Below are positions 1 through 64,000 of a stretch of DNA of 64,000 bases, piece after piece. The notes beneath the pieces were generated by a model. It searched no databases. It was not told the origin of the DNA and was given only the letters and a program-made list of their open reading frames with translations. The translations under genes were made by a program, and so were the position numbers. The stretch covers positions 2,019 to 66,018 of the forward strand of contig JBBDKG010000010.1 in the NCBI GenBank assembly GCA_040879435.1. The letters are read 5' to 3'. Position 1 is the first letter of the stretch. The number at the start of each line of letters is the position of its first letter. This DNA comes from Minisyncoccota bacterium. GTDB lineage: Bacteria > Patescibacteriota > Minisyncoccia > Phycocordibacterales > UBA918.

Positions 1-3000
1 ACCAAAACGGTTCTGTAGCAGGCGCGCTTAAGGCTGGTGACACCGAGAACAACAAAGGACAGTACTCTGCATTTAACAAAGAAAACCTTCGGAACACGAA
101 CGAAAGCTATGCCCAAAACCCTGGTGCATACAATGAGATGGCTCGAAAGTTTCTTGATGGCGAAATAGCAAAGGAACGAGGGACCGCTGTTGCAGTTCCG
201 CTTCCGCGCGCAACACACTACTATAATCCAGGAGAAGCCACCCCGAACTGGGGACCAAAACTGCAGGAGGTGCGGGAATTTGGTCCTGCTGGCCAAAGTC
301 ACCGTGGAGGTACACTTGCCGGTGAATACGAGACCCGTGGACAGCCGGAAGGACTTGAGAAGCTTGCCCTTGACCGATTCAATAGCGTTATGGGAGCTGA
401 GAGTCGTGGAATGGATCCAGTGCGAGCGGATGAGGAGGGTCAGATGGAGGTTGCGAAACGACTTGCCTTTGGAAACAATGGTGAATTTGCAGGGACTCCG
501 GGTGGTTCAGGTTCTCCGGAACCTTCGCAGCCAGTTACCCAAGTAGACGCAGAGGAGTTTTCAGAAACATTCGATGGTCGTGAATCCCAGCCACAAGAGC
601 TCGGCGGCATACCAACTGACCGCTCACTACCTGAAACACCACCAAACGCCTTCACTTTCCCAGACAATGTTTTTGACTTCGATGAGATACCCGGGTACAT
701 CGGCACTGAAGGCCCACGTGCCCCTGCGGGCTCGTTCCGCCTCGGAGCTACCGGACTCGCAGAAGCAGAGCAGCGAGCAAACCTTACTGAGTCATTCAAA
801 CACGGCGGAAGAATCCGTGACGAAGACCCCGACACCACTGTGAACGGCCTTACTCTCGGACAAGTGGCACAGATAGAGGTAGCGAACTACAATGAGAAGC
901 ACGGTACCCGCCACAACGTCGACGTATACTCTGGAAAAGGACCACATGGATCCGCCCGACATCGTGACCATGATGATACAGCGCGCGGCACCCCTGGGTG
1001 TGGCTGTGCGATCGACTTTTCGATCACTGACGAGAACGGGCGTGCACTGCCTGTTTCTGGCAACGAGGACGTCTATGCGGAAGTCGCACGTGGGCTAGTC
1101 GAGAAGACTGGTGGATCGATCGGACTTGGAGCTGAGTATATGGATCACGGCATTCATTTTGATATGGCAAATATTGCCCATCCGAATAAGGGCGCGTTCG
1201 CCGGGAAAGAATGGGGGAGCCTCGGTAAAGCCTTGGCTAAGGAGTTTGCTGAATTACGTGCAGGCGCGCCAAAAGCGACTGTGGAGTATGACGAAGAGAC
1301 TGGGCGCACCACTATCACACTTCCAACTGAGGACGTGCCGTTCGATCAAGAATCAACACCAGGTATCGCGAGCGGGATCTTTGGTATCGACCCGAATGAA
1401 TCGCGGTTCGTCGATCCGAATGAACTAGACGAATACGTCGAAGAGCAACAGCGTACTGCCGAACCTGCGGAAGGCGAACCGGAAAGCGATACTGAACCAG
1501 GCGACAGCATCAGAGAACGAGCCACAGAACAGGTGCGTGACTTTATCCGGTTTATCTCCGACCTGCTCGGCGGTCGTGGTGATAGATCCCCTTCTCCAAC
1601 CGATGGCGAGAACGCAACCACCACTGATCCGGTAAGTTACGATACTGGTGACCATTGGTTGAGTGCACTGACCCTTACCCCGACCGCACATGCACAAGTC
1701 AGCACACCACCGGAAGAGTCACAGTCGCTTAAAGAGAGCATTGCGGCGTTGTGGCACTGGATCTTTGGATCAGAAGAAGCACCGCGTCGCACCTTCTCCG
1801 ATCTGCCGGGAGCACACCTCCACGCATACTCCCGTCCGTATGTTCCTGTACTGGTACAGATCGATGAAGTGGCCGGTGCAGTGAAGTTCTCCCGCGGTGA
1901 AATAAAGAACGCAACAGATGTTCGTGAACTGCCGGAAGCCCTTGAGATCGCCTTTGAGTCCGGAGACGATTCCTTCTCATTGATACTGAACGAATTCGGG
2001 GATGTTGTGTACTCGAACGGCATGTTCGCGCCAGAGACCGACACTGAAGGAAATCCACTACCAACGGACATGGACTATGTGTACTTTGTAGAATACTGGC
2101 GGGACGGTGAGTTGGTACGTTCGGAGACAAACACCAAAACACTTCCAGGCAACTTCTTCACGCGCATGATCGGTGATCTCTTTAGCAAGGATGACCCATT
2201 CACACTGACTGACGTCGACTCGGTCACCTTCGTGCATGGAGATCCTGACCCAGACGCTCTTACCGATGACTATCGTGAGTATACGATTCGGCTCATGGAC
2301 GGATCTGTTCGCCACGTTTCACTACCGGTCAACTCTTCCCTCTCCTTCTACCTGAAAGAGCTGGACGATATTGGGTACAACGGGGACATTGTGGCTCTAC
2401 TCAATATCGCGACCGAAACTGAAAGAAAAGAAGGGGTTGATGCAAAAGGTTTCCTTGCACGCTCTCTCAGTAAGCTGAACGGCGACTCCGTACAGTCTGA
2501 TGCTCTTCCAGATCAACAGCAAGAGATCTTTAGTGATCTCACCGAAGCACTTAGCAACAACCAAGGTGGATTCATTCCGTCGGGTGTCACAGAGGTGGTG
2601 GTGTACTTCAATGTACCGGTACTATGTGAAGATGAAACAACCACAGGATATGTGTACGAGGTAACACTGTCCGGTTACCAACCAAATGGAGCACTGACCG
2701 AGATTCCGGCAGCTGCTGCACGTTGTGGCAACGGTGGCCCACGTACATACGCCACCGAGATCGCAGCGCACATCACCTCAGCGACAGGACTTGCAGTATC
2801 GGACGAGCAGATATTGGAGTTAATTGAATTCCAATACAACACACCGGAATATGTCTACCTCAACGATGAAGGAGATGCCAGCGCATCGGCACCGGTGATT
2901 CCGAACACCACGAACGAGGTTGTATTTGAGGCGAAGGCCAGCCGGAACGGCGCCACTGTTGTGAACTGGAGCACTGGTGCGATAACGCTAGCAGTGGGCG

Positions 3001-3233
3001 ACCAACTCCATCTCAGGTGGAACGCGGAGAACTACCAGCGCTGCCTGCCGTTCATTGCGGACAATGGTGCATACAGCCTTTCACGGAATGACCTGCGTCT
3101 TGTTTCTGGTAACACAGAAGCTGAAGGGTACGACCTCACTGAGCGTACCGGTACGTACCGTGTGGAGTGTGATGGGCAGTTAAATGGTGAGAATGGAGTG
3201 GATGAACGGAGGATCGAGGTGCGGATTCAGTAG
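1..3233 (+). CDS. large acidic secreted/surface protein, 5'-truncated at window edge; possible LAS/M15-like Zn-peptidase motif
   Basis: Reading frame 3 is open from nt 3 to the stop at 3231-3233 with no in-frame stop upstream of the ATG at 138, so the true N-terminus lies outside the window (more than 1076 aa). The sequence is very D/E-rich. Around aa 250-330 the segment HGSARHRDHDD...GCGCAIDFS...DHGIHFDMA resembles the H/D...HxH zinc-ligand arrangement of LAS/peptidase-M15-type cell-wall hydrolases (inference by eye). Confidence 0.55.
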   Translation, partial: QNGSVAGALKAGDTENNKGQYSAFNKENLRNTNESYAQNPGAYNEMARKFLDGEIAKERGTAVAVPLPRATHYYNPGEATPNWGPKLQEVREFGPAGQSHRGGTLAGEYETRGQPEGLEKLALDRFNSVMGAESRGMDPVRADEEGQMEVAKRLAFGNNGEFAGTPGGSGSPEPSQPVTQVDAEEFSETFDGRESQPQELGGIPTDRSLPETPPNAFTFPDNVFDFDEIPGYIGTEGPRAPAGSFRLGATGLAEAEQRANLTESFKHGGRIRDEDPDTTVNGLTLGQVAQIEVANYNEKHGTRHNVDVYSGKGPHGSARHRDHDDTARGTPGCGCAIDFSITDENGRALPVSGNEDVYAEVARGLVEKTGGSIGLGAEYMDHGIHFDMANIAHPNKGAFAGKEWGSLGKALAKEFAELRAGAPKATVEYDEETGRTTITLPTEDVPFDQESTPGIASGIFGIDPNESRFVDPNELDEYVEEQQRTAEPAEGEPESDTEPGDSIRERATEQVRDFIRFISDLLGGRGDRSPSPTDGENATTTDPVSYDTGDHWLSALTLTPTAHAQVSTPPEESQSLKESIAALWHWIFGSEEAPRRTFSDLPGAHLHAYSRPYVPVLVQIDEVAGAVKFSRGEIKNATDVRELPEALEIAFESGDDSFSLILNEFGDVVYSNGMFAPETDTEGNPLPTDMDYVYFVEYWRDGELVRSETNTKTLPGNFFTRMIGDLFSKDDPFTLTDVDSVTFVHGDPDPDALTDDYREYTIRLMDGSVRHVSLPVNSSLSFYLKELDDIGYNGDIVALLNIATETERKEGVDAKGFLARSLSKLNGDSVQSDALPDQQQEIFSDLTEALSNNQGGFIPSGVTEVVVYFNVPVLCEDETTTGYVYEVTLSGYQPNGALTEIPAAAARCGNGGPRTYATEIAAHITSATGLAVSDEQILELIEFQYNTPEYVYLNDEGDASASAPVIPNTTNEVVFEAKASRNGATVVNWSTGAITLAVGDQLHLRWNAENYQRCLPFIADNGAYSLSRNDLRLVSGNTEAEGYDLTERTGTYRVECDGQLNGENGVDERRIEVRIQ

Positions 3234-3242
3234 TGATCTAAT

Positions 3243-3272
3243 AAAAAGACACCCACACCGGGTGTCTTTTTA
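3243..3272. terminator. bidirectional intrinsic terminator between the convergent large protein gene and clpB
   Basis: aaaaa-AGACACCC-acacc-GGGTGTCT-ttttt: perfect 8-bp stem with an A-run on one side and a T-run on the other. Confidence 0.7.
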
Positions 3273-3286
3273 TGTGTTTCCTTCCG

Positions 3287-5986
3287 CTAGGCTTTCACGG
3301 TTTGGCGGCGCGGCGTGCTTGATGTCTTGGCAGCTTTGGTTCGTGACCGCTTCTTCTTCACGTCGAAGGTCAGCTGGTCATCCTTAAGGCCGACCACGAC
3401 CGTTCCTCCCTGAAGCATCCCCTCTCCTACCATCATATTCGCAACCGGTGTGAGGATCTTCGACTGGATCACCCGCTTCAATGGCCGGGCACCAAACTTC
3501 GGATCGTACCCTTCCTTGGCAAGAAAATCGAGTGCTTCAGGAGCAACAGTAAGAGCGATCTCTTTGTTTGCAAGCCGCTTGGTCACCTCAGCAACCTGCA
3601 TTGAAACGATCTGACGGATAGTCTCACGCGAAAGGATGTCAAAGACGATGACCTCATCGAGCCGGTTGAGGAATTCTGGACGGAAGTACGTCTTGAGACT
3701 CTCCATCACCTTACCCTTTGCCTGGTCATACTGTGCCTGATCATCGCGTACCGCACTGAACCCGAAATTCGACATACGATCGATATGTTCGGCGCCGATA
3801 TTCGAGGTCATCACAATGATCGTGTTCTTGAAGTTCACTTTGCGACCCTTCGCATCGGTCAGATGGCCAGAGTCAAGTACCTGGAGGAGGATGTTGAATA
3901 CCTCCGGATGTGCCTTCTCGATCTCGTCGAGGAGGATCACCGCATACGGACGGTGACGCACGCGTTCGGTGATCGAACCTCCCTCTTCGTGTCCAACATA
4001 GCCTGGCGGCGAACCGATGATCTTTGAGACCGAATGCTTCTCCATGTATTCGGACATATCGATCCGCAACAGCGCATCGGGGTCATCGAACATGAATTCG
4101 GCCAATGCGCGCGAAAGCTCTGTCTTGCCGACACCGGTCGGACCAAGAAAAAGGAACGAGCCAATTGGTCGGTTCGGGTCAGCAATACCTGCGCGTGAAC
4201 GCTTCACCGCGTCTGCCACCAGTTTCACTGCATGATTCTGCCCCACAACCTTCGTTTGCAACTCCTCTTCCATGCGCGAGAGTTTCATTGCCTCAGCCTC
4301 GAGCATACGGGAGACCGGAATGCCGGTCCACCGGGACACCACCGCAGCGATCTCCTCCTCGGTGATCTCCTCTTTCAAGAGCCGACGACTTCGTTGAAGT
4401 TTCTTCAGGCGTGTCATCTTCGTATCAAGTTCACGCTGCGTTGCAGGAATAGCATCGTAGCGGATCTCCGCGGCGCGTGTGAGGTCAGCAATAGCCTCTG
4501 CCGACTCTGCCTCAAGACGCAGCTTCTCAAGCTCCTTCTTCAAGCGGCCGATCTCGGTCAGCGCTTCTTTCTCATTGTTCCACTTGGTTTCAAGTGCCGA
4601 GGTCTTCTCTTTCAGTTCGCCGACCTCTGCATCGATCTCCTTGAGGCGTGTCTTTAGTTTTCGTTTGTCCTTTGCTGTTTCCTCCTCCTTCTTCAATGCC
4701 TCCTTCTCGATCTCGAGACGACGCACCTGTCGGTCGGCAGCAACCAACTCTTCCGGCTTGTTCTCAAGAGAGATGCGGAGCGCTGATGCAGCTTCATCGA
4801 TCAGATCGACCGCTTTGTCCGGCAGGAACCGCTCAGTGATGTATCGACTCGAAAGATTTACCGCCGCAACGATAGCGTCATCAGTGATGCGCACGCCATG
4901 AAAGAGCTCATACTTCTCAGCGATGCCGCGCAGGATGGCAATTGCATCCTCCTGTGATGGTTCATTCACAAAGACCGGTTGGAAGCGGCGGGTGAGGGCA
5001 GGATCACGTTCGATATGTTTTTGGTATTCCTTGAGCGTTGTGGCGCCAATGACGCGCATCTCGCCGCGCGCGAGAGCTGGTTTTAGCATATTCGATGCGT
5101 CCATGGAGCCTTCTGCTGCGCCAGCCCCCACAATAGTGTGCAGCTCATCGATGAAGAGGATCACTCCCCCTTCTGACTGCTCCACTTCTTTCATGACTGC
5201 CTTCAGGCGCTCTTCGAATTCACCACGGAATTTTGTACCCGCGACCAAGAGTCCCAGGTCGAGTGAAAGGATTTCCTTCTCTTTTATTGATTCCGGTACC
5301 TGCCCCTGTGCAATCTGCTGAGCGAGTCCTTCGGCGATCGCGGTCTTTCCCACTCCCGCCTCACCGATCAGTACCGGGTTGTTCTTTGTGCGTCGTGAGA
5401 GGATCTGAATGACTCGCTGCACCTCCATGTCCCGGCCGATGACCGGATCGAGCTTCTTGTCCTGTGCAAGCTTAGTGAGATTGCGGGTGTATTTGGTGAG
5501 TGCACGATATTTCTTCGGCTGCTGTGCATCAGACACGCTGTGTTCGCGTATCTCATGGATCGCGTTCGCGACCTGTGCCTTATCTATCTGCATGCGCTGC
5601 AGCACTTCGACTCCAGGACCAGGGTGTTCGAGCGCCGCCAAGAAGAGGTGCTCCACACCAACGTATGAATCGCCGAGCTGTTCTGCGACACGAGCCGAGT
5701 GCTCGAGTGCCTTTGCGAGTTCTGGTGTGAGGTAGAGTTGATACGACTGGGAGATGGTAGAGGTTACCTCCGGTCCTTCAAGTGCTTCGATCAAAAGGTC
5801 AGTGAACGCGATGATGTCGATATCGAGTCTATCGAGCATTGAGATCACTGTGCTCTCATCCTGCATTACAAGCGCGCACAGCAAATGCACCGGGCTGACG
5901 TGATTCTGCCCGCGTTCAATGGCAAGCTCATGAGCCTTTCGGATGGCCTCCTTCGCTCGAGATGTGAAATTGTGAAAATCCGGCAT
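3287..5986 (-). CDS. clpB: ATP-dependent chaperone/disaggregase ClpB
   Basis: 899 aa. N-terminal Clp_N repeats, two AAA+ modules (GEAGVGKT and GPTGVGKT Walker A motifs), and a long coiled-coil middle domain between NBD1 and NBD2 typical of ClpB rather than ClpA/C. Lys-rich C-terminal tail. Confidence 0.95.
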
Positions 5987-6128
5987 AATTCAAAGATAAA
6001 TCCAACGAATAAAACGTGTGTTGTCTGTCGGTCATTCACCCGTTACTGTCGCAACTGAAGCTCTCACTCTACACGGTTTCGTACCTCTATACTGCAACCT
6101 GAACTCTAAAGTGTCAATGAATATACGC

Positions 6129-6156
6129 AAAAAGGCCCAGACATGGTGTCTGGGCC
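6129..6156 (-). terminator. intrinsic terminator downstream of the 6167..6697 gene
   Basis: GGCCCAGACA-tgg-TGTCTGGGCC, a 10-bp stem. On the minus strand it is followed by TTTTT. Confidence 0.65.
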
Positions 6157-6166
6157 TTCGTATTCG

Positions 6167-6697
6167 CTACTGCCTCACGCCTACGTTCGTGAGCGGCACG
6201 AACGGCACGCTCATCTCGTAGTACTCGAAACTCGTCAGGCCGACCTTCTCATACTGGATATTCCCCTGTTGGGTGAATATCCAGTCGCCCGTGGGCGACA
6301 GGACGACGAGGTGAATGATGATCTCACCCCACTCCACATCCTCGCCGATTACGGTGACGATGCAGTCCTCGGGAATGTTGTATTCCCGAAGCTCCTGATA
6401 TCGGGCGCCGATAGTTTGGTGTGCCACTCGGCCAACTGCCGAGCGGTAATGCTCGACAAGCTGTCCGGCAGAACCGCACACTTCGAGGCGGTGGGCCATG
6501 AACTCCTTCTCGATATCGTACGGAAAGTCTCCGTACGAAACAAGATCAAGTGGTGTCAGGAACGGGGTGGACACACGCTGTTCGAACAGCGCGCGGCTGA
6601 GTTCAACACTTCCGCGATCGGTGACGATCGTTCCGGCCGAAGCCGACGTGACAAGGAACGTTACGACCGCGAGCGCGGTCAGAATTGAGCGGAACAT
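6167..6697 (-). CDS. secreted hypothetical protein (signal peptide); possible papain-fold C..H..D arrangement
   Basis: N-terminal MFRSILTALAVVTFLVTSASA signal peptide. Conserved-looking Cys (EVCGSAG), His (IIIHLVV) and Asp in papain-like order. No confident family assignment. Confidence 0.55.
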   Translation of the reverse strand: MFRSILTALAVVTFLVTSASAGTIVTDRGSVELSRALFEQRVSTPFLTPLDLVSYGDFPYDIEKEFMAHRLEVCGSAGQLVEHYRSAVGRVAHQTIGARYQELREYNIPEDCIVTVIGEDVEWGEIIIHLVVLSPTGDWIFTQQGNIQYEKVGLTSFEYYEMSVPFVPLTNVGVRQ

Positions 6698-6783
6698 GAC
6701 ATTCTCCTCTGTCCGCGTGTCTGTTTACTCTTTTTATTCTATCACAAAATACCGCCGCTGTCAAAGTAGCAGTGGTTCTTTTG

Positions 6784-7995
6784 CTATTTTATGCCTCTAT
6801 ATATGAGCATTTTGTGAATATGTGCAGCAAGTATTTCTCGCACACGATCCATATCCTTCCTCGTTGTCTCTTCCCCGAGGGTGAGGCGTAACGTTGCTGA
6901 GGCACGCGCACTATCCTTCGTCATTTCAAATACAACAGTGGACATACCCCCACCTGCCCCACTACATGCGCTTTTGGTCGATGCTGCAATGCCGTTCGCG
7001 TCAAGTACCACGGTTGCATACTCCGTATCAAGTCCGGGAATCGAGATGTTGATGTTGTTTGGAAGGCGTTGCTCTACTGATCCGTTCAGCACTACTCCCT
7101 CGATGCCCGTGAGTACTTCAATGCCATAATCGCGTACTGTACGTACCTGTTGGCTTCGTGCTTCACTCCCGTTCTGCGCAATCGCCAGTGCGGCGGCCGC
7201 ACCAACGACACCCGGCACATTTTCGGTACCTGGGCGTAGTCCCTGCTCTTGTGATCCGCCGAATGTGACAGGTGCGAGCGTTGTGTGGCCGCGGTGTACC
7301 AATACACCCACACCCTTCGGTCCACAGAATTTGCCGGCGTCGAGCGTCATCATATCCACTCGCAGACGTTCAAGTCCGCACGGGAGCCACAATGGTACCT
7401 GACTCGCATCAGTGTGAACGAGAACCTCTGTTCCGTGCTCACGTGCATATTCCTGAATGATACGCGTAAGTTTCGCAAGGTCCTGCACCACACCGGTCTC
7501 GCTGTTCGCGTATGCAAATGTGGCGAGGCGGGTTGTTGGTGTGAGGTGTGCCTTCAGTGTCTGTGGATTGATGCGTCCGTCCTCTTCGAGCGGAACGTAC
7601 GTAACAGTGCACCCGCGTGATTCAAGTTCAGCAAGCGTTTGCAGCACAGACGGGTGTTCCGCTTTATTTGAAATGATCCCGATATCACTGTACTTCATCC
7701 CCCCGCGGTGACATGAGCGAACGAACCCATGAAGCGCAAGGTTATTGCTCTCAGTCCCTCCACTTGTGAAGGTTGTATCACTCGGCCGAACACCGAGCGT
7801 TCGTGCAACAGAAGTGCGAGCCCCCTCAACAGCCGTTCGCGCGCGAACGCCTTCCTTATGGATCGAACTGGGGTTTGCGAACGATTCATTGAAGTACGGT
7901 CGCATCGCCCTGTACACCTCAGGCCGCACCGGCGTCGCCGCAGCGTGGTCAAGATAGATTCGTTTCGGTTTTAGAAGCCAATGCAGTATATTCAT
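6784..7995 (-). CDS. cysteine desulfurase, class V aminotransferase (IscS/NifS-like)
   Basis: 403 aa. DHAAATP start region, SGHKF-type PLP-lysine region (DAGKFCGPKGVGVL), and class-V aminotransferase architecture typical of NifS/IscS. Confidence 0.85.
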   Translation of the reverse strand: MNILHWLLKPKRIYLDHAAATPVRPEVYRAMRPYFNESFANPSSIHKEGVRARTAVEGARTSVARTLGVRPSDTTFTSGGTESNNLALHGFVRSCHRGGMKYSDIGIISNKAEHPSVLQTLAELESRGCTVTYVPLEEDGRINPQTLKAHLTPTTRLATFAYANSETGVVQDLAKLTRIIQEYAREHGTEVLVHTDASQVPLWLPCGLERLRVDMMTLDAGKFCGPKGVGVLVHRGHTTLAPVTFGGSQEQGLRPGTENVPGVVGAAAALAIAQNGSEARSQQVRTVRDYGIEVLTGIEGVVLNGSVEQRLPNNINISIPGLDTEYATVVLDANGIAASTKSACSGAGGGMSTVVFEMTKDSARASATLRLTLGEETTRKDMDRVREILAAHIHKMLIYRGIK

Positions 7996-8090
7996 ACGTT
8001 GGTATAGAGTATCAGATACTACGTTTCACTCCGAGTCAATATGTGGTAGAGTTGCAAACGTTACGCGCACCCCGTGCGCTACTATTCTAA

Positions 8091-9596
8091 ATGGGTATGG
8101 CAAAGAAAGCAGCAACACAACAAAATATCGTAAAGCGGCCACCGATCATTGTGGTCATGGGACATATCGACCATGGGAAGTCGACCCTGCTCGACCACAT
8201 TCGCAAAACGAACGTGGTTGAGGGTGAGGCTGGTGGCATCACTCAGCACCTATCGGCATACGTGGTCGAACATACGACCAAGGACGGTGCGCACGAGAAA
8301 CTCACCTTCCTTGATACACCAGGACATGAGGCATTCCAGAAGATGCGCCTGCGCGGCGCCGGCGTTGCCGATGTTGCCATTCTTGTTGTGTCTGCTGAGG
8401 ACGGCGTGAAGCCACAGACACTCGAGGCGCTTGAGAGCATCAAGCAGGCCGGCATTCCATACGTGGTCGCTATCAACAAGATCGATAAACCGGGTGCGGA
8501 CATCCCGCGCACACAGGCAAGCCTCGTCGAGAACGAGATCTATATCGAAGGCATGGGCGGAGACATCTCATGGGCCGCCATTTCCGCAAAATCAGGAGAA
8601 GGGATCAGCGACCTTTTGGACGTTGTGGTGCTGACCGCAGACCTTGCTGAATTAAAGGGAGATACAGCTGCTCCTGCAGAAGGCACTGTCATCGAGTCAC
8701 GTGTTGACGCAAAGCGCGGTAACACTGCGACCCTCCTCATCAAGGATGGTACCCTCAAAAGCGGCAGCGTCGTTGTCTCCGGTACCACGTACGCCCCGGT
8801 ACGTATCATGGAGGACTTCACCGGCAAGCCGATACGTGAGGCTGGTCCTTCAACGCCGGTCGCGATCGTTGGTTTCTCGGATGTACCAAGCGTCGGAGCA
8901 CTTTTCTATACAGTTGCAAACAAGAAAGCTGCGGAACAGGCAGTCACCGAGGCCGCGACAGGTGAACAAAAGGAATCCTTTCAAAAGACCGACCTACCGG
9001 TCGTACCGGTCCTTATCAAGGCCGACGTACAGGGTACGATCGATGCGATACGTCACGAGCTTGCAAAGTTCACCTCGGACAGAATTGCTGTGCGCATCAT
9101 CGACACAGGCGTCGGTGCGGTAGGTGTCGCTGACGTACAAAGCGTAAGTGCGACCGAGAACGCCATCATCGTCGGTTTCAATGTGAAGGTTGAACGACCG
9201 GCACAGGACCTTGCAGAGCGGCTTGAGGTCGAAGTGAAGACATTCAATATTATCTACGAACTTGCAGAGTGGCTTGAAACAGCGCTCAAGGACCGCACGC
9301 CACAGCGCGAAGAGGAAGTGGTGACCGGGAAAGTGAAGGTACTGAAGGAGTTCAGTGTGCAGAAGCATGTGCACGTACTCGGCGGACGACTTGATGAGGG
9401 TACCATCGGTGTCGGGCAGCGTGTGCGTATCCTTCGTCGGGATGTGAAGATCGGGACCGGTGTGATAAAGAACCTGCAGCAGCAGAAATCAGACGTGCAG
9501 AAGATCACTGAGGGTGAGTTCGGTATGCAGGTCGAGACACGTGCCGAGGTCTCTGCAGGTGACTACTTAGAAGCCTACGACCTCGTTGTTACGTAA
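8091..9596 (+). CDS. infB: translation initiation factor IF-2 (short form)
   Basis: [10 protein letters not shown]-loop, DTPGHEAF and NKIDK G-domain motifs, followed by beta-barrel domains. 501 aa with no long N-terminal extension. Confidence 0.9.
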
Positions 9597-9921
9597 AGGT
9601 ATGGACCGACACGACCGCGTCACATCACTTATCCACGAACTGGCGGCGACATTCATCCGGAATGAAGCCAATCACGATCCGCTGATCACCATCACCCGTG
9701 TCACGACCGCGTCTGACTACAAGCGTGTGACAATATTTTTCACAACCATCCCTGACTCGAAAGAAGAGGACGCACTTATCTTTCTTAAACGATACGGTTC
9801 AGAATTGCGTCGGTACATAAAGCAGAAGAGCAACCTAAAGATCATTCCCCATCTTGATTTCGCGATCGACTACGGTGAGCGCCACCGACAGCATATTGAT
9901 GAGATCGCACGCGACCTCTAG
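9586..9921 (+). CDS. rbfA: ribosome-binding factor A
   Basis: About 110 aa, immediately downstream of infB (the conserved infB-rbfA order). KH-like RbfA pattern (R...LIHELAATFIR...ITITRVTTASDYKRVTIFF). The start may be the internal ATG at 9601. Confidence 0.7.
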   Translation: MLRKGMDRHDRVTSLIHELAATFIRNEANHDPLITITRVTTASDYKRVTIFFTTIPDSKEEDALIFLKRYGSELRRYIKQKSNLKIIPHLDFAIDYGERHRQHIDEIARDL

Positions 9922-9928
9922 TAATCGG

Positions 9929-10001
9929 AGTCCTGGGCGGGAGTCGAACCCGCGAATGTCGGTTTTGCAAACCGAAGCGTTAACCACTTCGCCACCAGGA
10001 C
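9929..10001 (-). tRNA. tRNA-Cys (GCA)
   Basis: Reverse complement folds as a cloverleaf: acceptor GTCCTGG/CCAGGAC, anticodon stem-loop TCGGT-TTGCAAA-ACCGA with anticodon GCA, T-loop GGTTCGACTCC. Confidence 0.85.
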
Positions 10002-10072
10002 AATTGCATCAAATACTCTACCACTCATACACAGCAACACCAAACAGCCGTTTCGTGATATTATCAGCCGAA

Positions 10073-10159
10073 TGCCGAGGTGGTGGAGTTGGTAGACACG
10101 AGGGACTTAAACTCCCTTGCCACTTATACTGGCGCGCGGGTTCGAATCCCGCCCTCGGC
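10073..10159 (+). tRNA. tRNA-Leu (TAA), class II with long variable arm
   Basis: Acceptor GCCGAGG/CCTCGGC. Anticodon arm AGGGA-CTTAAAC-TCCCT with anticodon TAA. Long variable arm GCCACTTATACTGGC. T-loop GGTTCGAATCC. Confidence 0.85.
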
Positions 10160-10213
10160 ACAAGCAGTCTTGTTTTCACATCCGCAATACGGTACACTCG
10201 TGTTTGCACATTT

Positions 10214-10286
10214 CCGCCCATAGCTCAGCTGGTAGAGCAGACGCCTCTTAAGCGTAAGGTCCTTGGTTCGAGCCCAAGTGGGCGGA
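10214..10286 (+). tRNA. tRNA-Lys (CTT)
   Basis: Acceptor CCGCCCA/TGGGCGG. D-arm GCTC-AGCTGGTAGA-GAGC. Anticodon loop CTCTTAA with anticodon CTT. T-arm CTTGG-TTCGAGC-CCAAG. Confidence 0.8.
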
Positions 10287-10377
10287 CATTAATTCAAACT
10301 GCACATTGATCGATATGGTATCAGTGTCCACACTCCAAATGATTGGTAATCGCTATGTGTCTTAGAATGAAGACAAT

Positions 10378-11025
10378 ATGGCGAACAGGAAGAAGTACGT
10401 GGACACTAACTGGAGCGGTCCACTTGCCTACGTAATTGGACTTATTGCTGCTGACGGAAACCTGTCTCCTGACGGCAGACACATCTCCTTTACTTCCAAA
10501 GATAGTGCCCTAGCAAAAACCTTCAAAAGAATTTTGTGTTTGGATAACACGATCGGGATAAAGGCACGAGGAGGCAGTACACATAAAAAGTATCATGTTG
10601 TGCAGTTCGGCTCGGTAGATTTTTACACCTTTCTCCTTTCTATAGGACTTACACCAGCAAAATCAAAGACGATCGGCGAGCTTTTGATTCCTTCGCAGTA
10701 CTTTCCGGACTTTTTGCGTGGGTGTATTGACGGAGATGGAAGCATAAGTACTTTCTCACATCCTGAGAGCAAGTACTCTCAGCTTCGAGTGCGACTTGCT
10801 TCAGCAAGTCCAAAATTCCTCAAGTGGGTACACGTAGAAATCTCCCGTTGTATGAGGACGAATGGTGGATGGGTATACACGGACAGCAAGAAGTCAGTTG
10901 CAACTCTTACCTATGCTACAGCTGATTCTGTTAAAATACTCACAGCGATTTACCGATCTTCTACATGTGACTGTTTGCATAGAAAGAAGAAAACTGCTAC
11001 AAAGTATCTCGCTGCTTTGAAATGA
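10378..11025 (+). CDS. LAGLIDADG-family homing endonuclease (double-motif, single-chain type), free-standing between tRNA genes
   Basis: 215 aa with two LAGLIDADG motifs (GLIAADGNL near the N-terminus and GCIDGDGSIS mid-protein). GC content is about 45%, clearly below the flanking DNA. The stop at 11023-11025 is 3 nt before tRNA-Leu. Confidence 0.85.
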   Translation: MANRKKYVDTNWSGPLAYVIGLIAADGNLSPDGRHISFTSKDSALAKTFKRILCLDNTIGIKARGGSTHKKYHVVQFGSVDFYTFLLSIGLTPAKSKTIGELLIPSQYFPDFLRGCIDGDGSISTFSHPESKYSQLRVRLASASPKFLKWVHVEISRCMRTNGGWVYTDSKKSVATLTYATADSVKILTAIYRSSTCDCLHRKKKTATKYLAALK

Positions 11026-11028
11026 AAT

Positions 11029-11111
11029 GCCGGGGTGGCGAAATTGGTCAGACGCGCTAGTCTTAGGAACTAGTGGGGCAACCCGTGGAGGTTCGAGTCC
11101 TCTCCCCGGCA
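11029..11111 (+). tRNA. tRNA-Leu (TAG), class II
   Basis: Acceptor GCCGGGG/CCCCGGC. Anticodon arm CTAGT-CTTAGGA-ACTAG with anticodon TAG. Long variable arm. T-loop GGTTCGAGTCC. Confidence 0.85.
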
Positions 11112-11116
11112 CATAC

Positions 11117-11153
11117 AACAAAACACACCGGAATATTTCCGGTGTGTTTTGTT
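11117..11153. terminator. bidirectional intrinsic terminator (tRNA cluster / trhO)
   Basis: Near-perfect inverted repeat ACAAAACACACCGGAA-atat-TTCCGGTGTGTTTTGT lying between the + strand tRNA-Leu and the convergent minus-strand gene. Confidence 0.75.
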
Positions 11154-11161
11154 ATACGGTT

Positions 11162-12208
11162 CTATACACGAAGTCTCGTCTTCTTGAATTGAGTGGGGCG
11201 GAAATATGCATTGTATAGACGTGCATACAATCGCTTCGGTGTTGCCGGCAACTGGTCAAGCAGTCTGCATAGTGTTGAACAGTATCCCTGCTTCCCCGCT
11301 ACACAACCATCACATCCAAGATACAACACATGACACACCTGATTCTTGCAGTGATAGTGAGTGTCACTCTTTTCAGTATTGCACAAATGACAGGTCGATA
11401 TGACCTCCTCTCCAATACGCTCTCCTAATCGTTCATCGAACACGAAGTTCTTGCCGCGGAACCGGTTCGGTAATCCTTTTGCCTTCACCTGGTGGGCATA
11501 GTCGATGATGCCACCTTTCAGATGCCGGACGTTTGTGAAGCCATTGTGCTTAAGCCACGCACTCGCCTTCTCGCAACGAATGCCGCCTGTGCAATACAGC
11601 GCAATCTTCTTGTTCTTATGTACCCGGAGTAGCGCTGGGACAACTGCAAGTTCCTCACGAAAGGTCTCGACCTCTGGCGTGATCGCATTCTCAAAGTGAC
11701 CGATCTCGCTCTCGTATGCATTTCGCATATCGACCACGACAGCATCCGGGTCGTCAATATATTCGTTCATCTCCTCCGCAGACAAGTACTCGCCGGTGTT
11801 GGTAACATCGAATGAGGTGTCGTTCAGACCGTCAGCTACGATCTTCTCCCTCGTCTTGATTGATAGTTTATAGAACGAAGGTACATCACCTTCCTCGACC
11901 GCTATCTTGAACGGAACGTCAGAAAAGAGTTCATGCGATCTCATGTATGCCTCAAACTCCCCAAAGTGCGCGGTCGGTACGCTCATCTGGGCATTGATGC
12001 CTTCATGCGCCAGATAGATACGTCCCAAACAACCTAGTGCGCTCCACACACTGAACAATTCATTACAAAGCGCCTCTGGATCATCGATCCGGACATATTT
12101 ATAGAACGAGAGCGTCGTACGAGGAACTGAAGCCGTTGCAACGGCTCTTTTTCGCTCCTTTCGTGGGCGCAGGTCAGAATGCATACGGCCAGTATAGCCT
12201 TGTTTCAA
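11162..12208 (-). CDS. trhO: rhodanese-domain protein of the UPF0176/TrhO (YceA) family, tRNA U34 hydroxylase-like
   Basis: 348 aa. Rhodanese active-site loop YCTGGIRCEKA, preceded by the UPF0176 N-terminal domain. Cys-rich C-terminal tail (CHLCNTE...CKNQVCH...CDGC). Confidence 0.75.
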   Translation of the reverse strand: MKQGYTGRMHSDLRPRKERKRAVATASVPRTTLSFYKYVRIDDPEALCNELFSVWSALGCLGRIYLAHEGINAQMSVPTAHFGEFEAYMRSHELFSDVPFKIAVEEGDVPSFYKLSIKTREKIVADGLNDTSFDVTNTGEYLSAEEMNEYIDDPDAVVVDMRNAYESEIGHFENAITPEVETFREELAVVPALLRVHKNKKIALYCTGGIRCEKASAWLKHNGFTNVRHLKGGIIDYAHQVKAKGLPNRFRGKNFVFDERLGERIGEEVISTCHLCNTEKSDTHYHCKNQVCHVLYLGCDGCVAGKQGYCSTLCRLLDQLPATPKRLYARLYNAYFRPTQFKKTRLRV

Positions 12209-12348
12209 GCCTTATTCAATGGTGTGCAGTCCTCCGGATTCATTGACTTTTACCTATATTTGTGATATGATGTATTTAGAGTAGCGCGCTGCGTCTTCTC
12301 TCTCCATCAGTACGCTGGTGGTGTGAAAAAACGCAGCCCCGCTGCACA

Positions 12349-13098
12349 ATGCAACTTGAAAAAAGGAACGAGACGATGAAACTCAGTGATCTTTGGAACT
12401 ACGGAGCATCAGCTGGTCAGCTGTTCAGCAATGTTCACTCAGCAGGTGCTCTGTTCAACGCCGTACTGGGCAAGGATGTTCCTGAGGATGCATCAGCCAC
12501 CGTCAAAGGTGTGAAGGGTATCATCGGCAGGGGCGACGAACGTGCCTTCGAGATACTGCTCACTCAAGCCACAGGACAGCGGCCGAACGCTCGCGAAATC
12601 GTTGCGGGATACCGCGCCTGGGCGCGCCTCAAGGGGGACAGCATCGAGGTCAGGGTTGCGAATGCCTGGTACGAGACGGCATTTCGGAACCACTTCTTGA
12701 ATATGGGTGCGGGCAAGGGCTCAAAGATCGGTACCGAGACCGAGACCGAGACCGAGACCGACCCCGTTACCAAGAAGAAGACCGTAAAGGTCAAGCAACT
12801 CGACATCTACGGCCCGGCTTCGAACTCGAGCCTCACCGAGCTGGTGGTCTTTATCGACATGATCGAGGCCGCCAACACCCTTGAAGAAGGGTACAAAAAC
12901 GTGGTGCGGCTTACGGGCATTCCTACCCCGCCGGCGAATGCGGTGAAATTTTACCGCAAACTGAAACGAACATTCCAGGGAGAGTGGGAAACCCTCGAGG
13001 AGCTCGATGCCTGGCTCAAGCAACAGATCGACGAGCGCAAAGCCAACAGAGGCACGCTCCGTACGACCTACGACAAAATCTTCTCTTCTGAAAGGTAA
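12349..13098 (+). CDS. hypothetical protein with internal (TE)n repeat
   Basis: 249-aa ORF with coding-like composition. GGAAC upstream of the start. Contains a TETETETD low-complexity stretch. No recognisable domain. Confidence 0.5.
   Translation: MQLEKRNETMKLSDLWNYGASAGQLFSNVHSAGALFNAVLGKDVPEDASATVKGVKGIIGRGDERAFEILLTQATGQRPNAREIVAGYRAWARLKGDSIEVRVANAWYETAFRNHFLNMGAGKGSKIGTETETETETDPVTKKKTVKVKQLDIYGPASNSSLTELVVFIDMIEAANTLEEGYKNVVRLTGIPTPPANAVKFYRKLKRTFQGEWETLEELDAWLKQQIDERKANRGTLRTTYDKIFSSER
12733..12762 (+). repeat. hexanucleotide tandem repeat (ACCGAG)x4 + ACCGAC encoding (TE)n
   Basis: Direct reading of accgagaccgagaccgagaccgagaccgac. Confidence 0.9.
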
Positions 13099-13103
13099 CA
13101 GCG

Positions 13104-13982
13104 ATGATACGGAGTGCAACACGTTACGCACGCATGAGGGCAGAAGACCTGCACTTTGCGTTCACCGTCACACTGCTGGCGAGCTTCTTTGCGGTCTTCT
13201 GCATGTGGCTCGTCAATATCGCCGGCGCACCGGGACTAAATTTGTTCTTTCTCTTCGTCGGCGCCATCCTCTTCGTCATACTCTTCACCCGAGTGGAATT
13301 CTTCTTCGCTGCCCTTGGACTCGGAGCTGTGGTGCAGGGTTTGAGAAACGAGGATATCACCCAAGGGTCAATCCTGGGTGTGAGCACGCTCTTCAAGGTG
13401 ATGTTCGGCGCCGTGTTCTATTTCACGTTCGCCGCACTCATCCTCTCTGTCGTACCGTTCTCCGGAGCTCCAGGAGCTTTCTGGGGCATCGCCGCTGTTC
13501 TCGTCGTCGTATCGTCATTTGCGGCGTATGTCGGTGGCAGTGATGGAAAATGGCTCAAGGCGATAGTGACCGTCGCGGCAGGCGCCATCTTCCTTACCTT
13601 CGTGTGGCAAATATTCGCCCCTGACGGCGTCAAACGCTATATGGGCAGCACGGTCAATGCTATCGACCGTGATGCTGACCGCCGTGCGACGGAGATCGAC
13701 CGAGGGTACACGGTCTTTGCAGCATATGCAATCACCGTACCCGCAGGAGGGTACTCCGAAGAACTTTCCAACCAAACAGGACGGTGTCTCATTCGCCGGC
13801 CAGCAGGTTCTAGGACGGGAAACCTTCCTCCTGCATGGGCACTGTACAAAGGCGCCCACGACTTCGTGCCGTACATCCCCGGCAAACCGTGGACAAAGCT
13901 CGTCTACGATGGACATGGCTTGCCAAAGTCATTCACCATCGAGGTGCAAGAGCGCCTCGCAGGGCAATGCGGCTCTTGGTAA
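13104..13982 (+). CDS. polytopic membrane protein, unknown function
   Basis: 292 aa with at least 5 predicted hydrophobic helices. Starts 6 nt after the previous stop and is co-oriented with it, so the two are likely co-transcribed. Confidence 0.55.
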   Translation: MIRSATRYARMRAEDLHFAFTVTLLASFFAVFCMWLVNIAGAPGLNLFFLFVGAILFVILFTRVEFFFAALGLGAVVQGLRNEDITQGSILGVSTLFKVMFGAVFYFTFAALILSVVPFSGAPGAFWGIAAVLVVVSSFAAYVGGSDGKWLKAIVTVAAGAIFLTFVWQIFAPDGVKRYMGSTVNAIDRDADRRATEIDRGYTVFAAYAITVPAGGYSEELSNQTGRCLIRRPAGSRTGNLPPAWALYKGAHDFVPYIPGKPWTKLVYDGHGLPKSFTIEVQERLAGQCGSW

Positions 13983-14047
13983 CAAGACCTCGCATACGCC
14001 AACTCACAGCCGTTCGGGTTTTCCCGGACGGCTTTTCTTTTTTCGTA

Positions 14048-14353
14048 CTAATACGGCACGTCAATCCCAAACGTATTCGCCGCGACCCAGAGGATGCTGA
14101 ACGCAGAAAGCATCACGAGCATACCGATCACACCGAACATAAGATGCTTGCTTCCTTCCGTCCGCTTCTGAGGGTTGTTCGCACCCAGCACGTACTGGAA
14201 CGCTCCATAAAGGAACACGAGAAGCGCGACCGCCATCATGAACGTGATGAGCGGAAAAAGAATGACCTCGTTGAGTCGGTCCATAAACGACTGCGCGATC
14301 GCTGCTGCTTCTTGGGCGTGTACAACCATAATGATGAGAGACTGACCCCTCAC
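14048..14353 (-). CDS. small two-helix membrane protein, pilin-like (TrbC/VirB2-type T4SS pilin-like), paralog 1 of 4
   Basis: 101 aa. Two hydrophobic helices separated by the loop LVFLYGAFQYVLGANNPQKRTEGSKHLMFGVIG, a pattern shared with the three upstream ORFs. Confidence 0.6.
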   Translation of the reverse strand: MRGQSLIIMVVHAQEAAAIAQSFMDRLNEVILFPLITFMMAVALLVFLYGAFQYVLGANNPQKRTEGSKHLMFGVIGMLVMLSAFSILWVAANTFGIDVPY

Positions 14354-14393
14354 CGCAACGAGTGCGCTACGGTGAATCCGTCAACCACCGATG

Positions 14394-14780
14394 CTAGTTG
14401 TTTGTAGTTGGTGCGTTCGGGATGCTCTGGATATCCTGATCGTCACTGAATCCAAGACCATTGGCGATAAGGTTCACGATACCGAAAATCGAGACCATGA
14501 GTACAAATCCAATGACCGAATACAGCATGAGTTGCGTACCCTCTTTCCGGTTCTCCGGGTCACCGCCACCCAAAATGAAGTACTTGAAGACACCGTAGAG
14601 AAATACGAGCAGTGCTATCGCGAAGACGAGCGGGATGAGGATGTTATTGATAAAGTTGGTAATGTTGCTGAAGAATTCATTGACACCACCAAATTGTGCG
14701 AGTGCGATCGCAGGCACGAGCATGAACGTTGCTGCAAACGCCGTGATCTGAACGCTCATTTTTTTCATAGGTTCCTTCAT
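14394..14780 (-). CDS. small two-helix membrane protein, pilin-like, paralog 2 of 4
   Basis: 128 aa. Signal-like N-terminus. Shares LLVFLYGVFKYFILGGGDPENRKEGTQLMLYSVIGFVLMV with paralog 1. Confidence 0.6.
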   Translation of the reverse strand: MKEPMKKMSVQITAFAATFMLVPAIALAQFGGVNEFFSNITNFINNILIPLVFAIALLVFLYGVFKYFILGGGDPENRKEGTQLMLYSVIGFVLMVSIFGIVNLIANGLGFSDDQDIQSIPNAPTTNN

Positions 14781-14883
14781 TTACGTACTAAATATCGCTG
14801 CTAAACCGAGCTATACAGTAATAGTAGCGTGAAAACGGCCAAAAATCGAATGGTGCTTGTCGAATGTGTGAATAGCGGGACAC

Positions 14884-15141
14884 TTAGACCCCGAACAACG
14901 AGTACCGCAATATCGAGAGAATGCCCCAGATACCGGACATAATAACGAGTGCAATGATTCCAATGAGTGCCGTCTGCTTCCCCTCCGCGATCTTGGTCGG
15001 CTCACCCGGATTGAATATCCACGCATCAACGATCTTCCAGATGATCACCACGAGTGTGAGTGAGAATATGATCGGGATCACGAGCGAGATGAGATAGATA
15101 AGATCACCGACCAGTTCTGAGAAATTCTGAGGTCCGTACAT
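14884..15141 (-). CDS. small two-helix membrane protein, pilin-like, paralog 3 of 4
   Basis: 85 aa. Same helix / NPGEPTKIAEGKQTALIGIIALVIM loop / helix architecture as paralogs 1-2. Confidence 0.55.
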   Translation of the reverse strand: MYGPQNFSELVGDLIYLISLVIPIIFSLTLVVIIWKIVDAWIFNPGEPTKIAEGKQTALIGIIALVIMSGIWGILSILRYSLFGV

Positions 15142-15152
15142 ATATTTCTTGG

Positions 15153-15575
15153 TTACCCGAGCGCATTAATGGTGCCGCTGATAACGTAGAGAAGTAGCTG
15201 AGCTCCCAGAATGAGTACGCCACCTACAACCGCGAAGAGGAGCGCCCTGTTCGCTGTCGATATCTCTTCCGGCTTCCCCTGCGCCATCACATATTTAAAA
15301 CCGGCGTAGATGATGAAGAACACGATGATCGGCACCGCAAAGACCATGATGACGTCGAGGATGTCCTGAAAGAAGCCAAGGAGTGTCTGGTCACCGAGGG
15401 GGTTCTGAAGTTGAACTCCTTCTCCCCCAGTATATCTACCTCCACCGGTACCATCTTCTCCTTGCACATCACCTGTACCATCTTCTCCTTGTTGTGCAAG
15501 GAGTACGCCAGGAAGAGAGGCGAGGAAAAGGATCGAAGCAAGATAGAGATGACTGCAAAATTTTTTCATACTCAA
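15153..15575 (-). CDS. small membrane protein, pilin-like, paralog 4 of 4, with Gly/Glu/Asp-rich repeat after the signal peptide
   Basis: 140 aa. Signal peptide, then a QGEDGTGDVQGEDGTGGG repeat, then FFIIYAGFKYVMAQGKPEEISTANRALLFAVVGGVLILG matching the family loop. Its ATGA start-stop overlaps the upstream solute-binding gene. Confidence 0.6.
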   Translation of the reverse strand: MSMKKFCSHLYLASILFLASLPGVLLAQQGEDGTGDVQGEDGTGGGRYTGGEGVQLQNPLGDQTLLGFFQDILDVIMVFAVPIIVFFIIYAGFKYVMAQGKPEEISTANRALLFAVVGGVLILGAQLLLYVISGTINALG

Positions 15576-16879
15576 AATGCTAATTCTAATCGACGGACAG
15601 CATCTGATATCGCACCGGCAACCTTTTTGCGACTCGATACAACATCCTCGACCATTTGCTTGAACACACCGCCACTTGCCTCAGGGTCCGGATCGAGCCA
15701 GCCGCGCGCGATGAGTGCACTCTGATACACGATCTGCTGGTGTGCGTCACCACTCCCCGCAGCGATACCATCACGTGTTGCCGGTGCAAGTCCTAGCTCT
15801 ACCGCGATCGGTGTAGCAACCTCACTTTGTACGAGTGTCTGGACCGCTGCGTAGCTTCCCTGTGGGTTCCTCGACGCGCGAGTGATTGCTATGCCGTAAA
15901 AGGTACCGTAGACACGCTTCACCGTCGCCGACGCACCTTGCGGGACCACAGCGGCATCGAAGTTAAGGTTTGGATTCTGATCAGCGATACTGGTGCGCTC
16001 GCTGCCGTATCCGAAGTAGATGGCAAGCTTCCCACCCACGAACGCGAGTCTGTCATTGTCCATCGACCCGTTCCAGGTATAGAGCGAACTGTTCGCGTTA
16101 CTAAAGTCAGTATAGAACTGGAGTGCGGCATTCATCGGCGGTCGTCCGCCATCGGTCGCCGGCTTATCAAGCACTACGCGATACCCGCGCTCCTCCTCGG
16201 TCACCAGACGGCTTCCCGACTGCATTGCAAGTGTGAGGAGCATCGGCTTGGCGTTGGTGATGTTCGCATACTCACCGAATGCAACGGCGGCCTGTACGAT
16301 GTTGCGGAACCCGTCACGCTCGGCGATCTGCGGCACCACCGACCCGACCAATGTTTCCCATGAAGCAGGAGGTTGTGAGAGGCCATTCGTGCTGAAGAGA
16401 TCGCGATTCCAATACATGACGACCGGGTCGACCGCAAACGGGAAGGCGTAGATGCCGTCCAGTCGTGCAAAGATCTCGCCACCGTCGATGAACCGGTCGC
16501 GGAAAGTACGGTCAGGATACGAATCATACGGCACCGGCAGCAGTTTCGGTCGGAACGACACGAACTCCTCGTGCGGGAAGATCACCACGTCAGGTCCCCG
16601 ATTCTCCGCGAGGGCATTGGTGAACTCCTCGGCAAACGTTCTGCTATCCTTCTCCACATACTCAACGACACGAAAGCCCTCAACATCATTTGCAATCCGC
16701 TGAAGCGCAGACTCCATGGAACCGGCACTGAATGTCCCCCACACAATCACACGCTCCCCGTATACATTCTCCTCGCTGCCCATAAATCCCTCAAAACTCG
16801 CAAGCAGGATCACACTCACAACGCCCATAATGGCGAAGAGGGCGAGGAGTGCTATCTGAAATGGTCGAATGTTCTGCAT
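15572..16879 (-). CDS. extracellular solute-binding protein (ABC-type, family 1-like), N-terminally membrane-anchored
   Basis: 435 aa. N-terminal TM anchor, then a periplasmic-binding-protein-like sequence (VIVWGTF...YAFPFAVDPVVMYWNRDLF...). Confidence 0.65.
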   Translation of the reverse strand: MQNIRPFQIALLALFAIMGVVSVILLASFEGFMGSEENVYGERVIVWGTFSAGSMESALQRIANDVEGFRVVEYVEKDSRTFAEEFTNALAENRGPDVVIFPHEEFVSFRPKLLPVPYDSYPDRTFRDRFIDGGEIFARLDGIYAFPFAVDPVVMYWNRDLFSTNGLSQPPASWETLVGSVVPQIAERDGFRNIVQAAVAFGEYANITNAKPMLLTLAMQSGSRLVTEEERGYRVVLDKPATDGGRPPMNAALQFYTDFSNANSSLYTWNGSMDNDRLAFVGGKLAIYFGYGSERTSIADQNPNLNFDAAVVPQGASATVKRVYGTFYGIAITRASRNPQGSYAAVQTLVQSEVATPIAVELGLAPATRDGIAAGSGDAHQQIVYQSALIARGWLDPDPEASGGVFKQMVEDVVSSRKKVAGAISDAVRRLELAF

Positions 16880-16890
16880 ATAACAATAGG

Positions 16891-17442
16891 CTACGGTTTG
16901 CGGAAGGCCAGTCCGTAGTGATGGTCACCTGCATCGAACGAGCGTTCGAACAATAGACCATGCGACTCAGCCAGTGATTTGACGGCATCGGCCGTGATCA
17001 CCTGCTCTGGATGAGGACCGAGACCGCCGAATGACTCAGACCAATCGATAACAAAAAGCTTTCCGCCACGCCGGAGTGTACGGACCATCTCAACGAATGC
17101 GGCGTCCTTTTGCTCCATTTGAAAGAGTGAGTTCACCACCACCCCCGCATCGAGCGCGCCATCCCGCAGCTTGGTACCGGCCGGCGCCTCGATATCACAC
17201 CACAACACCTGCACGTTGCCGATGTTCTTGCTCCGCAACAACTGGCCGATCGATTCAGTGAGCGTACGCTGGATCTCGCACGCATACACTTTTCCGTCAG
17301 TACCCACCAGACGGGAAAGGGACGGAAGGAAAAAACCGGTGCCGGCACCGAAATCAGCGACCACTTCACCCTTCCGGAGATGGAAGTGTGTCACCACGAC
17401 CTCAGGAATGACGAATCTGCCTTGTGTCGCACTTGTACTCAT
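16891..17442 (-). CDS. class I SAM-dependent methyltransferase
   Basis: 183 aa. Motif I VADFGAGTGFF and a Rossmann-fold MTase layout. Confidence 0.8.
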   Translation of the reverse strand: MSTSATQGRFVIPEVVVTHFHLRKGEVVADFGAGTGFFLPSLSRLVGTDGKVYACEIQRTLTESIGQLLRSKNIGNVQVLWCDIEAPAGTKLRDGALDAGVVVNSLFQMEQKDAAFVEMVRTLRRGGKLFVIDWSESFGGLGPHPEQVITADAVKSLAESHGLLFERSFDAGDHHYGLAFRKP

Positions 17443-17507
17443 GATTCTAGTATACCCTACACCACCACCAGAATGACCCTCCCCTCTGTTTATTATCTAT
17501 CCCGTCT

Positions 17508-17840
17508 TCAGTCATTGCGAGACGGCACGTTCGGTGTAGGGAGAATACTACGCTGCTGGTTGACCTCAGCACCGAATTCAGCATCGCCAAAATATTCCTC
17601 ATTCGTCTCGTCCCAGCCGCGGGTCATCAGCATGCCCAGGAAGGCGAGTGCGAGGTAGAGGAAAATAGCGATGCCAAAGAAGAATACAGCCCGCACTATG
17701 TTCGGCTGCCCGAGATCCGGTCGATCGAGCATGAACGAATTAACGATCCCGAAGAGAAAAAAGATCGCACCGATAGCGAACATGCCCGGGACAAGATAAT
17801 CCTGGAGAAAGAGAACTACCGAAAGTATGCCACCTGTCAT
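17508..17840 (-). CDS. small two-helix membrane protein (possibly related to the pilin-like family)
   Basis: 110 aa. Two hydrophobic helices separated by a DRPDLGQPNIVRA loop, with an acidic C-terminal tail. Confidence 0.45.
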   Translation of the reverse strand: MTGGILSVVLFLQDYLVPGMFAIGAIFFLFGIVNSFMLDRPDLGQPNIVRAVFFFGIAIFLYLALAFLGMLMTRGWDETNEEYFGDAEFGAEVNQQRSILPTPNVPSRND

Positions 17841-17904
17841 ATACGCTCAGTATATGATGAAGACGGCGCGCACAAAAGCGCCGTAGCGGAATAACATAAT
17901 TAGC

Positions 17905-20379
17905 TTAGAAGCAGACGATGGATGCAATGACATCCCCCTCTCGCAACTTCATGATCCTCACTCCCTGTGTATCGCGCCCGAGTGTCGGCACGTCAGCAAG
18001 CGGCATCTTGATCACCTGCCCTTTTTGGCTCATGACCACGAGTTCACCAGCTTCCTTGTCATCATGTGAGAGTACGGACCCGCCGATGACCGCACCGGTC
18101 TTCGTTGTGATACGTGCTGTCTTGATACCGCTCCCACCACGCTTCTGAACCTTATACTCCTTTGCAGGTGTGGTCTTGCCGTATCCGTTCCCCATCACCA
18201 CCAGTATCTCCTGATTCTTGCTTCCGCTCGTGATAATGTCGGCGGCAACGATGTAGTCATCCTTCTTCAGTTTCATCGCGGTCACACCAGCTGCTGTGCG
18301 GCCCATCTGGCGTACATCGCTTTCCTTGAAGCGGATCTGCTGACCCTTGTGTGTGATGAGCGATACCTCGTCACCCTTGCCGGCGAACTGCGCAGCGATC
18401 AGCGAGTCACCTTCGTGGAGCGAGATGGCGATGAGTCCGCTGCTGCGTACATCCTTGAACACAGATGCGTCAGACTTCTTCGCAACACCATTCTTGGTGA
18501 ACATCATCAATCCCCAGTCACCCTCCCACTCATTCTTCCGCACGGCGATCACTGATGTGACCAGCTCACCTGCCTGAAGCGCCAGGAAGTTCATGACCGA
18601 CTTGCCCTTTGTGGCGCGCCGTCCTTCTGGTATCTCATACATCTTGCACTGGTACACCTTGCCGGTATCCGTGAAGAAGAGGAGGTCGCTGTGTGTCGAT
18701 GTGGTGAGGAGTGTCGTCACCACATCCTCTTCCTTAGTATTCAAATCCACAACCCCAACGCCACCACGCTTCTGCGTACGGTACTCCGACGGATTCGTCC
18801 GCTTCACATATCCACCCTTGGTGAGCACGAGCACACTCTCCTCATCGGCCACGAGATCCTCAGCAGACAGGTTCTTGACCCCGCCTTTGACGATCTTCGT
18901 ACGACGGTCGTCACCGTACTTCTCAGCGACCGCAAGCAGGTCGTCCTTGATGATCTTCATCATCTTCGTCTTGCTCTTCAAGATCGACTCAAGTTCCTTG
19001 ATGAGCGCCTGCACCTCCTTGAGCTCGTCCTCGATCTTCTTCCGTTCGAGACCGGCAAGCTTCTGGAGCCGCATCTCGAGGATGGCGGTCGCCTGCAGCT
19101 CGGAGAACTTGAACTCCTTCATCAGAGCGGCGTGCGCGGTCGGCACATCCTTTGCCGCACGGATGATCTTGATGATCTTGTCGATATGGTCAAGCGCCTT
19201 CTTGAGACCAAGGAGAATGTGCTCCCGATCACGTGCTTTCTCAAGGTCGTATTCGGTACGGCGTCGGATCACCTCAGCACGGTGCTTCACGTACTCCTCG
19301 AGGATTGCTTTCAACGAAAGCGTCTGCGGCACGCCGTCGACGAGTGCCACCATGTTGTAGTGGAAGGTCTCTTCAAGCTGTGTGTGCTTGTATAGCTTAT
19401 TAAGGACCGTTTGTGGGTTCCCACCGCTTTTGAGCTCGATCACCAGACGGATATCGCTTGTCGACTCATCACGCATCTCCTTGATGCCCTCGATCTTCTT
19501 GTCGCGTACCAGATCGGCAATCTTCTCCTGCAGGTCAGCTTTGTTCACACGGAACGGGATCGAGGTGATGACGATCGCAAAATTGCCTTTTGCATCTTCA
19601 ACGATATCTGCCTCTCCACGCACAACAACACCACCCTTGCCGTTGGCGTAGGCGTGTGCAATATCCTTCTTATTGAACGCGACCGCGCCGAGTGGAAAGT
19701 CCGGTCCTTGTACGAACTCGAGGAGATCGTCCGTCGTGGCGTCAGGATTGTCGATAAGATGGGCGACGGCGTTGGCAACTTCACGAAGGTTGTGGGGAGG
19801 AATGTTCGTCGCCATACCAACGGCAATACCGAGCGTACCAAGAAGAAGCAGGTTCGGTACGGCCGCTGGCAATACTTCCGGTTCTTTCTTGGTGCCGTCG
19901 AAGTTTGGTCGCCAGTTGACGGTATCTTTTTCAAGATCGCGAAGCATCTCTTCGGCAAGCCGCGACATCTTTGCTTCAGTGTACCGGTATGCAGCTGCAC
20001 CGTCGCCGTCGACCGAACCGAAGTTACCCTGTCCGATGATCAAGGGGTAGCGGGTCGTGAACTGCTGCGCAAGCTTCACCATTGAGTCATAGACCGCAAC
20101 GTCGCCGTGCGGATGGAAGCTACCAAGCACGTCTCCGACCACCGTCGCCGACTTGCGGAACCGCGCGCTCGCGGTGAGACCATTCAAGCGCATGGAGTAC
20201 AGGATGCGGCGGTGGACCGGCTTCAGGCCATCGCGCACGTCAGGAAGCGCACGCTGCGTGATGACAGACATCGCGTAGTCAAGATACGCGGTCTTCATCT
20301 CCTCGCTGATGCTCTGCGTGATGATGCCGCGCTCAGGATCGATCGGCAATTCATCTGTTTTTACTGTCTTTTTCGGCAT
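17905..20379 (-). CDS. gyrA: DNA gyrase subunit A
   Basis: 824 aa. N-terminal breakage-reunion domain with the active-site region (AAMRYTE-like RYTEAKM) and QRDR-like segment (HPHGDVAVYDSMV). C-terminal beta-pinwheel repeats. Confidence 0.95.
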   Translation of the reverse strand: MPKKTVKTDELPIDPERGIITQSISEEMKTAYLDYAMSVITQRALPDVRDGLKPVHRRILYSMRLNGLTASARFRKSATVVGDVLGSFHPHGDVAVYDSMVKLAQQFTTRYPLIIGQGNFGSVDGDGAAAYRYTEAKMSRLAEEMLRDLEKDTVNWRPNFDGTKKEPEVLPAAVPNLLLLGTLGIAVGMATNIPPHNLREVANAVAHLIDNPDATTDDLLEFVQGPDFPLGAVAFNKKDIAHAYANGKGGVVVRGEADIVEDAKGNFAIVITSIPFRVNKADLQEKIADLVRDKKIEGIKEMRDESTSDIRLVIELKSGGNPQTVLNKLYKHTQLEETFHYNMVALVDGVPQTLSLKAILEEYVKHRAEVIRRRTEYDLEKARDREHILLGLKKALDHIDKIIKIIRAAKDVPTAHAALMKEFKFSELQATAILEMRLQKLAGLERKKIEDELKEVQALIKELESILKSKTKMMKIIKDDLLAVAEKYGDDRRTKIVKGGVKNLSAEDLVADEESVLVLTKGGYVKRTNPSEYRTQKRGGVGVVDLNTKEEDVVTTLLTTSTHSDLLFFTDTGKVYQCKMYEIPEGRRATKGKSVMNFLALQAGELVTSVIAVRKNEWEGDWGLMMFTKNGVAKKSDASVFKDVRSSGLIAISLHEGDSLIAAQFAGKGDEVSLITHKGQQIRFKESDVRQMGRTAAGVTAMKLKKDDYIVAADIITSGSKNQEILVVMGNGYGKTTPAKEYKVQKRGGSGIKTARITTKTGAVIGGSVLSHDDKEAGELVVMSQKGQVIKMPLADVPTLGRDTQGVRIMKLREGDVIASIVCF

Positions 20380-20431
20380 GTCACGCTTCTCTCTATGGTT
20401 TTAAAATATACAGGTATTATAACACAGAATC

Positions 20432-20824
20432 CTACTCCGTGCCTGTTTCTTCATGCTCCGAATCCGTCTGGATACGTACCGGGCGGGCAGTGTTGGTCGA
20501 AGAGGCGGAGCTGGTCGCTCGCGGTGTAAGTTCAAACGGTGTGGTCGTTGGAGTGCTCGTCGCACTGTTTGCCTCCTCCTCTGGAGTAGTGGTCCCCACC
20601 GCAGAGAAGATGTTCGCGAAGTTGTCCTTCGCGTCCCCGAGGAATTGTGAGAACGCTCCTGTGTATTCGTCGTCAACGGTCGAGTCCGTGTCCAGCGTGT
20701 CGGCAAGACGGTACTGGAGCGACACGCCCCATACGAGTGCGATGACACTGGTCGCACCGATCGCATACCAGAATGCGAACTGTTGTCGGACGTGCCTCGG
20801 CTTTTTACGGATACGGGAAAACAT
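20432..20824 (-). CDS. hypothetical membrane-anchored protein with S/T-rich tail
   Basis: 130 aa. One TM helix (FAFWYAIGATSVIALVWGV) followed by a low-complexity T/S/E-rich C-terminus. Confidence 0.4.
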   Translation of the reverse strand: MFSRIRKKPRHVRQQFAFWYAIGATSVIALVWGVSLQYRLADTLDTDSTVDDEYTGAFSQFLGDAKDNFANIFSAVGTTTPEEEANSATSTPTTTPFELTPRATSSASSTNTARPVRIQTDSEHEETGTE

Positions 20825-20855
20825 GACGAGATAACTACATATCGCGGCGCTGAAG

Positions 20856-21476
20856 CTATGCCTTCAGAACCGCGATCTCACCCTCCATCCCTACAACGTC
20901 CCTCTTCTTCAATGTTAGTTTCTCAACCGGCTTTACGTCATCGGCACTTTCCTCTTTCAAGAAGGCCTTGAGCGCCTTCTCATCATAGTGCATCGGAATG
21001 ACGAGCCGTGCTTCGAGCTTCACCGCGAGCTTCGACGCCTGCGGAACCTCCAGCACATCACCACCGCCGATCGGAATGAAGAGGATGTCGATATCCCCGA
21101 GTGACTCAAGGATGGACGGGTCGAGTTCCGGCGAACCGAGCGCCCCCAGAAACACGATGTTCATACCTTCAAGCTGAACCTGATAGATGGTGTTGTATCG
21201 TTCCCTCCCCTCGTATGTCGTTTTGACGCTGAAACCAAGTACGGTCACCTCACCCACTTCATACGCGCCCGGTCCTGAAATAACGAACGGCTCCTTATTC
21301 CCGTGCGTCACCTGCGACGTGCCGTTCATATTCGGATGCCAGATCGAGATGAGCGCAATATCAGAACCGAACTTCGAGACCGGAAGCTTTGAGTCCTTGG
21401 CGATCGGGTCGAACGCGAGTGTGGTGTCGCCGAACGACACCTTGAAACACTGCCCCCCGTGATATGTGATTACCAT
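20856..21476 (-). CDS. metallo-beta-lactamase-fold hydrolase
   Basis: The start MVITYHGGQCFKVSF matches the typical MBL-fold opening (MKITYLGHA.F). The ORF-track N-terminal extension (to 21647) is low-complexity and overlaps a GC-rich non-coding region, so the internal ATG at 21476 is preferred. Confidence 0.65.
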   Translation of the reverse strand: MVITYHGGQCFKVSFGDTTLAFDPIAKDSKLPVSKFGSDIALISIWHPNMNGTSQVTHGNKEPFVISGPGAYEVGEVTVLGFSVKTTYEGRERYNTIYQVQLEGMNIVFLGALGSPELDPSILESLGDIDILFIPIGGGDVLEVPQASKLAVKLEARLVIPMHYDEKALKAFLKEESADDVKPVEKLTLKKRDVVGMEGEIAVLKA

Positions 21477-21499
21477 AGTGCAGGCAGTATACCGTATAA

Positions 21500-21919
21500 T
21501 CAACACTGCGTCATTCTGCTGTATGGTCCTCTGGACAACCCAGATACGTATGCTACTATGCTGCGCTCGGATGATTTGTCGTCCGAGTCCGGCTGTAGGT
21601 GTGCGTCCGCTACTCGACGACCCTTCCACACCTGCAGTCGGGACCAAATACCAGACCCGGTCGCGCGACCAGAGGAGCGCTCACAAAGAAGCGCCGCTGC
21701 GACCACGCCGCCTGAAGTGCCGCCACGCGACACCTCAGGCGGCAGATCTTCGAACAGAACAACCCCTCTGCAGTTGCCTTGGTCCTGCTTTGGGGTCTGT
21801 CGGCCGGCACTGGCGCTAGTGGCCTCCTCGTACCGCTGCCATGTGCTGGCCGACATCGCTCTTTCGCCACATTGATGTGGCCCCTTACTACCGGCATGCG
21901 CATGCGCTGCCGGTTTTTT
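21500..21919 (+). ncRNA. candidate structured ncRNA (identity unresolved: RNase P RNA-like, 6S or other), ending in an intrinsic terminator
   Basis: About 400 nt with no convincing ORF and markedly GC-rich (over 60%) relative to the genome, with many complementary G/C-rich segments. Ends with the hairpin ACCGGCA(T)GCG-catg-CGCTGCCGGT followed by TTTTTT at 21890-21919 on the + strand, although no + strand CDS lies upstream. A GAGUCCGGCUGUAGG segment loosely resembles the RNase P P4/CR-I region, but other RNase P hallmarks were not found. Confidence 0.35.
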
Positions 21920-22067
21920 CTATGGACAAAGTATGTAAAATACCGTATACTCGCGCCACTTCGAAAGAAGTTTATAAGCCTCTAGCGGCATACACGTAAC
22001 CCTACAGATACGACAACGGCCACGAGTAACGGTTCTGTACACGCGTATCGCCGGATAGAAAGATCAT

Positions 22068-23216
22068 ATGTTCAATATTAAGTCTGCGGTCATGGGCCGC
22101 ACCGTCGCTTCAGCCCCTGAAGTTGACGAACCGACCGCCGCACCAGCGGGGGTGATGCACACATACATCGCGGAAAGTCCCGAGCCGCCGCAAGAGGGAC
22201 AAATTATCGAGGGAACCGTGTCAGCGATCGGCCGCGCACGCGTCCTTATCAACCTGCCTCCGTTCGGCTCCGGTATCATCTACGGCCGCGAGTTCATGAA
22301 CGCACGCGACATCCTGCGTAAAGTGTCCGTCGGTGACACGATTGCAGCAAAGATCGTTGATGCATCCAACGAGGACGGATACATCGAGCTCTCTCTCAAG
22401 GAAGCGCGTCAGGCGCTCATCTGGAGCGACGCTGAGGCAGCACAAAAGAACCAGACAGTACTCTCACTTGAAGTGAAGGAGGCGAACAAGGGTGGTCTCA
22501 TCCTTGAATGGCAGGGTATCCAGGGATTCCTTCCTGCCTCGCAACTCTCTGCGGAGAACTATCCACGCGTTGCAGATGGCGACAAGGACAAGATCTTGTC
22601 GGCACTTGGCGACCTCATCGGACAGCACCTCTCAGTGATCATCATCACTGCCGACCAGAAGGAGGGCAAGCTGATCTTCTCTGAGAAGGGTCCACAAGAG
22701 AAGGAGGAGAAAGAAGAGAAGGTACGCCGCTACGAGGTGGGCGATGTGCTGAACGGTGAAGTGACCGGCGCAGTTGATTTCGGTATCTTCGTGAAGGTCG
22801 AAGAGGGCCTTGAAGGGCTGGTGCACATCTCTGAACTCGACTGGGGACTTGTTGAGGACACCCGCTCGCTATACAAGATCGGTGACAAGGTGCAGGTCAA
22901 GGTGATCGAGGTGAAGGACGATAAGATCTCACTCTCGATCAAGCAGCTTCGCGAGAACCCATGGATGGGCGCAGCGAAGAAATACAAGAAGGACCAGATC
23001 GTCGAAGGTGTTGTCATCAAGTACAACAAATACGGTGCGCTTGTCTCGATCGAGGAAGGAGTTGCCGGACTCGTCCACATCTCTGAATTCGACAACAGCG
23101 ACGCCAAACTGAAGGAGACGCTCTCACTCGGCAGCGCATACACATTCAAGATCACACTGTTCGAACCAAAGGATCAGCGAATGACACTCTCATACAAGGA
23201 AGCGAACCCTGAATAG
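22068..23216 (+). CDS. rpsA: 30S ribosomal protein S1 (short, four S1 domains)
   Basis: 382 aa. Repeated S1 RNA-binding-domain signatures (G.V.G.V..I...G.FV.l..g..GLvHISEl) occur four times. Confidence 0.85.
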   Translation: MFNIKSAVMGRTVASAPEVDEPTAAPAGVMHTYIAESPEPPQEGQIIEGTVSAIGRARVLINLPPFGSGIIYGREFMNARDILRKVSVGDTIAAKIVDASNEDGYIELSLKEARQALIWSDAEAAQKNQTVLSLEVKEANKGGLILEWQGIQGFLPASQLSAENYPRVADGDKDKILSALGDLIGQHLSVIIITADQKEGKLIFSEKGPQEKEEKEEKVRRYEVGDVLNGEVTGAVDFGIFVKVEEGLEGLVHISELDWGLVEDTRSLYKIGDKVQVKVIEVKDDKISLSIKQLRENPWMGAAKKYKKDQIVEGVVIKYNKYGALVSIEEGVAGLVHISEFDNSDAKLKETLSLGSAYTFKITLFEPKDQRMTLSYKEANPE

Positions 23217-23232
23217 GTTTCAGCGACCAGAT

Positions 23233-23267
23233 ACAAGAACGCCCGCACACTGTGCGGGCGTTCTTGT
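23233..23267. terminator. bidirectional terminator between convergent rpsA and pth
   Basis: 17-bp perfect inverted repeat ACAAGAACGCCCGCACA-c-TGTGCGGGCGTTCTTGT. Confidence 0.7.
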
Positions 23268-23269
23268 AT

Positions 23270-23869
23270 TCACCTGCCACTATTGAACTCATTCATCGCA
23301 CGCTCTACGCCGTCGACCACGATCGTTTCGATCGCTCTTGCTGTACGCTCAAAGATACCGTCGAGCTTCGCCTGTTCACTTCGCGAGAAACGGCCGAGCA
23401 CGAACCGCTCGAGCGGTCCGCCTGCTGTGGGTCGTTTTACCTTCCCTGTCCAAAAGGATGTTGGTGCGATACCGATGCGAATGCGGACGAACTCTTTGCT
23501 CTTTAACCCCTCAACAAACGACTTGATACCGTTGTGTCCCCCATCGCCGCGACCTTGGGTGACACGGATCGTACCGAGCGGCAGGTCAACGTCGTCATAC
23601 ACAACGATGCAGTCCTTAGGTAGTGCCCCTCGTTTCTCCTTCAGAAACCGCGCTGTCTCACCGGACCGGTTCATGAAGGTCTCGGGCAGCACGAGCATTG
23701 TTGGTACACCTGCGACATCCACATGCGCAATGAGCGCCTGCGCATTCCGCTCGTTTGAAAATGAGGCGCTCTGCGAGTCTGCAAACCGCTCAATGAGCGT
23801 ACGTCCGACGCTATGCCGTGTATCGGCATACTCGGCACCTGGATTCCCTAAGCCAAAGACATAGTACAT
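23270..23869 (-). CDS. pth: peptidyl-tRNA hydrolase
   Basis: 199 aa. The start MYYVFGLGNPGAEYADTRHSVG and the HNGIKS motif are characteristic of Pth. Confidence 0.9.
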   Translation of the reverse strand: MYYVFGLGNPGAEYADTRHSVGRTLIERFADSQSASFSNERNAQALIAHVDVAGVPTMLVLPETFMNRSGETARFLKEKRGALPKDCIVVYDDVDLPLGTIRVTQGRGDGGHNGIKSFVEGLKSKEFVRIRIGIAPTSFWTGKVKRPTAGGPLERFVLGRFSRSEQAKLDGIFERTARAIETIVVDGVERAMNEFNSGR

Positions 23870-23968
23870 ACGTGATTAGTGTACGGTGAAATAGTGAAAG
23901 TGCAACGCACGATACCGCATCGTTTGTTTTTGCACTTCACTTCACTTATACTATATGTATTACGTACT

Positions 23969-24586
23969 ATGTTTTCCCCTCCTACAACACAATCGAACAA
24001 AAACCAAACACCCTCACCTCGTCAGGAGCACCCACTCATTGAGATCGTACGCTTCATCATCATCGCACTGGTGATCGTGATCCCGATCCGTGTGTTCATC
24101 GCACAACCATTTATCGTATCGGGTGCTTCCATGGAGAATACCTTTCATAACAATGAGTATCTCATCGTGGACAGGGTTACGTACCGGTTCAACGAGCCGG
24201 AACGCGGCGATGTGGTGATATTCCGGTATCCGCGTGACCCGGCGAAGTTCTTTATCAAACGATTGATCGGTCTACCAGGAGACACGGTCACCATTAACGG
24301 GAGTACCATCACCATCACCAACAACGAACATCCCGACGGCATCACGCTTGATGAACCATACCTCTACACACCGACCGACTCATATCTCACCCAAACACTT
24401 GATGAAGGTGAGTACTTCGTGATGGGTGACAACCGGAACGCGAGCTCCGATTCACGCGTCTGGGGAATCCTCACTGACGACAAGATCATCGGTCGCGCGC
24501 TTCTGCGTCTCTTCCCGCTCTCGGACGCAGCGGTCATGCCCGGGGCGTACGACCTTGAAACCGGTTTATCAGCACGTTCACAGTGA
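23969..24586 (+). CDS. lepB: signal peptidase I (S26)
   Basis: TM anchor, catalytic-Ser box SGASMENTF, catalytic-Lys box KRLIGLPGD, and a C-terminal GDNRNASSDSR box. The ATG at 23969 is preferred over the ORF-track start at 23879, which would lie 10 nt from the pth start. Confidence 0.85.
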   Translation: MFSPPTTQSNKNQTPSPRQEHPLIEIVRFIIIALVIVIPIRVFIAQPFIVSGASMENTFHNNEYLIVDRVTYRFNEPERGDVVIFRYPRDPAKFFIKRLIGLPGDTVTINGSTITITNNEHPDGITLDEPYLYTPTDSYLTQTLDEGEYFVMGDNRNASSDSRVWGILTDDKIIGRALLRLFPLSDAAVMPGAYDLETGLSARSQ

Positions 24587-25797
24587 AATATATGCCAACT
24601 GAACTCACCGCAACAGATTTTCTCAAACGAGCAGCACGTGTAGCGGAACATTTCGGGTTCCTTTCGATCGCTGAGTGTCACAAACATCCTGACTGCAAGA
24701 ACTGCGTCGGCACGCTTCGCCACACCGCCTCCATGCAGGACCGGCGACTCGACGCACTCCACGGCATGCTCACAGCCGGCATCAGCACATACACCACCGG
24801 CAAGCTTCATGGGATCCAGTCGCCCATTCTGTGCTATAGCATCGAACACGTACCGCGTACGGGTGAGGCGGCACTTTCGATGCAGGTATTCAATGTTGAG
24901 AAAAGTATTGCAGAATCGCTTCTCATTCAGGCGTCGCGTGCGATCGCCCGCGAACTCGGGTTTGGCGAACAGGTTGTGCGGGTGAACTCGGTGGGTGATT
25001 CCGACTCAGTTGCCCGATACACGCGCGAACTGACGAATTTCATGCGTAAGCGCGCAGCTGATCTGCCCCCTGCCGCACGTGAACTGATGAAGGACCACGT
25101 GATCGATGCACTGCTGCACCTCATCGAGAAGGATCACGAACTATCGTATCGTAGCCCGAGTCCGCTTGAATATCTTTCTGACGCAAGCCGTCGGCACTTT
25201 CGTGAGATCGTGGAGTATTTGGAGATGAGCGAAACGCCGTACGAGATCGATCCGAAACTGATCGGCCACCTCAACTGCTACTCCGACGGTATCTTTGCAA
25301 TCGATGCACACAACCCCAGTGCGGACAACCCGCCAGCGCAGAGTACACAGCACGGCACTGCCTCACTTTTCATTCGCGGCGGCCGATACAACACGTTCAT
25401 GCGGCGACACACCAAGCAGGAGATCCCTGCTGCAGGTGCGGTCGTTATCCTGCGTGGCAAAAAAGCTCCGCGCCGCACACCGGCAGCACAAACGCAACGT
25501 CCATCGGTCTACCTCGTACAACTCGGCTTCGGACCGAAGATACGATCACTCATGCTTCTTGACCTGCTTCGGCAGGCTGGTGTCCCGACATACCAGAATC
25601 TTGCGAGCGATTCCCTTTCAACACAACTCCGCGATGCTGAGGAACGCGGAGTGAAATACGTCGTCATCATTGGCCAGAAGGAGTATGTAGACAACGCAGC
25701 GATCCTCCGGAACCTTCATGCACGGAGTCAGGAGCAGGTCCCCTTTACCGACCTTGTCGCCCGCCTCAAACGATCGGTATCGGCTACCTCACAATAA
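24583..25797 (+). CDS. hisS: class II aminoacyl-tRNA synthetase of the histidyl-tRNA synthetase family (divergent)
   Basis: 404 aa. HisRS-like regions (...LGFGEQVVRVNSVGD..., motif-3-like IRGGRYNTF) and a C-terminal HGTP-anticodon-binding-like domain (VYLVQLG...KYVVIIGQKE). Motif 2 is degenerate relative to canonical FRYERPQ.GR.R.F.Q. Confidence 0.55.
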   Translation: MKYMPTELTATDFLKRAARVAEHFGFLSIAECHKHPDCKNCVGTLRHTASMQDRRLDALHGMLTAGISTYTTGKLHGIQSPILCYSIEHVPRTGEAALSMQVFNVEKSIAESLLIQASRAIARELGFGEQVVRVNSVGDSDSVARYTRELTNFMRKRAADLPPAARELMKDHVIDALLHLIEKDHELSYRSPSPLEYLSDASRRHFREIVEYLEMSETPYEIDPKLIGHLNCYSDGIFAIDAHNPSADNPPAQSTQHGTASLFIRGGRYNTFMRRHTKQEIPAAGAVVILRGKKAPRRTPAAQTQRPSVYLVQLGFGPKIRSLMLLDLLRQAGVPTYQNLASDSLSTQLRDAEERGVKYVVIIGQKEYVDNAAILRNLHARSQEQVPFTDLVARLKRSVSATSQ

Positions 25798-26085
25798 CTG
25801 CTTTGGCAGTATCGTCAGTACATATTACAATCTAGCTATGGTATTACAGATCTTCGAACGTATCACCTATATGTGTGTCGGTGCTATCATCGCCATGGTT
25901 GCCTTCGGTCTGTATGTGCATACGAACAAGCAGAATGTTGCACGTATTGTGCAGCAGTCGACCGTATCTCCTGATCACTGCATAGAGCCAGATACTGTGC
26001 TGCATGAAGACGCGGCGGATACGAGAGAGATCTTCTTTGCCGGATGTGCAGGATTCTTCTGAGTCCACTTCCAACGGTTATATAC

Positions 26086-26113
26086 AAAAAGACCGGCATG
26101 ACCGGTCTTTTTG
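26086..26113. terminator. intrinsic terminator downstream of the 26114..27172 gene (bidirectional A/T-flanked hairpin)
   Basis: aaaa-AGACCGG-catga-CCGGTCT-ttttt. Confidence 0.65.
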
Positions 26114-27172
26114 CTATTCCGTAGCGGGTGGCGGAGCAGGTTCTTCATCTTCCGGTTCTTCCGGCGGTGGAGGCGATGTCTCCTCTTCTGGTTCCTCTGG
26201 TGGAGGTTCAGGTTCCGCCGCCGCTTCGACCACGACCGTCCGCGTCTTCGTCGCTTCATTGCCTGCTGCGTCTGCGACGCTGTATGTGAGTGTGTATGTA
26301 CCTGCTGTATCGGTATCCACCGTGCCATTTATCGTGATCTGAGCTGTCAGATCGCCATCTTTAGTGTCTGTTGCTGCAGCGCCCGGTTCGTCGTAGGTAT
26401 CGCCTTCAGTGAGAGTTATGGTTGCATCTCCGGCAAGTGTGATCACTGGTGGCGTGGTATCAGCTTGCGGTGTGCTGCCACCGCCCCCACCGCTTGGCGT
26501 GGTGCTTGCTGTAGTGGTCGCGGTGCTGCTTGCGGTCGAGCCACCATCCGATGTTGACGTTGCGGTTGACGTACCGGTCACACCTCCTGAACCGCTGCCT
26601 GAAGATGTCGAGGTGCCGGTCGCAACAGGAGTATTCTTTGACTCCTCTTCATACACGACCTCATCGGGATCAAGGAATCGGCCCACAAGACCGGAGTATG
26701 TTCGCTCAACGATCTTGTTGTTCGCGCCAATACGTCGTTCGATCTCCTGGGTCTCGATGAGCATCTGTCGCTCGGCGTTCACCACTTCCGCAAGCTGTGT
26801 GGTGATGAACGTATCAAGGTCCTTGGTACCAAGCTGCGATTTTGAGACCACCAGTATCTCCTCTCGCACGGCCTCCTGCCACACACCATCGATGACTGCA
26901 TAGGTCTGGTATGAGTAGTGTACGAAGTAGCTGATATCATCTTCTTCAACATACTCAACCTGTACCCGAAAGTCGTGATTATGAATATCGGCCTCAAGGA
27001 TCGCGCGGTTACTCACCTGCCGAACCGTCTCCTCCGACGTGATCACTGCTCCAGCCATTGCATCCCGCACATCCTCATTCGAGGCCATGACCGTCCCGCC
27101 GGACAGGAGAAGGAACACGAAGAGGAGTGTGAACGTGTTGTTATACAGTATGTAGTGGGCAAGTCTTTGCAT
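26114..27172 (-). CDS. secreted surface protein: N-terminal domain, S/T/G-rich linker, bacterial Ig-like (DUF5011/Big-like) domain, Pro/Glu-rich tail
   Basis: Signal/TM at the N-terminus. A long TSTSSGSGSGGVTGTSTATS linker. PVITLAGDATITLTEGDTYDEPGAAATD...GTYTLTYSVADAAGNEATKTRTVVV is a classic Ig-like adhesin repeat. C-terminal PEPPPEEPEEE tail. Confidence 0.65.
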   Translation of the reverse strand: MQRLAHYILYNNTFTLLFVFLLLSGGTVMASNEDVRDAMAGAVITSEETVRQVSNRAILEADIHNHDFRVQVEYVEEDDISYFVHYSYQTYAVIDGVWQEAVREEILVVSKSQLGTKDLDTFITTQLAEVVNAERQMLIETQEIERRIGANNKIVERTYSGLVGRFLDPDEVVYEEESKNTPVATGTSTSSGSGSGGVTGTSTATSTSDGGSTASSTATTTASTTPSGGGGGSTPQADTTPPVITLAGDATITLTEGDTYDEPGAAATDTKDGDLTAQITINGTVDTDTAGTYTLTYSVADAAGNEATKTRTVVVEAAAEPEPPPEEPEEETSPPPPEEPEDEEPAPPPATE

Positions 27173-27231
27173 ATGGTCGCGTTACCATGATTATACCACC
27201 GGACGGAATGCGTCACGCTGCCCTGTGGGAA

Positions 27232-28446
27232 TTAGGTACCGGCCTCAGCCTCCGCTACGAATCGGCAGAACAGCTCGGGTCGCTGTCCTTTTGCACAAGC
27301 GGTCTGCAGCTCCGCCTCGCTCACAAAACGTGAAATAGACGAATACAACCCTTCGTAGCAGATCGTTTGCTCCGTCTCGGTCATTCCACTCTCTTCACAA
27401 AATGCAAATACATGTTCGAAATCACCCGATGATGTGCCGTGCTCTACAAGTCCACCCGCGAGAGAGACGATGCATGCATGGAGCAGTTCCTCGGGAACAG
27501 TCCGACACGATGCAAGCAACTGCTGCTGGTCTTCCTTCGGACGATGCTGCACCATACCGCTGACCGCAACGGTCATGATCGTACTCTGCATGTCTTTCCG
27601 TTTTGCAGTCTGTGCGATCGCGGCGGCCTTTGCCGGATCATGGTTACTCAGACCGTCCACCTTCTGCGCCATCTCGTAGTAGCAGTCCGGCTGCCGCTCA
27701 TATGCTTCGCTGTCGCAGATGCGGAATGGTGATTCACGATCATAGGTAAAGCCATACTCCTCGTCTGACATCCAATCCACGATCACGTTGTATATACCCT
27801 GCCGGCACTCGCTGATCTCGAACGGACTCGCGTCCGGTAGCGACTCACACTGCGCAAGTGGTACATCGACAAAATCTCGGAGCGTCCACTCGCGCGGGTC
27901 AACGAGCGTATCAGCACGAGCTAGTAAAAAGCCATGTCCTGAACCGTGATAGCAGGTTTGCCGCATTCCCGGTGCGGTCGCTTTCAGGCGCTCGTCCATG
28001 TATGCACAGGTCAGAGAAACAAATGCCGGGTCAGGATTGTCCTGTATCAAATGTTCAAAGAAACCGTGATAGAAACCATACCCGCACGCAGTTGCATTCG
28101 GCGGAAATTCGGTGCGGTCCAGGTCACGATGTGTGAGGTAATCAAAGTAGTACGCCATGTCCCCAACACGATGCGCGTGCCGATGGCATCCGGTGTTCGA
28201 GAACGTATCGTATTCACGGTAGATACGCTCGAACACATCAAAGGCGGCCTGCGTTCCGTCAGATACGAAGACGCCGCGGATCACCTCCTGCCAGCAATCG
28301 ATCTTAGCAACCTCGTTCGTATATACCTTCTCACACCTCTCGATAGCTGCAGTTTCGCTATCATGCACCAGAAGAGCCCCGAGGATACCGATCACGAGAA
28401 ACGCTATCAGGATCACCCACCGCACAGTAATGCTATTCAACAACAT
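27232..28446 (-). CDS. Cys/His-rich secreted protein, paralog A of a 4-member family (repeated C-x-H-G-x-G-H-G motifs)
   Basis: Probable start MLLNSITVRWVILIAF (signal anchor). The ORF-track extension upstream is Arg-rich junk. Motifs CHRHAHRVGD, CGYGFYHGFFEH and CYHGSGHGF. About 14 Cys. Confidence 0.6.
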   Translation of the reverse strand: MLLNSITVRWVILIAFLVIGILGALLVHDSETAAIERCEKVYTNEVAKIDCWQEVIRGVFVSDGTQAAFDVFERIYREYDTFSNTGCHRHAHRVGDMAYYFDYLTHRDLDRTEFPPNATACGYGFYHGFFEHLIQDNPDPAFVSLTCAYMDERLKATAPGMRQTCYHGSGHGFLLARADTLVDPREWTLRDFVDVPLAQCESLPDASPFEISECRQGIYNVIVDWMSDEEYGFTYDRESPFRICDSEAYERQPDCYYEMAQKVDGLSNHDPAKAAAIAQTAKRKDMQSTIMTVAVSGMVQHRPKEDQQQLLASCRTVPEELLHACIVSLAGGLVEHGTSSGDFEHVFAFCEESGMTETEQTICYEGLYSSISRFVSEAELQTACAKGQRPELFCRFVAEAEAGT

Positions 28447-29452
28447 GTATCGTACCGGTGAAATAAGAGCGGATATGGTCATGCATGTTCCAGGTTCCCA
28501 CGCGATCGAATGTAAAACTCCATGTTTCTTCCGGCGGAATCGGCTCAAGAGAATCGAACTCCGGATAGATCCCGTGTGTGGGATGCAGGTTCGACGCCGG
28601 CCAGAACGGCCGACCTGTGGTCGTGCTGAATTCGACCGTCGCACCGCGCGCGACGGTAAGCTTTGCAGGCTCGAACCCTTCGTCGGTCAGCACGACTGAT
28701 ACTGTACCGTCAGTAGCTATTGCCGCCTGCTCAGGCGCTGACGCATTCAGTTGGTTGTCAGACAGGAGCATGAGGGTCACATAGAAAGCGGCGGCGGCAC
28801 ACGCAAGTCCAACCGCAACGCTTACAATAAGGTTCGTTCGCGATGGGCGTTTTGGAGTCGTTTCAGATTCTTCTGTGACCGGTGCAGTGTTGCCGGACGT
28901 ATTGCGTCGTGTCCTGATGAACAGAAAAATGCCAACAAGCGAAAGCAATGCCCCCGCAACTACTCCAACACCAAGTGCAAGAAATGAAAACGTTCCTGCG
29001 CCTGAAACATCACCTTGTTGCACGGACAGTGTGAATTCGATCTCGACGAGAGCCTCCCCCTCGTTACTGAATCGTGCAAAGCCGGTATACGTCCCTGCTT
29101 CAGGGAAGGCGATGGTCATCCCGGTAGCACCGAACTCAGCCTTTGCAAGTCCTCCCGCATAGAGTAGCCGGCCATCGTCTTCAAGCCGGAACCAGATGTC
29201 TGTGAACGGTACCTGTGTATCAGTCTCAGCATCATAGAGGTAGAAGTCAAATCGTATCTGCTCACCTGAACGAGGTTCTTCGGGCGAATAGCCGATATCG
29301 ACAAGATAGCCGTCGATGGTCTGTTCGATCGATGCTCCTGACGAGTGTGCAGCTACTCGTTCAACAAACGTGGTGCTGAGAACTGCAAGCGTCACACTTG
29401 TGACGATGCCAACGGTAATAAGAAAAGCTGTACTTATTTGTGTGCGTATCAT
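28433..29452 (-). CDS. membrane-anchored two-domain protein: YtkA/CopC-like beta-sandwich N-domain + cupredoxin-like C-domain
   Basis: 339 aa. N-terminal anchor and a central TM helix. The C-terminal segment FEPAKLTVARGATVEFSTTTGRP...HPTHGIYPEF...GTWNMHDHIRSYFTGTIHV resembles cupredoxin/EfeO-type domains (His ligands present, no Cys). Confidence 0.55.
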   Translation of the reverse strand: MIRTQISTAFLITVGIVTSVTLAVLSTTFVERVAAHSSGASIEQTIDGYLVDIGYSPEEPRSGEQIRFDFYLYDAETDTQVPFTDIWFRLEDDGRLLYAGGLAKAEFGATGMTIAFPEAGTYTGFARFSNEGEALVEIEFTLSVQQGDVSGAGTFSFLALGVGVVAGALLSLVGIFLFIRTRRNTSGNTAPVTEESETTPKRPSRTNLIVSVAVGLACAAAAFYVTLMLLSDNQLNASAPEQAAIATDGTVSVVLTDEGFEPAKLTVARGATVEFSTTTGRPFWPASNLHPTHGIYPEFDSLEPIPPEETWSFTFDRVGTWNMHDHIRSYFTGTIHVVE

Positions 29453-29509
29453 GCGGGTACTCGTGAATTAGAGACTTCCAAATACAGTCATTCTGTATGG
29501 TACCACAGG

Positions 29510-30727
29510 TCATTGTCGTGGCACTTCATGCAGACACGCGGCTTTCCACGGCTCAGGTATGCCATTACAAATCTGATAAAATCCGTCGGACTCGACCGTA
29601 AATACATAGGTTGCGTACTGCAACATCTTCTCATAGCACGCTTTGTGTGAATTCGTCGCCTCCGCCGCCTCGCACACACTGAGCGCTTTTGCGATATTGC
29701 GGTTGTCAGTCTCTACTAGGCGTGCCGCCGCGTTCGCAAAGCAGATGCTCTCGTACGGCGAACGCACATTCGGACAAAATGATGTCGCCCACTCGGTGCT
29801 CAAGTTCGCGCCGGCCATCGCAAGGAAGAACACACCGGAAAGACACCGCGTATGTTGCCAATCATTGAAATCAACACGGTCACAAAGATCAACGATCGCT
29901 GATGGATCATCGAGCATCTCCGCAAACGGCGGCCAACCCTCACTGATGCACGAACCGTATTTCGCTCCTTCAAACTGCGAACAGAATGTGTTCACTTCTT
30001 CGGGCGTCTCGACCTCCTTCCCTTCGATAAGGGCGAAGTCCTCAGGCTCGAGCGGCTGGTAGATCTGCATGAACGCGCCATCATAGCAGAGCTGACGTTC
30101 CGCATCTTGGTTGTCGGGATTCCCGTCGACGAGCCGGTCACACAATTCAAGCGAATCATGAATGTCAGCGCCGGTCACATACATCGTCAAATGGCCGAGT
30201 GCGTGAATACAGGTCGCCTCGCCCATACCGGTCGGCTCCCACCCATCGCGCGCCTGACACACGCCCGCAAGTTCTCCTTCGATCTCACGTACATCACGTC
30301 CCTCCATCGAGTCCACACGGAACCGTTCCTGAAATGCTCCGTGGATCGCTCCGTTCGAACAGATACCGAGCGGTGCTTTTGCAATGACATCCTTCCACCG
30401 CTCCGGGTCTTTTGCTGTTTCCTTTGCTGAGAGTTCATGCCCGAGGACATGGCAGTACTGGTACGAAGGATCGAGGTCCTGTACGATCCGGGTGATTGAG
30501 AACGCCTCCAACATACTATATCCATTGTCCATCACCTTCGGAATCTCTTCGTCATAGCAAGATGGCCGATATGCTGCGTCAGCACAGGTCGCCACAATGC
30601 TACGCGCGACCGATTCGTGCGTGTCTGAGGTGTGGGTGAACAATGCCCCCACAAACAGAGCGAGCCCAAGCCCCGCACCGAACACGGTGACCATGAAAAT
30701 ACGGGGATGTCGTTTGAGAATACGCAT
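29510..30727 (-). CDS. Cys/His-rich secreted protein, paralog B
   Basis: 405 aa. N-terminal anchor. Motifs YCHVLGHELS, CSNGAIHGAF and CIHALGHLTMY. About 16 Cys. Confidence 0.6.
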   Translation of the reverse strand: MRILKRHPRIFMVTVFGAGLGLALFVGALFTHTSDTHESVARSIVATCADAAYRPSCYDEEIPKVMDNGYSMLEAFSITRIVQDLDPSYQYCHVLGHELSAKETAKDPERWKDVIAKAPLGICSNGAIHGAFQERFRVDSMEGRDVREIEGELAGVCQARDGWEPTGMGEATCIHALGHLTMYVTGADIHDSLELCDRLVDGNPDNQDAERQLCYDGAFMQIYQPLEPEDFALIEGKEVETPEEVNTFCSQFEGAKYGSCISEGWPPFAEMLDDPSAIVDLCDRVDFNDWQHTRCLSGVFFLAMAGANLSTEWATSFCPNVRSPYESICFANAAARLVETDNRNIAKALSVCEAAEATNSHKACYEKMLQYATYVFTVESDGFYQICNGIPEPWKAACLHEVPRQ

Positions 30728-30776
30728 GAGAAACGTGTGTGAGAGTATCGTACCATGTGGCCATTCGGCCGGTAGT

Positions 30777-31784
30777 TTAGATGAGATCGTGACTCATAAG
30801 GCAGCGTCTATGGTATTCACCATCGAGCGAGTCACACAAACGCTCCCATTCGTCTTTGAACGCCGGTTGATTCGACACAATCCATACCGCACCTTCGATA
30901 CAGAGCATTTCACCTTCACGATCGGGCATAGTGCCGCATGCAGCAAGCATTTCGTCGACATCATACTCCTGTAGCCCGGCGATCACGTTCCCGGCACCGC
31001 GATAACAGGCCTCCCTGCCCTTTTGGTCCTCGATTTCGCTGCACAAATCGCCAACAGCAGCGTAGTCCTGCCCGTTGAGCGCACTCCACCATGCAGGCTG
31101 TTCAAAGTAGCAGGCTTCGATGTATCGGTCGTCGACCTCCGTACACGGGTGGTGCATACCCCACTCACCAGGTTGACGCATGTCCGCCTGCTGCATGGTC
31201 GCAAAGTTGTATTCCATAAAGACACCGCTCGTACAGCCGCCGATCGGACCCTGCCAATTGAGTCGCATGCACGCCTCAAGCGACTTGTTCAGCTCGTCGT
31301 ACCCGAGTTCAGCAATGACACCATGACCGATCCCGTGCTGACACCCAAGCCCTTTTGGTCCATACGCATCAATGCACGCCTGATCGAGTTCGCTGAGAAT
31401 GGAAAGTCCGTTCTCGATGAGCGCCCGTCCGAAAAAGCTGTGGTAGCAGCCGAACCCATAGCCACTATCGCAAACTGCAACACCCGGTATCCCTTCCGTT
31501 TTGTACAGAGCCTCACCGAAAACGTGCGCATAACTATGCTGCTGTACCTCGCTTAGATGCGAATACACTTCACCAAACCACATATACGCCTTCCGTCCGC
31601 CTTTTTCCGCAACAGCAGCCGCCCAGAACGCTGCAACTTCGGGATCCTCCGCCGGAAGCTCTTTTATTGCCGCTGCTCTGGCCTCGGTCGCTTCGGCAGT
31701 GGCTCCTCGTTCAAGCACCGTCGCACCGATGACGCCTATGGCGACACACGCGAGTATGATACTAATGCGTTGGTACTGTTTCAT
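30777..31784 (-). CDS. Cys/His-rich secreted protein, paralog C
   Basis: 335 aa. N-terminal anchor. Motifs GCYHSFFGRAL, GCQHGIGHGVIAE and GCTSGVFMEY. About 16 Cys. Confidence 0.6.
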   Translation of the reverse strand: MKQYQRISIILACVAIGVIGATVLERGATAEATEARAAAIKELPAEDPEVAAFWAAAVAEKGGRKAYMWFGEVYSHLSEVQQHSYAHVFGEALYKTEGIPGVAVCDSGYGFGCYHSFFGRALIENGLSILSELDQACIDAYGPKGLGCQHGIGHGVIAELGYDELNKSLEACMRLNWQGPIGGCTSGVFMEYNFATMQQADMRQPGEWGMHHPCTEVDDRYIEACYFEQPAWWSALNGQDYAAVGDLCSEIEDQKGREACYRGAGNVIAGLQEYDVDEMLAACGTMPDREGEMLCIEGAVWIVSNQPAFKDEWERLCDSLDGEYHRRCLMSHDLI

Positions 31785-33022
31785 ACGCCGAGAACGTCAG
31801 TGCACTCTGGCTGCCATGAATCCGGAAGCGCAGCACAGAACGACGAACGGTACGCCGGATCGGGGTTATAGTTCATGACATTTCTAATTCCGGTACGATA
31901 GCAGTCGTCGACAAGTGCAGCATCATTGACGAGTGCACAGTAGTTAACAACAGCCTCATACGGTTTTTCTCCACCCCAATACAGTGAGTCCACGGTCGAC
32001 GAGACGCAGTGCGCACGACCGTCCTCCGGTTCGGCCAGAAGACACCACTCATACATGGTCTCCAGATGGTCATCGCGCGGAACTTCCGCCACAAAGTCGC
32101 GACCGGTCGCTATGCCGATGAATTCTTTTCCGAGTCCTCCAAAGCACGCCCATCGGTTCCCGGTCTCTTCCATAGGTATCTCGTCACAAAGCTCAAACGT
32201 CTTCTCGAACACATCAGGTGACGGACGTGCCATATCCGCCCCGAACGCTTCGAACGCGAACGGTGTCATGTATATGTAGCAGATCTGACGGAAGTTCTCA
32301 GGCACGATGTCGTCGGTGCAAAGCCCGAACGGATCGTCGGTCTTTAGATACTCATCGCGGCGGAGACGCCAGTTCTCCGGGTCATGCCCACCCCCGCCGA
32401 TGATCTCCATGATCGCGCCGCCGAAACACTCTACCGCCTCCTGCTGCTGAAACTCGTCGGTACCGAACTTTCCGCACATTGCGATCGTACGGTCCATTTC
32501 ATACGCGTTGTATGCAAGCACTCCGTGTCCAAGTCCATGGAAACACATTGTATATGCACCGTCCCCGCCCGGGGCGTTGTGGCAGGCTTCACGAATTTTG
32601 GACAGTGCTCCCTCGCCGAACTCGAGGAGTGCACCGATCACCATCGTATGCGAACACGCGTTGCGGAAGTCATGTGTGCAGTGCGCCATGCCATCAATTC
32701 CCTCTTGTTCATACATGATCTCTCCCACTTCATGCCCAAGGAGATGCTGGTCGAGTCCGAACGGGAACGGCGCTACCTTCATGAGGCTGAATGCATACAC
32801 TCCACCCTTCTCGGCTGCGATACCTTTGAAGAGCTCAATGAATTCATTGAATGGCGCTTGCTGGTCGGTGAGTGATGCGACCTGTTCTATGTCGCTTTCG
32901 GATACCGTGCCGGGTATGGACGCCATTCCTGATATCGAATCAAAAATGAGTACCGTTGCAAGAACGACCACAAGTACCAATAGACCGCCGACCGCATACT
33001 TCATACTGACACAGTCTACCAA
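31781..33022 (-). CDS. Cys/His-rich secreted protein, paralog D
   Basis: 413 aa. N-terminal anchor. Motifs HLLGHEVGE, CFHGLGHGVLAYN and ECFGGAIMEI. 4-nt overlap with paralog C. Confidence 0.6.
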   Translation of the reverse strand: MVDCVSMKYAVGGLLVLVVVLATVLIFDSISGMASIPGTVSESDIEQVASLTDQQAPFNEFIELFKGIAAEKGGVYAFSLMKVAPFPFGLDQHLLGHEVGEIMYEQEGIDGMAHCTHDFRNACSHTMVIGALLEFGEGALSKIREACHNAPGGDGAYTMCFHGLGHGVLAYNAYEMDRTIAMCGKFGTDEFQQQEAVECFGGAIMEIIGGGGHDPENWRLRRDEYLKTDDPFGLCTDDIVPENFRQICYIYMTPFAFEAFGADMARPSPDVFEKTFELCDEIPMEETGNRWACFGGLGKEFIGIATGRDFVAEVPRDDHLETMYEWCLLAEPEDGRAHCVSSTVDSLYWGGEKPYEAVVNYCALVNDAALVDDCYRTGIRNVMNYNPDPAYRSSFCAALPDSWQPECTDVLGV

Positions 33023-33142
33023 GCATCAGGAGTCCTGTCGCACGCACATATAAACCCGGATGTCTTGAGATATCACCTCCCTCATGCTACTGTTGCCGCG
33101 GACATTCTGTCCTTTCAACACTGTCTGAGAAGGAAAAGGACG

Positions 33143-34429
33143 ATGAGAACAACTCTCCTCGCCTGTGCGGCAAGCACCGCACTACTGTGGGTGGCGCCGG
33201 CATACGCTGCTTTCGAACATTGTGACACCGTCGAGGAACTCACACTCGATTCATGGCGCTGCGGCGACAAGATGGTGCCACTGTGCCTTGCGCTGATGCC
33301 GTCGGAGAATCCGGATGACCCGGACAACCCAGGCCCAAGCCTCTTCGAACAACACTGTGTGGACGTACATCTGCGCATCCACAAGAGCGCCGAGACGCTC
33401 CGTACGGACTTCTACCGCGAACCGGAAGTGCCGATCGATGGTTCGACGACGTTCGAGGCGGCGCTCGCACTTCCTTCTGACGTCAAGTGGTCGATTGTCG
33501 GCGCGTTCGCCGGCAACAACCAGATGTTGGTCGGCACGGTCGAACCAAAGGACTTTCTCGGCAACATCTTCGGAACGGGGCGCTGCCCCGATACGGACGA
33601 ACGAGTCGTCGGCGGCGCCATCCATGACTGGCGGAATATCACTGACCCGGAGAAGGTCACGTACACACAGACCTCGAAGTCGGGAAACACGATCCAGACG
33701 ATCAGCCAGCTTCGCGAATGGAAACGCACAGGCGTACTCCCCGCGGATACGGCTATCGTCTGCGGTGCCCGATTCTCGGTTCCGGGAAACGAATACCGTC
33801 CGTCCGGCGAAGGCATCGGTGAGCATTACGTGCTCATCGAGGAAGAAAACAAGCGACTTACGGCCGGACGTGTCGATATGCTACGCCAGGGGAAATACCA
33901 GGGCGCAAGCATTGTCGCCGAATACTACTTCAATATCCGGCGGCAGATCCCCAACCTGCGTGTCTACGATGTCGGCATCGGTCCGGATTCGTTCGTCTCT
34001 GCGGGCTTGTTCGTGAAGAACGAAAAGCTCGACGAGAAGCACGAGGCATTTTGCCGGTTCAATCAGGCGATTCAGAAAGCGCTCGACCAGCTCTTTGCTG
34101 GTTCGGTGACCAAGGTCGGTGACAGCTACGTGCTGGACGATGCTGCCGCGGCCGGAGCGTTCCATGATTTCATGCGCGTCCTTCCGTTCGAGAGCACTGA
34201 CATCGCTCTCACCAACTCACTCAAGGGAGCGCTGGAGATCCGGAGCCAGTCCACGGACATCGATCACTACCAGACCTTCCGTGCACGCCTCGATTTCTTG
34301 GGGTTCGCTCGAGAGAATCTCTGGTGGGGTACGAAACCGACCGAGGTGCAGCTTCAGACCTTTAGGGACTGGTTCGATGTCCCCGATGTCGGGTACATCG
34401 ACCCGTGCACCTACGAACCGAAGGCGTGA
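33143..34429 (+). CDS. ABC transporter substrate-binding protein (NMT1/SsuA/TauA-like)
   Basis: Start at the ATG at 33143 preceded by AGGAAAAGGA. Signal peptide MRTTLLACAASTALLWVAPAYAA. Periplasmic-binding-protein fold inferred from overall sequence character. Confidence 0.55.
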   Translation: MRTTLLACAASTALLWVAPAYAAFEHCDTVEELTLDSWRCGDKMVPLCLALMPSENPDDPDNPGPSLFEQHCVDVHLRIHKSAETLRTDFYREPEVPIDGSTTFEAALALPSDVKWSIVGAFAGNNQMLVGTVEPKDFLGNIFGTGRCPDTDERVVGGAIHDWRNITDPEKVTYTQTSKSGNTIQTISQLREWKRTGVLPADTAIVCGARFSVPGNEYRPSGEGIGEHYVLIEEENKRLTAGRVDMLRQGKYQGASIVAEYYFNIRRQIPNLRVYDVGIGPDSFVSAGLFVKNEKLDEKHEAFCRFNQAIQKALDQLFAGSVTKVGDSYVLDDAAAAGAFHDFMRVLPFESTDIALTNSLKGALEIRSQSTDIDHYQTFRARLDFLGFARENLWWGTKPTEVQLQTFRDWFDVPDVGYIDPCTYEPKA

Positions 34430-34530
34430 TGCGCCGAGCGGGCAAGCGAAAACTTGCCCGCTTTTTTCTTGCACCGATTCGTGTATAGTTGAGTCAGATA
34501 CGGTCATTCTGGACAGAAAGGAGAAGGCCC

Positions 34531-35391
34531 ATGTGGGAACGGAATGCCTCAAAGTTCATGACAGGTGGAGACTCACGCTGGCGTACTGTTGCGGTCGTGT
34601 CCATCCTCATGGTGGGCATCCCGTTACTACTCGTTGAATACTGGGCACACACCGTGTCTGGATTTGCAGCACGCTACTCGCACCCAAGCGCAGTATTCTG
34701 GATACTGGTGAATGATTTCCACCTTATCTGGCCCCGCTTTACAGCCACTGCGTGGCGCGGGATGGTGGGCATTTTGGCCGCAGGCCTTATTGCTTATCCG
34801 CTCGGCGTACTGTTCATATGCATCGGTCCGCTGACGAGATTCTTTTTTCTTGTCACACTCGCGCTCCTTGTAATGCCAAAGCTCAATGTAGCGCTGGTGG
34901 CCCAGTGGACGTACGGATACGGCGAAACGTCGATGTATATCATATCTTTCTGGATCGGCTGCGTCTTTATGTTCGCCAGTGGATTTCTTGGCGCACTCCT
35001 TCTCCATACGTTTCAGCGTGTAGAGAAGGATGCTGATTCGATCTTCCAGGCATCTGCGCTTGATGGCACACGATTCTGGGCACATTACCGTATGGCCATG
35101 CAGATGCTGCGGGCACATCACGTCAGTTCCCTCCAGATTCTGGCTATGGCGATCTGGACCTCTCTCACTTTCTCCGAGGCGATCTCAAGCGTGATCGGAC
35201 TTGGCGAACGTATGCATGACAAGGTCCGCCTTGAAAGCACTATCGGCTACGCTTGGGCGATGTCATTCCTGATCATTCTTCTCGAAGTAGCATCGTTTAT
35301 CGCGATCGCATACATCGGATACCTAGCAAACGTGCGGGTACCGATTATACCGGCTCGCACGAACGACCGAACTCCACCTTCCGCAGAGTAA
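34531..35391 (+). CDS. ABC transporter permease (binding-protein-dependent inner-membrane component)
   Basis: AAGGAGAAGG Shine-Dalgarno before the ATG at 34531. Six hydrophobic segments and an EAA-like loop (FQASALDGTRFWAHYRMAMQML). No ATPase gene adjacent in the window. Confidence 0.6.
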   Translation: MWERNASKFMTGGDSRWRTVAVVSILMVGIPLLLVEYWAHTVSGFAARYSHPSAVFWILVNDFHLIWPRFTATAWRGMVGILAAGLIAYPLGVLFICIGPLTRFFFLVTLALLVMPKLNVALVAQWTYGYGETSMYIISFWIGCVFMFASGFLGALLLHTFQRVEKDADSIFQASALDGTRFWAHYRMAMQMLRAHHVSSLQILAMAIWTSLTFSEAISSVIGLGERMHDKVRLESTIGYAWAMSFLIILLEVASFIAIAYIGYLANVRVPIIPARTNDRTPPSAE

Positions 35392-35406
35392 CCTGCGGGA
35401 GGTGTT

Positions 35407-36666
35407 TTATTTACCACCACGCTCCTCGATAAATCGGATACGCTTACGTCCTTCACGACTGAGAGTCCTGACCGATCGACACTGCATCGCCGGTACGAGA
35501 CCGCGCGAAACAGCGTCGGCGTACGTCCGGTCTGGTGAGATGCGCACCGCTTGCATGAATGCATCAATAAATGACCGCTCATCAAACGGACCGCGTGGTA
35601 ACACCCACAGTTCTGCTTGCATTGGTACAGTATCGGTCACCGGTGTGTAGTGAAGTTCAAAATCAGGCATAACAAGATCATGAAACGTACCGATCGCACG
35701 TTCGAACTCAGACGCCTGTAACTGTCCGCCTGGTATTCTGATCCGGTCAAGCTCCCGGCGTCCACGCGTTGCATACCGCCGCTGCCACGGGTCCTCGTGA
35801 TAGGTCGTGTACATAGCAAGGTCACCCATTCTATATCGGAGGAGAGGCGATGGATTATTCTCAGTCCACATCATGGTGACGACGACCTCTCCCTCCTTCC
35901 CGGTCTCTTCGATGACCGTACCTGTGTCGGGATCGATCAGTTCCATGTACAGATGTTCAGATGTTGAGAATATCGTACCTAGCTCCATATCAAATTCATC
36001 GACCGAGTATCCAAGCCGTGTTTCGTGGATCTCGGTCGCCCCGTACAGCGTATACACGAGCGCACCTGGAAATGCTGTTTTCAACTTTACATACTGTGCC
36101 GGTGTCACCCGTTCACCGAACGTGTACACGACCGCGACACCCTCACGGAGTCCGTACCGGTCGAGCTGCTGAATGAACATATCGTACGCAAACAACCAAC
36201 AGCCGACCACATTGATCGGCAAGCCTTCAGCCAATCGCACCGCCGCTCCCACCGCATGCAAGTCTCCTCCAATAAAGGGAATGTTCGGATATTTGAGACG
36301 AAAACCGTTCTCGACCGCATAACTAATGTCTCCAAGACTGAGTACACCTGTGGGCTGTATGCGTTCGAATAACTCATCATATCGCCAGGTGAAGTTCCGC
36401 AATGTCATTAACACCTCACCGCCCGAGGTACCTGACGATGTGCGGATCATGTCGGCGTTCGAAAGGTCGGTGAAGGTTCGTTCGAGTAACGGTACCTGCT
36501 GAAGATCAGCCTTGGTGACGAACGGAAGCGAACGCCAGGCATCCAAAGTATCGACATGGAAGTCAGGTCGCACGCGGTCACCATAGAGGTCACGATAAAA
36601 ACTCGCACGGTCGTTGTGGTATGCGTATTGAAACATCGCATCAAGTTTTGAAAGGTAGTTCAGCAT
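35407..36666 (-). CDS. adenylate-forming enzyme of the PaaK/CapK/coenzyme F390 synthetase family, copy 1
   Basis: 419 aa. AMP-binding motif IRTSSGTSGGEVLM, and YGATE and later conserved blocks of phenylacetate-CoA-ligase-like enzymes. Confidence 0.7.
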   Translation of the reverse strand: MLNYLSKLDAMFQYAYHNDRASFYRDLYGDRVRPDFHVDTLDAWRSLPFVTKADLQQVPLLERTFTDLSNADMIRTSSGTSGGEVLMTLRNFTWRYDELFERIQPTGVLSLGDISYAVENGFRLKYPNIPFIGGDLHAVGAAVRLAEGLPINVVGCWLFAYDMFIQQLDRYGLREGVAVVYTFGERVTPAQYVKLKTAFPGALVYTLYGATEIHETRLGYSVDEFDMELGTIFSTSEHLYMELIDPDTGTVIEETGKEGEVVVTMMWTENNPSPLLRYRMGDLAMYTTYHEDPWQRRYATRGRRELDRIRIPGGQLQASEFERAIGTFHDLVMPDFELHYTPVTDTVPMQAELWVLPRGPFDERSFIDAFMQAVRISPDRTYADAVSRGLVPAMQCRSVRTLSREGRKRIRFIEERGGK

Positions 36667-37478
36667 GGCGTTATGGTATATGCCTTCTGTTGGCTGATCG
36701 TTTCAGTCGGTGCGCATGAGAACGGGAGCCGATACCTACACAATGGCAATACTGACTCATCAACACCGGTGATAAACGTACCATCCTCATTGAACTCCCA
36801 AAGATAGCGACGATCGAGGTGGAACGTGTCCGTCGACCCGAGAAGTGGAAAGGACTGGTATGCAATGACATGCCCCGGAAACAGATGTATCTCAAGTGTG
36901 GTGTTCGCATTAGGTACCGTGCACGACGCGAGATCGATCGGCAACTCATCAACACCAGCAAACGCAACGACAGTCTTGATAATGTCAGTGACGCCACGGC
37001 GCTGAAGTTCATTTTGTAGCGCCGCAACATCAGCTATATGCGCGACCAGAAATGTTGGCTGCGCTTGTCGGACGATCTCAGCTGCAAGCGGCGTGTTGGT
37101 AAATGATTCGCGCGTCACAAAGAGACCATGTCGTCGTGCCTGCAGGTGGAACGGGTACACGAATTGCCACAGACCGGGTGCAAACAACATCACACCACCG
37201 TGTGGTTTATAAAAGCGGTATTGCTCATCAAGCGATCGCCACTGCGGGAATTGGTACTGCGGGATCGGATCAGACAAATCATCATCGTTCCGGATGAATC
37301 GTGACGGAATACGGTTGATGATCGTCCGTTTCAATCGTTGCGCTTCCGCTACGATACGCTGGCTACACGTATCAGGCGTGTCGAGTTCCAATGCGGTCAG
37401 ATCATGGGTGCCATATCGATCATCGAGTACACGTTCGAGGTCTGGCAACGTTGCAGGATACAGTGATTCAGCATGCAT
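36660..37478 (-). CDS. hypothetical protein, translationally coupled partner of adenylating enzyme copy 1
   Basis: 272 aa. Its last codons overlap the downstream enzyme start by 7 nt. No recognisable motif. Confidence 0.5.
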   Translation of the reverse strand: MHAESLYPATLPDLERVLDDRYGTHDLTALELDTPDTCSQRIVAEAQRLKRTIINRIPSRFIRNDDDLSDPIPQYQFPQWRSLDEQYRFYKPHGGVMLFAPGLWQFVYPFHLQARRHGLFVTRESFTNTPLAAEIVRQAQPTFLVAHIADVAALQNELQRRGVTDIIKTVVAFAGVDELPIDLASCTVPNANTTLEIHLFPGHVIAYQSFPLLGSTDTFHLDRRYLWEFNEDGTFITGVDESVLPLCRYRLPFSCAPTETISQQKAYTITPC

Positions 37479-37483
37479 ACACT

Positions 37484-39103
37484 CTACTCTACCGTATAAA
37501 CATCAGCGGACAATGATTTCTGTTCGAGAATAAAAGACGCGAGCGTTTCGATAGGGACTGTGGCCTGGAGTGCCCCCCGATACAACACGAGACCGCTCGC
37601 CGGATCAAGCTCCCCCGCTCGTTCCCGAAGGAAACGGACCGGCTCAGTGTATAGGGTGGCATTGGCAGCAAGAAAGAGTGAGGTGTAGTAGCTACGGGTG
37701 AAGAGCAGTGATTCGATGGGTATCTCCATAACCTCAAAGACATATCGACTGGTCGCCGCCATATCATCGATCCTGCTTATTTCCGTCTCAAACCATGCGC
37801 TTTGCGCCCGCCAGAGCGTCACCATATCGATCAGGCGGTAAACGGTCGCCTCATCCAGGACCCCTGCCGGGTCGTCGGTGGTATTGAGAAATGCAGTGAC
37901 GTGCCCTATATACGCATCGTAGTCTGCCGCATTGAGCACACTGTCTTCCAGACGGATCTTTTGTTCATACGTGCGAGCTTGCGCAAGCGGCTCGGGAAGC
38001 TCCACAACATCATACGATGTGAGGAGTGGTTCAGAGTGAAGTGTCTCAAACATCCACTGCACTGTTCGTACTGTACCGGAATCAAGTCCGTAGTCGATGC
38101 AAAGGTATGGATTCATCTGCTGGTAGACGTACGTGGCCCCGGTCCTGGCAAGTGCAGTTTCGAACGGAGAGGTCTGTTGCGCCGTATCATGAAAAAGAAT
38201 CTCACTGACGGGAGTGAGCCAGAAGACCGGACGACCGCTATATCGTGACGACCGCCAAAAATAGAGATAGGTTGCTGACTGATCGACCGTGCATTCGGCT
38301 TCCGGTATATACACAAGTGGCAACGTATGTGGGTCACGGTCGAGATATGCAACTGGAGCGAACGGACCGGCGTCCACCATCACGGCGCGCAACGCCTCAG
38401 TTCGTTGAGATAGATCTTCCGCCGGTCGCGTCGCACGCACACTATTCTGATTTGTATACAGTGGAATAGCCGCGTCACACGCGCCACGTTCTGCGGCTGG
38501 GAGCAGGCACCGAAGACGCTGCATACTCTGTGCCAGCAGATCATCTGCACGAACATAGATATCTGCTAATGTCCCGGCGATGTACTCAAGCGATGTCGCC
38601 CCGGCCGGTGTGCTCAATTCAATGTCGGGAGCCTCGGTATACATAGCGTCTGAGAGTATCCGAGCGTCACTGCGCAGGAATGCAAGACTGCGCGCAAGCA
38701 GTACATGGTACCGAATTGCTCTCCAGTAACTCGGCTTCGCAATGAACACTCGCCTGGCGTCCTCGAGCTCAGGCAACGAAGTGAGAAACGCCATTGGATA
38801 CAACGCAGCATCAATGATCTCCTGTTCATGTTCGGCATACCGTCCCGTATATACATCGCGACTTTCTGCGAGCGCCTCGAGTGACCGTTCAAGTTCAGTC
38901 ACATTCGTTTCGGGGAGTGCAAGGATCGGGTCATACAGAGTTGTACGCCACACTGCATGTAGCCGCACAGGCACACTCCCGTCACTGTTGTCGAGATGCG
39001 GTTCGTACACGCGTGTAGCTAGAACAAACAATGTGACCGCAATACCGACCATCAATACAGCGAAGAGCGTGTAGCGGATGTTTCTCATATCACTGACGTT
39101 CAT
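37484..39103 (-). CDS. large membrane-anchored extracytoplasmic protein L1, unknown function
   Basis: Preferred start MNVSDMRNIRYTLFAVLMVGIAVTLFV (signal anchor). The ORF-track extension to 39295 overlaps the upstream gene and is Arg/Ser-rich junk. Confidence 0.55.
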   Translation of the reverse strand: MNVSDMRNIRYTLFAVLMVGIAVTLFVLATRVYEPHLDNSDGSVPVRLHAVWRTTLYDPILALPETNVTELERSLEALAESRDVYTGRYAEHEQEIIDAALYPMAFLTSLPELEDARRVFIAKPSYWRAIRYHVLLARSLAFLRSDARILSDAMYTEAPDIELSTPAGATSLEYIAGTLADIYVRADDLLAQSMQRLRCLLPAAERGACDAAIPLYTNQNSVRATRPAEDLSQRTEALRAVMVDAGPFAPVAYLDRDPHTLPLVYIPEAECTVDQSATYLYFWRSSRYSGRPVFWLTPVSEILFHDTAQQTSPFETALARTGATYVYQQMNPYLCIDYGLDSGTVRTVQWMFETLHSEPLLTSYDVVELPEPLAQARTYEQKIRLEDSVLNAADYDAYIGHVTAFLNTTDDPAGVLDEATVYRLIDMVTLWRAQSAWFETEISRIDDMAATSRYVFEVMEIPIESLLFTRSYYTSLFLAANATLYTEPVRFLRERAGELDPASGLVLYRGALQATVPIETLASFILEQKSLSADVYTVE

Positions 39104-40724
39104 GGTATGAAATAAATTCTTTGACGAGTTCCGTAAATGAAGTCTCCTCAATGACCGACGAGAGGTATACGTACGGGGTCTCTGCCCGCGGCAGCGAGAA
39201 CGGTTCGTGAACGTCACCGGGAGATACAGAAGCAAAGAGGAGCAGCCCGAACGGTACAAAGGCACTTCGGGAAAAATAGATGCGGTCGATCTCAACTGCG
39301 GGTATCACACCCGCATCAAGTGACGTGGCATTCGCTGCTTCAGAGACTGCGATACTAAATATCAACAGTCCTCCACCCTCGGTAAGCCGGTCAAATCGTA
39401 GTGCAAAATCTGCAAGCGCGGCATGGTGTTCTTGTGGAATCTCTCCTGTCCCCACATATCGCAGTGCGGTCTCTATATATGCACGTGCACGATCCTCCGC
39501 TACCGCTTCGGCTGTGATTGATTCAAGGGAACGAAGCGATTCGTAGTCAGTTGTCTCTTCAAGATATCCACTCAACTGATGCTCGAGAGCATACTGACGC
39601 ACATCCCGCGTGGTAAGGGCTGCACCAATATCACGCGAAGCGGCGGCGCATGCATAGTGCGAGAACGGCGATGCCGGCACGTACGTGTACCCACGGCCAT
39701 AGAAATAGCGATAGAACGGCACCTCCAGAAAGTCTTCAACACGGATCATCCTCACATCCGACCCCTCCTGTATGAGTGGGTGTGACCGGCTAGGAGATTC
39801 AACAACAACACGCGGGTCGACCTCAGGATTCAGGCACCAACTCCGTTCGAGCGTCACGTGTATGCGTTCATGATCACGACCTGTTTCGGTATCGATCATT
39901 TGATACAACCGTCCAACGTCCTGATACGTTGTATTAGCATTGGATACGGTCTCCGTATCTGACCATACGACCGGATATCGCAGCGCTGTCGCATCACACG
40001 GGGCAAACACGTCTGTCACGCAGCGGGTAAACGAGACGACATGTTGGCCAGCCGACCTGCTGGCGCCACGCAGCAGTTGCAACGTATCAAGTGTATTTTC
40101 CTTTGTGATGCTGTGCCGTTCGGTGACAACACGGATCGTGTCGTATCGGACAAACCAGCGGTACGCAGCTTCATACAAGATCGACTCACGTTGGTACGTG
40201 GCATCAAGACGCGATGCTGCATGAAGATAATCGGTCAGATGGTCCATTGTACTCTCTTCAAGAAACAGGCGACGTGCCTTTTCCGCTGCTCCTGCAGCGC
40301 GTAGCGTATCGCTCGGAAACAATGTATGTCGGACAAGAACCTTGCCGACTATTCCCGGTTCATATTCCGATAGTCGCTCCTGCACATCCTGTAACTGATT
40401 GGCTCCTTGCTCCAGATACTCTATATCGATTCCAGGAAGTGCAATCGATGGATTCACCCGAAGAACACGTTTTGCATACGCAAGCCGTAAGATCGTCATC
40501 TGGTCAGAGCGGCTAAGCGTTGTATCCGTGACAACGACCCCGCCGCGTACCTCGTACAATCGGTTCTGATATGCCACTGTTTCATACACACCCGCATCGT
40601 GGAGCATGTATGAAAATTGCTCAATAGAGCGCTGCTGCACAGCGATACCAAGGCCCCCCACAATAACGGCAAGTACAAGGCCGGTCGCAAACGTGCGTTT
40701 CGAATTTCCAAGAAAAGGCGCCAT
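39090..40724 (-). CDS. large membrane-anchored extracytoplasmic protein L2, unknown function
   Basis: 544 aa. N-terminal anchor MAPFLGNSKRTFATGLVLAVIVGGLGIAV, then a soluble domain. Confidence 0.55.
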   Translation of the reverse strand: MAPFLGNSKRTFATGLVLAVIVGGLGIAVQQRSIEQFSYMLHDAGVYETVAYQNRLYEVRGGVVVTDTTLSRSDQMTILRLAYAKRVLRVNPSIALPGIDIEYLEQGANQLQDVQERLSEYEPGIVGKVLVRHTLFPSDTLRAAGAAEKARRLFLEESTMDHLTDYLHAASRLDATYQRESILYEAAYRWFVRYDTIRVVTERHSITKENTLDTLQLLRGASRSAGQHVVSFTRCVTDVFAPCDATALRYPVVWSDTETVSNANTTYQDVGRLYQMIDTETGRDHERIHVTLERSWCLNPEVDPRVVVESPSRSHPLIQEGSDVRMIRVEDFLEVPFYRYFYGRGYTYVPASPFSHYACAAASRDIGAALTTRDVRQYALEHQLSGYLEETTDYESLRSLESITAEAVAEDRARAYIETALRYVGTGEIPQEHHAALADFALRFDRLTEGGGLLIFSIAVSEAANATSLDAGVIPAVEIDRIYFSRSAFVPFGLLLFASVSPGDVHEPFSLPRAETPYVYLSSVIEETSFTELVKEFISYHERQ

Positions 40725-40789
40725 ATCTGTTGATCGTAAGGCCGGTATACTGGCGGCAAAAGCGACTCTGCTATACTACCCAAACCAGT

Positions 40790-41896
40790 ATGGAAAAGAA
40801 AGACGATCTGCGGCCTCGGTTCCTGACCCTCCTCGAAGACATGTTTGCCCATCCTCCGAATGCTCGTGAGGTAAAACAATATCGCTTTATGCATACATCG
40901 GGAACCACCGGTATCCCGCTCCCCGTTGTTTGTACCGGTCGGCGAGACTGCAATCCGGCATTTTTAGGGCGTGGTACACGCACGCTCATGCTCTTCGGAT
41001 CGAAACCGCTTCGTCTCGATTTTGCACGCACGTTCGCTGACCCGGATACGCCCAAAAGCGACATCATGTTCTGTTCGCTCACTACGTCAGCACAAGAAAA
41101 CGAACGCATATGGCGTGAGTGGCGTCCGGACGCGATCGCCAGTCCTCCATCAGTTCTACTGCGATTTACACGCGCTTGGCCTGAAAACGCACGCGCGCAG
41201 GTTACCAGCGTCATTCTCGCTGGAGAGTTTGTGAGTAAGGTGGTGAGTGACATTATTCACGAGAGATTCCAGCATGCACGTATTGAGAACTACTACCCAG
41301 CGACTGAGACCGGACTCATTGGTACCCAGTGCTCCTTGTGCGCATGGAATGAATTCCATCCGGTCGACGGCGTTACGTTTTCCATACACGAACCGGACGC
41401 AGACGGACGTGGCGACCTTCTGCTCAGCAAGGAAAACCCGGGTGGCATTGCTTTCACCGACTACCGTGTCGGAGATGTTGCGAGCGAATCAAATCACAAT
41501 GGACACCGCGTCATCGTACTATACGGTAGACGGGGGTTTGACTACATCAAGCTTGCTGAGGCATTGCTGGTCAGAGAGGAGTTTGATCGTGTTGCAATGG
41601 AGCTCGAGCGCTATATCGACGACTACCGTGCCGAACTCACGACCCGTATCGAAGACGGTGTACCAAAGCATCACCTCACACTCCAGGTCATCGCAACGCC
41701 TGATGCCACACGAACAGGGCAAGCCCTTGCGGATCATCTCGCTGCCGAAGTGTCGTCCCGGCTTTTTGTCACACCACACTCCACGCTCAAGGATGCTGTG
41801 GAAAACGAAATATTTGCACCGCTCACCGTCTTGCTCGTAGATACGATCACACATACGACAGCGAAACCGCAGCGTCTGATTCGTGTGGACGCTTAG
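40790..41896 (+). CDS. adenylate-forming enzyme of the PaaK/CapK/F390 synthetase family, copy 2
   Basis: Preferred start MEKKDDLRP. AMP-binding motif FMHTSGTTGIPLPVV and a YYPATETG block. About 370 aa. Confidence 0.65.
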   Translation: MEKKDDLRPRFLTLLEDMFAHPPNAREVKQYRFMHTSGTTGIPLPVVCTGRRDCNPAFLGRGTRTLMLFGSKPLRLDFARTFADPDTPKSDIMFCSLTTSAQENERIWREWRPDAIASPPSVLLRFTRAWPENARAQVTSVILAGEFVSKVVSDIIHERFQHARIENYYPATETGLIGTQCSLCAWNEFHPVDGVTFSIHEPDADGRGDLLLSKENPGGIAFTDYRVGDVASESNHNGHRVIVLYGRRGFDYIKLAEALLVREEFDRVAMELERYIDDYRAELTTRIEDGVPKHHLTLQVIATPDATRTGQALADHLAAEVSSRLFVTPHSTLKDAVENEIFAPLTVLLVDTITHTTAKPQRLIRVDA

Positions 41897-41910
41897 CTCC
41901 CTTTCATACT

Positions 41911-42660
41911 ATGGACACCCAGATACTGAATCAATTGATCGAGCAACTCTATACAAGTGAGGAGGGTGGATTGTATCGCACATTCTGGGGCAAAAGACCG
42001 GAAGACTTCTCTACGCTGCCGCTACTCACTCCAGATATTCTCGCCAGCACGTCACTCTACGACCGCACATACAGTCGCGACCAGGGGCTGGTACGGTCCG
42101 TTGCGACGCGTGGCAGTGAGTTTCTCGTAAAGCGCTCGTTCGTTGATATTGCGCACGAGCATCTACCTGTACCATCTGGTTCGCGAGCACTTGTTCTCAC
42201 CACGAATCCAGACGATGCGCTCGAGTACGCACTGTGGTGTTACGAGCATGGTTCGATCCCCTATTATGGCGACGTTGGCAATGTGGAAGTGGCAGTGTTC
42301 TGTGCCGAACACTTCCGCACAAATGTACTCATCACTGACAATGTAACCATTGCATCGCTTATTACTGATGCTCGTATACCGAGTATGATCGAGTTGGTTG
42401 TCATCATTGATCGCGTACACTCTAGTGATCAAACACCGCTTCTTGCGACTGAGCGTGTACTCTACCTGCCTGAAACTGGGTGCCTCGGTCGCATTGAATC
42501 CACCACGGACGGATTGGTGCTACTTGAAGATGGCCGCGTGTTTGCTGAAGTACTGGATGACACACTTGTGGTGACAAAAGCGAACGCGACGACCCCACTG
42601 ATCCGGTACAAAACAGAAATCGCTGCCCGGGTGGAACGCGATACAATCTATCTCGTTTAG
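41911..42660 (+). CDS. hypothetical protein, partner of adenylating enzyme copy 2
   Basis: 249 aa, 14 nt downstream of copy 2 on the same strand. No recognisable motif. Confidence 0.5.
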   Translation: MDTQILNQLIEQLYTSEEGGLYRTFWGKRPEDFSTLPLLTPDILASTSLYDRTYSRDQGLVRSVATRGSEFLVKRSFVDIAHEHLPVPSGSRALVLTTNPDDALEYALWCYEHGSIPYYGDVGNVEVAVFCAEHFRTNVLITDNVTIASLITDARIPSMIELVVIIDRVHSSDQTPLLATERVLYLPETGCLGRIESTTDGLVLLEDGRVFAEVLDDTLVVTKANATTPLIRYKTEIAARVERDTIYLV

Positions 42661-42667
42661 CTCTGTA

Positions 42668-42901
42668 TTATTCTTCGTCGTAGAAACCGCTACAGCTTAC
42701 AAACATGAGCTTATGTTGGTTCTTCTTTTCATTGATGAGATTGCACTGCTTGGTATGCTCATTCGACGCAAGTATTTTTGGCTCCTGCCGCACCAAGAGT
42801 GCTCGAAATTCGTTGTAGTGCACTATCGCAAGATACGCTACTACCGAGAGCGCTACGCCAATTACTATAAGTAGTCTTATATAGAGTGATCGTCGTATCA
42901 T
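42668..42901 (-). CDS. small membrane protein
   Basis: 77 aa, one TM helix. Low confidence. Confidence 0.3.
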   Translation of the reverse strand: MIRRSLYIRLLIVIGVALSVVAYLAIVHYNEFRALLVRQEPKILASNEHTKQCNLINEKKNQHKLMFVSCSGFYDEE

Positions 42902-42915
42902 AATGCCATTCTAAT

Positions 42916-43430
42916 CTACCGATCAAACTGCGCAAGCAGTCCTGCCCATACGTCCTTCACGTACCCAACTATCCGCTCCCAGTACGAGACGATGCGATAT
43001 TTGAACGTGTCGGTGTACCCTTCAAACAAGTATTCTCCCTTCTCCACCAACGCATCAGGACCTTTCTCCACCTCGACCTCGATGGGGTTCGCGAGAATGT
43101 ATGGGTCGTGGCGGATGCCGGTGACCTGCCAGGAGACCTTTGCAGAAGGTGGGCCGCCGGCGATGGTGAAGCGGTTGTTCTCGATCTCTTCTTTTATATG
43201 TATATCAGGGGCAGGTGCGGTGATCCCTTTCACCTGATACCGGTAGTCTGTGTTCAGTGCTTCAAAATAACGCGGTAGCGTTACAACCGCCTCTCCCTGT
43301 GCGTTCAGAGTGACAACCCCGTCATACATGTTCTTCACATCCGGTGACTCGACGAACGAGTGATACAGGAGTTTGTTCTCCGGATCGAGTGGGTGGTCGA
43401 TGACGAATGAACCAGAGCCTTTTGAGAGTG
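42916..43430 (-). repeat. copy 1 of a ~400-500-bp near-identical dispersed/tandem repeat (the shared C-terminal-domain coding segment)
   Basis: For example, the 43031-43190 block ctccaccaacgcatcagg(a/g)cctttctccacctcgacctcgatggggttcgcgagaatgtatgggtcgtggcggatgccggtgacctgccaggagacctttgcagaaggtgggccgccggcgatggtgaagcggttgtt is repeated with 0-1 mismatches at 43623 and 44425. Boundaries approximate. Confidence 0.8.
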
Positions 43431-43584
43431 CACCGATAACGGACGCTTGATCAGCGATGCTGACCGCTCCGGAGAATGTTACCTGCGCGAGCGCACGCCC
43501 CCAGGCTGGACCAAACGCAATGATGGCCAATGCCCCCACGAGGAGTACCGAATATATGCTGTTTCGTAGCAGGTGTGTGTTCAT
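42916..43584 (-). CDS. secreted protein P1 with conserved ~170-aa C-terminal domain (FVIDHPLDPENKLLYHSFVESPDVKN...) shared with P2 and P3
   Basis: 222 aa. Signal peptide, then the shared domain. The shared region is nearly identical at the nucleotide level to the two upstream genes. Confidence 0.65.
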   Translation of the reverse strand: MNTHLLRNSIYSVLLVGALAIIAFGPAWGRALAQVTFSGAVSIADQASVIGALSKGSGSFVIDHPLDPENKLLYHSFVESPDVKNMYDGVVTLNAQGEAVVTLPRYFEALNTDYRYQVKGITAPAPDIHIKEEIENNRFTIAGGPPSAKVSWQVTGIRHDPYILANPIEVEVEKGPDALVEKGEYLFEGYTDTFKYRIVSYWERIVGYVKDVWAGLLAQFDR

Positions 43585-43587
43585 ACG

Positions 43588-44060
43588 CTATTCACTATCC
43601 TCTTCATACCCCTCATGGATATATTCTCCCTGCTCCACCAACGCATCAGGGCCTTTCTCCACCTCGACCTCGATGGGGTTCGCGAGAATGTATGGGTCGT
43701 GGCGGATGCCGGTGACCTGCCAGGAGACCTTTGCAGAAGGTGGGCCGCCGGCGATGGTGAAGCGGTTGTTCTCGATCTCCTCCTTTATATACAGGTCCGG
43801 CGCCGGTTCATCGAGCGCAGTGTATTGGTATCGGTAGTCACTGTTCAGTGCTTCAAAATACTCCGGCAGATCGACCACCGCCTCCCCGTTCTCGTTAAGT
43901 GTGGTCACGCCATCATAGATGTTCTTCACATCCGGTGACTCGACGAACGAGTGATACAGAAGCTTGTTCTCCGGATCGAGTGGGTGGTCGATGACGAATG
44001 AACCAGAGCCTTTGGAGATGCTGTTCGTGACCGCAAGGTTTGAGTTCATGGTCACGCTCC
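43588..44060 (-). repeat. copy 2 of the near-identical repeat
   Basis: See copy 1. Boundaries approximate. Confidence 0.8.
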
Positions 44061-44400
44061 CGGAGAAGGTAACATCATAGGTACTCTGATAGTACGTTTG
44101 GTAATAGGATTGGTAATAGGATTGGTAGTACGCCTGATAGTACGATTGATAGTAGCTTTGATAATACGACTGGTAATACCCTTGGTAGTATCCTTGATAA
44201 TACCCCTGGTAATAGCCTTGATAGTATCCTTGGTAGTAGCCCTGATAGTAGCTTTGGTAGTAGACTTGATAGTAGCTTTGACTGTACGCACCTGCATAAG
44301 ACGCGGATGCAAACATACCGACCAGCGTACATACGCCCACGATCAGAACGGCGACCAACTGCCTACGTCCCCTTATTCTGTTACTCATTCGTATCATCAT
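43588..44400 (-). CDS. secreted protein P2: signal anchor, (YYQG/S)n tyrosine-rich repeat, then the conserved C-terminal domain
   Basis: Preferred start MMIRMSNRIRGRRQLVAVLIV, which overlaps the P3 stop in another frame. About 24 consecutive YYQx tetrapeptides, then SKGSGSFVIDHPLDPENKLLYHSFV... Confidence 0.65.
   Translation of the reverse strand: MMIRMSNRIRGRRQLVAVLIVGVCTLVGMFASASYAGAYSQSYYQVYYQSYYQGYYQGYYQGYYQGYYQGYYQGYYQSYYQSYYQSYYQAYYQSYYQSYYQTYYQSTYDVTFSGSVTMNSNLAVTNSISKGSGSFVIDHPLDPENKLLYHSFVESPDVKNIYDGVTTLNENGEAVVDLPEYFEALNSDYRYQYTALDEPAPDLYIKEEIENNRFTIAGGPPSAKVSWQVTGIRHDPYILANPIEVEVEKGPDALVEQGEYIHEGYEEDSE
44095..44290 (-). repeat. 12-nt-period tandem repeat encoding (YYQG/YYQS)n
   Basis: On the + strand, ttggtaatagga / ttggtagtacgc / ctgatagtacga ... 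units, translating on the minus strand to YYQSYYQGYYQGYYQG... Confidence 0.85.
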
Positions 44401-44870
44401 AGTACCCCTCATGGATATATTCTCCCTGCTCCACCAACGCATCAGGGCCTTTCTCCACCTCGACCTCGATGGGGTTCGCGAGAATGTATGGGTCGTGGCG
44501 GATGCCGGTGACCTGCCAGGAGACCTTTGCAGAAGGTGGGCCGCCGGCGATGGTGAAGCGGTTGTTTTCGACACCACCACGAACGTGGAGCGTTGGTCCG
44601 GGCTCACCGATCGGCGTGAGGAGGAAGCGGACGTTCTCACGATCATTCAATGCTTCAAAGTAGTCAGGTAGCGTAACCACTGCTTCCCCGTTCTCGTTAA
44701 GTGTCGCCACACCATCATAGATGTTCTTCACATCCGGTGATTCCACGAACGAGTGATACAGGAGTTTGTTCTCCGGATCGAGTGGGTGGTCGATGACGAA
44801 GGTTCCGGAGCCCTTGGAGAGCGAACCAACCACAGAGAGGTTCTGGAGGAAGTCTGCACTACCGGAGATC
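44381..44870 (-). repeat. copy 3 of the near-identical repeat
   Basis: See copy 1. Boundaries approximate. Confidence 0.8.
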
Positions 44871-44995
44871 GACACCTGTGCAAAGGTGGCGAGCGGGTGA
44901 TACAACGTCGCGAGTGCCGTTGCACACACAACACCCGCGCAAAACGCCAGAAGGCGATGTCGAGGGATACGTAGTTGTTGCAGGTTGGTGATCAT
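44381..44995 (-). CDS. secreted protein P3 with the conserved C-terminal domain
   Basis: Preferred start MITNLQQLRIPRHRLLAFCAGVV at 44995, 5 nt after the stop of the giant upstream gene. Same C-terminal domain as P1 and P2. Confidence 0.65.
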   Translation of the reverse strand: MITNLQQLRIPRHRLLAFCAGVVCATALATLYHPLATFAQVSISGSADFLQNLSVVGSLSKGSGTFVIDHPLDPENKLLYHSFVESPDVKNIYDGVATLNENGEAVVTLPDYFEALNDRENVRFLLTPIGEPGPTLHVRGGVENNRFTIAGGPPSAKVSWQVTGIRHDPYILANPIEVEVEKGPDALVEQGEYIHEGYYDDTNE

Positions 44996-44999
44996 ATCC

Positions 45000-47900
45000 T
45001 TATTTCTCCTCTTCAAGGTCGAAGTGCGGCTTTGTATCCTGATCCGGTCGGATGTTGCTCCACTCCATCCAGTCGAAGCGGTTCGCCATGAACCGAGCCG
45101 ATACCTCACCCGGCGCGGTCGCCTGGATGACGAGCGCATTGTTCTTGAAGTCCTTGGTGTAGAACACTCTACCATCAAATCCGGCAGTGAGGGTAACGGC
45201 GAGTTTCTCCCACAGAACCCCGAAGTCCGTCACCTGGTAGAAGAGCCAGAGGTCGCTCGCCTTCGCGAGATCATTCCAACTGATGCGGTACTCGTAGTAG
45301 CCCGTTTCCTCGTTCCGCTCGGTGAGTTTGATGGTCTCGGACGCCTCCTCCTTCACACCGATCGCCGAGACACCGAACGTTGCGTAGTTCACACCACCGA
45401 TGCGGTAGATCGGGTCGATGGTCGCCACGTCAAGCTTTCCGTGAATGATGACGTCCCGCTCCACAATGATGTTACCGGTACCGGTCGGAGATGACGCCGG
45501 ACAGGAGCCCCCGGAACATGTCCAGATGTTCTCATCGTTGTATCTGACGTCCCCGCCCTGTGCGTTCACAATGAGGTCGCCGGCAGAGTCCACTTGGAAG
45601 TCAGCGTAACGGGTTGCGTCGTATGAGATACGGAACTGGTCGTCGGAGACGGTATCAAACACCTGCAAGCGCTTGTTTGGTGTGGTGGTGCCGATGCCGA
45701 CGTTGCCGCCAGTATCCAGAGTGAATGCCTGTCCATCATCAGCATGGGAACCAACCCCAATGATCAGACGGTTCGAGTTCCCTCCACGATCAAGCCCGAC
45801 ATATCCTAAACCACCAGCGCTATTTCCAAACGACACTTGCGGTGCAATAGCAGTACTTGCAGTAACGATATCAAGCAGGGTTGAAGGCGTCGTCGTCCCG
45901 ATCCCCACGTTCCCCGCGCTGGTGATACGCATACGTTCAGCCAAGGTGGAGGTGCCGGTTGGGACGGTAAAGAAGCGGAGGTCGGTAGCCACTGAGGTGT
46001 TGGTGTAGTTCTCCATGGCCAAGGCCTGGATAGAGGCTCCGGTTCTCCAGGCACTGGTACCGTAGCCCTGGAAGTTAAAGTACCCGAGGTCGTCTCCAGA
46101 CTGAGTGGCAGTTGGCGTGTCGGGGTTACCGCGTGAAGCGCCGAGACTCATTTCAGGAGCGGCGGCGAAGCCACCGAGGTCGGACGAGGTCCGGTTGGTG
46201 AAGCCTGAGTAGTTGTCGCTGGTAATGTTGAGATATCCGCCGTCGTCGTATTTCAAAGTAGAGGTGGCGGTGCCAAAGGAGTTGATGCTAAAAAGTGTGT
46301 CGTATGAACCGGCGCTGTTGGTCTGGTAGATGCTGAGTTTGCTGTTTGGTGTGGTGGTGCCGATGCCGACGTTGCCGTCCGAATCAACAAACACGCCCTC
46401 ATCATCACCATCACCAGACAGAAAGTTCGACCCGAGCGCAATATTTGCTCCAGTTCCGGTGAATACAAGATTTCCGGAGATCTCATCGCCCGTGTTTAGG
46501 ACGTAGTCGTCATCGACATCGATCGTGTTGCCGGTCCACGTAAGCCCGGTACCGGCGGTGATGCGGGTGCTTGGCGTGTTGAAGAAATTGTTCCAAGCGG
46601 TGGTTGATGCAGTTGTAGAGATCTCATACCCGGACGACAACGCAACGGAGTCACCGGAAAGCTCAAGACCAGGCGCGGACACAGCAAGGTTCGAGTAGTC
46701 GCTGATGTCGACAGCATCAGCATTCCACGTACCGGTCGTGATGGTACCAACGGTCGCAAGCGACGCAGCACTTGCAAGATTCGCCAGCGTATCGATCGCA
46801 GACTCAATGGTCGCTTCGGTCGTCGCGTCGAGCGCGTCGACATTCTGGAGCGTCAGCGTGCCAGACGAGTCGCTGAACGGTACCGATGCTCCGATCTGCA
46901 ACCCGCTGTTCGGCAGGATGAGCGTGCCGGTCATCGTGTCGCCCGTGTTCTGCACGAACGCATCCTGAATGAACGCCGCAGAGAGCGTCGTCGACGCAGA
47001 GATCGTTCCGGTGTTGTCTGTGACCAACACGCCGTTCGATAGAGTGGAAATGCTCACCGCACCGCTCGATGAGACATCGAAGTAGCTGGTGCCACTTGAC
47101 GACGCCACGTTGAATATATCAGCAGACTGTCCGGCAGTACCACGCACATCGAGCGTAGTCACGGTCGTGGTCGACGAATCATTCTGAATGAACGTCGGCT
47201 GGTTGAAGTCGAACCGGTCACGGGTCGCGTCCCACGTAATGAGTGCGTTCGGTACCACGACACCACGATAGAAGATGAGACTGATCGACTCCGCATCAGC
47301 GCTCGCGTTGTCGCTGTTGATGGTGAAGTTGTTCGACTGCGTACCGGAGATCGAGGTCGAAGCAGCTGAAATGTTGTTGGCGGTGATGGTGTCGAAATAG
47401 CCGTCGTTCCAGAAGAACGCCGGTGAACCGATGTCATAGGTGGCGTTGATGGTCGGGATGAGGTCGGAACCGATGCTTGAGTTGATTACAAGCGTACTTG
47501 CAGACGACGTCCCGACCACGTATGAATCGCCGGTGACGGTGAGGTCGCCGTCGATCGATACGTCACCCGACGCTGAGATATTGCCGAAGGTGCTCGTCGC
47601 GTTCGCATCACTCGCTACAAACCTTGACGCCGTGATCACTCCGCTTGCCACACTGTCCCCGACCGTGAGGTGCGTGATACTGGTCGTCGCAAGCGTCGAC
47701 GTTCCCGTGACGGTGAGTTCACCGAATGTACCGAACGATGCAAGCAGGTTCGTAATGAAACTATTGGTCGAAGTAGCGTTCGTTGATACGAGGTTGGTAC
47801 TTGTGGAATTCGTTGCAATAAGGTCGGTCACGGTCCCGCTGGTGATCGTCGCATCCGTGATAGTCGTTGTTGCAAGCGTGGCGCTGCTGGTCACTCTCAA

Positions 47901-48830
47901 GTTCGTACTGGTTGCATTCGTTGCGACAAGGTCGGTTATCAAACCACTGGTGATCGTCGCATCCGTGATAGTGGTGGTCGCGAGTGTTGAGAGGCCGAGT
48001 ACGGTAAGGGCCGCGTCGACGATGAGCGAGTCGGTCAATCGCGCACTGCCGACCACATCAAGCGCATAGAGCGGAGTCGAGGTGCCGATACCGATACGAT
48101 TCAGACTTGAATCGATGAAGAGCGTGCTGTTGTCGAAGTTAAGGTCGGCGGCGTTGGTGTCGAGATCGAACGTAGTGGTCGCGTCGACCGTGAGTGCGTC
48201 ACGGAATTCAGTGAAGTCGAGTGAGTCCGCCGTCACATGAGAACCATTGAGCGTGCTGGTGGACACCTCACCGAGCCAGTTGACGAACAATAGGCTGTTG
48301 CCGAGCGTGCCCCTGATATCGTCGAGTGTGAAGGATCCTTGAATGACCGTATCGACCGTCACATTGTCAATGGCACCACTCAGATCATCACGGTTGTCGC
48401 TATCCTGTGTGCCGCTTTGTCGGCGCAGTCTCGCGACCTCGTCCTCAAGGTCAGCGATGTCCTCTTGGATATACGTGATGGTCTGCTGATTGAAGATGAC
48501 TGCATTCAGTGCCTCATCCACCTTGCGCAACATCCCTATGAGGCCGGAGGAAGAGGATGCCGGTGCAGCTTCTTCACGGATCACGATCTCTTCACGAATG
48601 ATAGTCGCCGGAGCCGGTGACTGCGGTAGTGCGGTGTCGCCGGAGCTCGTGTTGTTTCCGTCGCCGATAATCAAGCAGCCACCAACTTCAGAGAGTGCAG
48701 GAGTCGCAAGGGAGCAGAAGACAGCGGCCACTCCGGGTATCGTTCCGAGTTTCTGGTACATGGCCGCCGTCAGTCCCCCGAGCACCAGAAAGGCTACGAT
48801 CATACTGATAATTCCCCTACGTGTAGGCAT
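45000..48830 (-). CDS. giant (1276 aa) membrane-anchored fibre-like surface protein with tail-fibre-type repeats
   Basis: N-terminal anchor. Repeated G-N-V-G-I-G-T-T-T-P motif (IGIGTSTP, NVGIGTTTPNSKL, GNVGIGTTTPSTLL, GNVGIGTTTPNKRL), as seen in phage tail-fibre-like / beta-helical adhesins. Internal 36-aa tandem repeats (ATTTITDATITSG...). T/S/N-rich throughout. Confidence 0.8.
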   Translation of the reverse strand: MPTRRGIISMIVAFLVLGGLTAAMYQKLGTIPGVAAVFCSLATPALSEVGGCLIIGDGNNTSSGDTALPQSPAPATIIREEIVIREEAAPASSSSGLIGMLRKVDEALNAVIFNQQTITYIQEDIADLEDEVARLRRQSGTQDSDNRDDLSGAIDNVTVDTVIQGSFTLDDIRGTLGNSLLFVNWLGEVSTSTLNGSHVTADSLDFTEFRDALTVDATTTFDLDTNAADLNFDNSTLFIDSSLNRIGIGTSTPLYALDVVGSARLTDSLIVDAALTVLGLSTLATTTITDATITSGLITDLVATNATSTNLRVTSSATLATTTITDATITSGTVTDLIATNSTSTNLVSTNATSTNSFITNLLASFGTFGELTVTGTSTLATTSITHLTVGDSVASGVITASRFVASDANATSTFGNISASGDVSIDGDLTVTGDSYVVGTSSASTLVINSSIGSDLIPTINATYDIGSPAFFWNDGYFDTITANNISAASTSISGTQSNNFTINSDNASADAESISLIFYRGVVVPNALITWDATRDRFDFNQPTFIQNDSSTTTVTTLDVRGTAGQSADIFNVASSSGTSYFDVSSSGAVSISTLSNGVLVTDNTGTISASTTLSAAFIQDAFVQNTGDTMTGTLILPNSGLQIGASVPFSDSSGTLTLQNVDALDATTEATIESAIDTLANLASAASLATVGTITTGTWNADAVDISDYSNLAVSAPGLELSGDSVALSSGYEISTTASTTAWNNFFNTPSTRITAGTGLTWTGNTIDVDDDYVLNTGDEISGNLVFTGTGANIALGSNFLSGDGDDEGVFVDSDGNVGIGTTTPNSKLSIYQTNSAGSYDTLFSINSFGTATSTLKYDDGGYLNITSDNYSGFTNRTSSDLGGFAAAPEMSLGASRGNPDTPTATQSGDDLGYFNFQGYGTSAWRTGASIQALAMENYTNTSVATDLRFFTVPTGTSTLAERMRITSAGNVGIGTTTPSTLLDIVTASTAIAPQVSFGNSAGGLGYVGLDRGGNSNRLIIGVGSHADDGQAFTLDTGGNVGIGTTTPNKRLQVFDTVSDDQFRISYDATRYADFQVDSAGDLIVNAQGGDVRYNDENIWTCSGGSCPASSPTGTGNIIVERDVIIHGKLDVATIDPIYRIGGVNYATFGVSAIGVKEEASETIKLTERNEETGYYEYRISWNDLAKASDLWLFYQVTDFGVLWEKLAVTLTAGFDGRVFYTKDFKNNALVIQATAPGEVSARFMANRFDWMEWSNIRPDQDTKPHFDLEEEK

Positions 48831-48984
48831 CAGTTCATTTTACCAAGAAGACCTCCTTTAAACCTCCAAAAAACGGCTATTTTTGTGCATAAGTTTGCAA
48901 TTTCTATGGTCTGATTTGTCCCCTGTTTTGCTGTCTCGCTCCCGTTGCATTCCCTGTGTGCGTGTGGTATGCTCGACCCCACTT

Positions 48985-49227
48985 ATGGCAACAAACGTTC
49001 AGGTAGAGAAGAACAATAACGAATCAAGCGCGAACGTGATCCGCCGCTTCACCAAGCGGGTTCAGGGAGCGGGCATCGTTCGCCGTATCCGCGACAGCCG
49101 CTACTACTCCCGCATGAAGAGCGAGAACGTCCGCAAGGAGGCCCGTCTCAAGAAACTCGCGAAGAAGACCGAATACGATCGCCTATACAAGCTCGGCAAG
49201 GTGGAGGAGACACGAAAGCGACGATAG
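48985..49227 (+). CDS. rpsU: 30S ribosomal protein S21
   Basis: 80 aa from the ATG at 48985. IRRFTKR..GAGIVRRIRDSRYYSRMKSENVRKEARLKKLAKK matches the S21 pattern (LRRFKR...AGVL.E.RRREFYEKP...RKR). The ORF-track N-terminal extension is unlikely to be real. Confidence 0.7.
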   Translation: MATNVQVEKNNNESSANVIRRFTKRVQGAGIVRRIRDSRYYSRMKSENVRKEARLKKLAKKTEYDRLYKLGKVEETRKRR

Positions 49228-49271
49228 AGAAAGTGCCCCACAAGGGGCGCTTTTCTTGATACACTACCCCC

Positions 49272-49661
49272 ATGTCCACGACCATTTCAGCAACGGCGCG
49301 CTCCTACCCGAAACAGCTTCCGTATGCGGCTATCACAGATGCCGTCTTGGGAAAACGCTACGAACTCTCACTCGTCTTTGTTGGTCGCACGCGTGCACAA
49401 ACGCTCAACAAAACCACACGAGGAAAATCGTATGTGCCAAACGTACTTTCCTTCCCACTCACTGACGCAACCGGCGAGATATACATCACACTAGAGGTTG
49501 CAAAACGTGAAGCGCGGAAATACAACATGAGCCAGAAGACATACATCGCGTACCTCTTCGTCCACGGACTGCTTCATCTCAAAGGGTACGACCACGGGGA
49601 GCAGATGGAGCGTCTTGAACAGAAGTTCCTTGCTGCATTCAAACTATCCTCCCGAGATTAG
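49272..49661 (+). CDS. ybeY: rRNA maturation endoribonuclease YbeY
   Basis: 129 aa. Metal-binding HGLLHLKGYDH motif. Confidence 0.85.
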   Translation: MSTTISATARSYPKQLPYAAITDAVLGKRYELSLVFVGRTRAQTLNKTTRGKSYVPNVLSFPLTDATGEIYITLEVAKREARKYNMSQKTYIAYLFVHGLLHLKGYDHGEQMERLEQKFLAAFKLSSRD

Positions 49662-49719
49662 CGGGATTTCCACGTTTTTCCCGAAATTTCCCAAAGGGTC
49701 AGTGCTATAATCAAAGGGC

Positions 49720-50889
49720 ATGAAGGACCGTATCATAGCGGGAATAGATGTTGGTACCTACCAGGTGAAGGTGGTGATCGCATCGCTACCCAAAAACCAA
49801 AAGGACCATTCCCTCCCACAGATCATCGGCACCGGCTACGCAGAGAGCCGCGGTCTTCGTAACGGGTATATCGTGAACGAAGCTGATGCGACGCGGAGTG
49901 TGAAGAGTGCGGTGATGCAGGCGGAGAAGGCTGCGGGTGTCGAGGTAAAGCGGGCGTACGTCTCGATCGGCAGTATCGGACTCGATGAGGTGTTCTCGCA
50001 CGGTGAGGTCATCACCACACGTGCCGACTCTGAGATCACTCAAACCGACGTAGACAAGGCAATGCAGGATAGTGAGGAACGTATCATCGATCACATTCCG
50101 AACCGCAAGATCCTCCACGCCATTCCCCTCTCCTTTTCTATCGACGGTGAGTCTGTCCTCGGACGCCCTCACGGCATGCACGGCACCAAGCTCGAGGTCG
50201 AGTCACTCTTCGTCACCAGCTTCGAGCAGCATCTCAATGACCTCATCAGTACCATTGAATCGATCGGTGTGAGTGTTGAGGATGTGATGGCGGCGCCGCT
50301 CGCCGCAAGTTTTGTGATGTTAACGAAAGCGCAGAAGCGGGCAGGTTGTGTATTGGCGAACATCGGTGCTGAAACAGTTTCTATCGCGGTCTTTGAAAAT
50401 AATACGCCGGTCTCACTCAAGGTATTCCCGATCGGTTCGAACGATATCACGAACGACATCGCGCTCGGACTCAAGATCCCGCTCGAGGAAGCTGAGAAGA
50501 TCAAACGTGGTGGTATGACCAGTGCCAACTACTCCAAGCGCAAGCTCGATGAGATCATCGGCGCACGTCTCACGGACATGTTCGAGCTCATCGACGCACA
50601 TTTGCGGAAGATTAAACGTGACGGACTTCTGCCGGCAGGCATCATCATCACCGGTGGGGGTTCGGGACTTGCGACCATACAGGAACTTGCACGCACCGCT
50701 CTTCGTCTGCCGTCGCGCATCGCCACACTTGACCCCGGGCAGAACGGCAAAGTACGTGACGCTTCGTGGGCGGTCGCGTATGGTCTTTGTATGTGGGGAG
50801 CAAGCGATGAGGAGGAAGGTGGTGGTGTGGGAATAGCCAAGAAAGCACGGAACTCGCTCGTCGACTGGTTCAGTCAGTTTCTGCCGTAG
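49720..50889 (+). CDS. ftsA: cell division protein FtsA
   Basis: 389 aa. Actin-fold start (IAGIDVGTYQVKVVI), phosphate-binding loops, and gene order directly upstream of ftsZ. Confidence 0.9.
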   Translation: MKDRIIAGIDVGTYQVKVVIASLPKNQKDHSLPQIIGTGYAESRGLRNGYIVNEADATRSVKSAVMQAEKAAGVEVKRAYVSIGSIGLDEVFSHGEVITTRADSEITQTDVDKAMQDSEERIIDHIPNRKILHAIPLSFSIDGESVLGRPHGMHGTKLEVESLFVTSFEQHLNDLISTIESIGVSVEDVMAAPLAASFVMLTKAQKRAGCVLANIGAETVSIAVFENNTPVSLKVFPIGSNDITNDIALGLKIPLEEAEKIKRGGMTSANYSKRKLDEIIGARLTDMFELIDAHLRKIKRDGLLPAGIIITGGGSGLATIQELARTALRLPSRIATLDPGQNGKVRDASWAVAYGLCMWGASDEEEGGGVGIAKKARNSLVDWFSQFLP

Positions 50890-50915
50890 ATGACGCGGAA
50901 ATGAGAGTGATGCAG

Positions 50916-50939
50916 ATGCGGCGTGCGCCGCATTTTTTA
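50916..50939 (+). terminator. intrinsic terminator between ftsA and ftsZ
   Basis: ATGCGGCG-tg-CGCCGCAT followed by TTTTTT. Confidence 0.7.
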
Positions 50940-51167
50940 TTACTCAAGGCTCTCAATTGCGTACTACACCCGCCTTCGTCAATTACACGAAAGTCGTGAA
51001 TGTCAATATGGTGACAGCACTCGCAGTAACTAGTATTATGGTGCACAAGTACGGAGGTGACCGGTCCGGTCTGCGCGCAGACCGCCATCGTGTCGTCGGT
51101 GCGGTTCTCTGTGGGAAGAGGACCTCGTCCGTTTTGGAGGTATTAACTAACGCTTGCACGCTCGCCT

Positions 51168-52406
51168 ATGGAACAAATTAAATCAGACGTTGAATCATTC
51201 GCACGCATCCGCGTTGTCGGTGCAGGAGGATCCGGCTGCAATGCCGTCAACCACATGGTCAACGCGAAGGTCAAGGGGGTCGAATTCATCGCGGTCAACA
51301 GCGATGCACAGGACCTGCACAACTCACTCGCAAAGAAGAAGATTCACATCGGAAAGAATCTCACCCGTGGACTCGGCGCAGGTGGTAACCCGGACATGGG
51401 ACGTCGTGCTGCTGAGGAGACGCGTGAAGAGATCGCGAATGCCCTCAAAGGTTCGGACATGATCTTTGTGACCGGTGGTATGGGCGGCGGCACCGGTACC
51501 GGAGCTGCACCGGTGATCGCCAAGATCGCACGGGACAGCGGCGCACTCACGGTCGGAGTGGTCACCAAGCCGTTCCTCTTTGAAGGACAGGAACGCATGC
51601 GCCTTGCGCTCCAGGGTATCGAGGAACTCTCGAAGGAGGTTGACGCCCTCATTACCGTCCCGAACGACCGACTTCTTGCCATTGTGGACAAGGATACGTC
51701 AGTGAAGAACGCGTTTGCGATGTGTGACGATATCCTCAAGCACGCGGTCGAAGGTATCTCGGACCTCATCACGATGCCGGGTATCATCAACGTCGACTTT
51801 GCCGATATCCGTTCCGTCATGGAGAACGCCGGTTCTGCACTCATGGGTATCGGAACTGCATCAGGCGAGAAGCGTGCTGAGGAAGCTGCTCGTTCAGCCA
51901 TCAACTCCCCGCTCCTTGAGATCTCCATCACCGGTGCGAAAGGTGTACTCTTTGCGATCGCTGGTGGCGACGATCTTGGTATGCTCGAGATCCAGGATGC
52001 AGCGCGTGCCATCACTGAGTCCATCGACCCACACGCGAAAGTGATCTTCGGTGCGATCCGCGATGAGAAGCTCAAGAAGAATGAAGTGAAGGTGACCGTT
52101 ATTGCGACCGGCTTCCCTGATTCCGAGGTACGCCCATCAGACCGGTCGGTCGTCCGCGCGCCACGCGACGCTGACGCAGATGAAGAGCGGGTCGAAGCAC
52201 GCGCCGGCGGGCGGATATTCAACTCGCTCGGTGGTAGCCGTCGTGAAGAGCCGGTCGAGGCGGAAGCAAAACCGGAACCGACGGTCGCTACCAAACCTGA
52301 ACCGACGTCAAAGCGCGAACCGAAACCGGTGGATCCCATCGACGAGGAGGACGATGACGACTGGGGAGCGGTTCCGGCATTCCTTCGGAGGAGCAAACTG
52401 AAATAG
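51168..52406 (+). CDS. ftsZ: cell division protein FtsZ
   Basis: 412 aa. Tubulin signature GGGTGTGAAP, N-terminal GAGGSGCNAV, and an acidic/Pro-rich C-terminal linker. Confidence 0.95.
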   Translation: MEQIKSDVESFARIRVVGAGGSGCNAVNHMVNAKVKGVEFIAVNSDAQDLHNSLAKKKIHIGKNLTRGLGAGGNPDMGRRAAEETREEIANALKGSDMIFVTGGMGGGTGTGAAPVIAKIARDSGALTVGVVTKPFLFEGQERMRLALQGIEELSKEVDALITVPNDRLLAIVDKDTSVKNAFAMCDDILKHAVEGISDLITMPGIINVDFADIRSVMENAGSALMGIGTASGEKRAEEAARSAINSPLLEISITGAKGVLFAIAGGDDLGMLEIQDAARAITESIDPHAKVIFGAIRDEKLKKNEVKVTVIATGFPDSEVRPSDRSVVRAPRDADADEERVEARAGGRIFNSLGGSRREEPVEAEAKPEPTVATKPEPTSKREPKPVDPIDEEDDDDWGAVPAFLRRSKLK

Positions 52407-52413
52407 GACATCC

Positions 52414-52450
52414 AAAACATCTTCCACTCGGAAGATGGTTTTGTTTTTAT
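52414..52450 (+). terminator. intrinsic terminator after ftsZ
   Basis: CATCTTCC-actc-GGAAGATG followed by GTTTTGTTTTT. Confidence 0.65.
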
Positions 52451-52498
52451 GGTATCCTATGCACGTTGTACTTGAAACTAACTACGTACTGAATTGCT

Positions 52499-53422
52499 AT
52501 GTTTGACCTCATTATCATCGGCGGCGGACCTGCCGGCGTCGCAGCGGGCGTATACGCCTCACGAAAACGACTGAACTCACTCCTCGTCACGAAAGAATGG
52601 GGCGGCCAGAGTAGCGTATCTCCTGATATCCAGAACTGGATCGGTACGCCGTCGATCTCCGGCACAGAGCTCGCTGAGAATCTGAAAACACACCTCCTCA
52701 CCTACGCCGACGGTGTCGTTGAGATCAACGAGAACACCACTGCAACGAATATTGAAAAAAGCGGCGACGGGTTCTCGGTCACACTTGAGGATGGGAGTAC
52801 AGCAGAAGCACGTGCCGTTCTTATCGCAAGTGGTTCGAAGCGCCGTCGCCTTGATGTTCCGGGTGCCGATAAGTTCGAGCACAAGGGAGTCACATACTGT
52901 GCGAGCTGTGACGGGCCGATGTTCTCCGATCAGGATGTTGTGGTGGTCGGTGGCGGGAACGCAGGATTTGAGACTGCGGCGCAGCTCTTGGCATACGCAA
53001 AGAGCGTGACGCTCATCCACAAGAACGATGCATACAAGGCCGACCCGGTCACGGTCGAGAAGGTGCTGGCGCACGAGAACATGACCGGCATTCTGAATGC
53101 CGAGATCACAAAAGTGACCGGCGAGCAGTTCGTTACCGGCATTTCATACAAGGATGCGAAGACCGGAGAGGAGCATGACCTCCCTGTTGGTGGTGTATTC
53201 GTCGAGATCGGAATGATCCCGAATACTGAGTTCGTCGAAAACGCAGTGGCGCTTGATGAGTATAAGCGGATCGAGATCGACCCGTGGACGCAGCAGACCG
53301 CTACCCCTGGCATCTGGGCGGCCGGCGATTGCACCAATATCCGCTACCATCAGAACAACATCTCAGCGGGTGATGCGGTCCGTGCGCTTGAGGATATCTA
53401 TGTTCATTTGAAGACGAAGTGA
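52499..53422 (+). CDS. trxB: thioredoxin-disulfide reductase
   Basis: 307 aa. FAD site IIGGGPAGVAAGVYA, redox-active CASCDG, and NADPH site VVGGGNAGFETA. Confidence 0.9.
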   Translation: MFDLIIIGGGPAGVAAGVYASRKRLNSLLVTKEWGGQSSVSPDIQNWIGTPSISGTELAENLKTHLLTYADGVVEINENTTATNIEKSGDGFSVTLEDGSTAEARAVLIASGSKRRRLDVPGADKFEHKGVTYCASCDGPMFSDQDVVVVGGGNAGFETAAQLLAYAKSVTLIHKNDAYKADPVTVEKVLAHENMTGILNAEITKVTGEQFVTGISYKDAKTGEEHDLPVGGVFVEIGMIPNTEFVENAVALDEYKRIEIDPWTQQTATPGIWAAGDCTNIRYHQNNISAGDAVRALEDIYVHLKTK

Positions 53423-53425
53423 CGC

Positions 53426-53878
53426 ATGGAGTACTTTGTACGGATATACTCGTCTCCGGTACCTATCCCCTTCACATTCGCAGTGCATACGTACTTGGTA
53501 GTGGGTTGTGACGATGTGCGCGATCGGTACGACGTTCTACCGTTCCTTTCAAACGACCATCCGAAAAACTACGACGGGTACGTCTGCAAGAATATATTGC
53601 CGCCTGAAACAGGGTTCCGCTGTTTCGGCCGCTATCCATTTGTGTTTGGACCACGCTATAGAACAACAGTGATCGGTGAGGAGACCGGTGGTCCGCAGAG
53701 TGTGGCCTGCCGGTTGTATGAACGTATTGAAGCAGGTCTCTTACATGAGTACCCATACAAAGAACGATACAACATGGTGCTTGGACCAAATAGCAATACC
53801 TTCACGCAATGGATGCTTGACCAAACACCTGACCTAGAAATTACCCTTCCCTGGAACGCGTGGGGCAAGAGGTACTGA
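53426..53878 (+). CDS. hypothetical protein
   Basis: 150 aa, 4 nt after trxB, with coding-like composition. No motif recognised. Confidence 0.45.
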   Translation: MEYFVRIYSSPVPIPFTFAVHTYLVVGCDDVRDRYDVLPFLSNDHPKNYDGYVCKNILPPETGFRCFGRYPFVFGPRYRTTVIGEETGGPQSVACRLYERIEAGLLHEYPYKERYNMVLGPNSNTFTQWMLDQTPDLEITLPWNAWGKRY

Positions 53879-53904
53879 CCAAACGAGTATCTCAACACAA
53901 CGCA

Positions 53905-53934
53905 AACCGCGCCCCTTTCGGGGCGCGGTTTGTC
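53905..53934 (+). terminator. intrinsic terminator
   Basis: CCGCGCCCC-tttc-GGGGCGCGG followed by TTTG. Confidence 0.7.
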
Positions 53935-54231
53935 GTACAACGTAGAGCTTTCAGCCTGCATGACCCGTTGCTGTAGCCGACAGCAGCAGGTATGACTCGG
54001 TCACCACCATGCAAAGCCATACTTAGTTTCTCACGCTCGAAATACCCGTCAAGCATTTGTGAAAATGGCTAACTTTCGTACCTTCTGTGCATAACCACTG
54101 GAAAAGTGTGGGTATAACGAGAGGCATAGTGGAGTGGAGAACATGTGCATGGTGTGCGAAAAACTATGTTTACGAATACCTCATGATTGGTGTATAAAGA
54201 GGACTGGAGTCTAACAGAGGGAGCGCGACTC

Positions 54232-54504
54232 ATGCGTGACGCAACTGAGACCGAACTGCTGCTGAGCGGTTATGGACTGACAACGGCAGAGTTTCTCTAC
54301 CGTATGCCTGACCACCAGTCGATCCTGCAGTCATTCATCTGGCAGCAATACGACATCGCACCGAAGTTTCCGGCACTGTATGGGTTCATCGACTTCTGGC
54401 AGAAGAAGCTTGACGGTCCGTTGCACTCGGTCACCTTTACGCATCGACGGCTGATCGCGGCGAACGAGTGGCATAAGGTGGACGGTGAGCTCGTGCTGCA
54501 CTGA
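54232..54504 (+). CDS. Usg-like family small protein
   Basis: 90 aa from the ATG at 54232 (AGAGGGA Shine-Dalgarno 9 nt upstream). LSGYGLTTAEFLYRMPDHQSILQSFIWQQYDIAPKFP...FWQKKLDGPLHSVTFTH matches, from memory, the Usg family pattern (GY.LTTAEILYR.PDHP.ILQ.YIWQ.YD.AP.FP). The ORF-track TTG start at 54187 is less likely. Confidence 0.5.
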   Translation: MRDATETELLLSGYGLTTAEFLYRMPDHQSILQSFIWQQYDIAPKFPALYGFIDFWQKKLDGPLHSVTFTHRRLIAANEWHKVDGELVLH

Positions 54505-54512
54505 AAAGAAAA

Positions 54513-54543
54513 GGGCCCGGCGTGGGAGTCGCCGGGCCTTTCT
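54513..54543. terminator. bidirectional terminator between the convergent usg-like gene and 54546..55229
   Basis: GGGCCCGGCG-tgggagt-CGCCGGGCC flanked by aaaag and ttt. Confidence 0.7.
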
Positions 54544-54545
54544 GA

Positions 54546-55229
54546 TTAGTTGAAGATTTGTGCGAAGATACGTTCCGTACGACGGAGCGTTGCTTCGTCT
54601 GGGGCGGTGTGGTGGTGCGCGTAGTAGATAGCTTTCGCTGTCTCATACTCGCCCTGAAGGAACGTGCGGAGTAGCGTGTCGCTTCCCCGCTGCTCAATAA
54701 TGTTCACGAGCGTCAGAATAGCCTGACGCTTTTCCGGAACCTCAAAGAGCTGCATTGGTGATTCCTTCAGTTCCACCGCCCACTCAGGTACTGGGCCGAG
54801 GTGATGCCGCGCCATGTAGTTTCCGAGACGATTGACTGCGGTCGGGACCGAGCCTTTCGTGAACTGAAACAACGACATGGCAGAGCTAGTTGACGCTCTG
54901 GCATACTGGTCACCATTCGATTCAATGAGCTTTACAAACTCAAGGAACCGCTTGATGACCTCCTCGGTGGATTTGAAACCCTGTTCGATCACCTCGAGAC
55001 GAAGCATTTCGTTCGCGATGATCTCTTTGATCAGACTGACGTCGGCATCCTCTGGGACGCGTACCGGCACGATAGGTTGTGCCACCACATCGCCGTGCTC
55101 CTCGATTAGCATAGAGATCATGTCGGTCTGTTGGGTCTCGTGAGTCGGCTGCTTTGTCCCCCAAAGCATACCGATGATGCCGGCCGTCAAACACGCGACG
55201 GTTACGGCTTGCCACACTAGGTTACTCAA
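54546..55229 (-). CDS. hypothetical membrane-anchored protein
   Basis: 227 aa. N-terminal TM helix (VWQAVTVACLTAGIIGMLWG), then a soluble domain. Confidence 0.5.
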   Translation of the reverse strand: MSNLVWQAVTVACLTAGIIGMLWGTKQPTHETQQTDMISMLIEEHGDVVAQPIVPVRVPEDADVSLIKEIIANEMLRLEVIEQGFKSTEEVIKRFLEFVKLIESNGDQYARASTSSAMSLFQFTKGSVPTAVNRLGNYMARHHLGPVPEWAVELKESPMQLFEVPEKRQAILTLVNIIEQRGSDTLLRTFLQGEYETAKAIYYAHHHTAPDEATLRRTERIFAQIFN

Positions 55230-55299
55230 CTCGTACCCTCCGTACTCAATGTACTTACGAGTATATTATATCATAATTATAGAGTATAGTCAATGTTTG

Positions 55300-55386
55300 T
55301 GGCGGAAGAGGTGGGACTCGAACCCACAAGCGCTTGCGCGCGCCGCTTTTCGAGAGCGGTCCGTTACCAATTCCGGGCACTCTTCC
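55300..55386 (-). tRNA. tRNA-Ser (CGA), class II, CCA encoded
   Basis: Reverse complement GGAAGAG...CCGCT-CTCGAAA-AGCGG (anticodon CGA), long variable arm, T-loop GGTTCGAGTCC, acceptor CTCTTCC-G-CCA. Confidence 0.8.
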
Positions 55387-55439
55387 ATGCGGTATAAACT
55401 AGCATTTTTCGGCTTTTTTGATAACATGTGGCGACTTCC

Positions 55440-55511
55440 GGCCCTATCGTCTAATGGTTAGGACGCAAGGTTTTCATCCTTGAAATCGGAGTTCGATTCT
55501 CCGTAGGGTCA
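55440..55511 (+). tRNA. tRNA-Glu (TTC)
   Basis: Acceptor GGCCCTA/TAGGGTC. D-loop TCTAATGGTTAGGA. Anticodon arm CAAGG-TTTTCAT-CCTTG with anticodon TTC. T-loop GGAGTTCGATTCTCC. Confidence 0.85.
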
Positions 55512-55656
55512 CAATTCAAAATAGCTTTTATTTACTTCATATTTTTACGCTACCTAGCGCCAAAGTGGAACACCGTTGCATTTTATTTAACTATATTGCA
55601 TAGTTGCCACGGAGTTACGTACTCCGTATCTGAAACTAAAGCCTAAGGAGGCTGTT

Positions 55657-56412
55657 ATGTCGGTTACGTACCGAGATCTTCCCAAAGACATCGACCCTAT
55701 CGCTTTTCTGTTCGGTGATGACAAGCTCACCGTCCCGGAGAGCTACTTCACGCCGGAGATGATCGTTCGTTTCTACGAGCGTGCCCTCCAGATGGTGGAC
55801 ATGCAAGCGCTCCATAACAAGAGCGTCGAAAATCCGCAGGGCTTGGAGAGTCTACCCAGTTTGCTCCGTTATGAGCCCGGACACTACGGCACGAAATGGC
55901 TCAAGCTCGAAGCCAGCAAGGAGACAATCGAACCGGCTTTGCCGAGCAAGACACCCTATCAGCTTCAGTACCTGACACTTTTCTCCGGTCGCTTACCGAA
56001 GTGGAAGGAGTTGGAGCTCATCGAAAAAGAGGCGGCATGGGGTGGCAAAATGAAGGTGATTGGTGACATTGGCACCATCATGCTTCTGTTCGGCAAGAAC
56101 CGCCAGCTCTATATCGTCACCGCTCGGTGGAAGCCAGCTGAAGAGTATTTCGGCGGCGGTGAAGAGCCTCGCTTCCTCGAGGAGGGACCCTACATTTTCA
56201 ATCTCGACCATCTGTTGGTCGAGCCCGTCGAGTGGAGCGATAGCCGGGTGGTTGAAAAGATCGCGGACGGTCAGTGGTCTGACACGCACGCCTTTCGAGC
56301 AGGTTTGCAGCTTGCCCTGAGTGGTACTGCGTACATCCTCGAAGCGCGCGTCAATCATATGCGACGTGTTGCTGATCGCCTTGAACGGATGTCGATCTAC
56401 TACGGTCGCTAA
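55657..56412 (+). CDS. hypothetical protein
   Basis: 251 aa. Strong AAGGAGG Shine-Dalgarno 8 nt upstream. No motif recognised. Confidence 0.6.
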   Translation: MSVTYRDLPKDIDPIAFLFGDDKLTVPESYFTPEMIVRFYERALQMVDMQALHNKSVENPQGLESLPSLLRYEPGHYGTKWLKLEASKETIEPALPSKTPYQLQYLTLFSGRLPKWKELELIEKEAAWGGKMKVIGDIGTIMLLFGKNRQLYIVTARWKPAEEYFGGGEEPRFLEEGPYIFNLDHLLVEPVEWSDSRVVEKIADGQWSDTHAFRAGLQLALSGTAYILEARVNHMRRVADRLERMSIYYGR

Positions 56413-56667
56413 GATCAAAGCCCATTACGAGAGCAGCCCGCTCCTCATAGTGGGCTGTTTTCTTATAGGTGTTTAATAAACTATAGGGTGAGTAACTTCC
56501 TGCACAAATGCTCATGAAATATAGGCATATTCAGCATTTTCTAAACCTTTACTAAAATCTCCGAGTACCCGATTCCACTGCAGTACAGTGTTTTCTATTG
56601 TGTTCCATCCAAGGTCGCCTAGGGTCACTAATAAAATTTGAGGGTTGTGTTGTAGTAAGATACTAGA

Positions 56668-57360
56668 ATGGACTATCAATACTTTTATCTTGTCTGGACA
56701 CTATTCTTTTTGATAATTTGGCTGTCACTATTTCTCTTGAGAAAAGACTCCAGAAGAGAAATTCTCGCCATTAGCCTCGTCTTTGGCGTAGGAGGAATTG
56801 GTTGCCAGTATCTGCACCTGCATGACTGGTGGCAACCACTGCGAATAACAAATACTTCAGTAGGTTTCGAAGATTTTTTCATTGGTTTTGCTATAGGAGG
56901 CATCGCATCTGTGCTTTACGAAGTTGTAGCAAAGAGGCGAGATGTACATCCGTCCAATAGAGAGGCTATTAGAAGGAGCTCATATTTCTTTATTGCCTTC
57001 TTTGCGCTTGTGTTCGTTTGTGCTTTCTTCATGCTGCATCTAAACTCAATGAGCGCAGCTCTTCTGGCATACGTAGTGGGTATTTCTTATTTATTGTTTC
57101 GCAGGAGAGACTTACTTGTGAACTCGATAGTGAGCGGAACGCTACTTTTAGTGTTAGGCGCAGGAACATATTGGTTTCTGTTTTTAATATATCCTGAATA
57201 CATATCGCTCTTCTGGCATTTGCCTGAAGTATGGTACTCCAAACTGATTTTCGGTATCCCTATTGGTGAGTACATCTGGTATTTTTTAACCGGTGCTTTT
57301 ATCGGACCGCTCTATGAATTTATTGAGGGTCTTCGAACTCGAAAATTACCCAATGTTTGA
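56668..57360 (+). CDS. polytopic membrane protein in an AT-rich (~40% GC) segment
   Basis: 230 aa, 6-7 hydrophobic helices. Codon usage and GC clearly differ from the neighbours. Confidence 0.55.
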   Translation: MDYQYFYLVWTLFFLIIWLSLFLLRKDSRREILAISLVFGVGGIGCQYLHLHDWWQPLRITNTSVGFEDFFIGFAIGGIASVLYEVVAKRRDVHPSNREAIRRSSYFFIAFFALVFVCAFFMLHLNSMSAALLAYVVGISYLLFRRRDLLVNSIVSGTLLLVLGAGTYWFLFLIYPEYISLFWHLPEVWYSKLIFGIPIGEYIWYFLTGAFIGPLYEFIEGLRTRKLPNV

Positions 57361-57527
57361 ATATGGTTTTCCATACGTCTCGTAAAACCTCACAGATTTT
57401 TCATCCCTATTTTTCAACCTGTTTTCAGAGTACTTTCTGACACCAAAAGGAAACTTGGAAACTATTTACATATCTAGAGTATGACGGTATTGTTGCGGCA
57501 GTTCGCTAGCGGGGAAGGATTTCTGTC

Positions 57528-57896
57528 ATGGCGAGAATTCTTTATGCAGATGACTACGTTGCGTTTCATCCATACTTTCTTCGTGCCGCGAAGCGTGCTG
57601 GTCACGAAGGCGTGGCGGTTGGTGACGCAGTGCAGGGTTGGGAACTCATCGAGAAAGGTGAGGTATTTGACCTCATCATTTCAGACTTCAATATGCCCGA
57701 AATGGACGGCCTCACCTTCTTGAGGAAGGTCAGATCCATCGATGTGTTTGTTCGCGTGCCATTTGTGCTCATTAGCGGCAACGCTGACAAAGACAAACTC
57801 GCAGGTGTCGCTTCCGAGATGGGTGCCGAGTTCATCGAAAAATCCGACATGGTGGCGTTTGACCCCATCATCACGAAATATCTGTCTCAGAAGTGA
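57528..57896 (+). CDS. single-domain response regulator (CheY-like receiver)
   Basis: 122 aa. Receiver signature RILYADD...DLIISDFNMPEMDG...LISGN...K. No output domain and no adjacent histidine kinase. Confidence 0.75.
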   Translation: MARILYADDYVAFHPYFLRAAKRAGHEGVAVGDAVQGWELIEKGEVFDLIISDFNMPEMDGLTFLRKVRSIDVFVRVPFVLISGNADKDKLAGVASEMGAEFIEKSDMVAFDPIITKYLSQK

Positions 57897-58013
57897 CAGT
57901 CCACAAAAGCGTAAGTCCCACGACTACACTTTGTGGGCTGCTTTTGTTATTTGGAAGTAAATGAGGTTCCAATTCCAACTAACTCGACTCACAAAACAAA
58001 ACCTCGCCGCACA

Positions 58014-60716
58014 TCACTCCACCCGCACCGTGAACCGTACATTACGCACCTCCCCTTCGTGTTTGAACTCACCAAAGACCGTATAGAGACCCTCCGAAGG
58101 AAATACAGGGTGCGCCTCCACACTCGGACCGAACTGAAGCGGTGGCGGTGCGTGGTTGTGACCACCGCCATCAGTTGATTGCTGTAGTTCACCAGGACGA
58201 TGGACCTCGCCATGTGTATGAATGAACTCAGACAGATCGTGCTTCACGACCGCAAGATGCATGGCGGCGGCGAGATATGGCTCGAGATCATAGACCGGTT
58301 TTCCGTCCTTGGTGAAATCAAAGAGAAGTGTAGCCTCCTCATTTACGAACGGCTGACTGTATGAGAGTCCGACCTCATACGGCCCAACGGTGTACGGCGA
58401 ATCATAGAGGCGTGGCGTCTCCTCTTGTTCTGGTCCACCGGACACCTCCACCAGGAAGTGCCGGGACTCCGCAGTGAGTCCGTGAAGATAATCAATTGCC
58501 ACGATGTATGTTCCCGCTTCGGGGAATGTATGCGCGATACTAAACTGTGCCCCCGGTACGTCCGCTACTCCATCATCCTCAGGGTGAATGTGCGCGAAAT
58601 AGTCCATGTCCTTCCCTACGATGACCATATGCAGGAACTTATCGTGTGCAAGCGAGAGAACGGCCGGTGTGCCATCATCTTCTGTGATCGCCACCAGAAG
58701 CTCGGTCGGAACACCGGCAGTGATCTCATCAGTATTGAACGAGACATCCGCCGCACCGAGCGAGCGCAGGTATGTATACTCCCGTACATCAGCGAATTGA
58801 TACTGACTCCCCGAGAGCATACATCCCTCCTGCGCGGTCTGCGACACGATCCTGCCTGCTTTTGTGGGTTGCATCAGGTGCCAGTAGTTTCCGTCCGCCT
58901 CACACTGCTGTTTGAACTCATTCCCCCATACAACACTCGCCCACCCTGCGAGCACGAACACAACAGCGATCGTGAGCAGAAAGAGCGGTATAGCCACGAA
59001 TGGTGCGTTCTGGAGTGGCAGCGAGACAGCACTGAACGATCGGCACAGATACACAAGCAACACGCCCGCAGCTACCCCAAAGAGTGCCAGCGCAAACATA
59101 AGGATAGTGAACAGGTCGAACGTCCGTCCGTGTCCCTCTGGCGGCGCGAACGTATCCTCGGTGACGGCAAATGCGGCGCGGGCGTCGTATCCCGCTTCCT
59201 GCGACGCAATAACATGCACGGTGGTGTCGCGTTTGATGAGCTCAAGTGGGAATGTGTACCCATTCGCAAACCGTGTGGTGACATCAACGAGTAGACCTCC
59301 ATCCGCCTCCCCGACGATAACGGTCGGCGTGTCGCTTCCCGTCGGTACGGTGATGAGTGCCGTATCGTCCTCAAACGGCGAACTGGTGAGGGTGATATCG
59401 CCATCTGATAGCGTTTCGGCGAGTGCCGGAAGCGGTGGCGAGGTGATGATGATCTGGGACGAGAACCACACGACCAGTATTGCGCACCCCGCTTCAACAG
59501 CAATGGAGCCTTTGAACCATCGCGCAAAGAGGCGCGGGCGGAACCGATACAACGCGACGTGATACACCCTCAACCCGACCAACAACCCGGCAGATACTGC
59601 GAGCATGGTAAATACTGTTCCCCACTCGGTCGTGCGTATGTTTGAAAACGACTTCAGATGCAGCCAGATGATATAGCTTGCGGTCACCGCGACCAGAATG
59701 AAGTTAACGCTTAAGATCGCGAACGCACGAGGAATGATCTCTTTAAGAACACTCCGTCGAAGTGCGACGAGGAGTACAAGTACCAGAAGTATGCCGAGCC
59801 AGAGATCCTTTTCGATGAGATGAAGCGTATTGATGAACACCGAGAACTCAGGATGGAACGGATTTGCCGTGGCGTGACTAACGGTCGAGCGTAGGTACGC
59901 GAACACGAGCAACACACCGAACAGCACCGCATCATACCTGTTCCCGCGTGATGCAGTGAGGAACCTTCGACGGATGAACGTGAAGGTCACCGCGCCGAAC
60001 AGGACCACACCAAGCCGCGCGAGCGTCGCGCTGCCAGCCATCGTGTATGCATACATGTTCATGGCGTCGAGAAATGCGATCTCATGCAAGCCGGCGAGCT
60101 CGTAGGTCTTCCAAAAGAACTGAAGTACCCCGCCCACGAGAACCAATCCGAATCCCGCATACAGTAGCTGCGTACACAGTCGCCGCACAGGGTCCGGTTC
60201 ACGTACTTGTGCGATCACCGGTCGAATGGCGAACACGAACAACACGAGCATTCCCCATAGCAGGCTGTTCCCTAGAAACTCAATGAACATCGAGGCGATC
60301 TCCGGGTACGCAGCGATCGTAACAACGGACAGTTCTGTTGCCGTCGTCACCGGAGCACCTGAACCGACCGAGAAGGCGTACGATCCTTTTGTGAAATGGC
60401 CGTCGTCTGCGGAGACCACGCTCCACGATACGATGAAGGTACCCTCCTCAATTTGCGGGAGTGGTACAGTCAGTCGATGCGGGTCATCCGGGTCAACGGT
60501 CGCGTCGAGAGCGGTGATCTGTTGGTCGGACGCATCCACAACGCGGATATTGCTCGAACCGGATTCCAGTCGTTCACTGAACCGGATCGATACGTGTTCC
60601 GGAGCAGTATCGAGCTGCTCGCCGGACGCGGGCATCGTATCGACCGGCGTGGCGTGTGCGAACGCCACCGCAGGTATACCGGCAGCGATGATCAAAAAAA
60701 GAAGAAGCTGTTTCAT
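58014..60716 (-). CDS. copper transport/resistance fusion protein: CopC domain + CopD-like polytopic membrane domain + repeated YtkA-like extracytoplasmic domains (YcnJ-like architecture)
   Basis: 900 aa. Signal peptide, then a mature N-terminal HATPVDTMPASGEQL...FSERL...WSVVSADDGHFTKGSYAFSV matching the CopC fold. Then about 8 TM helices (CopD-like). Then two beta-sandwich domains with H-rich motifs (YFAHIHPEDDG, HTHGEVHRP...GGGHNH). Confidence 0.8.
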   Translation of the reverse strand: MKQLLLFLIIAAGIPAVAFAHATPVDTMPASGEQLDTAPEHVSIRFSERLESGSSNIRVVDASDQQITALDATVDPDDPHRLTVPLPQIEEGTFIVSWSVVSADDGHFTKGSYAFSVGSGAPVTTATELSVVTIAAYPEIASMFIEFLGNSLLWGMLVLFVFAIRPVIAQVREPDPVRRLCTQLLYAGFGLVLVGGVLQFFWKTYELAGLHEIAFLDAMNMYAYTMAGSATLARLGVVLFGAVTFTFIRRRFLTASRGNRYDAVLFGVLLVFAYLRSTVSHATANPFHPEFSVFINTLHLIEKDLWLGILLVLVLLVALRRSVLKEIIPRAFAILSVNFILVAVTASYIIWLHLKSFSNIRTTEWGTVFTMLAVSAGLLVGLRVYHVALYRFRPRLFARWFKGSIAVEAGCAILVVWFSSQIIITSPPLPALAETLSDGDITLTSSPFEDDTALITVPTGSDTPTVIVGEADGGLLVDVTTRFANGYTFPLELIKRDTTVHVIASQEAGYDARAAFAVTEDTFAPPEGHGRTFDLFTILMFALALFGVAAGVLLVYLCRSFSAVSLPLQNAPFVAIPLFLLTIAVVFVLAGWASVVWGNEFKQQCEADGNYWHLMQPTKAGRIVSQTAQEGCMLSGSQYQFADVREYTYLRSLGAADVSFNTDEITAGVPTELLVAITEDDGTPAVLSLAHDKFLHMVIVGKDMDYFAHIHPEDDGVADVPGAQFSIAHTFPEAGTYIVAIDYLHGLTAESRHFLVEVSGGPEQEETPRLYDSPYTVGPYEVGLSYSQPFVNEEATLLFDFTKDGKPVYDLEPYLAAAMHLAVVKHDLSEFIHTHGEVHRPGELQQSTDGGGHNHAPPPLQFGPSVEAHPVFPSEGLYTVFGEFKHEGEVRNVRFTVRVE

Positions 60717-60762
60717 ACTTGAATATACCGAAGCGATGCCCTATACGCACCGCTTCAAAAAC

Positions 60763-61449
60763 TTATGAACGACGTCGGGTAAATGCAACACCGAGCGCAA
60801 GGAGCGCAAGTCCACCGGCAACCCAGCCGATCGTGTTCTGACCCTCCTCTTTTGTGCCTGCAGAAAGAGTGACCACATCAGCAGATGGTTCCGGGAATCC
60901 CATGTCGGCCTTCGGAAGCGGACAACTGAATGCACCGCTCTTGAATGTGCGCGTGACATTCTCGCCCATCTCGACCGAGGATGTATCTTCTTCTGCTTCC
61001 GTGTGCCCCGCCGCACTACACGTGAAAGAGAGATCGATCGGCGTACCTTCAAGGGTTCCGAACACACGGTAGGTGTATGTGGTCGCGACCGTCGGGAAGA
61101 ACGGTGCCTTGTATGCACCCGGACTGTTGTATACCGGCGAGAGCGCAAGTGTCTTTGTTGCGTCACCTGCCTGAAGCTCGACCTCCAAGGTCTCTTCAAG
61201 GCCAGTGACCGCAGGTAGCGCATCTCCGTGACCGTGGTCCCCCGTAGCGGTCTCAGTGTACCGAGCAACACGGAGGTCGACACCAGTCTTATCATCAACC
61301 ACGATCGGTTCGTTGAGTGAACCGACCACGAATTGATATTCCGTGCCGTTGATAATGAATCGCTGTGTCTCGTGTGCGCTGGCCGCAAAAGGAATTGCAA
61401 CAAGCAGCATGACCGCACTCAGTACGATCGGGGTAGTGGTATATTTCAT
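60763..61449 (-). CDS. secreted YtkA/CopC-like beta-sandwich protein with C-terminal TM anchor
   Basis: 228 aa. Signal peptide. ATGDHGHGDALP His-rich segment. C-terminal hydrophobic anchor + RRRS. Confidence 0.5.
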   Translation of the reverse strand: MKYTTTPIVLSAVMLLVAIPFAASAHETQRFIINGTEYQFVVGSLNEPIVVDDKTGVDLRVARYTETATGDHGHGDALPAVTGLEETLEVELQAGDATKTLALSPVYNSPGAYKAPFFPTVATTYTYRVFGTLEGTPIDLSFTCSAAGHTEAEEDTSSVEMGENVTRTFKSGAFSCPLPKADMGFPEPSADVVTLSAGTKEEGQNTIGWVAGGLALLALGVAFTRRRS

Positions 61450-61451
61450 GC

Positions 61452-62246
61452 TTATTCGTGAATGTTGATAGTTACTTCATCAGTGATCGGTTCATCGCCG
61501 TGCGTAAGACCACTGTGGTCATTTGCGTTGAGACTAACACTGACCGTGTGTTCACCTGCGCCCAGGATCGCACTGTCGGGAATATGGAACCAATGACCAT
61601 ATACTCGTGCCAGTTTCACGCCGTCGATGTAGATGTGTGCATGACCTTCATTCTCCCTGTTGTCCTCATTCACCGTAGCAGGAGTGAACGTAAAGTGCTC
61701 TGTGTCTATCTCAAGATTCCAACCTGCCAAGGCGTCTTTATGCAGAGCGATCTCAATCTCTGGTATGAGAGGCCACTCACTTACATCGATCATGACATGA
61801 TCGTGCGAGACAGTGTCTTTTAAACTGTGCGCAAGCGCTGCAAGAGAGAGCGTACCAAAATAGCCAGTACTCGGAACATCATTTGCCGACTGCCACATGG
61901 AAAGTGCCGCGGCGGTTAGTGGACCGAAGTAGCCGGTCGGTGCTGAGATCGAAGTGAGATAACCATATGCCATCAACATGTCTTGAAGACACGCGACCTC
62001 ATCTCCACGACTTCCGACACCAAGCGTTTTGCTAATGACGCAATCAGTCGATAAAACGTGCAGGGGTCTAGAAGCAGTGACAGGGGCCACTGTGTGACCC
62101 ATAGTGTCGTCTGCTCCACGAGTGTGAACATCAGTTCCGTGTAGATCGTCTGTCGTCGCACTGTGATTCGCGAATGCAGGAAACGCACTGACAAAGAATC
62201 CAATAATGAGCGCGGTTGGTACCGCGACAAGTACTTGTGTGTACAT
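61452..62246 (-). CDS. membrane-anchored protein with peptidoglycan-binding (PG_binding_1-like) domain and His-rich C-terminal domain
   Basis: 264 aa. LGVGSRGDEVACLQDMLMAYGYL...GYFGPLTAAAL matches the PG-binding repeat. C-terminus EGHAHIYIDG...YGHWFHIP...HSGLTHGDE. Confidence 0.55.
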   Translation of the reverse strand: MYTQVLVAVPTALIIGFFVSAFPAFANHSATTDDLHGTDVHTRGADDTMGHTVAPVTASRPLHVLSTDCVISKTLGVGSRGDEVACLQDMLMAYGYLTSISAPTGYFGPLTAAALSMWQSANDVPSTGYFGTLSLAALAHSLKDTVSHDHVMIDVSEWPLIPEIEIALHKDALAGWNLEIDTEHFTFTPATVNEDNRENEGHAHIYIDGVKLARVYGHWFHIPDSAILGAGEHTVSVSLNANDHSGLTHGDEPITDEVTINIHE

Positions 62247-62294
62247 AGCGTGTTGTTCTTGTTCTAGTTGTTAAACGGTCAACAAAAGGAGAGG

Positions 62295-62648
62295 TCAACC
62301 GAATTTTCGATACGGCGCGATGCCTCTTGCTAGGTATGAGCGAAATGCGTCATGCTGGAGCGGTACGGTCCGTCGTATACGGAACTGGTAGAGAAATACC
62401 ACGATCAACCCGCTACCAACACCAAGTGCCGGCACCAATACCATCTTCTTATCCTCGTGCTGGAGCGCAGCGTGAAGCGAACCCCACACGGCCGTTTCCG
62501 AACCGTTCGGCCCGTGTTCGTGCGGTATAAGGGAGTGAAGCAGGTTCCCTGAGAGGAGCGTGAAGGCAACGCTAAGTGTGAGTGTGGTCGTAAGGAGAGT
62601 GCGTACAGATACCCGATGCATTAGGGGAAGTATACCAGAATTAGTCAT
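62295..62648 (-). CDS. small membrane protein with HEHGPNG motif
   Basis: 117 aa, two TM helices. Confidence 0.4.
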   Translation of the reverse strand: MTNSGILPLMHRVSVRTLLTTTLTLSVAFTLLSGNLLHSLIPHEHGPNGSETAVWGSLHAALQHEDKKMVLVPALGVGSGLIVVFLYQFRIRRTVPLQHDAFRSYLARGIAPYRKFG

Positions 62649-63094
62649 CCTGCAACCGGATGTATATAAAACACCGTCCGCCCCGAGGAGCGAACGGTGT
62701 TTTATATAGGAGTTATACCTTACTCAGTCGGAGCACCCTCTGCAGGTGCGTCCTCTGCTGGAGCTGCTGGATCCGGCATTGGTGTTGCTGCAGGATCAGC
62801 TGCTGGAGTTTCAGGAGTGGTTGCTGGGTCAGCCTGTGGGTCCATTGGGTTTGGGTTTTGATTGTCATCCATACGAATTGTATTTCATTAACTAGCAATG
62901 ACGAGAATCATTGTACCAATGATCGGGCTCATACAAACCCCGTATCTCAAGAAACAAGGGCATATTGTGCACCTAGGCACAAAATATCCCTAAGGTAGGC
63001 GGCTGTGCTTCTTTATCTAACAGATTGACTCTCGGGTGATATCGTGATATAATAGCAAACAGGTAGAGTTTAGGTGTACGAGGAGAGTACCGAG

Positions 63095-63226
63095 ATGGAA
63101 ACAAAGAAATCCACGCCGATCATCCAGTACGGACTTGGTGCCGTGCTGATTGCGATAACCGTGGCCTGGTTCGACTGGGCCCTTGCCTGGAATTATCTTG
63201 AACCCATCTGGTCCATCTTCATGTAG
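63095..63226 (+). CDS. very small (43 aa) single-TM protein
   Basis: GAGGAG Shine-Dalgarno 8 nt upstream of the ATG. Hydrophobic core GLGAVLIAITVAWF. Immediately followed by a strong terminator. Confidence 0.35.
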   Translation: METKKSTPIIQYGLGAVLIAITVAWFDWALAWNYLEPIWSIFM

Positions 63227-63238
63227 TACCATTTGGGC

Positions 63239-63265
63239 GGCCGGCACAACCTGTGCCGGCCTTTC
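63239..63265 (+). terminator. intrinsic terminator
   Basis: GGCCGGCACA-acc-TGTGCCGGCC followed by TTTCG. Confidence 0.7.
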
Positions 63266-63300
63266 GTATATACACCTCCCTCTTTTGCTATACTCAGCCT

Positions 63301-63732
63301 ATGCAGTATCAAAAGACCGCAAATGAGTACGTGATCGTGCTTCAGCAAGGTGAGAACGTGATCGAGACCCTCACCCGCTTTTGTACAGAGGAGAACATTG
63401 AAAACGCGTACTTCCGTGCAATGGGTGCGGTTGAACACGTCTCCTGCGGATACTACGCACTCGATGAGAAGAGATACTATTTCAAGCAATACGACCAACT
63501 CCTTGAGGTCGCAAGCGCCACGGGGAATATCATGTTGAAAGAGGGTGTGCCATTTGTGCATCTTCACGCCATCTTTACCGACACAGAGAATAACGCGTTC
63601 GGTGGACACGTCGAGGAAATGCGGGTCGGTGTGACCCTAGAAGTGATCCTCACACCCCTTGCAAGTTCCCTCACCCGCGAACACGATGACAAGATCGGTC
63701 TTTTCCTTATCAGCTGTCCACAGCAAGCGTAG
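63301..63732 (+). CDS. PPC/DUF296-domain protein (plants-and-prokaryotes-conserved, AT-hook-associated fold)
   Basis: Start at MQYQKT. YVIVLQQGENVIETLTRFCTEENIENAYFRAMGAVEHV...VHLHAIFTD...GGHV matches the DUF296 pattern. Confidence 0.55.
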   Translation: MQYQKTANEYVIVLQQGENVIETLTRFCTEENIENAYFRAMGAVEHVSCGYYALDEKRYYFKQYDQLLEVASATGNIMLKEGVPFVHLHAIFTDTENNAFGGHVEEMRVGVTLEVILTPLASSLTREHDDKIGLFLISCPQQA

Positions 63733-63742
63733 TATCCTCGCT

Positions 63743-64000
63743 ATGACCCGAAAACGTGTTTCTGTTCACGACCTGATGCAGTCTGGCTATACCTACGAAC
63801 TGACCGAGCCTGTAGGACGAAACTTTGACCCTGAGTTTACACCGCAACTCACACCGAAGGAGATGCTCGCACTTGGCGTGTTTGGTGGTAAGTACATGAC
63901 CGACTGTGCAAAAGAATTTCCGAAAAGCTGGTTTGCTCGCGCAAAGCTTTCGCCTGAAGGAGCAGACGCGGACGTGAACTACTTCAAAATCCACGCATCA
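63743..64000 (+). CDS. hypothetical protein, 3'-truncated by window edge
   Basis: ATG at 63743. Open to the end of the window (86 aa seen, MTRKRVSVHDLMQSGYTYELTEP...). Confidence 0.4.
   Translation, partial: MTRKRVSVHDLMQSGYTYELTEPVGRNFDPEFTPQLTPKEMLALGVFGGKYMTDCAKEFPKSWFARAKLSPEGADADVNYFKIHAS

Follow-up and report, generated by a model that had tools for sequence, protein, structure and literature searches.

A conserved Paceibacterota gene cluster with paired PaaK-type adenylate-forming enzymes, truncated partners and small cysteine peptides: a possible peptide-modifying system

Bacteria of the Candidate Phyla Radiation (CPR) have small genomes with many unannotated genes and, to our knowledge, the ways in which they perceive their hosts and neighbours, or deal with them, are poorly understood. 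The stretch of DNA analysed here (64,000 nucleotides; the window) comes from a MAG of an uncultured Candidatus Paceibacterota (CPR) bacterium and encodes two adenylating enzymes (A1 and A2), each next to a partner gene (B1 and B2), flanking two large membrane-anchored proteins (L1 and L2). What do these enzymes act upon? An earlier note on this DNA read the arrangement as an inverted duplication dedicated to the modification or ligation of surface proteins or polymers. We find that positions 25838-42901 are part of a conserved, undescribed Paceibacterota gene cluster, the outer brackets of which are two small peptide genes (pep1 and pep2) overlooked in that note. The cluster consists of the following features:

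25838..26062, plus strand: pep1, type-1 peptide of 74 aa (translation; called as a gene on L001)
26114..27172, minus strand: Ig-like surface protein (Pfam Bact_surface_Ig-like, E 2.3e-26), kept beside pep1 in all related loci
27232..28446, minus strand: C4, membrane-anchored Cys/His-rich paralogue of C1-C3, with no Pfam or NCBIfam family
28433..29452, minus strand: membrane protein with a C-terminal cupredoxin-like domain (Pfam Cupredoxin_1, E 3.5e-5, under the cut-off), kept in related loci
29510..30727, minus strand: C3, Cys/His-rich membrane-anchored paralogue
30777..31784, minus strand: C2, Cys/His-rich membrane-anchored paralogue in which HxxxH occurs twice and roughly 12 Cys are conserved
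31781..33004, minus strand: C1, Cys/His-rich membrane-anchored paralogue
33143..34429, plus strand: secreted or anchored protein of 428 aa upstream of the permease (gene call), kept in related loci
34531..35391, plus strand: ABC-type permease in convergent orientation to A1 (PF00528 BPD_transp_1 present in the L005 and L009 orthologues)
35407..36666, minus strand: A1, type-1 PaaK-like adenylate-forming enzyme of 419 aa, predicted active (profiles and motifs)
36660..37478, minus strand: B1, truncated PaaK-like large domain of 272 aa, pseudo-adenylase partner, overlapping A1 by 7 nt
37484..39103, minus strand: L1, 539 aa, with an N-terminal anchor, mostly helical, extracytoplasmic, four invariant Cys
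39090..40724, minus strand: L2, 544-aa paralogue of L1 (hhalign)
40790..41896, plus strand: A2, type-2 PaaK-like adenylate-forming enzyme of 368 aa, predicted active (profiles and motifs)
41911..42660, plus strand: B2, 249-aa partner of A2, PaaK-like but truncated and degenerate (hhalign profile links)
42668..42901, minus strand: pep2, type-2 peptide of 77 aa ending in ...KLMFVSCSGFYDEE-stop, tail to tail with B2 and separated from it by 7 nt

The six ORFs from A1 to B2 had been delineated correctly: genes called independently on the corresponding Logan contig have the same products, and the overlaps of B1 with A1 and of L2 with L1 (14 nt) as well as the 65-bp divergent gap between L2 and A2 were recovered. 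The earlier note had been unable to match the arrangement to a described system, and neither could we, as Pfam, NCBIfam, PADLOC and the full-text literature gave nothing. However, the term inverted duplication is misleading, because the two modules are ancient paralogues (A1 and A2 share 22% identity; BLAST E 0.004). Nor are they mirror images: B1 is followed by A1 but A2 by B2, and along the DNA the genes stand as A-B-L-L-A-B. In the window and in loci L003, L005 and L008, the genes L2, L1, B1 and A1 follow one another in this order and overlap or nearly abut. A2-B2, however, lies beside L2 only in the closest relative, L003; L002, L005, L006, L008 and L009 do not have it there. The layout around L1/L2 as a whole is not the feature that is conserved. 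Homologues of C2 adjoin A/B pairs in L013, L018, L020 and L021, and one is also present in L017, a short contig devoid of an A/B pair. The product of 33143..34429 matches no family in Pfam or NCBIfam and is presumed, from its position, to be a solute-binding protein. The permease of the window itself is below Pfam detection.

A1 and A2 belong, as had been proposed, to the PaaK/F390-synthetase/CapK branch of adenylate-forming enzymes. A1 matches NCBIfam PaaK (E 3.9e-15), the A1-family profile matches ClxA (9s3l, E 2.4e-22) and 4r1l (7e-15), and hhalign connects A2 with the A1 family (E 4.4e-13); matches to Pfam AMP-binding are sub-threshold (18.6 and 22.3 bits against 29.9). The AMP-binding motif reads SSGTSG in A1 and TSGTTG in A2. 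A1 also displays YGATE, GEVVVT, RYRMGD and the C-terminal Lys408, and A2 displays YPATE, YRVGD and a C-terminal Lys. The whole ANL core, namely, the (S/T)SGT(S/T)G P-loop, YxxTE, GE..T, (R)Y(R)xGD, the hinge GR..D..K and the catalytic Lys of the C-terminal domain, is conserved in A1, A2 and distant homologues. Judging from these sequences, both are divergent adenylate-forming enzymes of the PaaK type in which every catalytic motif has been retained. A2, which has orthologues in L003, L020 and L021, is devoid of an N-terminal segment found in A1. Both types have an additional conserved segment in the C-terminal domain, R-I/V-S-P-x-R-T-Y-A-x-G-V, missing in aligned PaaK sequences.

Despite the family similarity to PaaK (TIGR02155; PDB 2y27, 2y4n, 4r1l), neither enzyme is an ordinary phenylacetate-CoA ligase: sequence identity with PaaK homologues amounts to 23-25%, and the score against TIGR02155 is 55.3 bits compared with an equivalog cut-off of 646.3. 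The paa catabolic operon is not found here; the 21 further large window ORFs with a Pfam match contain no paa-type domain, and the cluster ORFs, apart from the Ig-like match of 26114..27172, are without any family. Nor are the surroundings those expected of a capsule-associated ligase of the CapK type, since the ORFs scanned within the cluster and next to it included no gene for a glycosyltransferase or for capsule or polysaccharide synthesis. Among solved structures, those nearest in sequence to the A1 family are ClxA, NatL2 and AjiA1, PaaK-like ATP-dependent amide/ester ligases of benzoxazole biosynthesis (PDB 9s3l, 6siw-6siy, 6wuq), which share the adenylation motifs with A. In these enzymes the acyl-adenylate passes straight to its nucleophile, an amine or a phenol; ClxA, which depends on ATP, couples acids directly with amine/phenol substrates into amides and esters (PMC12519233). 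These enzymes work alone on small aromatic acids within secondary-metabolite clusters, whereas each A has a truncated, inactive paralogue as its partner and is accompanied by a ribosomal peptide; unlike ClxA-type clusters, the one described here has no aminohydroxybenzoate-pathway or amidohydrolase genes.

The tight coupling of each adenylase to its partner gene extends beyond the window, as B and A genes overlap or almost abut in every locus. The partners had been considered to be without recognisable domains. On the contrary, B1 and B2 have the fold of the large N-terminal domain of ANL enzymes (the PaaK large domain) and stop after it, having lost the P-loop and the catalytic C-terminal domain; no Gly/Ser/Thr-rich loop occupies the P-loop-equivalent place in B. 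BLAST detects nothing between B1 and B2, and their homology is revealed by profiles alone, with hhalign linking B2 to the A family (E 7.8e-19) and to the B1 family (E 6.8e-10). B2 retains the N-terminal segment that A2 is missing. B1 and B2 are paralogues of the adenylase that have degenerated, and not proteins of the carrier, acyltransferase or ATP-grasp kinds. Signal peptides are absent from both A and B proteins.

In the pep1 product a hydrophobic segment at the N-terminus is accompanied by an acidic linker and the invariant Cys48; the sequence ends in ...REIFFAGCAGFF-stop, which places the Cys fifth from the end; its orthologues occupy the same cluster end in L002, L003, L005, L006, L008 and L009. 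The pep2 gene was missed by the gene caller of the contig, which called a 53-aa ORF on the opposite strand, and its orthologue is an annotated 76-aa gene adjoining B2 in L003 and L004. The family shares a C-terminal motif, F-x-x-C-x-G-aromatic-aromatic, in which F, C and G are invariant in the alignment, and a six-frame search of all loci with this motif matched these small ORFs alone. In all 14 distinct type-1 peptides the stop codon comes right after Cys+4, which the search did not demand. Type-2 peptides continue for one to three residues past Cys+4 (DEE, E or Q). Most peptides of the family have an N-terminal hydrophobic segment, of ambiguous topology. Short precursors with a conserved core, genetically linked to A/B, are what is expected of RiPP-type systems.

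Peptide genes adjoin A/B pairs in four distant lineages, in which the identity of A to the window is 27-31%. The arrangement is B-A-pep, twice, in L013; TctC-A-B-pep, with a 54-aa peptide devoid of a membrane segment, together with pep2-A2-B2 in L018-L020; and pep2-A2-B2 in L021-L023, the type-2 peptide lying immediately upstream of A2-B2 in L020 and L021. Numbers of peptide genes and A/B pairs also agree at seven loci (2:2 in the window and L003; 1:1 in L002, L005, L006, L008 and L009), and type-2 peptides accompany type-2 modules only. Two B-A pairs of L021 and the pair of L011 have no peptide gene within the DNA available, and in the window pep1 and A1 are 9 kb apart. Some of this synteny may reflect shared ancestry, because the related loci come from close lineages or from MAGs without known taxonomy. 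It is from synteny that we infer the link between A/B and the peptides. The expectation that surface proteins or polymers are the target was not borne out: it is the small Cys-peptide, not L1/L2 or a polymer-synthesis gene, that travels with A/B pairs across distant genomes.

We suggest that the A/B pairs and their matched peptides constitute a peptide-modifying system, possibly one forming thiolactones at the expense of ATP, an interpretation of heteromer, substrate and chemistry that we consider evenly balanced between right and wrong. The core of the cluster is a two-gene module of A, a predicted active enzyme of the ANL superfamily (PaaK-type), and its translationally coupled paralogue B, present as two anciently diverged types (B1 then A1; A2 then B2), each with its own peptide type. 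A and B may form a heteromer with a single active site, in which B helps to hold the peptide. A would adenylate a carboxylate with ATP and then, like ClxA and NatL2, transfer the acyl moiety to some nucleophile that is not CoA. In the preferred chemistry, this would be the C-terminal carboxylate of the peptide itself, captured by the invariant Cys four residues upstream to give a five-residue thiolactone ring. The peptide would be exported by its own N-terminal signal or anchor and then meet L1/L2, C1-C4, the cupredoxin protein and the solute-binding proteins.

The hypothesised thiolactone is modelled on staphylococcal autoinducing peptides, which have the same ring geometry, with ATP in place of AgrB-type proteolysis. 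In all AgrD autoinducing peptides the ring Cys is fifth from the C-terminus (PMC5007282). Like AgrD, the peptides of the cluster are small, ribosomal and endowed with an N-terminal membrane-associating segment, and all type-1 sequences have the Cys as the fifth residue from the C-terminal end of the ring segment, with small residues next and hydrophobic or aromatic ones after them. In type-2 peptides the ring segment is followed by a short tail, mostly acidic, at the same place where the acidic tail of AgrD sits. However, since type-1 peptides end at Cys+4, ring closure would need activation by ATP and not cleavage of a peptide bond as in agr; neither an AgrB-like membrane protease nor an AgrC/AgrA two-component system was found among the cluster proteins with Pfam and NCBIfam. 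Two points sit uneasily with this chemistry: if export is co-translational, the peptide C-terminus would be out of reach of a cytoplasmic enzyme, and the one to three extra residues of type-2 peptides do not fit a simple five-residue ring from Cys to C-terminus unless trimmed.

Inactive adenylating paralogues that present the peptide are known from RiPP maturases, namely, the E1-like partner of YcaO cyclodehydratases and MccB acting on MccA. The common logic comprises a small precursor whose core is conserved, an enzyme that consumes ATP and a catalytically dead homologous domain, possibly for substrate recognition. Here the superfamily is ANL/PaaK instead of E1 or YcaO, most precursors have a Sec-type N-terminal segment in place of a classical leader, and no RRE domain was detected.

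Alternatively, A could activate a small organic acid. Binding proteins of the TctC, DctP and NMT1 types, which are orphan carboxylate-binding proteins, and an ABC permease share operons with A/B pairs, or adjoin them, in window-type loci and L018-L023. A small, probably aromatic or organic acid imported by them would then acylate the Cys thiol of the peptide, standing in for CoA, or an amine, without cyclisation. Free aryl and alkyl acids are the normal substrates of PaaK-type enzymes (benzoic acids for ClxA and NatL2), and type-2 peptides not ending at Cys+4 would pose no difficulty. We nevertheless consider this unlikely, because it leaves unexplained why the stop codon falls exactly after Cys+4 in type-1 peptides of very divergent genomes; moreover, acid-supplying enzymes are absent from the cluster and no ABC ATPase lies beside the window permease. 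Still less probable is that A/B are metabolic acid-thiol ligases scavenging carboxylic acids from the neighbouring binding proteins, with the peptides and L1/L2 as unrelated envelope neighbours. Such a role is consistent with the abundance of carboxylate-type binding proteins near the pairs, with the pairs devoid of a visible peptide and with the weak yet consistent similarity to PaaK and DVU_1553-type CoA ligases. However, the PaaK score is far below the equivalog cut-off, the reaction reported for the closest solved relative involves no CoA intermediate, catabolic CoA ligases are not marked by an obligate pseudo-enzyme partner, the cluster is without downstream catabolic genes, and peptide and module types and counts co-vary.

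L1 and L2 were said to be membrane-anchored, and each indeed has one N-terminal hydrophobic segment; the two align with E 1.5e-9 over 438 columns in hhalign. L1 has no relatives in PDB or Pfam, and its AF2 model is poor (pLDDT 50.9). A role of the adenylases in modifying or ligating L1/L2, or else a polymer of the surface, is very improbable: the L2-L1-B1-A1 order is kept in four loci, L homologues occur nearby in L002 and L006 and L-like genes in L010, L013 and L017, but the A/B pairs of L011 and L018-L023 have no L gene nearby, L copy number does not follow that of A/B, direct modification of mature L1/L2 outside the cytoplasm by enzymes devoid of signal peptides is unlikely, and scans of ORFs of the cluster and its surroundings, though not of every small ORF of the window, revealed no glycosyltransferase, polymerase or flippase domain. 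In L013 and L017 peptide genes follow L genes, suggesting that L binds or processes the peptide instead of being the substrate.

Returning to peptide modification, the cluster joins six families without curated annotation: B, L, C, two peptide types and a new PaaK clade. In its broadest form, which we regard as doubtful, the proposal is that Paceibacterota and related uncultured bacteria have a new class of ribosomal peptides matured by a PaaK enzyme and a pseudo-enzyme into thiolactones made with ATP and independently of AgrB, and read or bound by L, C, cupredoxin and orphan binding proteins. If A/B do modify peptides, this would be the first peptide-maturation route that we found in the literature to employ an ANL/PaaK enzyme with a pseudo-enzyme partner. 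If the proposed chemistry is also right, it may represent a second, ATP-driven route to autoinducer-like cyclic peptides, and would provide a signalling or metal-handling system in bacteria previously without a known one.

The unit of interest in the window is a pair of ancient modules, each made up of an adenylase and a pseudo-adenylase and each linked to a small Cys-peptide. They lie in a cluster of 17 kb (25838-42901) that is conserved among Paceibacterota, and their function we infer from sequence comparison. NCBI lists the protein identical to A1 under Candidatus Paceibacterota (CPR), the source being a metagenome-assembled genome, and the G+C content of the window (~54%), a short IF-2 and many ORFs without a family are consistent with this. 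The six ORFs described in an earlier note on this DNA are present at the following positions (lengths from the gene call of the identical Logan contig), together with other members of the cluster:

25838-26062, plus strand: type-1 peptide (pep1), C-terminal end REIFFAGCAGFF
27232-33004, minus strand: C1-C4, Cys/His-rich membrane-anchored paralogues
33143-34429, plus strand: secreted 428-aa protein, the presumed binding protein
34531-35391, plus strand: ABC-type permease
35407-36666, minus strand: adenylase A1, 419 aa
36660-37478, minus strand: truncated partner B1, 272 aa
37484-39103, minus strand: membrane-anchored protein L1, 539 aa
39090-40724, minus strand: membrane-anchored protein L2, 544 aa
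40790-41896, plus strand: adenylase A2, 368 aa
41911-42660, plus strand: truncated partner B2, 249 aa
42668-42901, minus strand: type-2 peptide (pep2), 77 aa, C-terminal end KLMFVSCSGFYDEE

The overlaps of 7 nt (B1/A1) and 14 nt (L2/L1) and the divergent gap of 65 bp had also been given correctly. The earlier note's reading of the region as a mirror-image inverted duplication around L1/L2 misframes it. With B1 preceding A1 in one module but A2 preceding B2 in the other, the layout is no mirror image. Conservation of that arrangement in related loci is partial: L2-L1 precede B1 in L003, L005 and L008, whereas A2-B2 adjoins L2 in L003 only, so the mirror image is not the conserved feature. Instead, loci with A1 orthologues (48-66% identity) keep three blocks, namely, B1-A1, the convergent ABC permease with the secreted protein, and the run of C1-C4 with a cupredoxin-domain protein and a surface protein of the Ig-like type. 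L002 and L006 have a single L homologue, located on the other strand.

That A1 and A2 are ordinary phenylacetate-CoA ligases is ruled out by the score of A1 against the PaaK equivalog, 55 bits compared with a cut-off of 646. The Pfam AMP-binding family is matched below threshold as well (18.6 bits for A1 and 22.3 for A2 versus 29.9). A profile of 12 A1 orthologues matched solved PaaK-family enzymes, most strongly ClxA from Clostridium cavendishii (E = 2.4e-22). This ligase uses ATP to join an aromatic acid to an amine or a phenol in a direct reaction (PMC12519233). Judging by 22% identity and an hhalign E-value of 4e-13, A1 and A2 are anciently diverged homologues. Both A types and their distant homologues keep the P-loop, YxxTE, GE..T and RYRxGD motifs, the hinge and the C-terminal catalytic Lys. 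A1 and A2 also have in common an extra conserved segment of the C-terminal domain, absent from the PaaK sequences in the alignment. The N-terminal segment FYR..YG...LPF.TK.DL is present in A1, absent in A2 and retained by B2. Scanning a genome collection with the A1 family gave one true locus only, L006. The A proteins belong to the PaaK-like branch of the ANL superfamily; neither is a PaaK, a CapK-context enzyme or an agr component.

The partners had been described as lacking recognisable domains, which holds for Pfam and NCBIfam, where no family was found in B1 or B2; profiles, however, tie both to the A family (hhalign E = 4.5e-12 for the B1 family and 7.8e-19 for the B2 type). B1 and B2, whose mutual homology the earlier note had proposed to check, are likewise related (E = 6.8e-10, B2 type versus B1 family). 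A word-index search with B1 returned B1 itself only, and an exhaustive search yielded a B1 family of 95 representatives, all of ~230-290 aa except for one 2,009-aa protein (P0047), which was left out of the B alignments. Since 22 separate stretches of P0047 match B1 residues 124-169, this protein consists of repeats of a B1-like segment. B proteins have no P-loop and end ahead of the small C-terminal domain, and therefore cannot adenylate; they constitute a PaaK-like pseudo-enzyme family unrepresented in Pfam or NCBIfam. In all loci examined, the A and B genes either overlap or lie almost end to end, which suggests that the products form a stoichiometric heteromer. The NatL2 heterodimer was considered as a precedent and rejected, because the two chains of 6siw are near-identical forms of one protein.

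Peptides of the family found in the window also occur in L013, a distant locus with two B-A pairs and an L-like gene, each of which is followed by a small gene encoding 68-74 aa; all the products end in ...(I/V)FFxxCGG(F/I/V)(Y/F). In the contig gene call pep2 is replaced by a spurious 53-aa ORF on the opposite strand (42713-42874, plus strand); the pep2 orthologue, by contrast, has been annotated in L003, beside B2, and in L004. A six-frame search for the motif in all loci retrieved only these small peptide ORFs, with a hit wherever the locus included sufficient flanking sequence. In an alignment of 12 peptides the core has invariant F, C and G, and all 12 have a second, upstream Cys and an N-terminal hydrophobic segment. 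Using the peptide motif alone, a metagenome scan recovered four more loci, all with peptides ending in CGGFF-stop and three of them with Ig-like, C-family or L-family neighbours. The charge distribution leaves the topology of the peptides ambiguous. Reading F-A-G-C as a lipobox was rejected because the Cys is not preceded by a hydrophobic signal segment, as was a C-terminal sorting signal, for which a C-terminal membrane segment is missing.

Position, type and number all link the peptides to the modules. Peptides adjoin modules in four lineages, the A proteins of which are only 27-31% identical to those of the window. The arrangements are B-A-pep, twice, in L013; TctC-A-B-pep in L018-L020, where the 54-aa peptide has a single Cys and no membrane segment and resembles a soluble precursor; DctP-DctP-pep2-A2-B2-TctC, also in L018-L020; and pep2-A2-B2 in L021-L023. 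Peptide and module types match: peptides ending at Cys+4 accompany B-A (type-1) modules, and those with short tails (DEE, E, Q) accompany A2-B2 (type-2) modules. The ratio of peptides to modules is 2:2 in the window and L003 and 1:1 in L002, L005, L006, L008 and L009. As counter-examples, no peptide is visible for two B-A pairs in L021 or for the one on L011, a short contig.

L1 and L2 align with each other over 438 columns (hhalign E = 1.5e-9) and are paralogues. Both carry a single hydrophobic anchor at the N-terminus and four Cys that are invariant, and for this reason are probably outward-facing. Profile searches with L1/L2 returned four proteins only and no PDB relative; neither a family nor a reliable structure model was obtained. 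In L002, a 657-aa gene upstream of B1 (7214-9187) has no BLAST similarity to L1/L2, and the L1 homologue lies a few genes away on the other strand.

About 12 Cys are conserved in C1-C4, which also share a GGCxSGVFMEY motif and two motifs of the HxxxH type, QHxxAH and CxHGxGHG; the four are interleaved with the cupredoxin-domain membrane protein (28433-29452). A metal role, possibly involving copper, is conceivable for them. A 900-aa protein with an N-terminal CopC (copper-resistance) domain (58014-60716, minus strand) is, next to the cupredoxin protein, a second copper-related gene in the window. C-family homologues adjoin A/B pairs in the distant loci L013, L018, L020 and L021; the C-family profile had no match in PDB. 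Even with E-values of up to 1 allowed, Pfam and NCBIfam offered no credible family for C1-C4, the permease, the peptides or the presumed binding protein. The permease and the upstream secreted protein, convergent with A1, are kept in all close relatives; there is no ATPase gene near the permease, and no family could be detected for the secreted protein. Orphan TctC, DctP and NMT1 solute-binding proteins occur in A/B and peptide operons of L018-L023 and the P0045 contig, and TTT/TRAP transporter membrane components are absent beside them. In three distant lineages (L013 9044-9986, L020 1896-2769, L021 259-714), A/B pairs are preceded by members of a further family of 136-161 aa proteins with an N-terminal membrane segment, three of five ending in ...FGNPL; the window yielded no member of this family. 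Beyond pep2, the minus strand (42916-45178 and 45000-48830) encodes three paralogous surface proteins with a common conserved C-terminal domain, one of them with a long YYQ(G/S) repeat, and after them a Thr/Ser-rich surface protein of 1276 aa; in L002, L003 and L017, homologues are found flanking the cluster. Rfam detected only tRNAs, and hence no riboswitch hinting at a ligand. Around A2/B2/pep2, promoter and terminator motifs were matched at no more than the chance rate.

Taken together, the comparisons show the cluster to encode a PaaK-type adenylase, predicted to be active, a coupled dead paralogue and a cognate peptide whose C-terminal core is strictly conserved; A and B would act on the peptide as a heteromer. 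The second half-reaction of PaaK is a thiol attack on the acyl-adenylate. In the chemistry that we tentatively prefer, A would adenylate the C-terminal carboxylate of the peptide, and the Cys thiol four residues upstream would capture the activated carboxylate, giving a five-residue thiolactone. The thiolactone is favoured because the stop codon falls at Cys+4 in all 14 of 14 type-1 peptides, which was not imposed by the search, and because this geometry is the defining ring rule of AgrD-derived autoinducing peptides, whose Cys is fifth from the C-terminus (PMC5007282). In the agr system AgrB supplies the energy by tail cleavage, whereas the type-1 peptides here end at Cys+4; ClxA-type relatives of A already use nucleophiles other than CoA. 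Transfer of a small acid onto the peptide as an acyl group is a serious rival, kept in play by the tails of the type-2 peptides and by the carboxylate-binding proteins whose genes are co-transcribed, although the type-1 stop position inclines us to the thiolactone. Neither the A+B+peptide unit nor the larger cluster with its L and C families matched anything in Pfam, NCBIfam or PADLOC, and the full-text literature searches made for PaaK/ANL enzymes with RiPP precursors and for RiPPs of Patescibacteria retrieved nothing relevant. We rate the system as probably a variant form of ATP-dependent peptide maturation by an adenylating enzyme and its inactive paralogue, and there is a real chance that the peptides represent a new class.

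Follow-up and report, generated by a model that had tools for sequence, protein, structure and literature searches.

The question raised by this locus is why a small bacterial protein, here called P2, should carry a long run of tyrosine-rich tetrapeptides between an export signal and a conserved C-terminal domain. P2 is encoded on a contig of a Minisyncoccota bacterium, of which we analysed a continuous stretch of 64,000 nucleotides (hereafter the window). The Patescibacteria, or candidate phyla radiation, make up a large share of bacterial diversity, and many of them are thought to be attached to host cells; to our knowledge, their surface proteins are almost all annotated as 'hypothetical'. 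The reading that we tentatively favour, and to which we would give slightly less than an even chance, is that the array, (YYQx)16, may be the non-globular stalk or tether of a secreted 'mini tail fibre', in other words the equivalent of its shaft.

On the minus strand, the translation of P2 runs from MIRMSNRIRGRRQLVAVLIVGVCTLVGMFASA through the degenerate lead-in SYAGAYSQS and the array (YYQx)16 to TYDVTFSGSV...SKGSGSFVIDHPLDPENKLLYHSFVESPDVKN... (Table 1). Its start is an ATG at 44397 (or at 44400 or 44388), overlapping the end of P3 in another frame. A Leu/Ile/Val-rich open reading frame on the plus strand, at 44098-44511, is the antisense shadow of the repeat and was set aside, the coding strand being minus. 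A preliminary description of this DNA had called the N-terminal hydrophobic segment a signal anchor. With its basic n-region, its 17-aa hydrophobic core and small residues at -1 and -3, it looks instead like a cleavable Sec signal peptide, with a predicted site at ASA/S or, five residues later, at AGA/Y. In 56 complete homologues, the residue before the first tyrosine is small in 89% and the residue at -3 compatible with signal peptidase in 80%; the first tyrosine lies a median of 7 residues past the hydrophobic core, and the AxA/Y arrangement of P2 also occurs in 56 homologues. Mature P2 probably starts with the array. At the other end, the protein closes with ...HEGYEEDSE, with neither a hydrophobic tail nor an LPXTG-type sorting signal.

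Table 1. Coordinates of P2, its segments and its neighbours in the window.
Feature	Position	Strand	Description	Basis or match
Giant fibre-like protein	45000..48830	minus	1276 aa, membrane-anchored, first operon gene	phrog_9942 'tail fiber protein', E 3e-19
P3	44381..44995	minus	Array-less knob paralogue, 204 aa	Identical to NCBI WDZ93_01560 (Candidatus Paceibacterota MAG)
P2 gene	43588..44397	minus	269 aa, stop included: signal peptide, Tyr-rich array, tail-fibre-like knob	ORF, translation
P2 signal peptide	44302..44397	minus	Putative Sec-type, residues 1-32 (MIRMSNRIRGRRQLVAVLIVGVCTLVGMFASA)	Read from sequence; cleavage inferred
P2 degenerate lead-in units	44275..44301	minus	SYAGAYSQS, 9 aa	
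P2 perfect YYQx units	44083..44274	minus	16 units, 64 aa; 50% Tyr, 25% Gln	
P2 lead-in strands and C-terminal knob	43591..44082	minus	Residues 106-269 (SKGSGSFVIDHPLDPENKLLYHSFVESPDVKN...)	
P1	42916..43584	minus	Array-less knob paralogue, 222 aa, C-terminal extension	Identical to WDZ93_01550 (Candidatus Paceibacterota MAG)
Cys/His-rich membrane proteins	29510..33022		Three copies of a ~400-aa family, 10 kb away	

The preliminary description had reported a 12-nt-period tandem repeat coding for YYQx between the export signal and the conserved domain, which both Tandem Repeats Finder (period 12 nt, 44098-44280, 15.2 copies, 72% matches, with a 36-nt super-period of 3.5 copies and 81% matches) and the translation bear out. 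The array reads YYQV-YYQS-(YYQG)6-(YYQS)3-YYQA-YYQS-YYQS-YYQT-YYQS, followed by TYDVTF, so that the fourth positions of units 1 to 16 are V,S,G,G,G,G,G,G,S,S,S,A,S,S,T,S; the order of units and the drift among G, S, A, V and T had been given correctly. The count of about 24 units had not, since the 196 nt assigned to the array hold, at 12 nt each, some 16 units, and the array consists of 16 perfect units behind the 9-aa degenerate lead-in. With a chance of one YYQx unit of ~1/32768 per site, the run is far above chance, and it is the sole YYQx array of the 64-kb window. Removal of the signal peptide would leave a tail of ~72 residues, half of them tyrosine, without Lys or Arg. Glycine takes 6 of the 64 array residues (9%), and Pro and Asn are absent. 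The Tyr/Gln/small-residue low-complexity character ascribed to the repeat is thus real, and belongs to a coding array. AlphaFold2 gave pLDDT values below 50 across it; the helices drawn there are of low confidence and were disregarded.

At the DNA level, the 16 units are all distinct for five peptide types, with a mean pairwise identity of 71%. YYQ is invariant in 48 of 48 codons, with no non-synonymous change, and synonymous codons are used freely: TAC and TAT 18 and 14 times for Tyr, CAA and CAG 11 and 5 times for Gln, three codons for Gly, and both the AGY and TCN families for Ser. The longest exact internal repeat measures 18 nt, compared with 18.6 +/- 4.4 nt in arrays simulated with random synonymous codons, and the codons succeed one another as they would if synonyms were picked at random. 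An invariant YYQ over DNA units that all differ indicates that the array is old and has been held by selection on the peptide. Units so diversified, with a longest repeat no greater than random, rule out both an assembly stutter, as had already been supposed, and a recent slippage expansion. The susceptibility to slipped-strand length variation that had been suggested does not suit the P2 copy, which is diversified in its DNA, has none of the identical or near-identical units by which slippage is recognised, and keeps YYQ under strong purifying selection. Units have nevertheless been gained and lost in the course of evolution, since orthologous arrays differ in length (see below).

These data also bear on the possibility that the array was created by the assembly, or that it is a neutral tract without function, recently expanded by slippage. 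Short-period tandem repeats can be mis-assembled, and an exact look-up of six possible start variants of P2 in a collection of 15 billion proteins returned none of them, while both neighbours were present. However, 16 distinct units with no exact repeat beyond 18 nt, a reading frame that continues into a domain with thousands of homologues, and equivalent arrays in dozens of independent assemblies bring this explanation close to refutation, and we give it hardly any credence.

The domain into which the frame continues is a C-terminal knob of ~165 aa, which had no match in Pfam or NCBIfam. A profile search against PDB sequences returned noise only (E>0.1), and PHROGs searched with P1-P3 gave two PHROGs of unknown function only. 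Sub-threshold FliH matches to the repeat, obtained with P1-P3 in Pfam, NCBIfam and PHROGs, were judged spurious. Of 8000 candidates scored in a word-seeded search, more than 6700 were P2 homologues at E<=1e-3; this sample was chosen by shared 5-residue words and is biased towards YYQ arrays. Its named members belong to Paceibacterota, Kaiserbacteria and further Patescibacteria, and every one of them is annotated as 'hypothetical'. When the knob alone was searched exhaustively, 13,654 cluster representatives were recovered at E<=1e-3, 5527 of them at E<=1e-30. The knob is almost always C-terminal, in fibre-like proteins of 200-1200 aa: in nearly all of the 150 best cluster representatives, whose lengths reach 1210 aa, the match stops within ~5-70 residues of the C-terminus. 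In the 14 sequences that we read, the regions ahead of it are fibre-like, Gly-rich or lectin-like.

In AlphaFold2 models, the beta-sandwich core of the knob reaches pLDDT 96-98. The lead-in and an IDHPLDP segment stay at 52-77 in the monomer models, and this lower confidence is compatible with an oligomer interface. Compared with solved structures by Foldseek, the knob has weak matches (E 4e-3 to 3e-2) to the Pam1 tailspike (7eea), the R2 pyocin fibre (6cl6/6ct8) and AP22 gp53 (4mtm), all of them tailspike or tail-fibre structures. Among predicted viral structures (BFVD), the minor tail protein of Arthrobacter phage Mufasa8 is matched at E 1.4e-11, and 24 further proteins match the knob at E<1e-3; a tail-fibre-like protein of Prochlorococcus phage P-SSM2 and two Caudovirales 'Collagen triple helix repeat' proteins lie at E 1e-7 to 1e-9. 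The same Mufasa8 protein (gp19) was recovered by tblastn with 37% identity and E 6e-10, common motifs being visible in the translation. The structural and tblastn matches taken together make the knob a cellular relative of the distal domain of phage tail fibres, and we conclude that P2 shares this domain by homology with phage minor-tail and tail-fibre proteins.

Arrays similar to that of P2 were sought in related genomes and found, and the homologues keep the repeat type. Tyrosine-rich arrays occur in 51 of the 120 best homologues, in every case between the signal peptide and the knob lead-in, with units of the types YY[QE]x, xYYSQ and GYYY[GS]Q and lengths of 10-70 residues. They open with a single-Tyr unit, Y-[SGA]-[QE], as the lead-in of P2 does, and the 16 perfect units of P2 are the longest YYQx run seen in the knob family. 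At position 4 (n=298), G accounts for 39%, S 29%, A 12%, T 6%, P 6%, D 3% and N 2%; a basic residue is never found there and a bulky hydrophobic one almost never (1 F, 1 V, 1 Y). Successive YY pairs are separated by 2, 3 or 4 residues in 298, 130 and 81 cases, respectively. Pooled over the family, the arrays contain 43% Y, 16% Q, 13% S and 12% G, with 0.3% K+R. Even close orthologues, with knobs 86-94% identical, have arrays of 15 versus 24 or 21 versus 25 residues, and differ in unit order as well; in four orthologues (L012, L014, L043 and P0004) every unit is YYQP. A variable YY spacing, combined with G, S, A, P, T, D and N being exchangeable at position 4, suggests that composition and length matter and not a strict fold, and we would argue that the array follows a length-variable grammar of composition rather than a strict fold repeat.

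The amyloid or prion-like nature proposed for the array in the preliminary description has to be considered against this background. Such an array would stack into cross-beta fibrils or a hydrogel, with the knobs on the fibril surface, and give a sticky matrix. Its Y/Q/G/S composition, nearly uncharged, does resemble that of prion-like and FUS-type low-complexity domains; a 4-residue period would give a strand one Tyr/Gln face and one Tyr/small face; the monomer prediction contains no confident fold; and one protein from another locus (L045) is nearly all low-complexity array plus anchor. On the other hand, the orthologous all-YYQP arrays place a proline at every fourth residue, proline makes up 6% of position 4 in the family at large, and turn-formers (G, S, A, T, P, D, N) dominate that position. 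A spacing of 2-4 residues between YY pairs leaves no conserved strand face, the array has no Asn, and the relatives of the knob cap fibres that are trimeric in solved phage structures. The variable spacing and the exchangeable residues at position 4 speak against an in-register cross-beta core conserved across the homologues. The all-YYQP orthologues and the variable spacing thus weaken the amyloid reading, which we consider distinctly improbable.

How the array could act as a stalk is best seen by comparison with the longer relatives of the knob, where its position is taken by a beta-helical, Gly-rich or collagen-like shaft; this holds for bacterial relatives, and the collagen-like shaft of two phage relatives is known from their 'Collagen triple helix repeat' names, not from their sequences. 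We suppose that P2 is exported by Sec and loses its signal peptide immediately ahead of the first tyrosine. The half-tyrosine tail of ~72 residues would then run straight into the first strand of the knob, and, judging from its position and from these comparisons, would act as an extended, turn-rich spacer or tether holding the knob at a distance from the cell envelope or the neighbouring giant fibre protein, its function being set by composition and length and not by exact repeat geometry. With the signal peptide cleaved, the N-terminus of the stalk would be free, and a pure spacer role would therefore need a retention contact, which is hypothetical. The array itself may retain the knob, probably in the cell envelope or by the giant fibre protein, via many weak Tyr/Gln contacts. 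In a passive linker, a tyrosine content of 43-50% would be most exceptional, which is a hint of some specific chemistry, be it binding, cross-linking or modification; the composition suggests that the array functions in part through multivalent tyrosine contacts, which could involve the giant fibre, the envelope or glycans or could be of a covalent kind.

Several known systems share the layout of P2 in part. Phage tail fibres and minor tail proteins (Mufasa8 gp19, P-SSM2, Caudovirales) have, like P2, a fibrous or low-complexity region followed by a homologous knob, but P2 is chromosomal, lies near ftsA and ftsZ, is predicted to be exported by Sec, and has as its 'shaft' a 72-aa Tyr-rich array that is neither beta-helical nor collagen-like. 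The hairs of the BclA-type exosporium and other bacterial collagen-like proteins consist of a short N-terminal part, a length-polymorphic low-complexity stalk and a C-terminal globular knob. P2 matches that layout, presumably displayed on a monoderm surface, but differs from BclA and Scl in having no Gly-X-Y periodicity (its period is 4, with Gly at 6 of 64 residues) and in the fold and family of its knob. Gram-positive cell walls are spanned by repeats such as the Ser-Asp repeats of ClfA/Sdr and those of serine-rich repeat adhesins; as in the array proteins, a length-variable repeat defined by its composition lies between an anchoring end and a functional domain. This topology is matched by L045, where the array directly precedes IPYTG, a transmembrane (TM) segment and a basic tail, and by proteins of the L013 type. 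P2 itself, unlike ClfA/Sdr-type proteins, has no LPXTG-type signal, and its array is N-terminal and of Tyr/Gln composition.

Prion-like and FUS-type domains, resilin and the GYYPTSPQQ repeats of high-molecular-weight glutenin form a last group for comparison. They are, like the array, enriched in Tyr/Gln/Gly/Ser, nearly uncharged and built of drifting repeats, but tyrosine makes up roughly 10-20% of them, against 43-50% in the arrays, and the repeat of P2 is without Asn and practically free of Pro. The array is furthermore bacterial, predicted to be extracellular and fused to a folded fibre-tip domain. As to the likeness to resilin that had been suggested, turn-formers are favoured at position 4 across homologues, but the array of P2 lacks Pro and contains 9% Gly, and the neighbourhood yielded no oxidase. 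The low-complexity, adhesive view of the array taken in the preliminary description is right in part.

The arrays are not restricted to the P2 type of protein. A DNA-pattern scan for at least four YYQx units in one genome each of 185,579 species gave 47 loci, and coding arrays were found only in genomes that are labelled Patescibacteria (Paceibacterota, Kaiser-, Adler- and Nomurabacteria, Saccharibacteria), unclassified, or probably mis-binned metagenome-assembled genomes (MAGs), such as the 'Acidimicrobiales' MAG that contains one of them (L048). The pattern was also hit outside the Patescibacteria, for instance in Bacteroidota, archaea, Phytoplasma and giant-virus MAGs; we discarded these hits because they are perfect DNA microsatellites, non-coding or out of frame, in short open reading frames and built of 1-3 distinct units. 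Of the coding arrays in the species genomes, 12 precede a P2-type knob and 9 are carried by other extracellular architectures. About eight real coding arrays of at least eight units were recovered from 241 million metagenome records, and none was found in 2.9 million viral contigs. Two arrays, those of L062 and L066, are recently expanded and homogeneous in their DNA, with 12 units of 4 DNA types.

At least six architectures besides the P2 type carry such arrays. These include a pilin-like protein with Cys-rich repeats, an array of ~200 aa and a PT-HINT domain (Pfam E 1e-13); an array ahead of a domain that resembles the InlB B-repeat; a TM segment followed by 'EARFxDxSxSGLQVVPAS', an array, a Cys-rich region and an Ig-like domain; and L045, which consists solely of (GDSG)12, an array and an IPYTG/TM/basic (R) tail. 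The metagenome scan added an array with Laminin_G_3 (L077) and one with a CARDB-like domain (L062). Queried with the array by itself, a protein search produced five matches, all of them to a further family of small proteins, in which a signal peptide is followed by VAHADxPYSQ, an array and a tail rich in Cys. Proteins of the P2 and L013 types, and L045, have the array adjoining the membrane-proximal end and the globular domain distal to it. Reuse of the module across the phylum on other surface proteins is thus documented, and Patescibacteria may employ it there as a stalk or linker. Neither Pfam nor NCBIfam contains a model for it, and the searchable literature gave no account of such arrays, or of this knob, in Patescibacteria. 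The array apparently belongs to an undescribed class of Tyr-rich extracellular stalk modules restricted to the Patescibacteria. What these searches define is an unnamed and very large knob family shared with phage tail fibres, a conserved operon (see below) and a phylum-restricted module with 43-50% tyrosine, and YY-(2-4 small/polar residues, one Gln/Glu)-YY can serve as a sequence handle for surface-exposed proteins of the phylum.

These other architectures also bear on the suggestion that the row of tyrosines binds peptidoglycan, S-layer glycan or a host surface by CH-pi stacking, the array then being an anchor or adhesive and not a spacer. Once its signal peptide was cleaved, P2 would have no other evident retention signal. 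Carbohydrate-binding modules and lectins use aromatic strips as their standard binding surface, loops rich in Tyr, Ser and Gly bind well to targets of many kinds, and the host-attached life supposed for many Patescibacteria would suit such a role. An anchor would nevertheless be redundant in L006, L019, L045 and L047, where the array lies between two folded domains or right before a C-terminal membrane or sorting-like anchor. We regard glycan or envelope binding as the main role of the array as unlikely, though still worth bearing in mind. It overlaps the stalk reading rather than excluding it.

The stalk that we favour could also be modified covalently. Dityrosine and DOPA cross-links are known from resilin, spore coats and mussel adhesives, and O-glycosylated tyrosine from some S-layer glycoproteins; similar chemistry could turn the array into a tough or protease-resistant coat. 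The extreme tyrosine content (50%) and the near absence of Lys and Arg (0.3%) would agree with this, as would the neighbourhood: a family of ~400-aa Cys/His-rich membrane proteins often follows the array-bearing gene in nine other loci, and its three copies in the window (Table 1) lie beside a weak cupredoxin-like match. That match, however, is below the Pfam threshold, the Cys/His-rich family has no detectable relative of known function, and neither the operon nor the DNA beside it yielded an identifiable peroxidase, laccase, tyrosinase or glycosyltransferase. On examination, nothing supported the Cys/His-rich family and the cupredoxin-like protein as tyrosine-modifying enzymes. Covalent modification as the explanation of the array is, in our view, a long shot.

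A bolder proposal can be made. YYQx could be a hitherto overlooked element, structural or chemical, that is specific to Patescibacteria, either a knob-nucleated tyrosine-zipper fibre, homo- or hetero-oligomeric, or an oxidatively cross-linked adhesive, that would fasten surface fibres, pilins and lectin-like domains of these ultra-small cells to the cell's own envelope or to host cells, with the operon producing a mixed knob that has a single tyrosine tail. This is speculation to which we attach a low probability. If the tyrosines do engage in specific chemistry, such as stacking, cross-linking or glycan binding, the array module would be a candidate attachment device, and it offers an unusual test case for the behaviour of Tyr-rich low-complexity sequence outside the cell.

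The operon itself consists of the giant fibre-like protein, P3, P2 and P1, in this order, with P2 the third gene and the only one to contain an array. Its gene junctions range from a 17-nt overlap to a gap of ~4 nt, and its surroundings are chromosomal (ftsA, ftsZ, a pyridine-nucleotide-disulphide oxidoreductase). The giant protein has N-terminal hydrophobic segments, and over its C-terminal 320 aa it shares 36% identity with its upstream counterpart in L002, where, as in L001 and L026, the knob paralogues come after a large protein. In the nine other loci, the arrangement is a large upstream protein, usually two array-less knob paralogues, and then one or two array-bearing ones. Given the translationally coupled operon with its two array-less paralogues, P2 might be the one subunit with a tail in a mixed knob, although this is speculative.

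Finally, we compared the knobs of array-bearing and array-less paralogues. Position for position, the three paralogues of L012 and those of L014 are orthologues, with 81, 78 and 67% identity versus 59-67% within a genome. Over the knob sequences as a whole the two kinds separate weakly, with a nearest-neighbour concordance of 0.61 versus 0.51 +/- 0.05 in shuffles, and we do not retain the idea of two cleanly separate ancient classes, which holds by position for L012 versus L014. The weak separation fits the gene conversion seen among the paralogues of the window, which blurs the paralogue classes. The flanking knob genes contrast in this respect with the diversified DNA of the array, the three paralogues sharing identical stretches of 119-164 nt via gene conversion.

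The knob genes encoding P2, which carries the tyrosine-rich YYQx array, and its array-less paralogues P1 and P3 in the same operon have DNA stretches of 119-164 nt in common at 100% identity, while the identity of these genes outside the identical stretches is 53-83%. The three knob genes are a gene-conversion mosaic. The DNA of the tyrosine array, unlike the identical stretches, is fully diversified. The exact P2 protein, for which six plausible starts were tried, was not found in a collection of 15 billion proteins; that collection does contain the adjacent P1 and P3, as the NCBI proteins WDZ93_01550 and WDZ93_01560, and P2 may have been dropped or called differently in the public annotation.

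Features of the window in and around the knob genes
Feature	Position	Strand	Remark
Identical DNA pair	43061-43188 = 43652-43779		
Identical DNA pair	43607-43770 = 44403-44566		
AMP-binding / PaaK-like block	35407-42660		Four divergent paralogues and two 540-600-aa single-TM proteins
Cys/His-rich family, ~400 aa	29510-33022	-	Three tandem copies, N-terminally anchored
Cupredoxin-like match (weak)	28433-29452	-	Adjoins the Cys/His-rich copies

Tyrosine arrays also occur on other surface architectures. In a MAG labelled Saccharibacteria (locus L019), a 621-aa ORF runs from a type IV pilin-like N-terminus (GFSLMELLVVV) through Cys-rich repeats and a Tyr-rich array of ~200 aa to a PT-HINT domain (Pfam E 1.3e-13) at the C-terminus, and the placing of a self-processing Hint module and a tyrosine stalk on one pilin is an unusual combination. 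Locus L045, from a MAG labelled Patescibacteria, encodes a 244-aa ORF that after its signal peptide is almost entirely (GDSG)12 and, behind it, an xYY[SN]Q array; its C-terminal end, IPYTG followed by a hydrophobic segment and a basic tail, resembles a sortase-type sorting signal. One recurrent Patescibacteria family is common to L005, L013, L018, L039, L043, L084 and L086, and is composed of an N-terminal TM, the conserved motif EARFxDxSxSGLQ(V/I)VPAS(G/C), the Tyr array, a Cys-rich region and a C-terminal Ig-like domain terminating in IPxWxE.

The protein search with the array alone gave five metagenomic matches of 105-128 aa (P0265-P0269), four of which (P0265, P0266, P0267 and P0269) form one small secreted family with a signal peptide. 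This is followed by VAHAD-x-PYSQ, a YYQx array in which position 4 is often Asp, and a short C-terminus rich in Cys, Gly and Pro. P0268 did not match this pattern.

The Cys/His-rich family, whose motifs include HLLGHxxGDxLY and CTQDFRNACSH, has no relative that we could find in Pfam, NCBIfam or PDB, and in nine other loci its gene lies directly 3' of an array-bearing knob gene. In the AMP-binding / PaaK-like block, PF00501 matches are sub-threshold and fall on two of the four paralogues. Both single-TM proteins are without a family match; a homologue of one of them (37484-39295), at 28% identity, adjoins the knob cluster of another array locus, L001.
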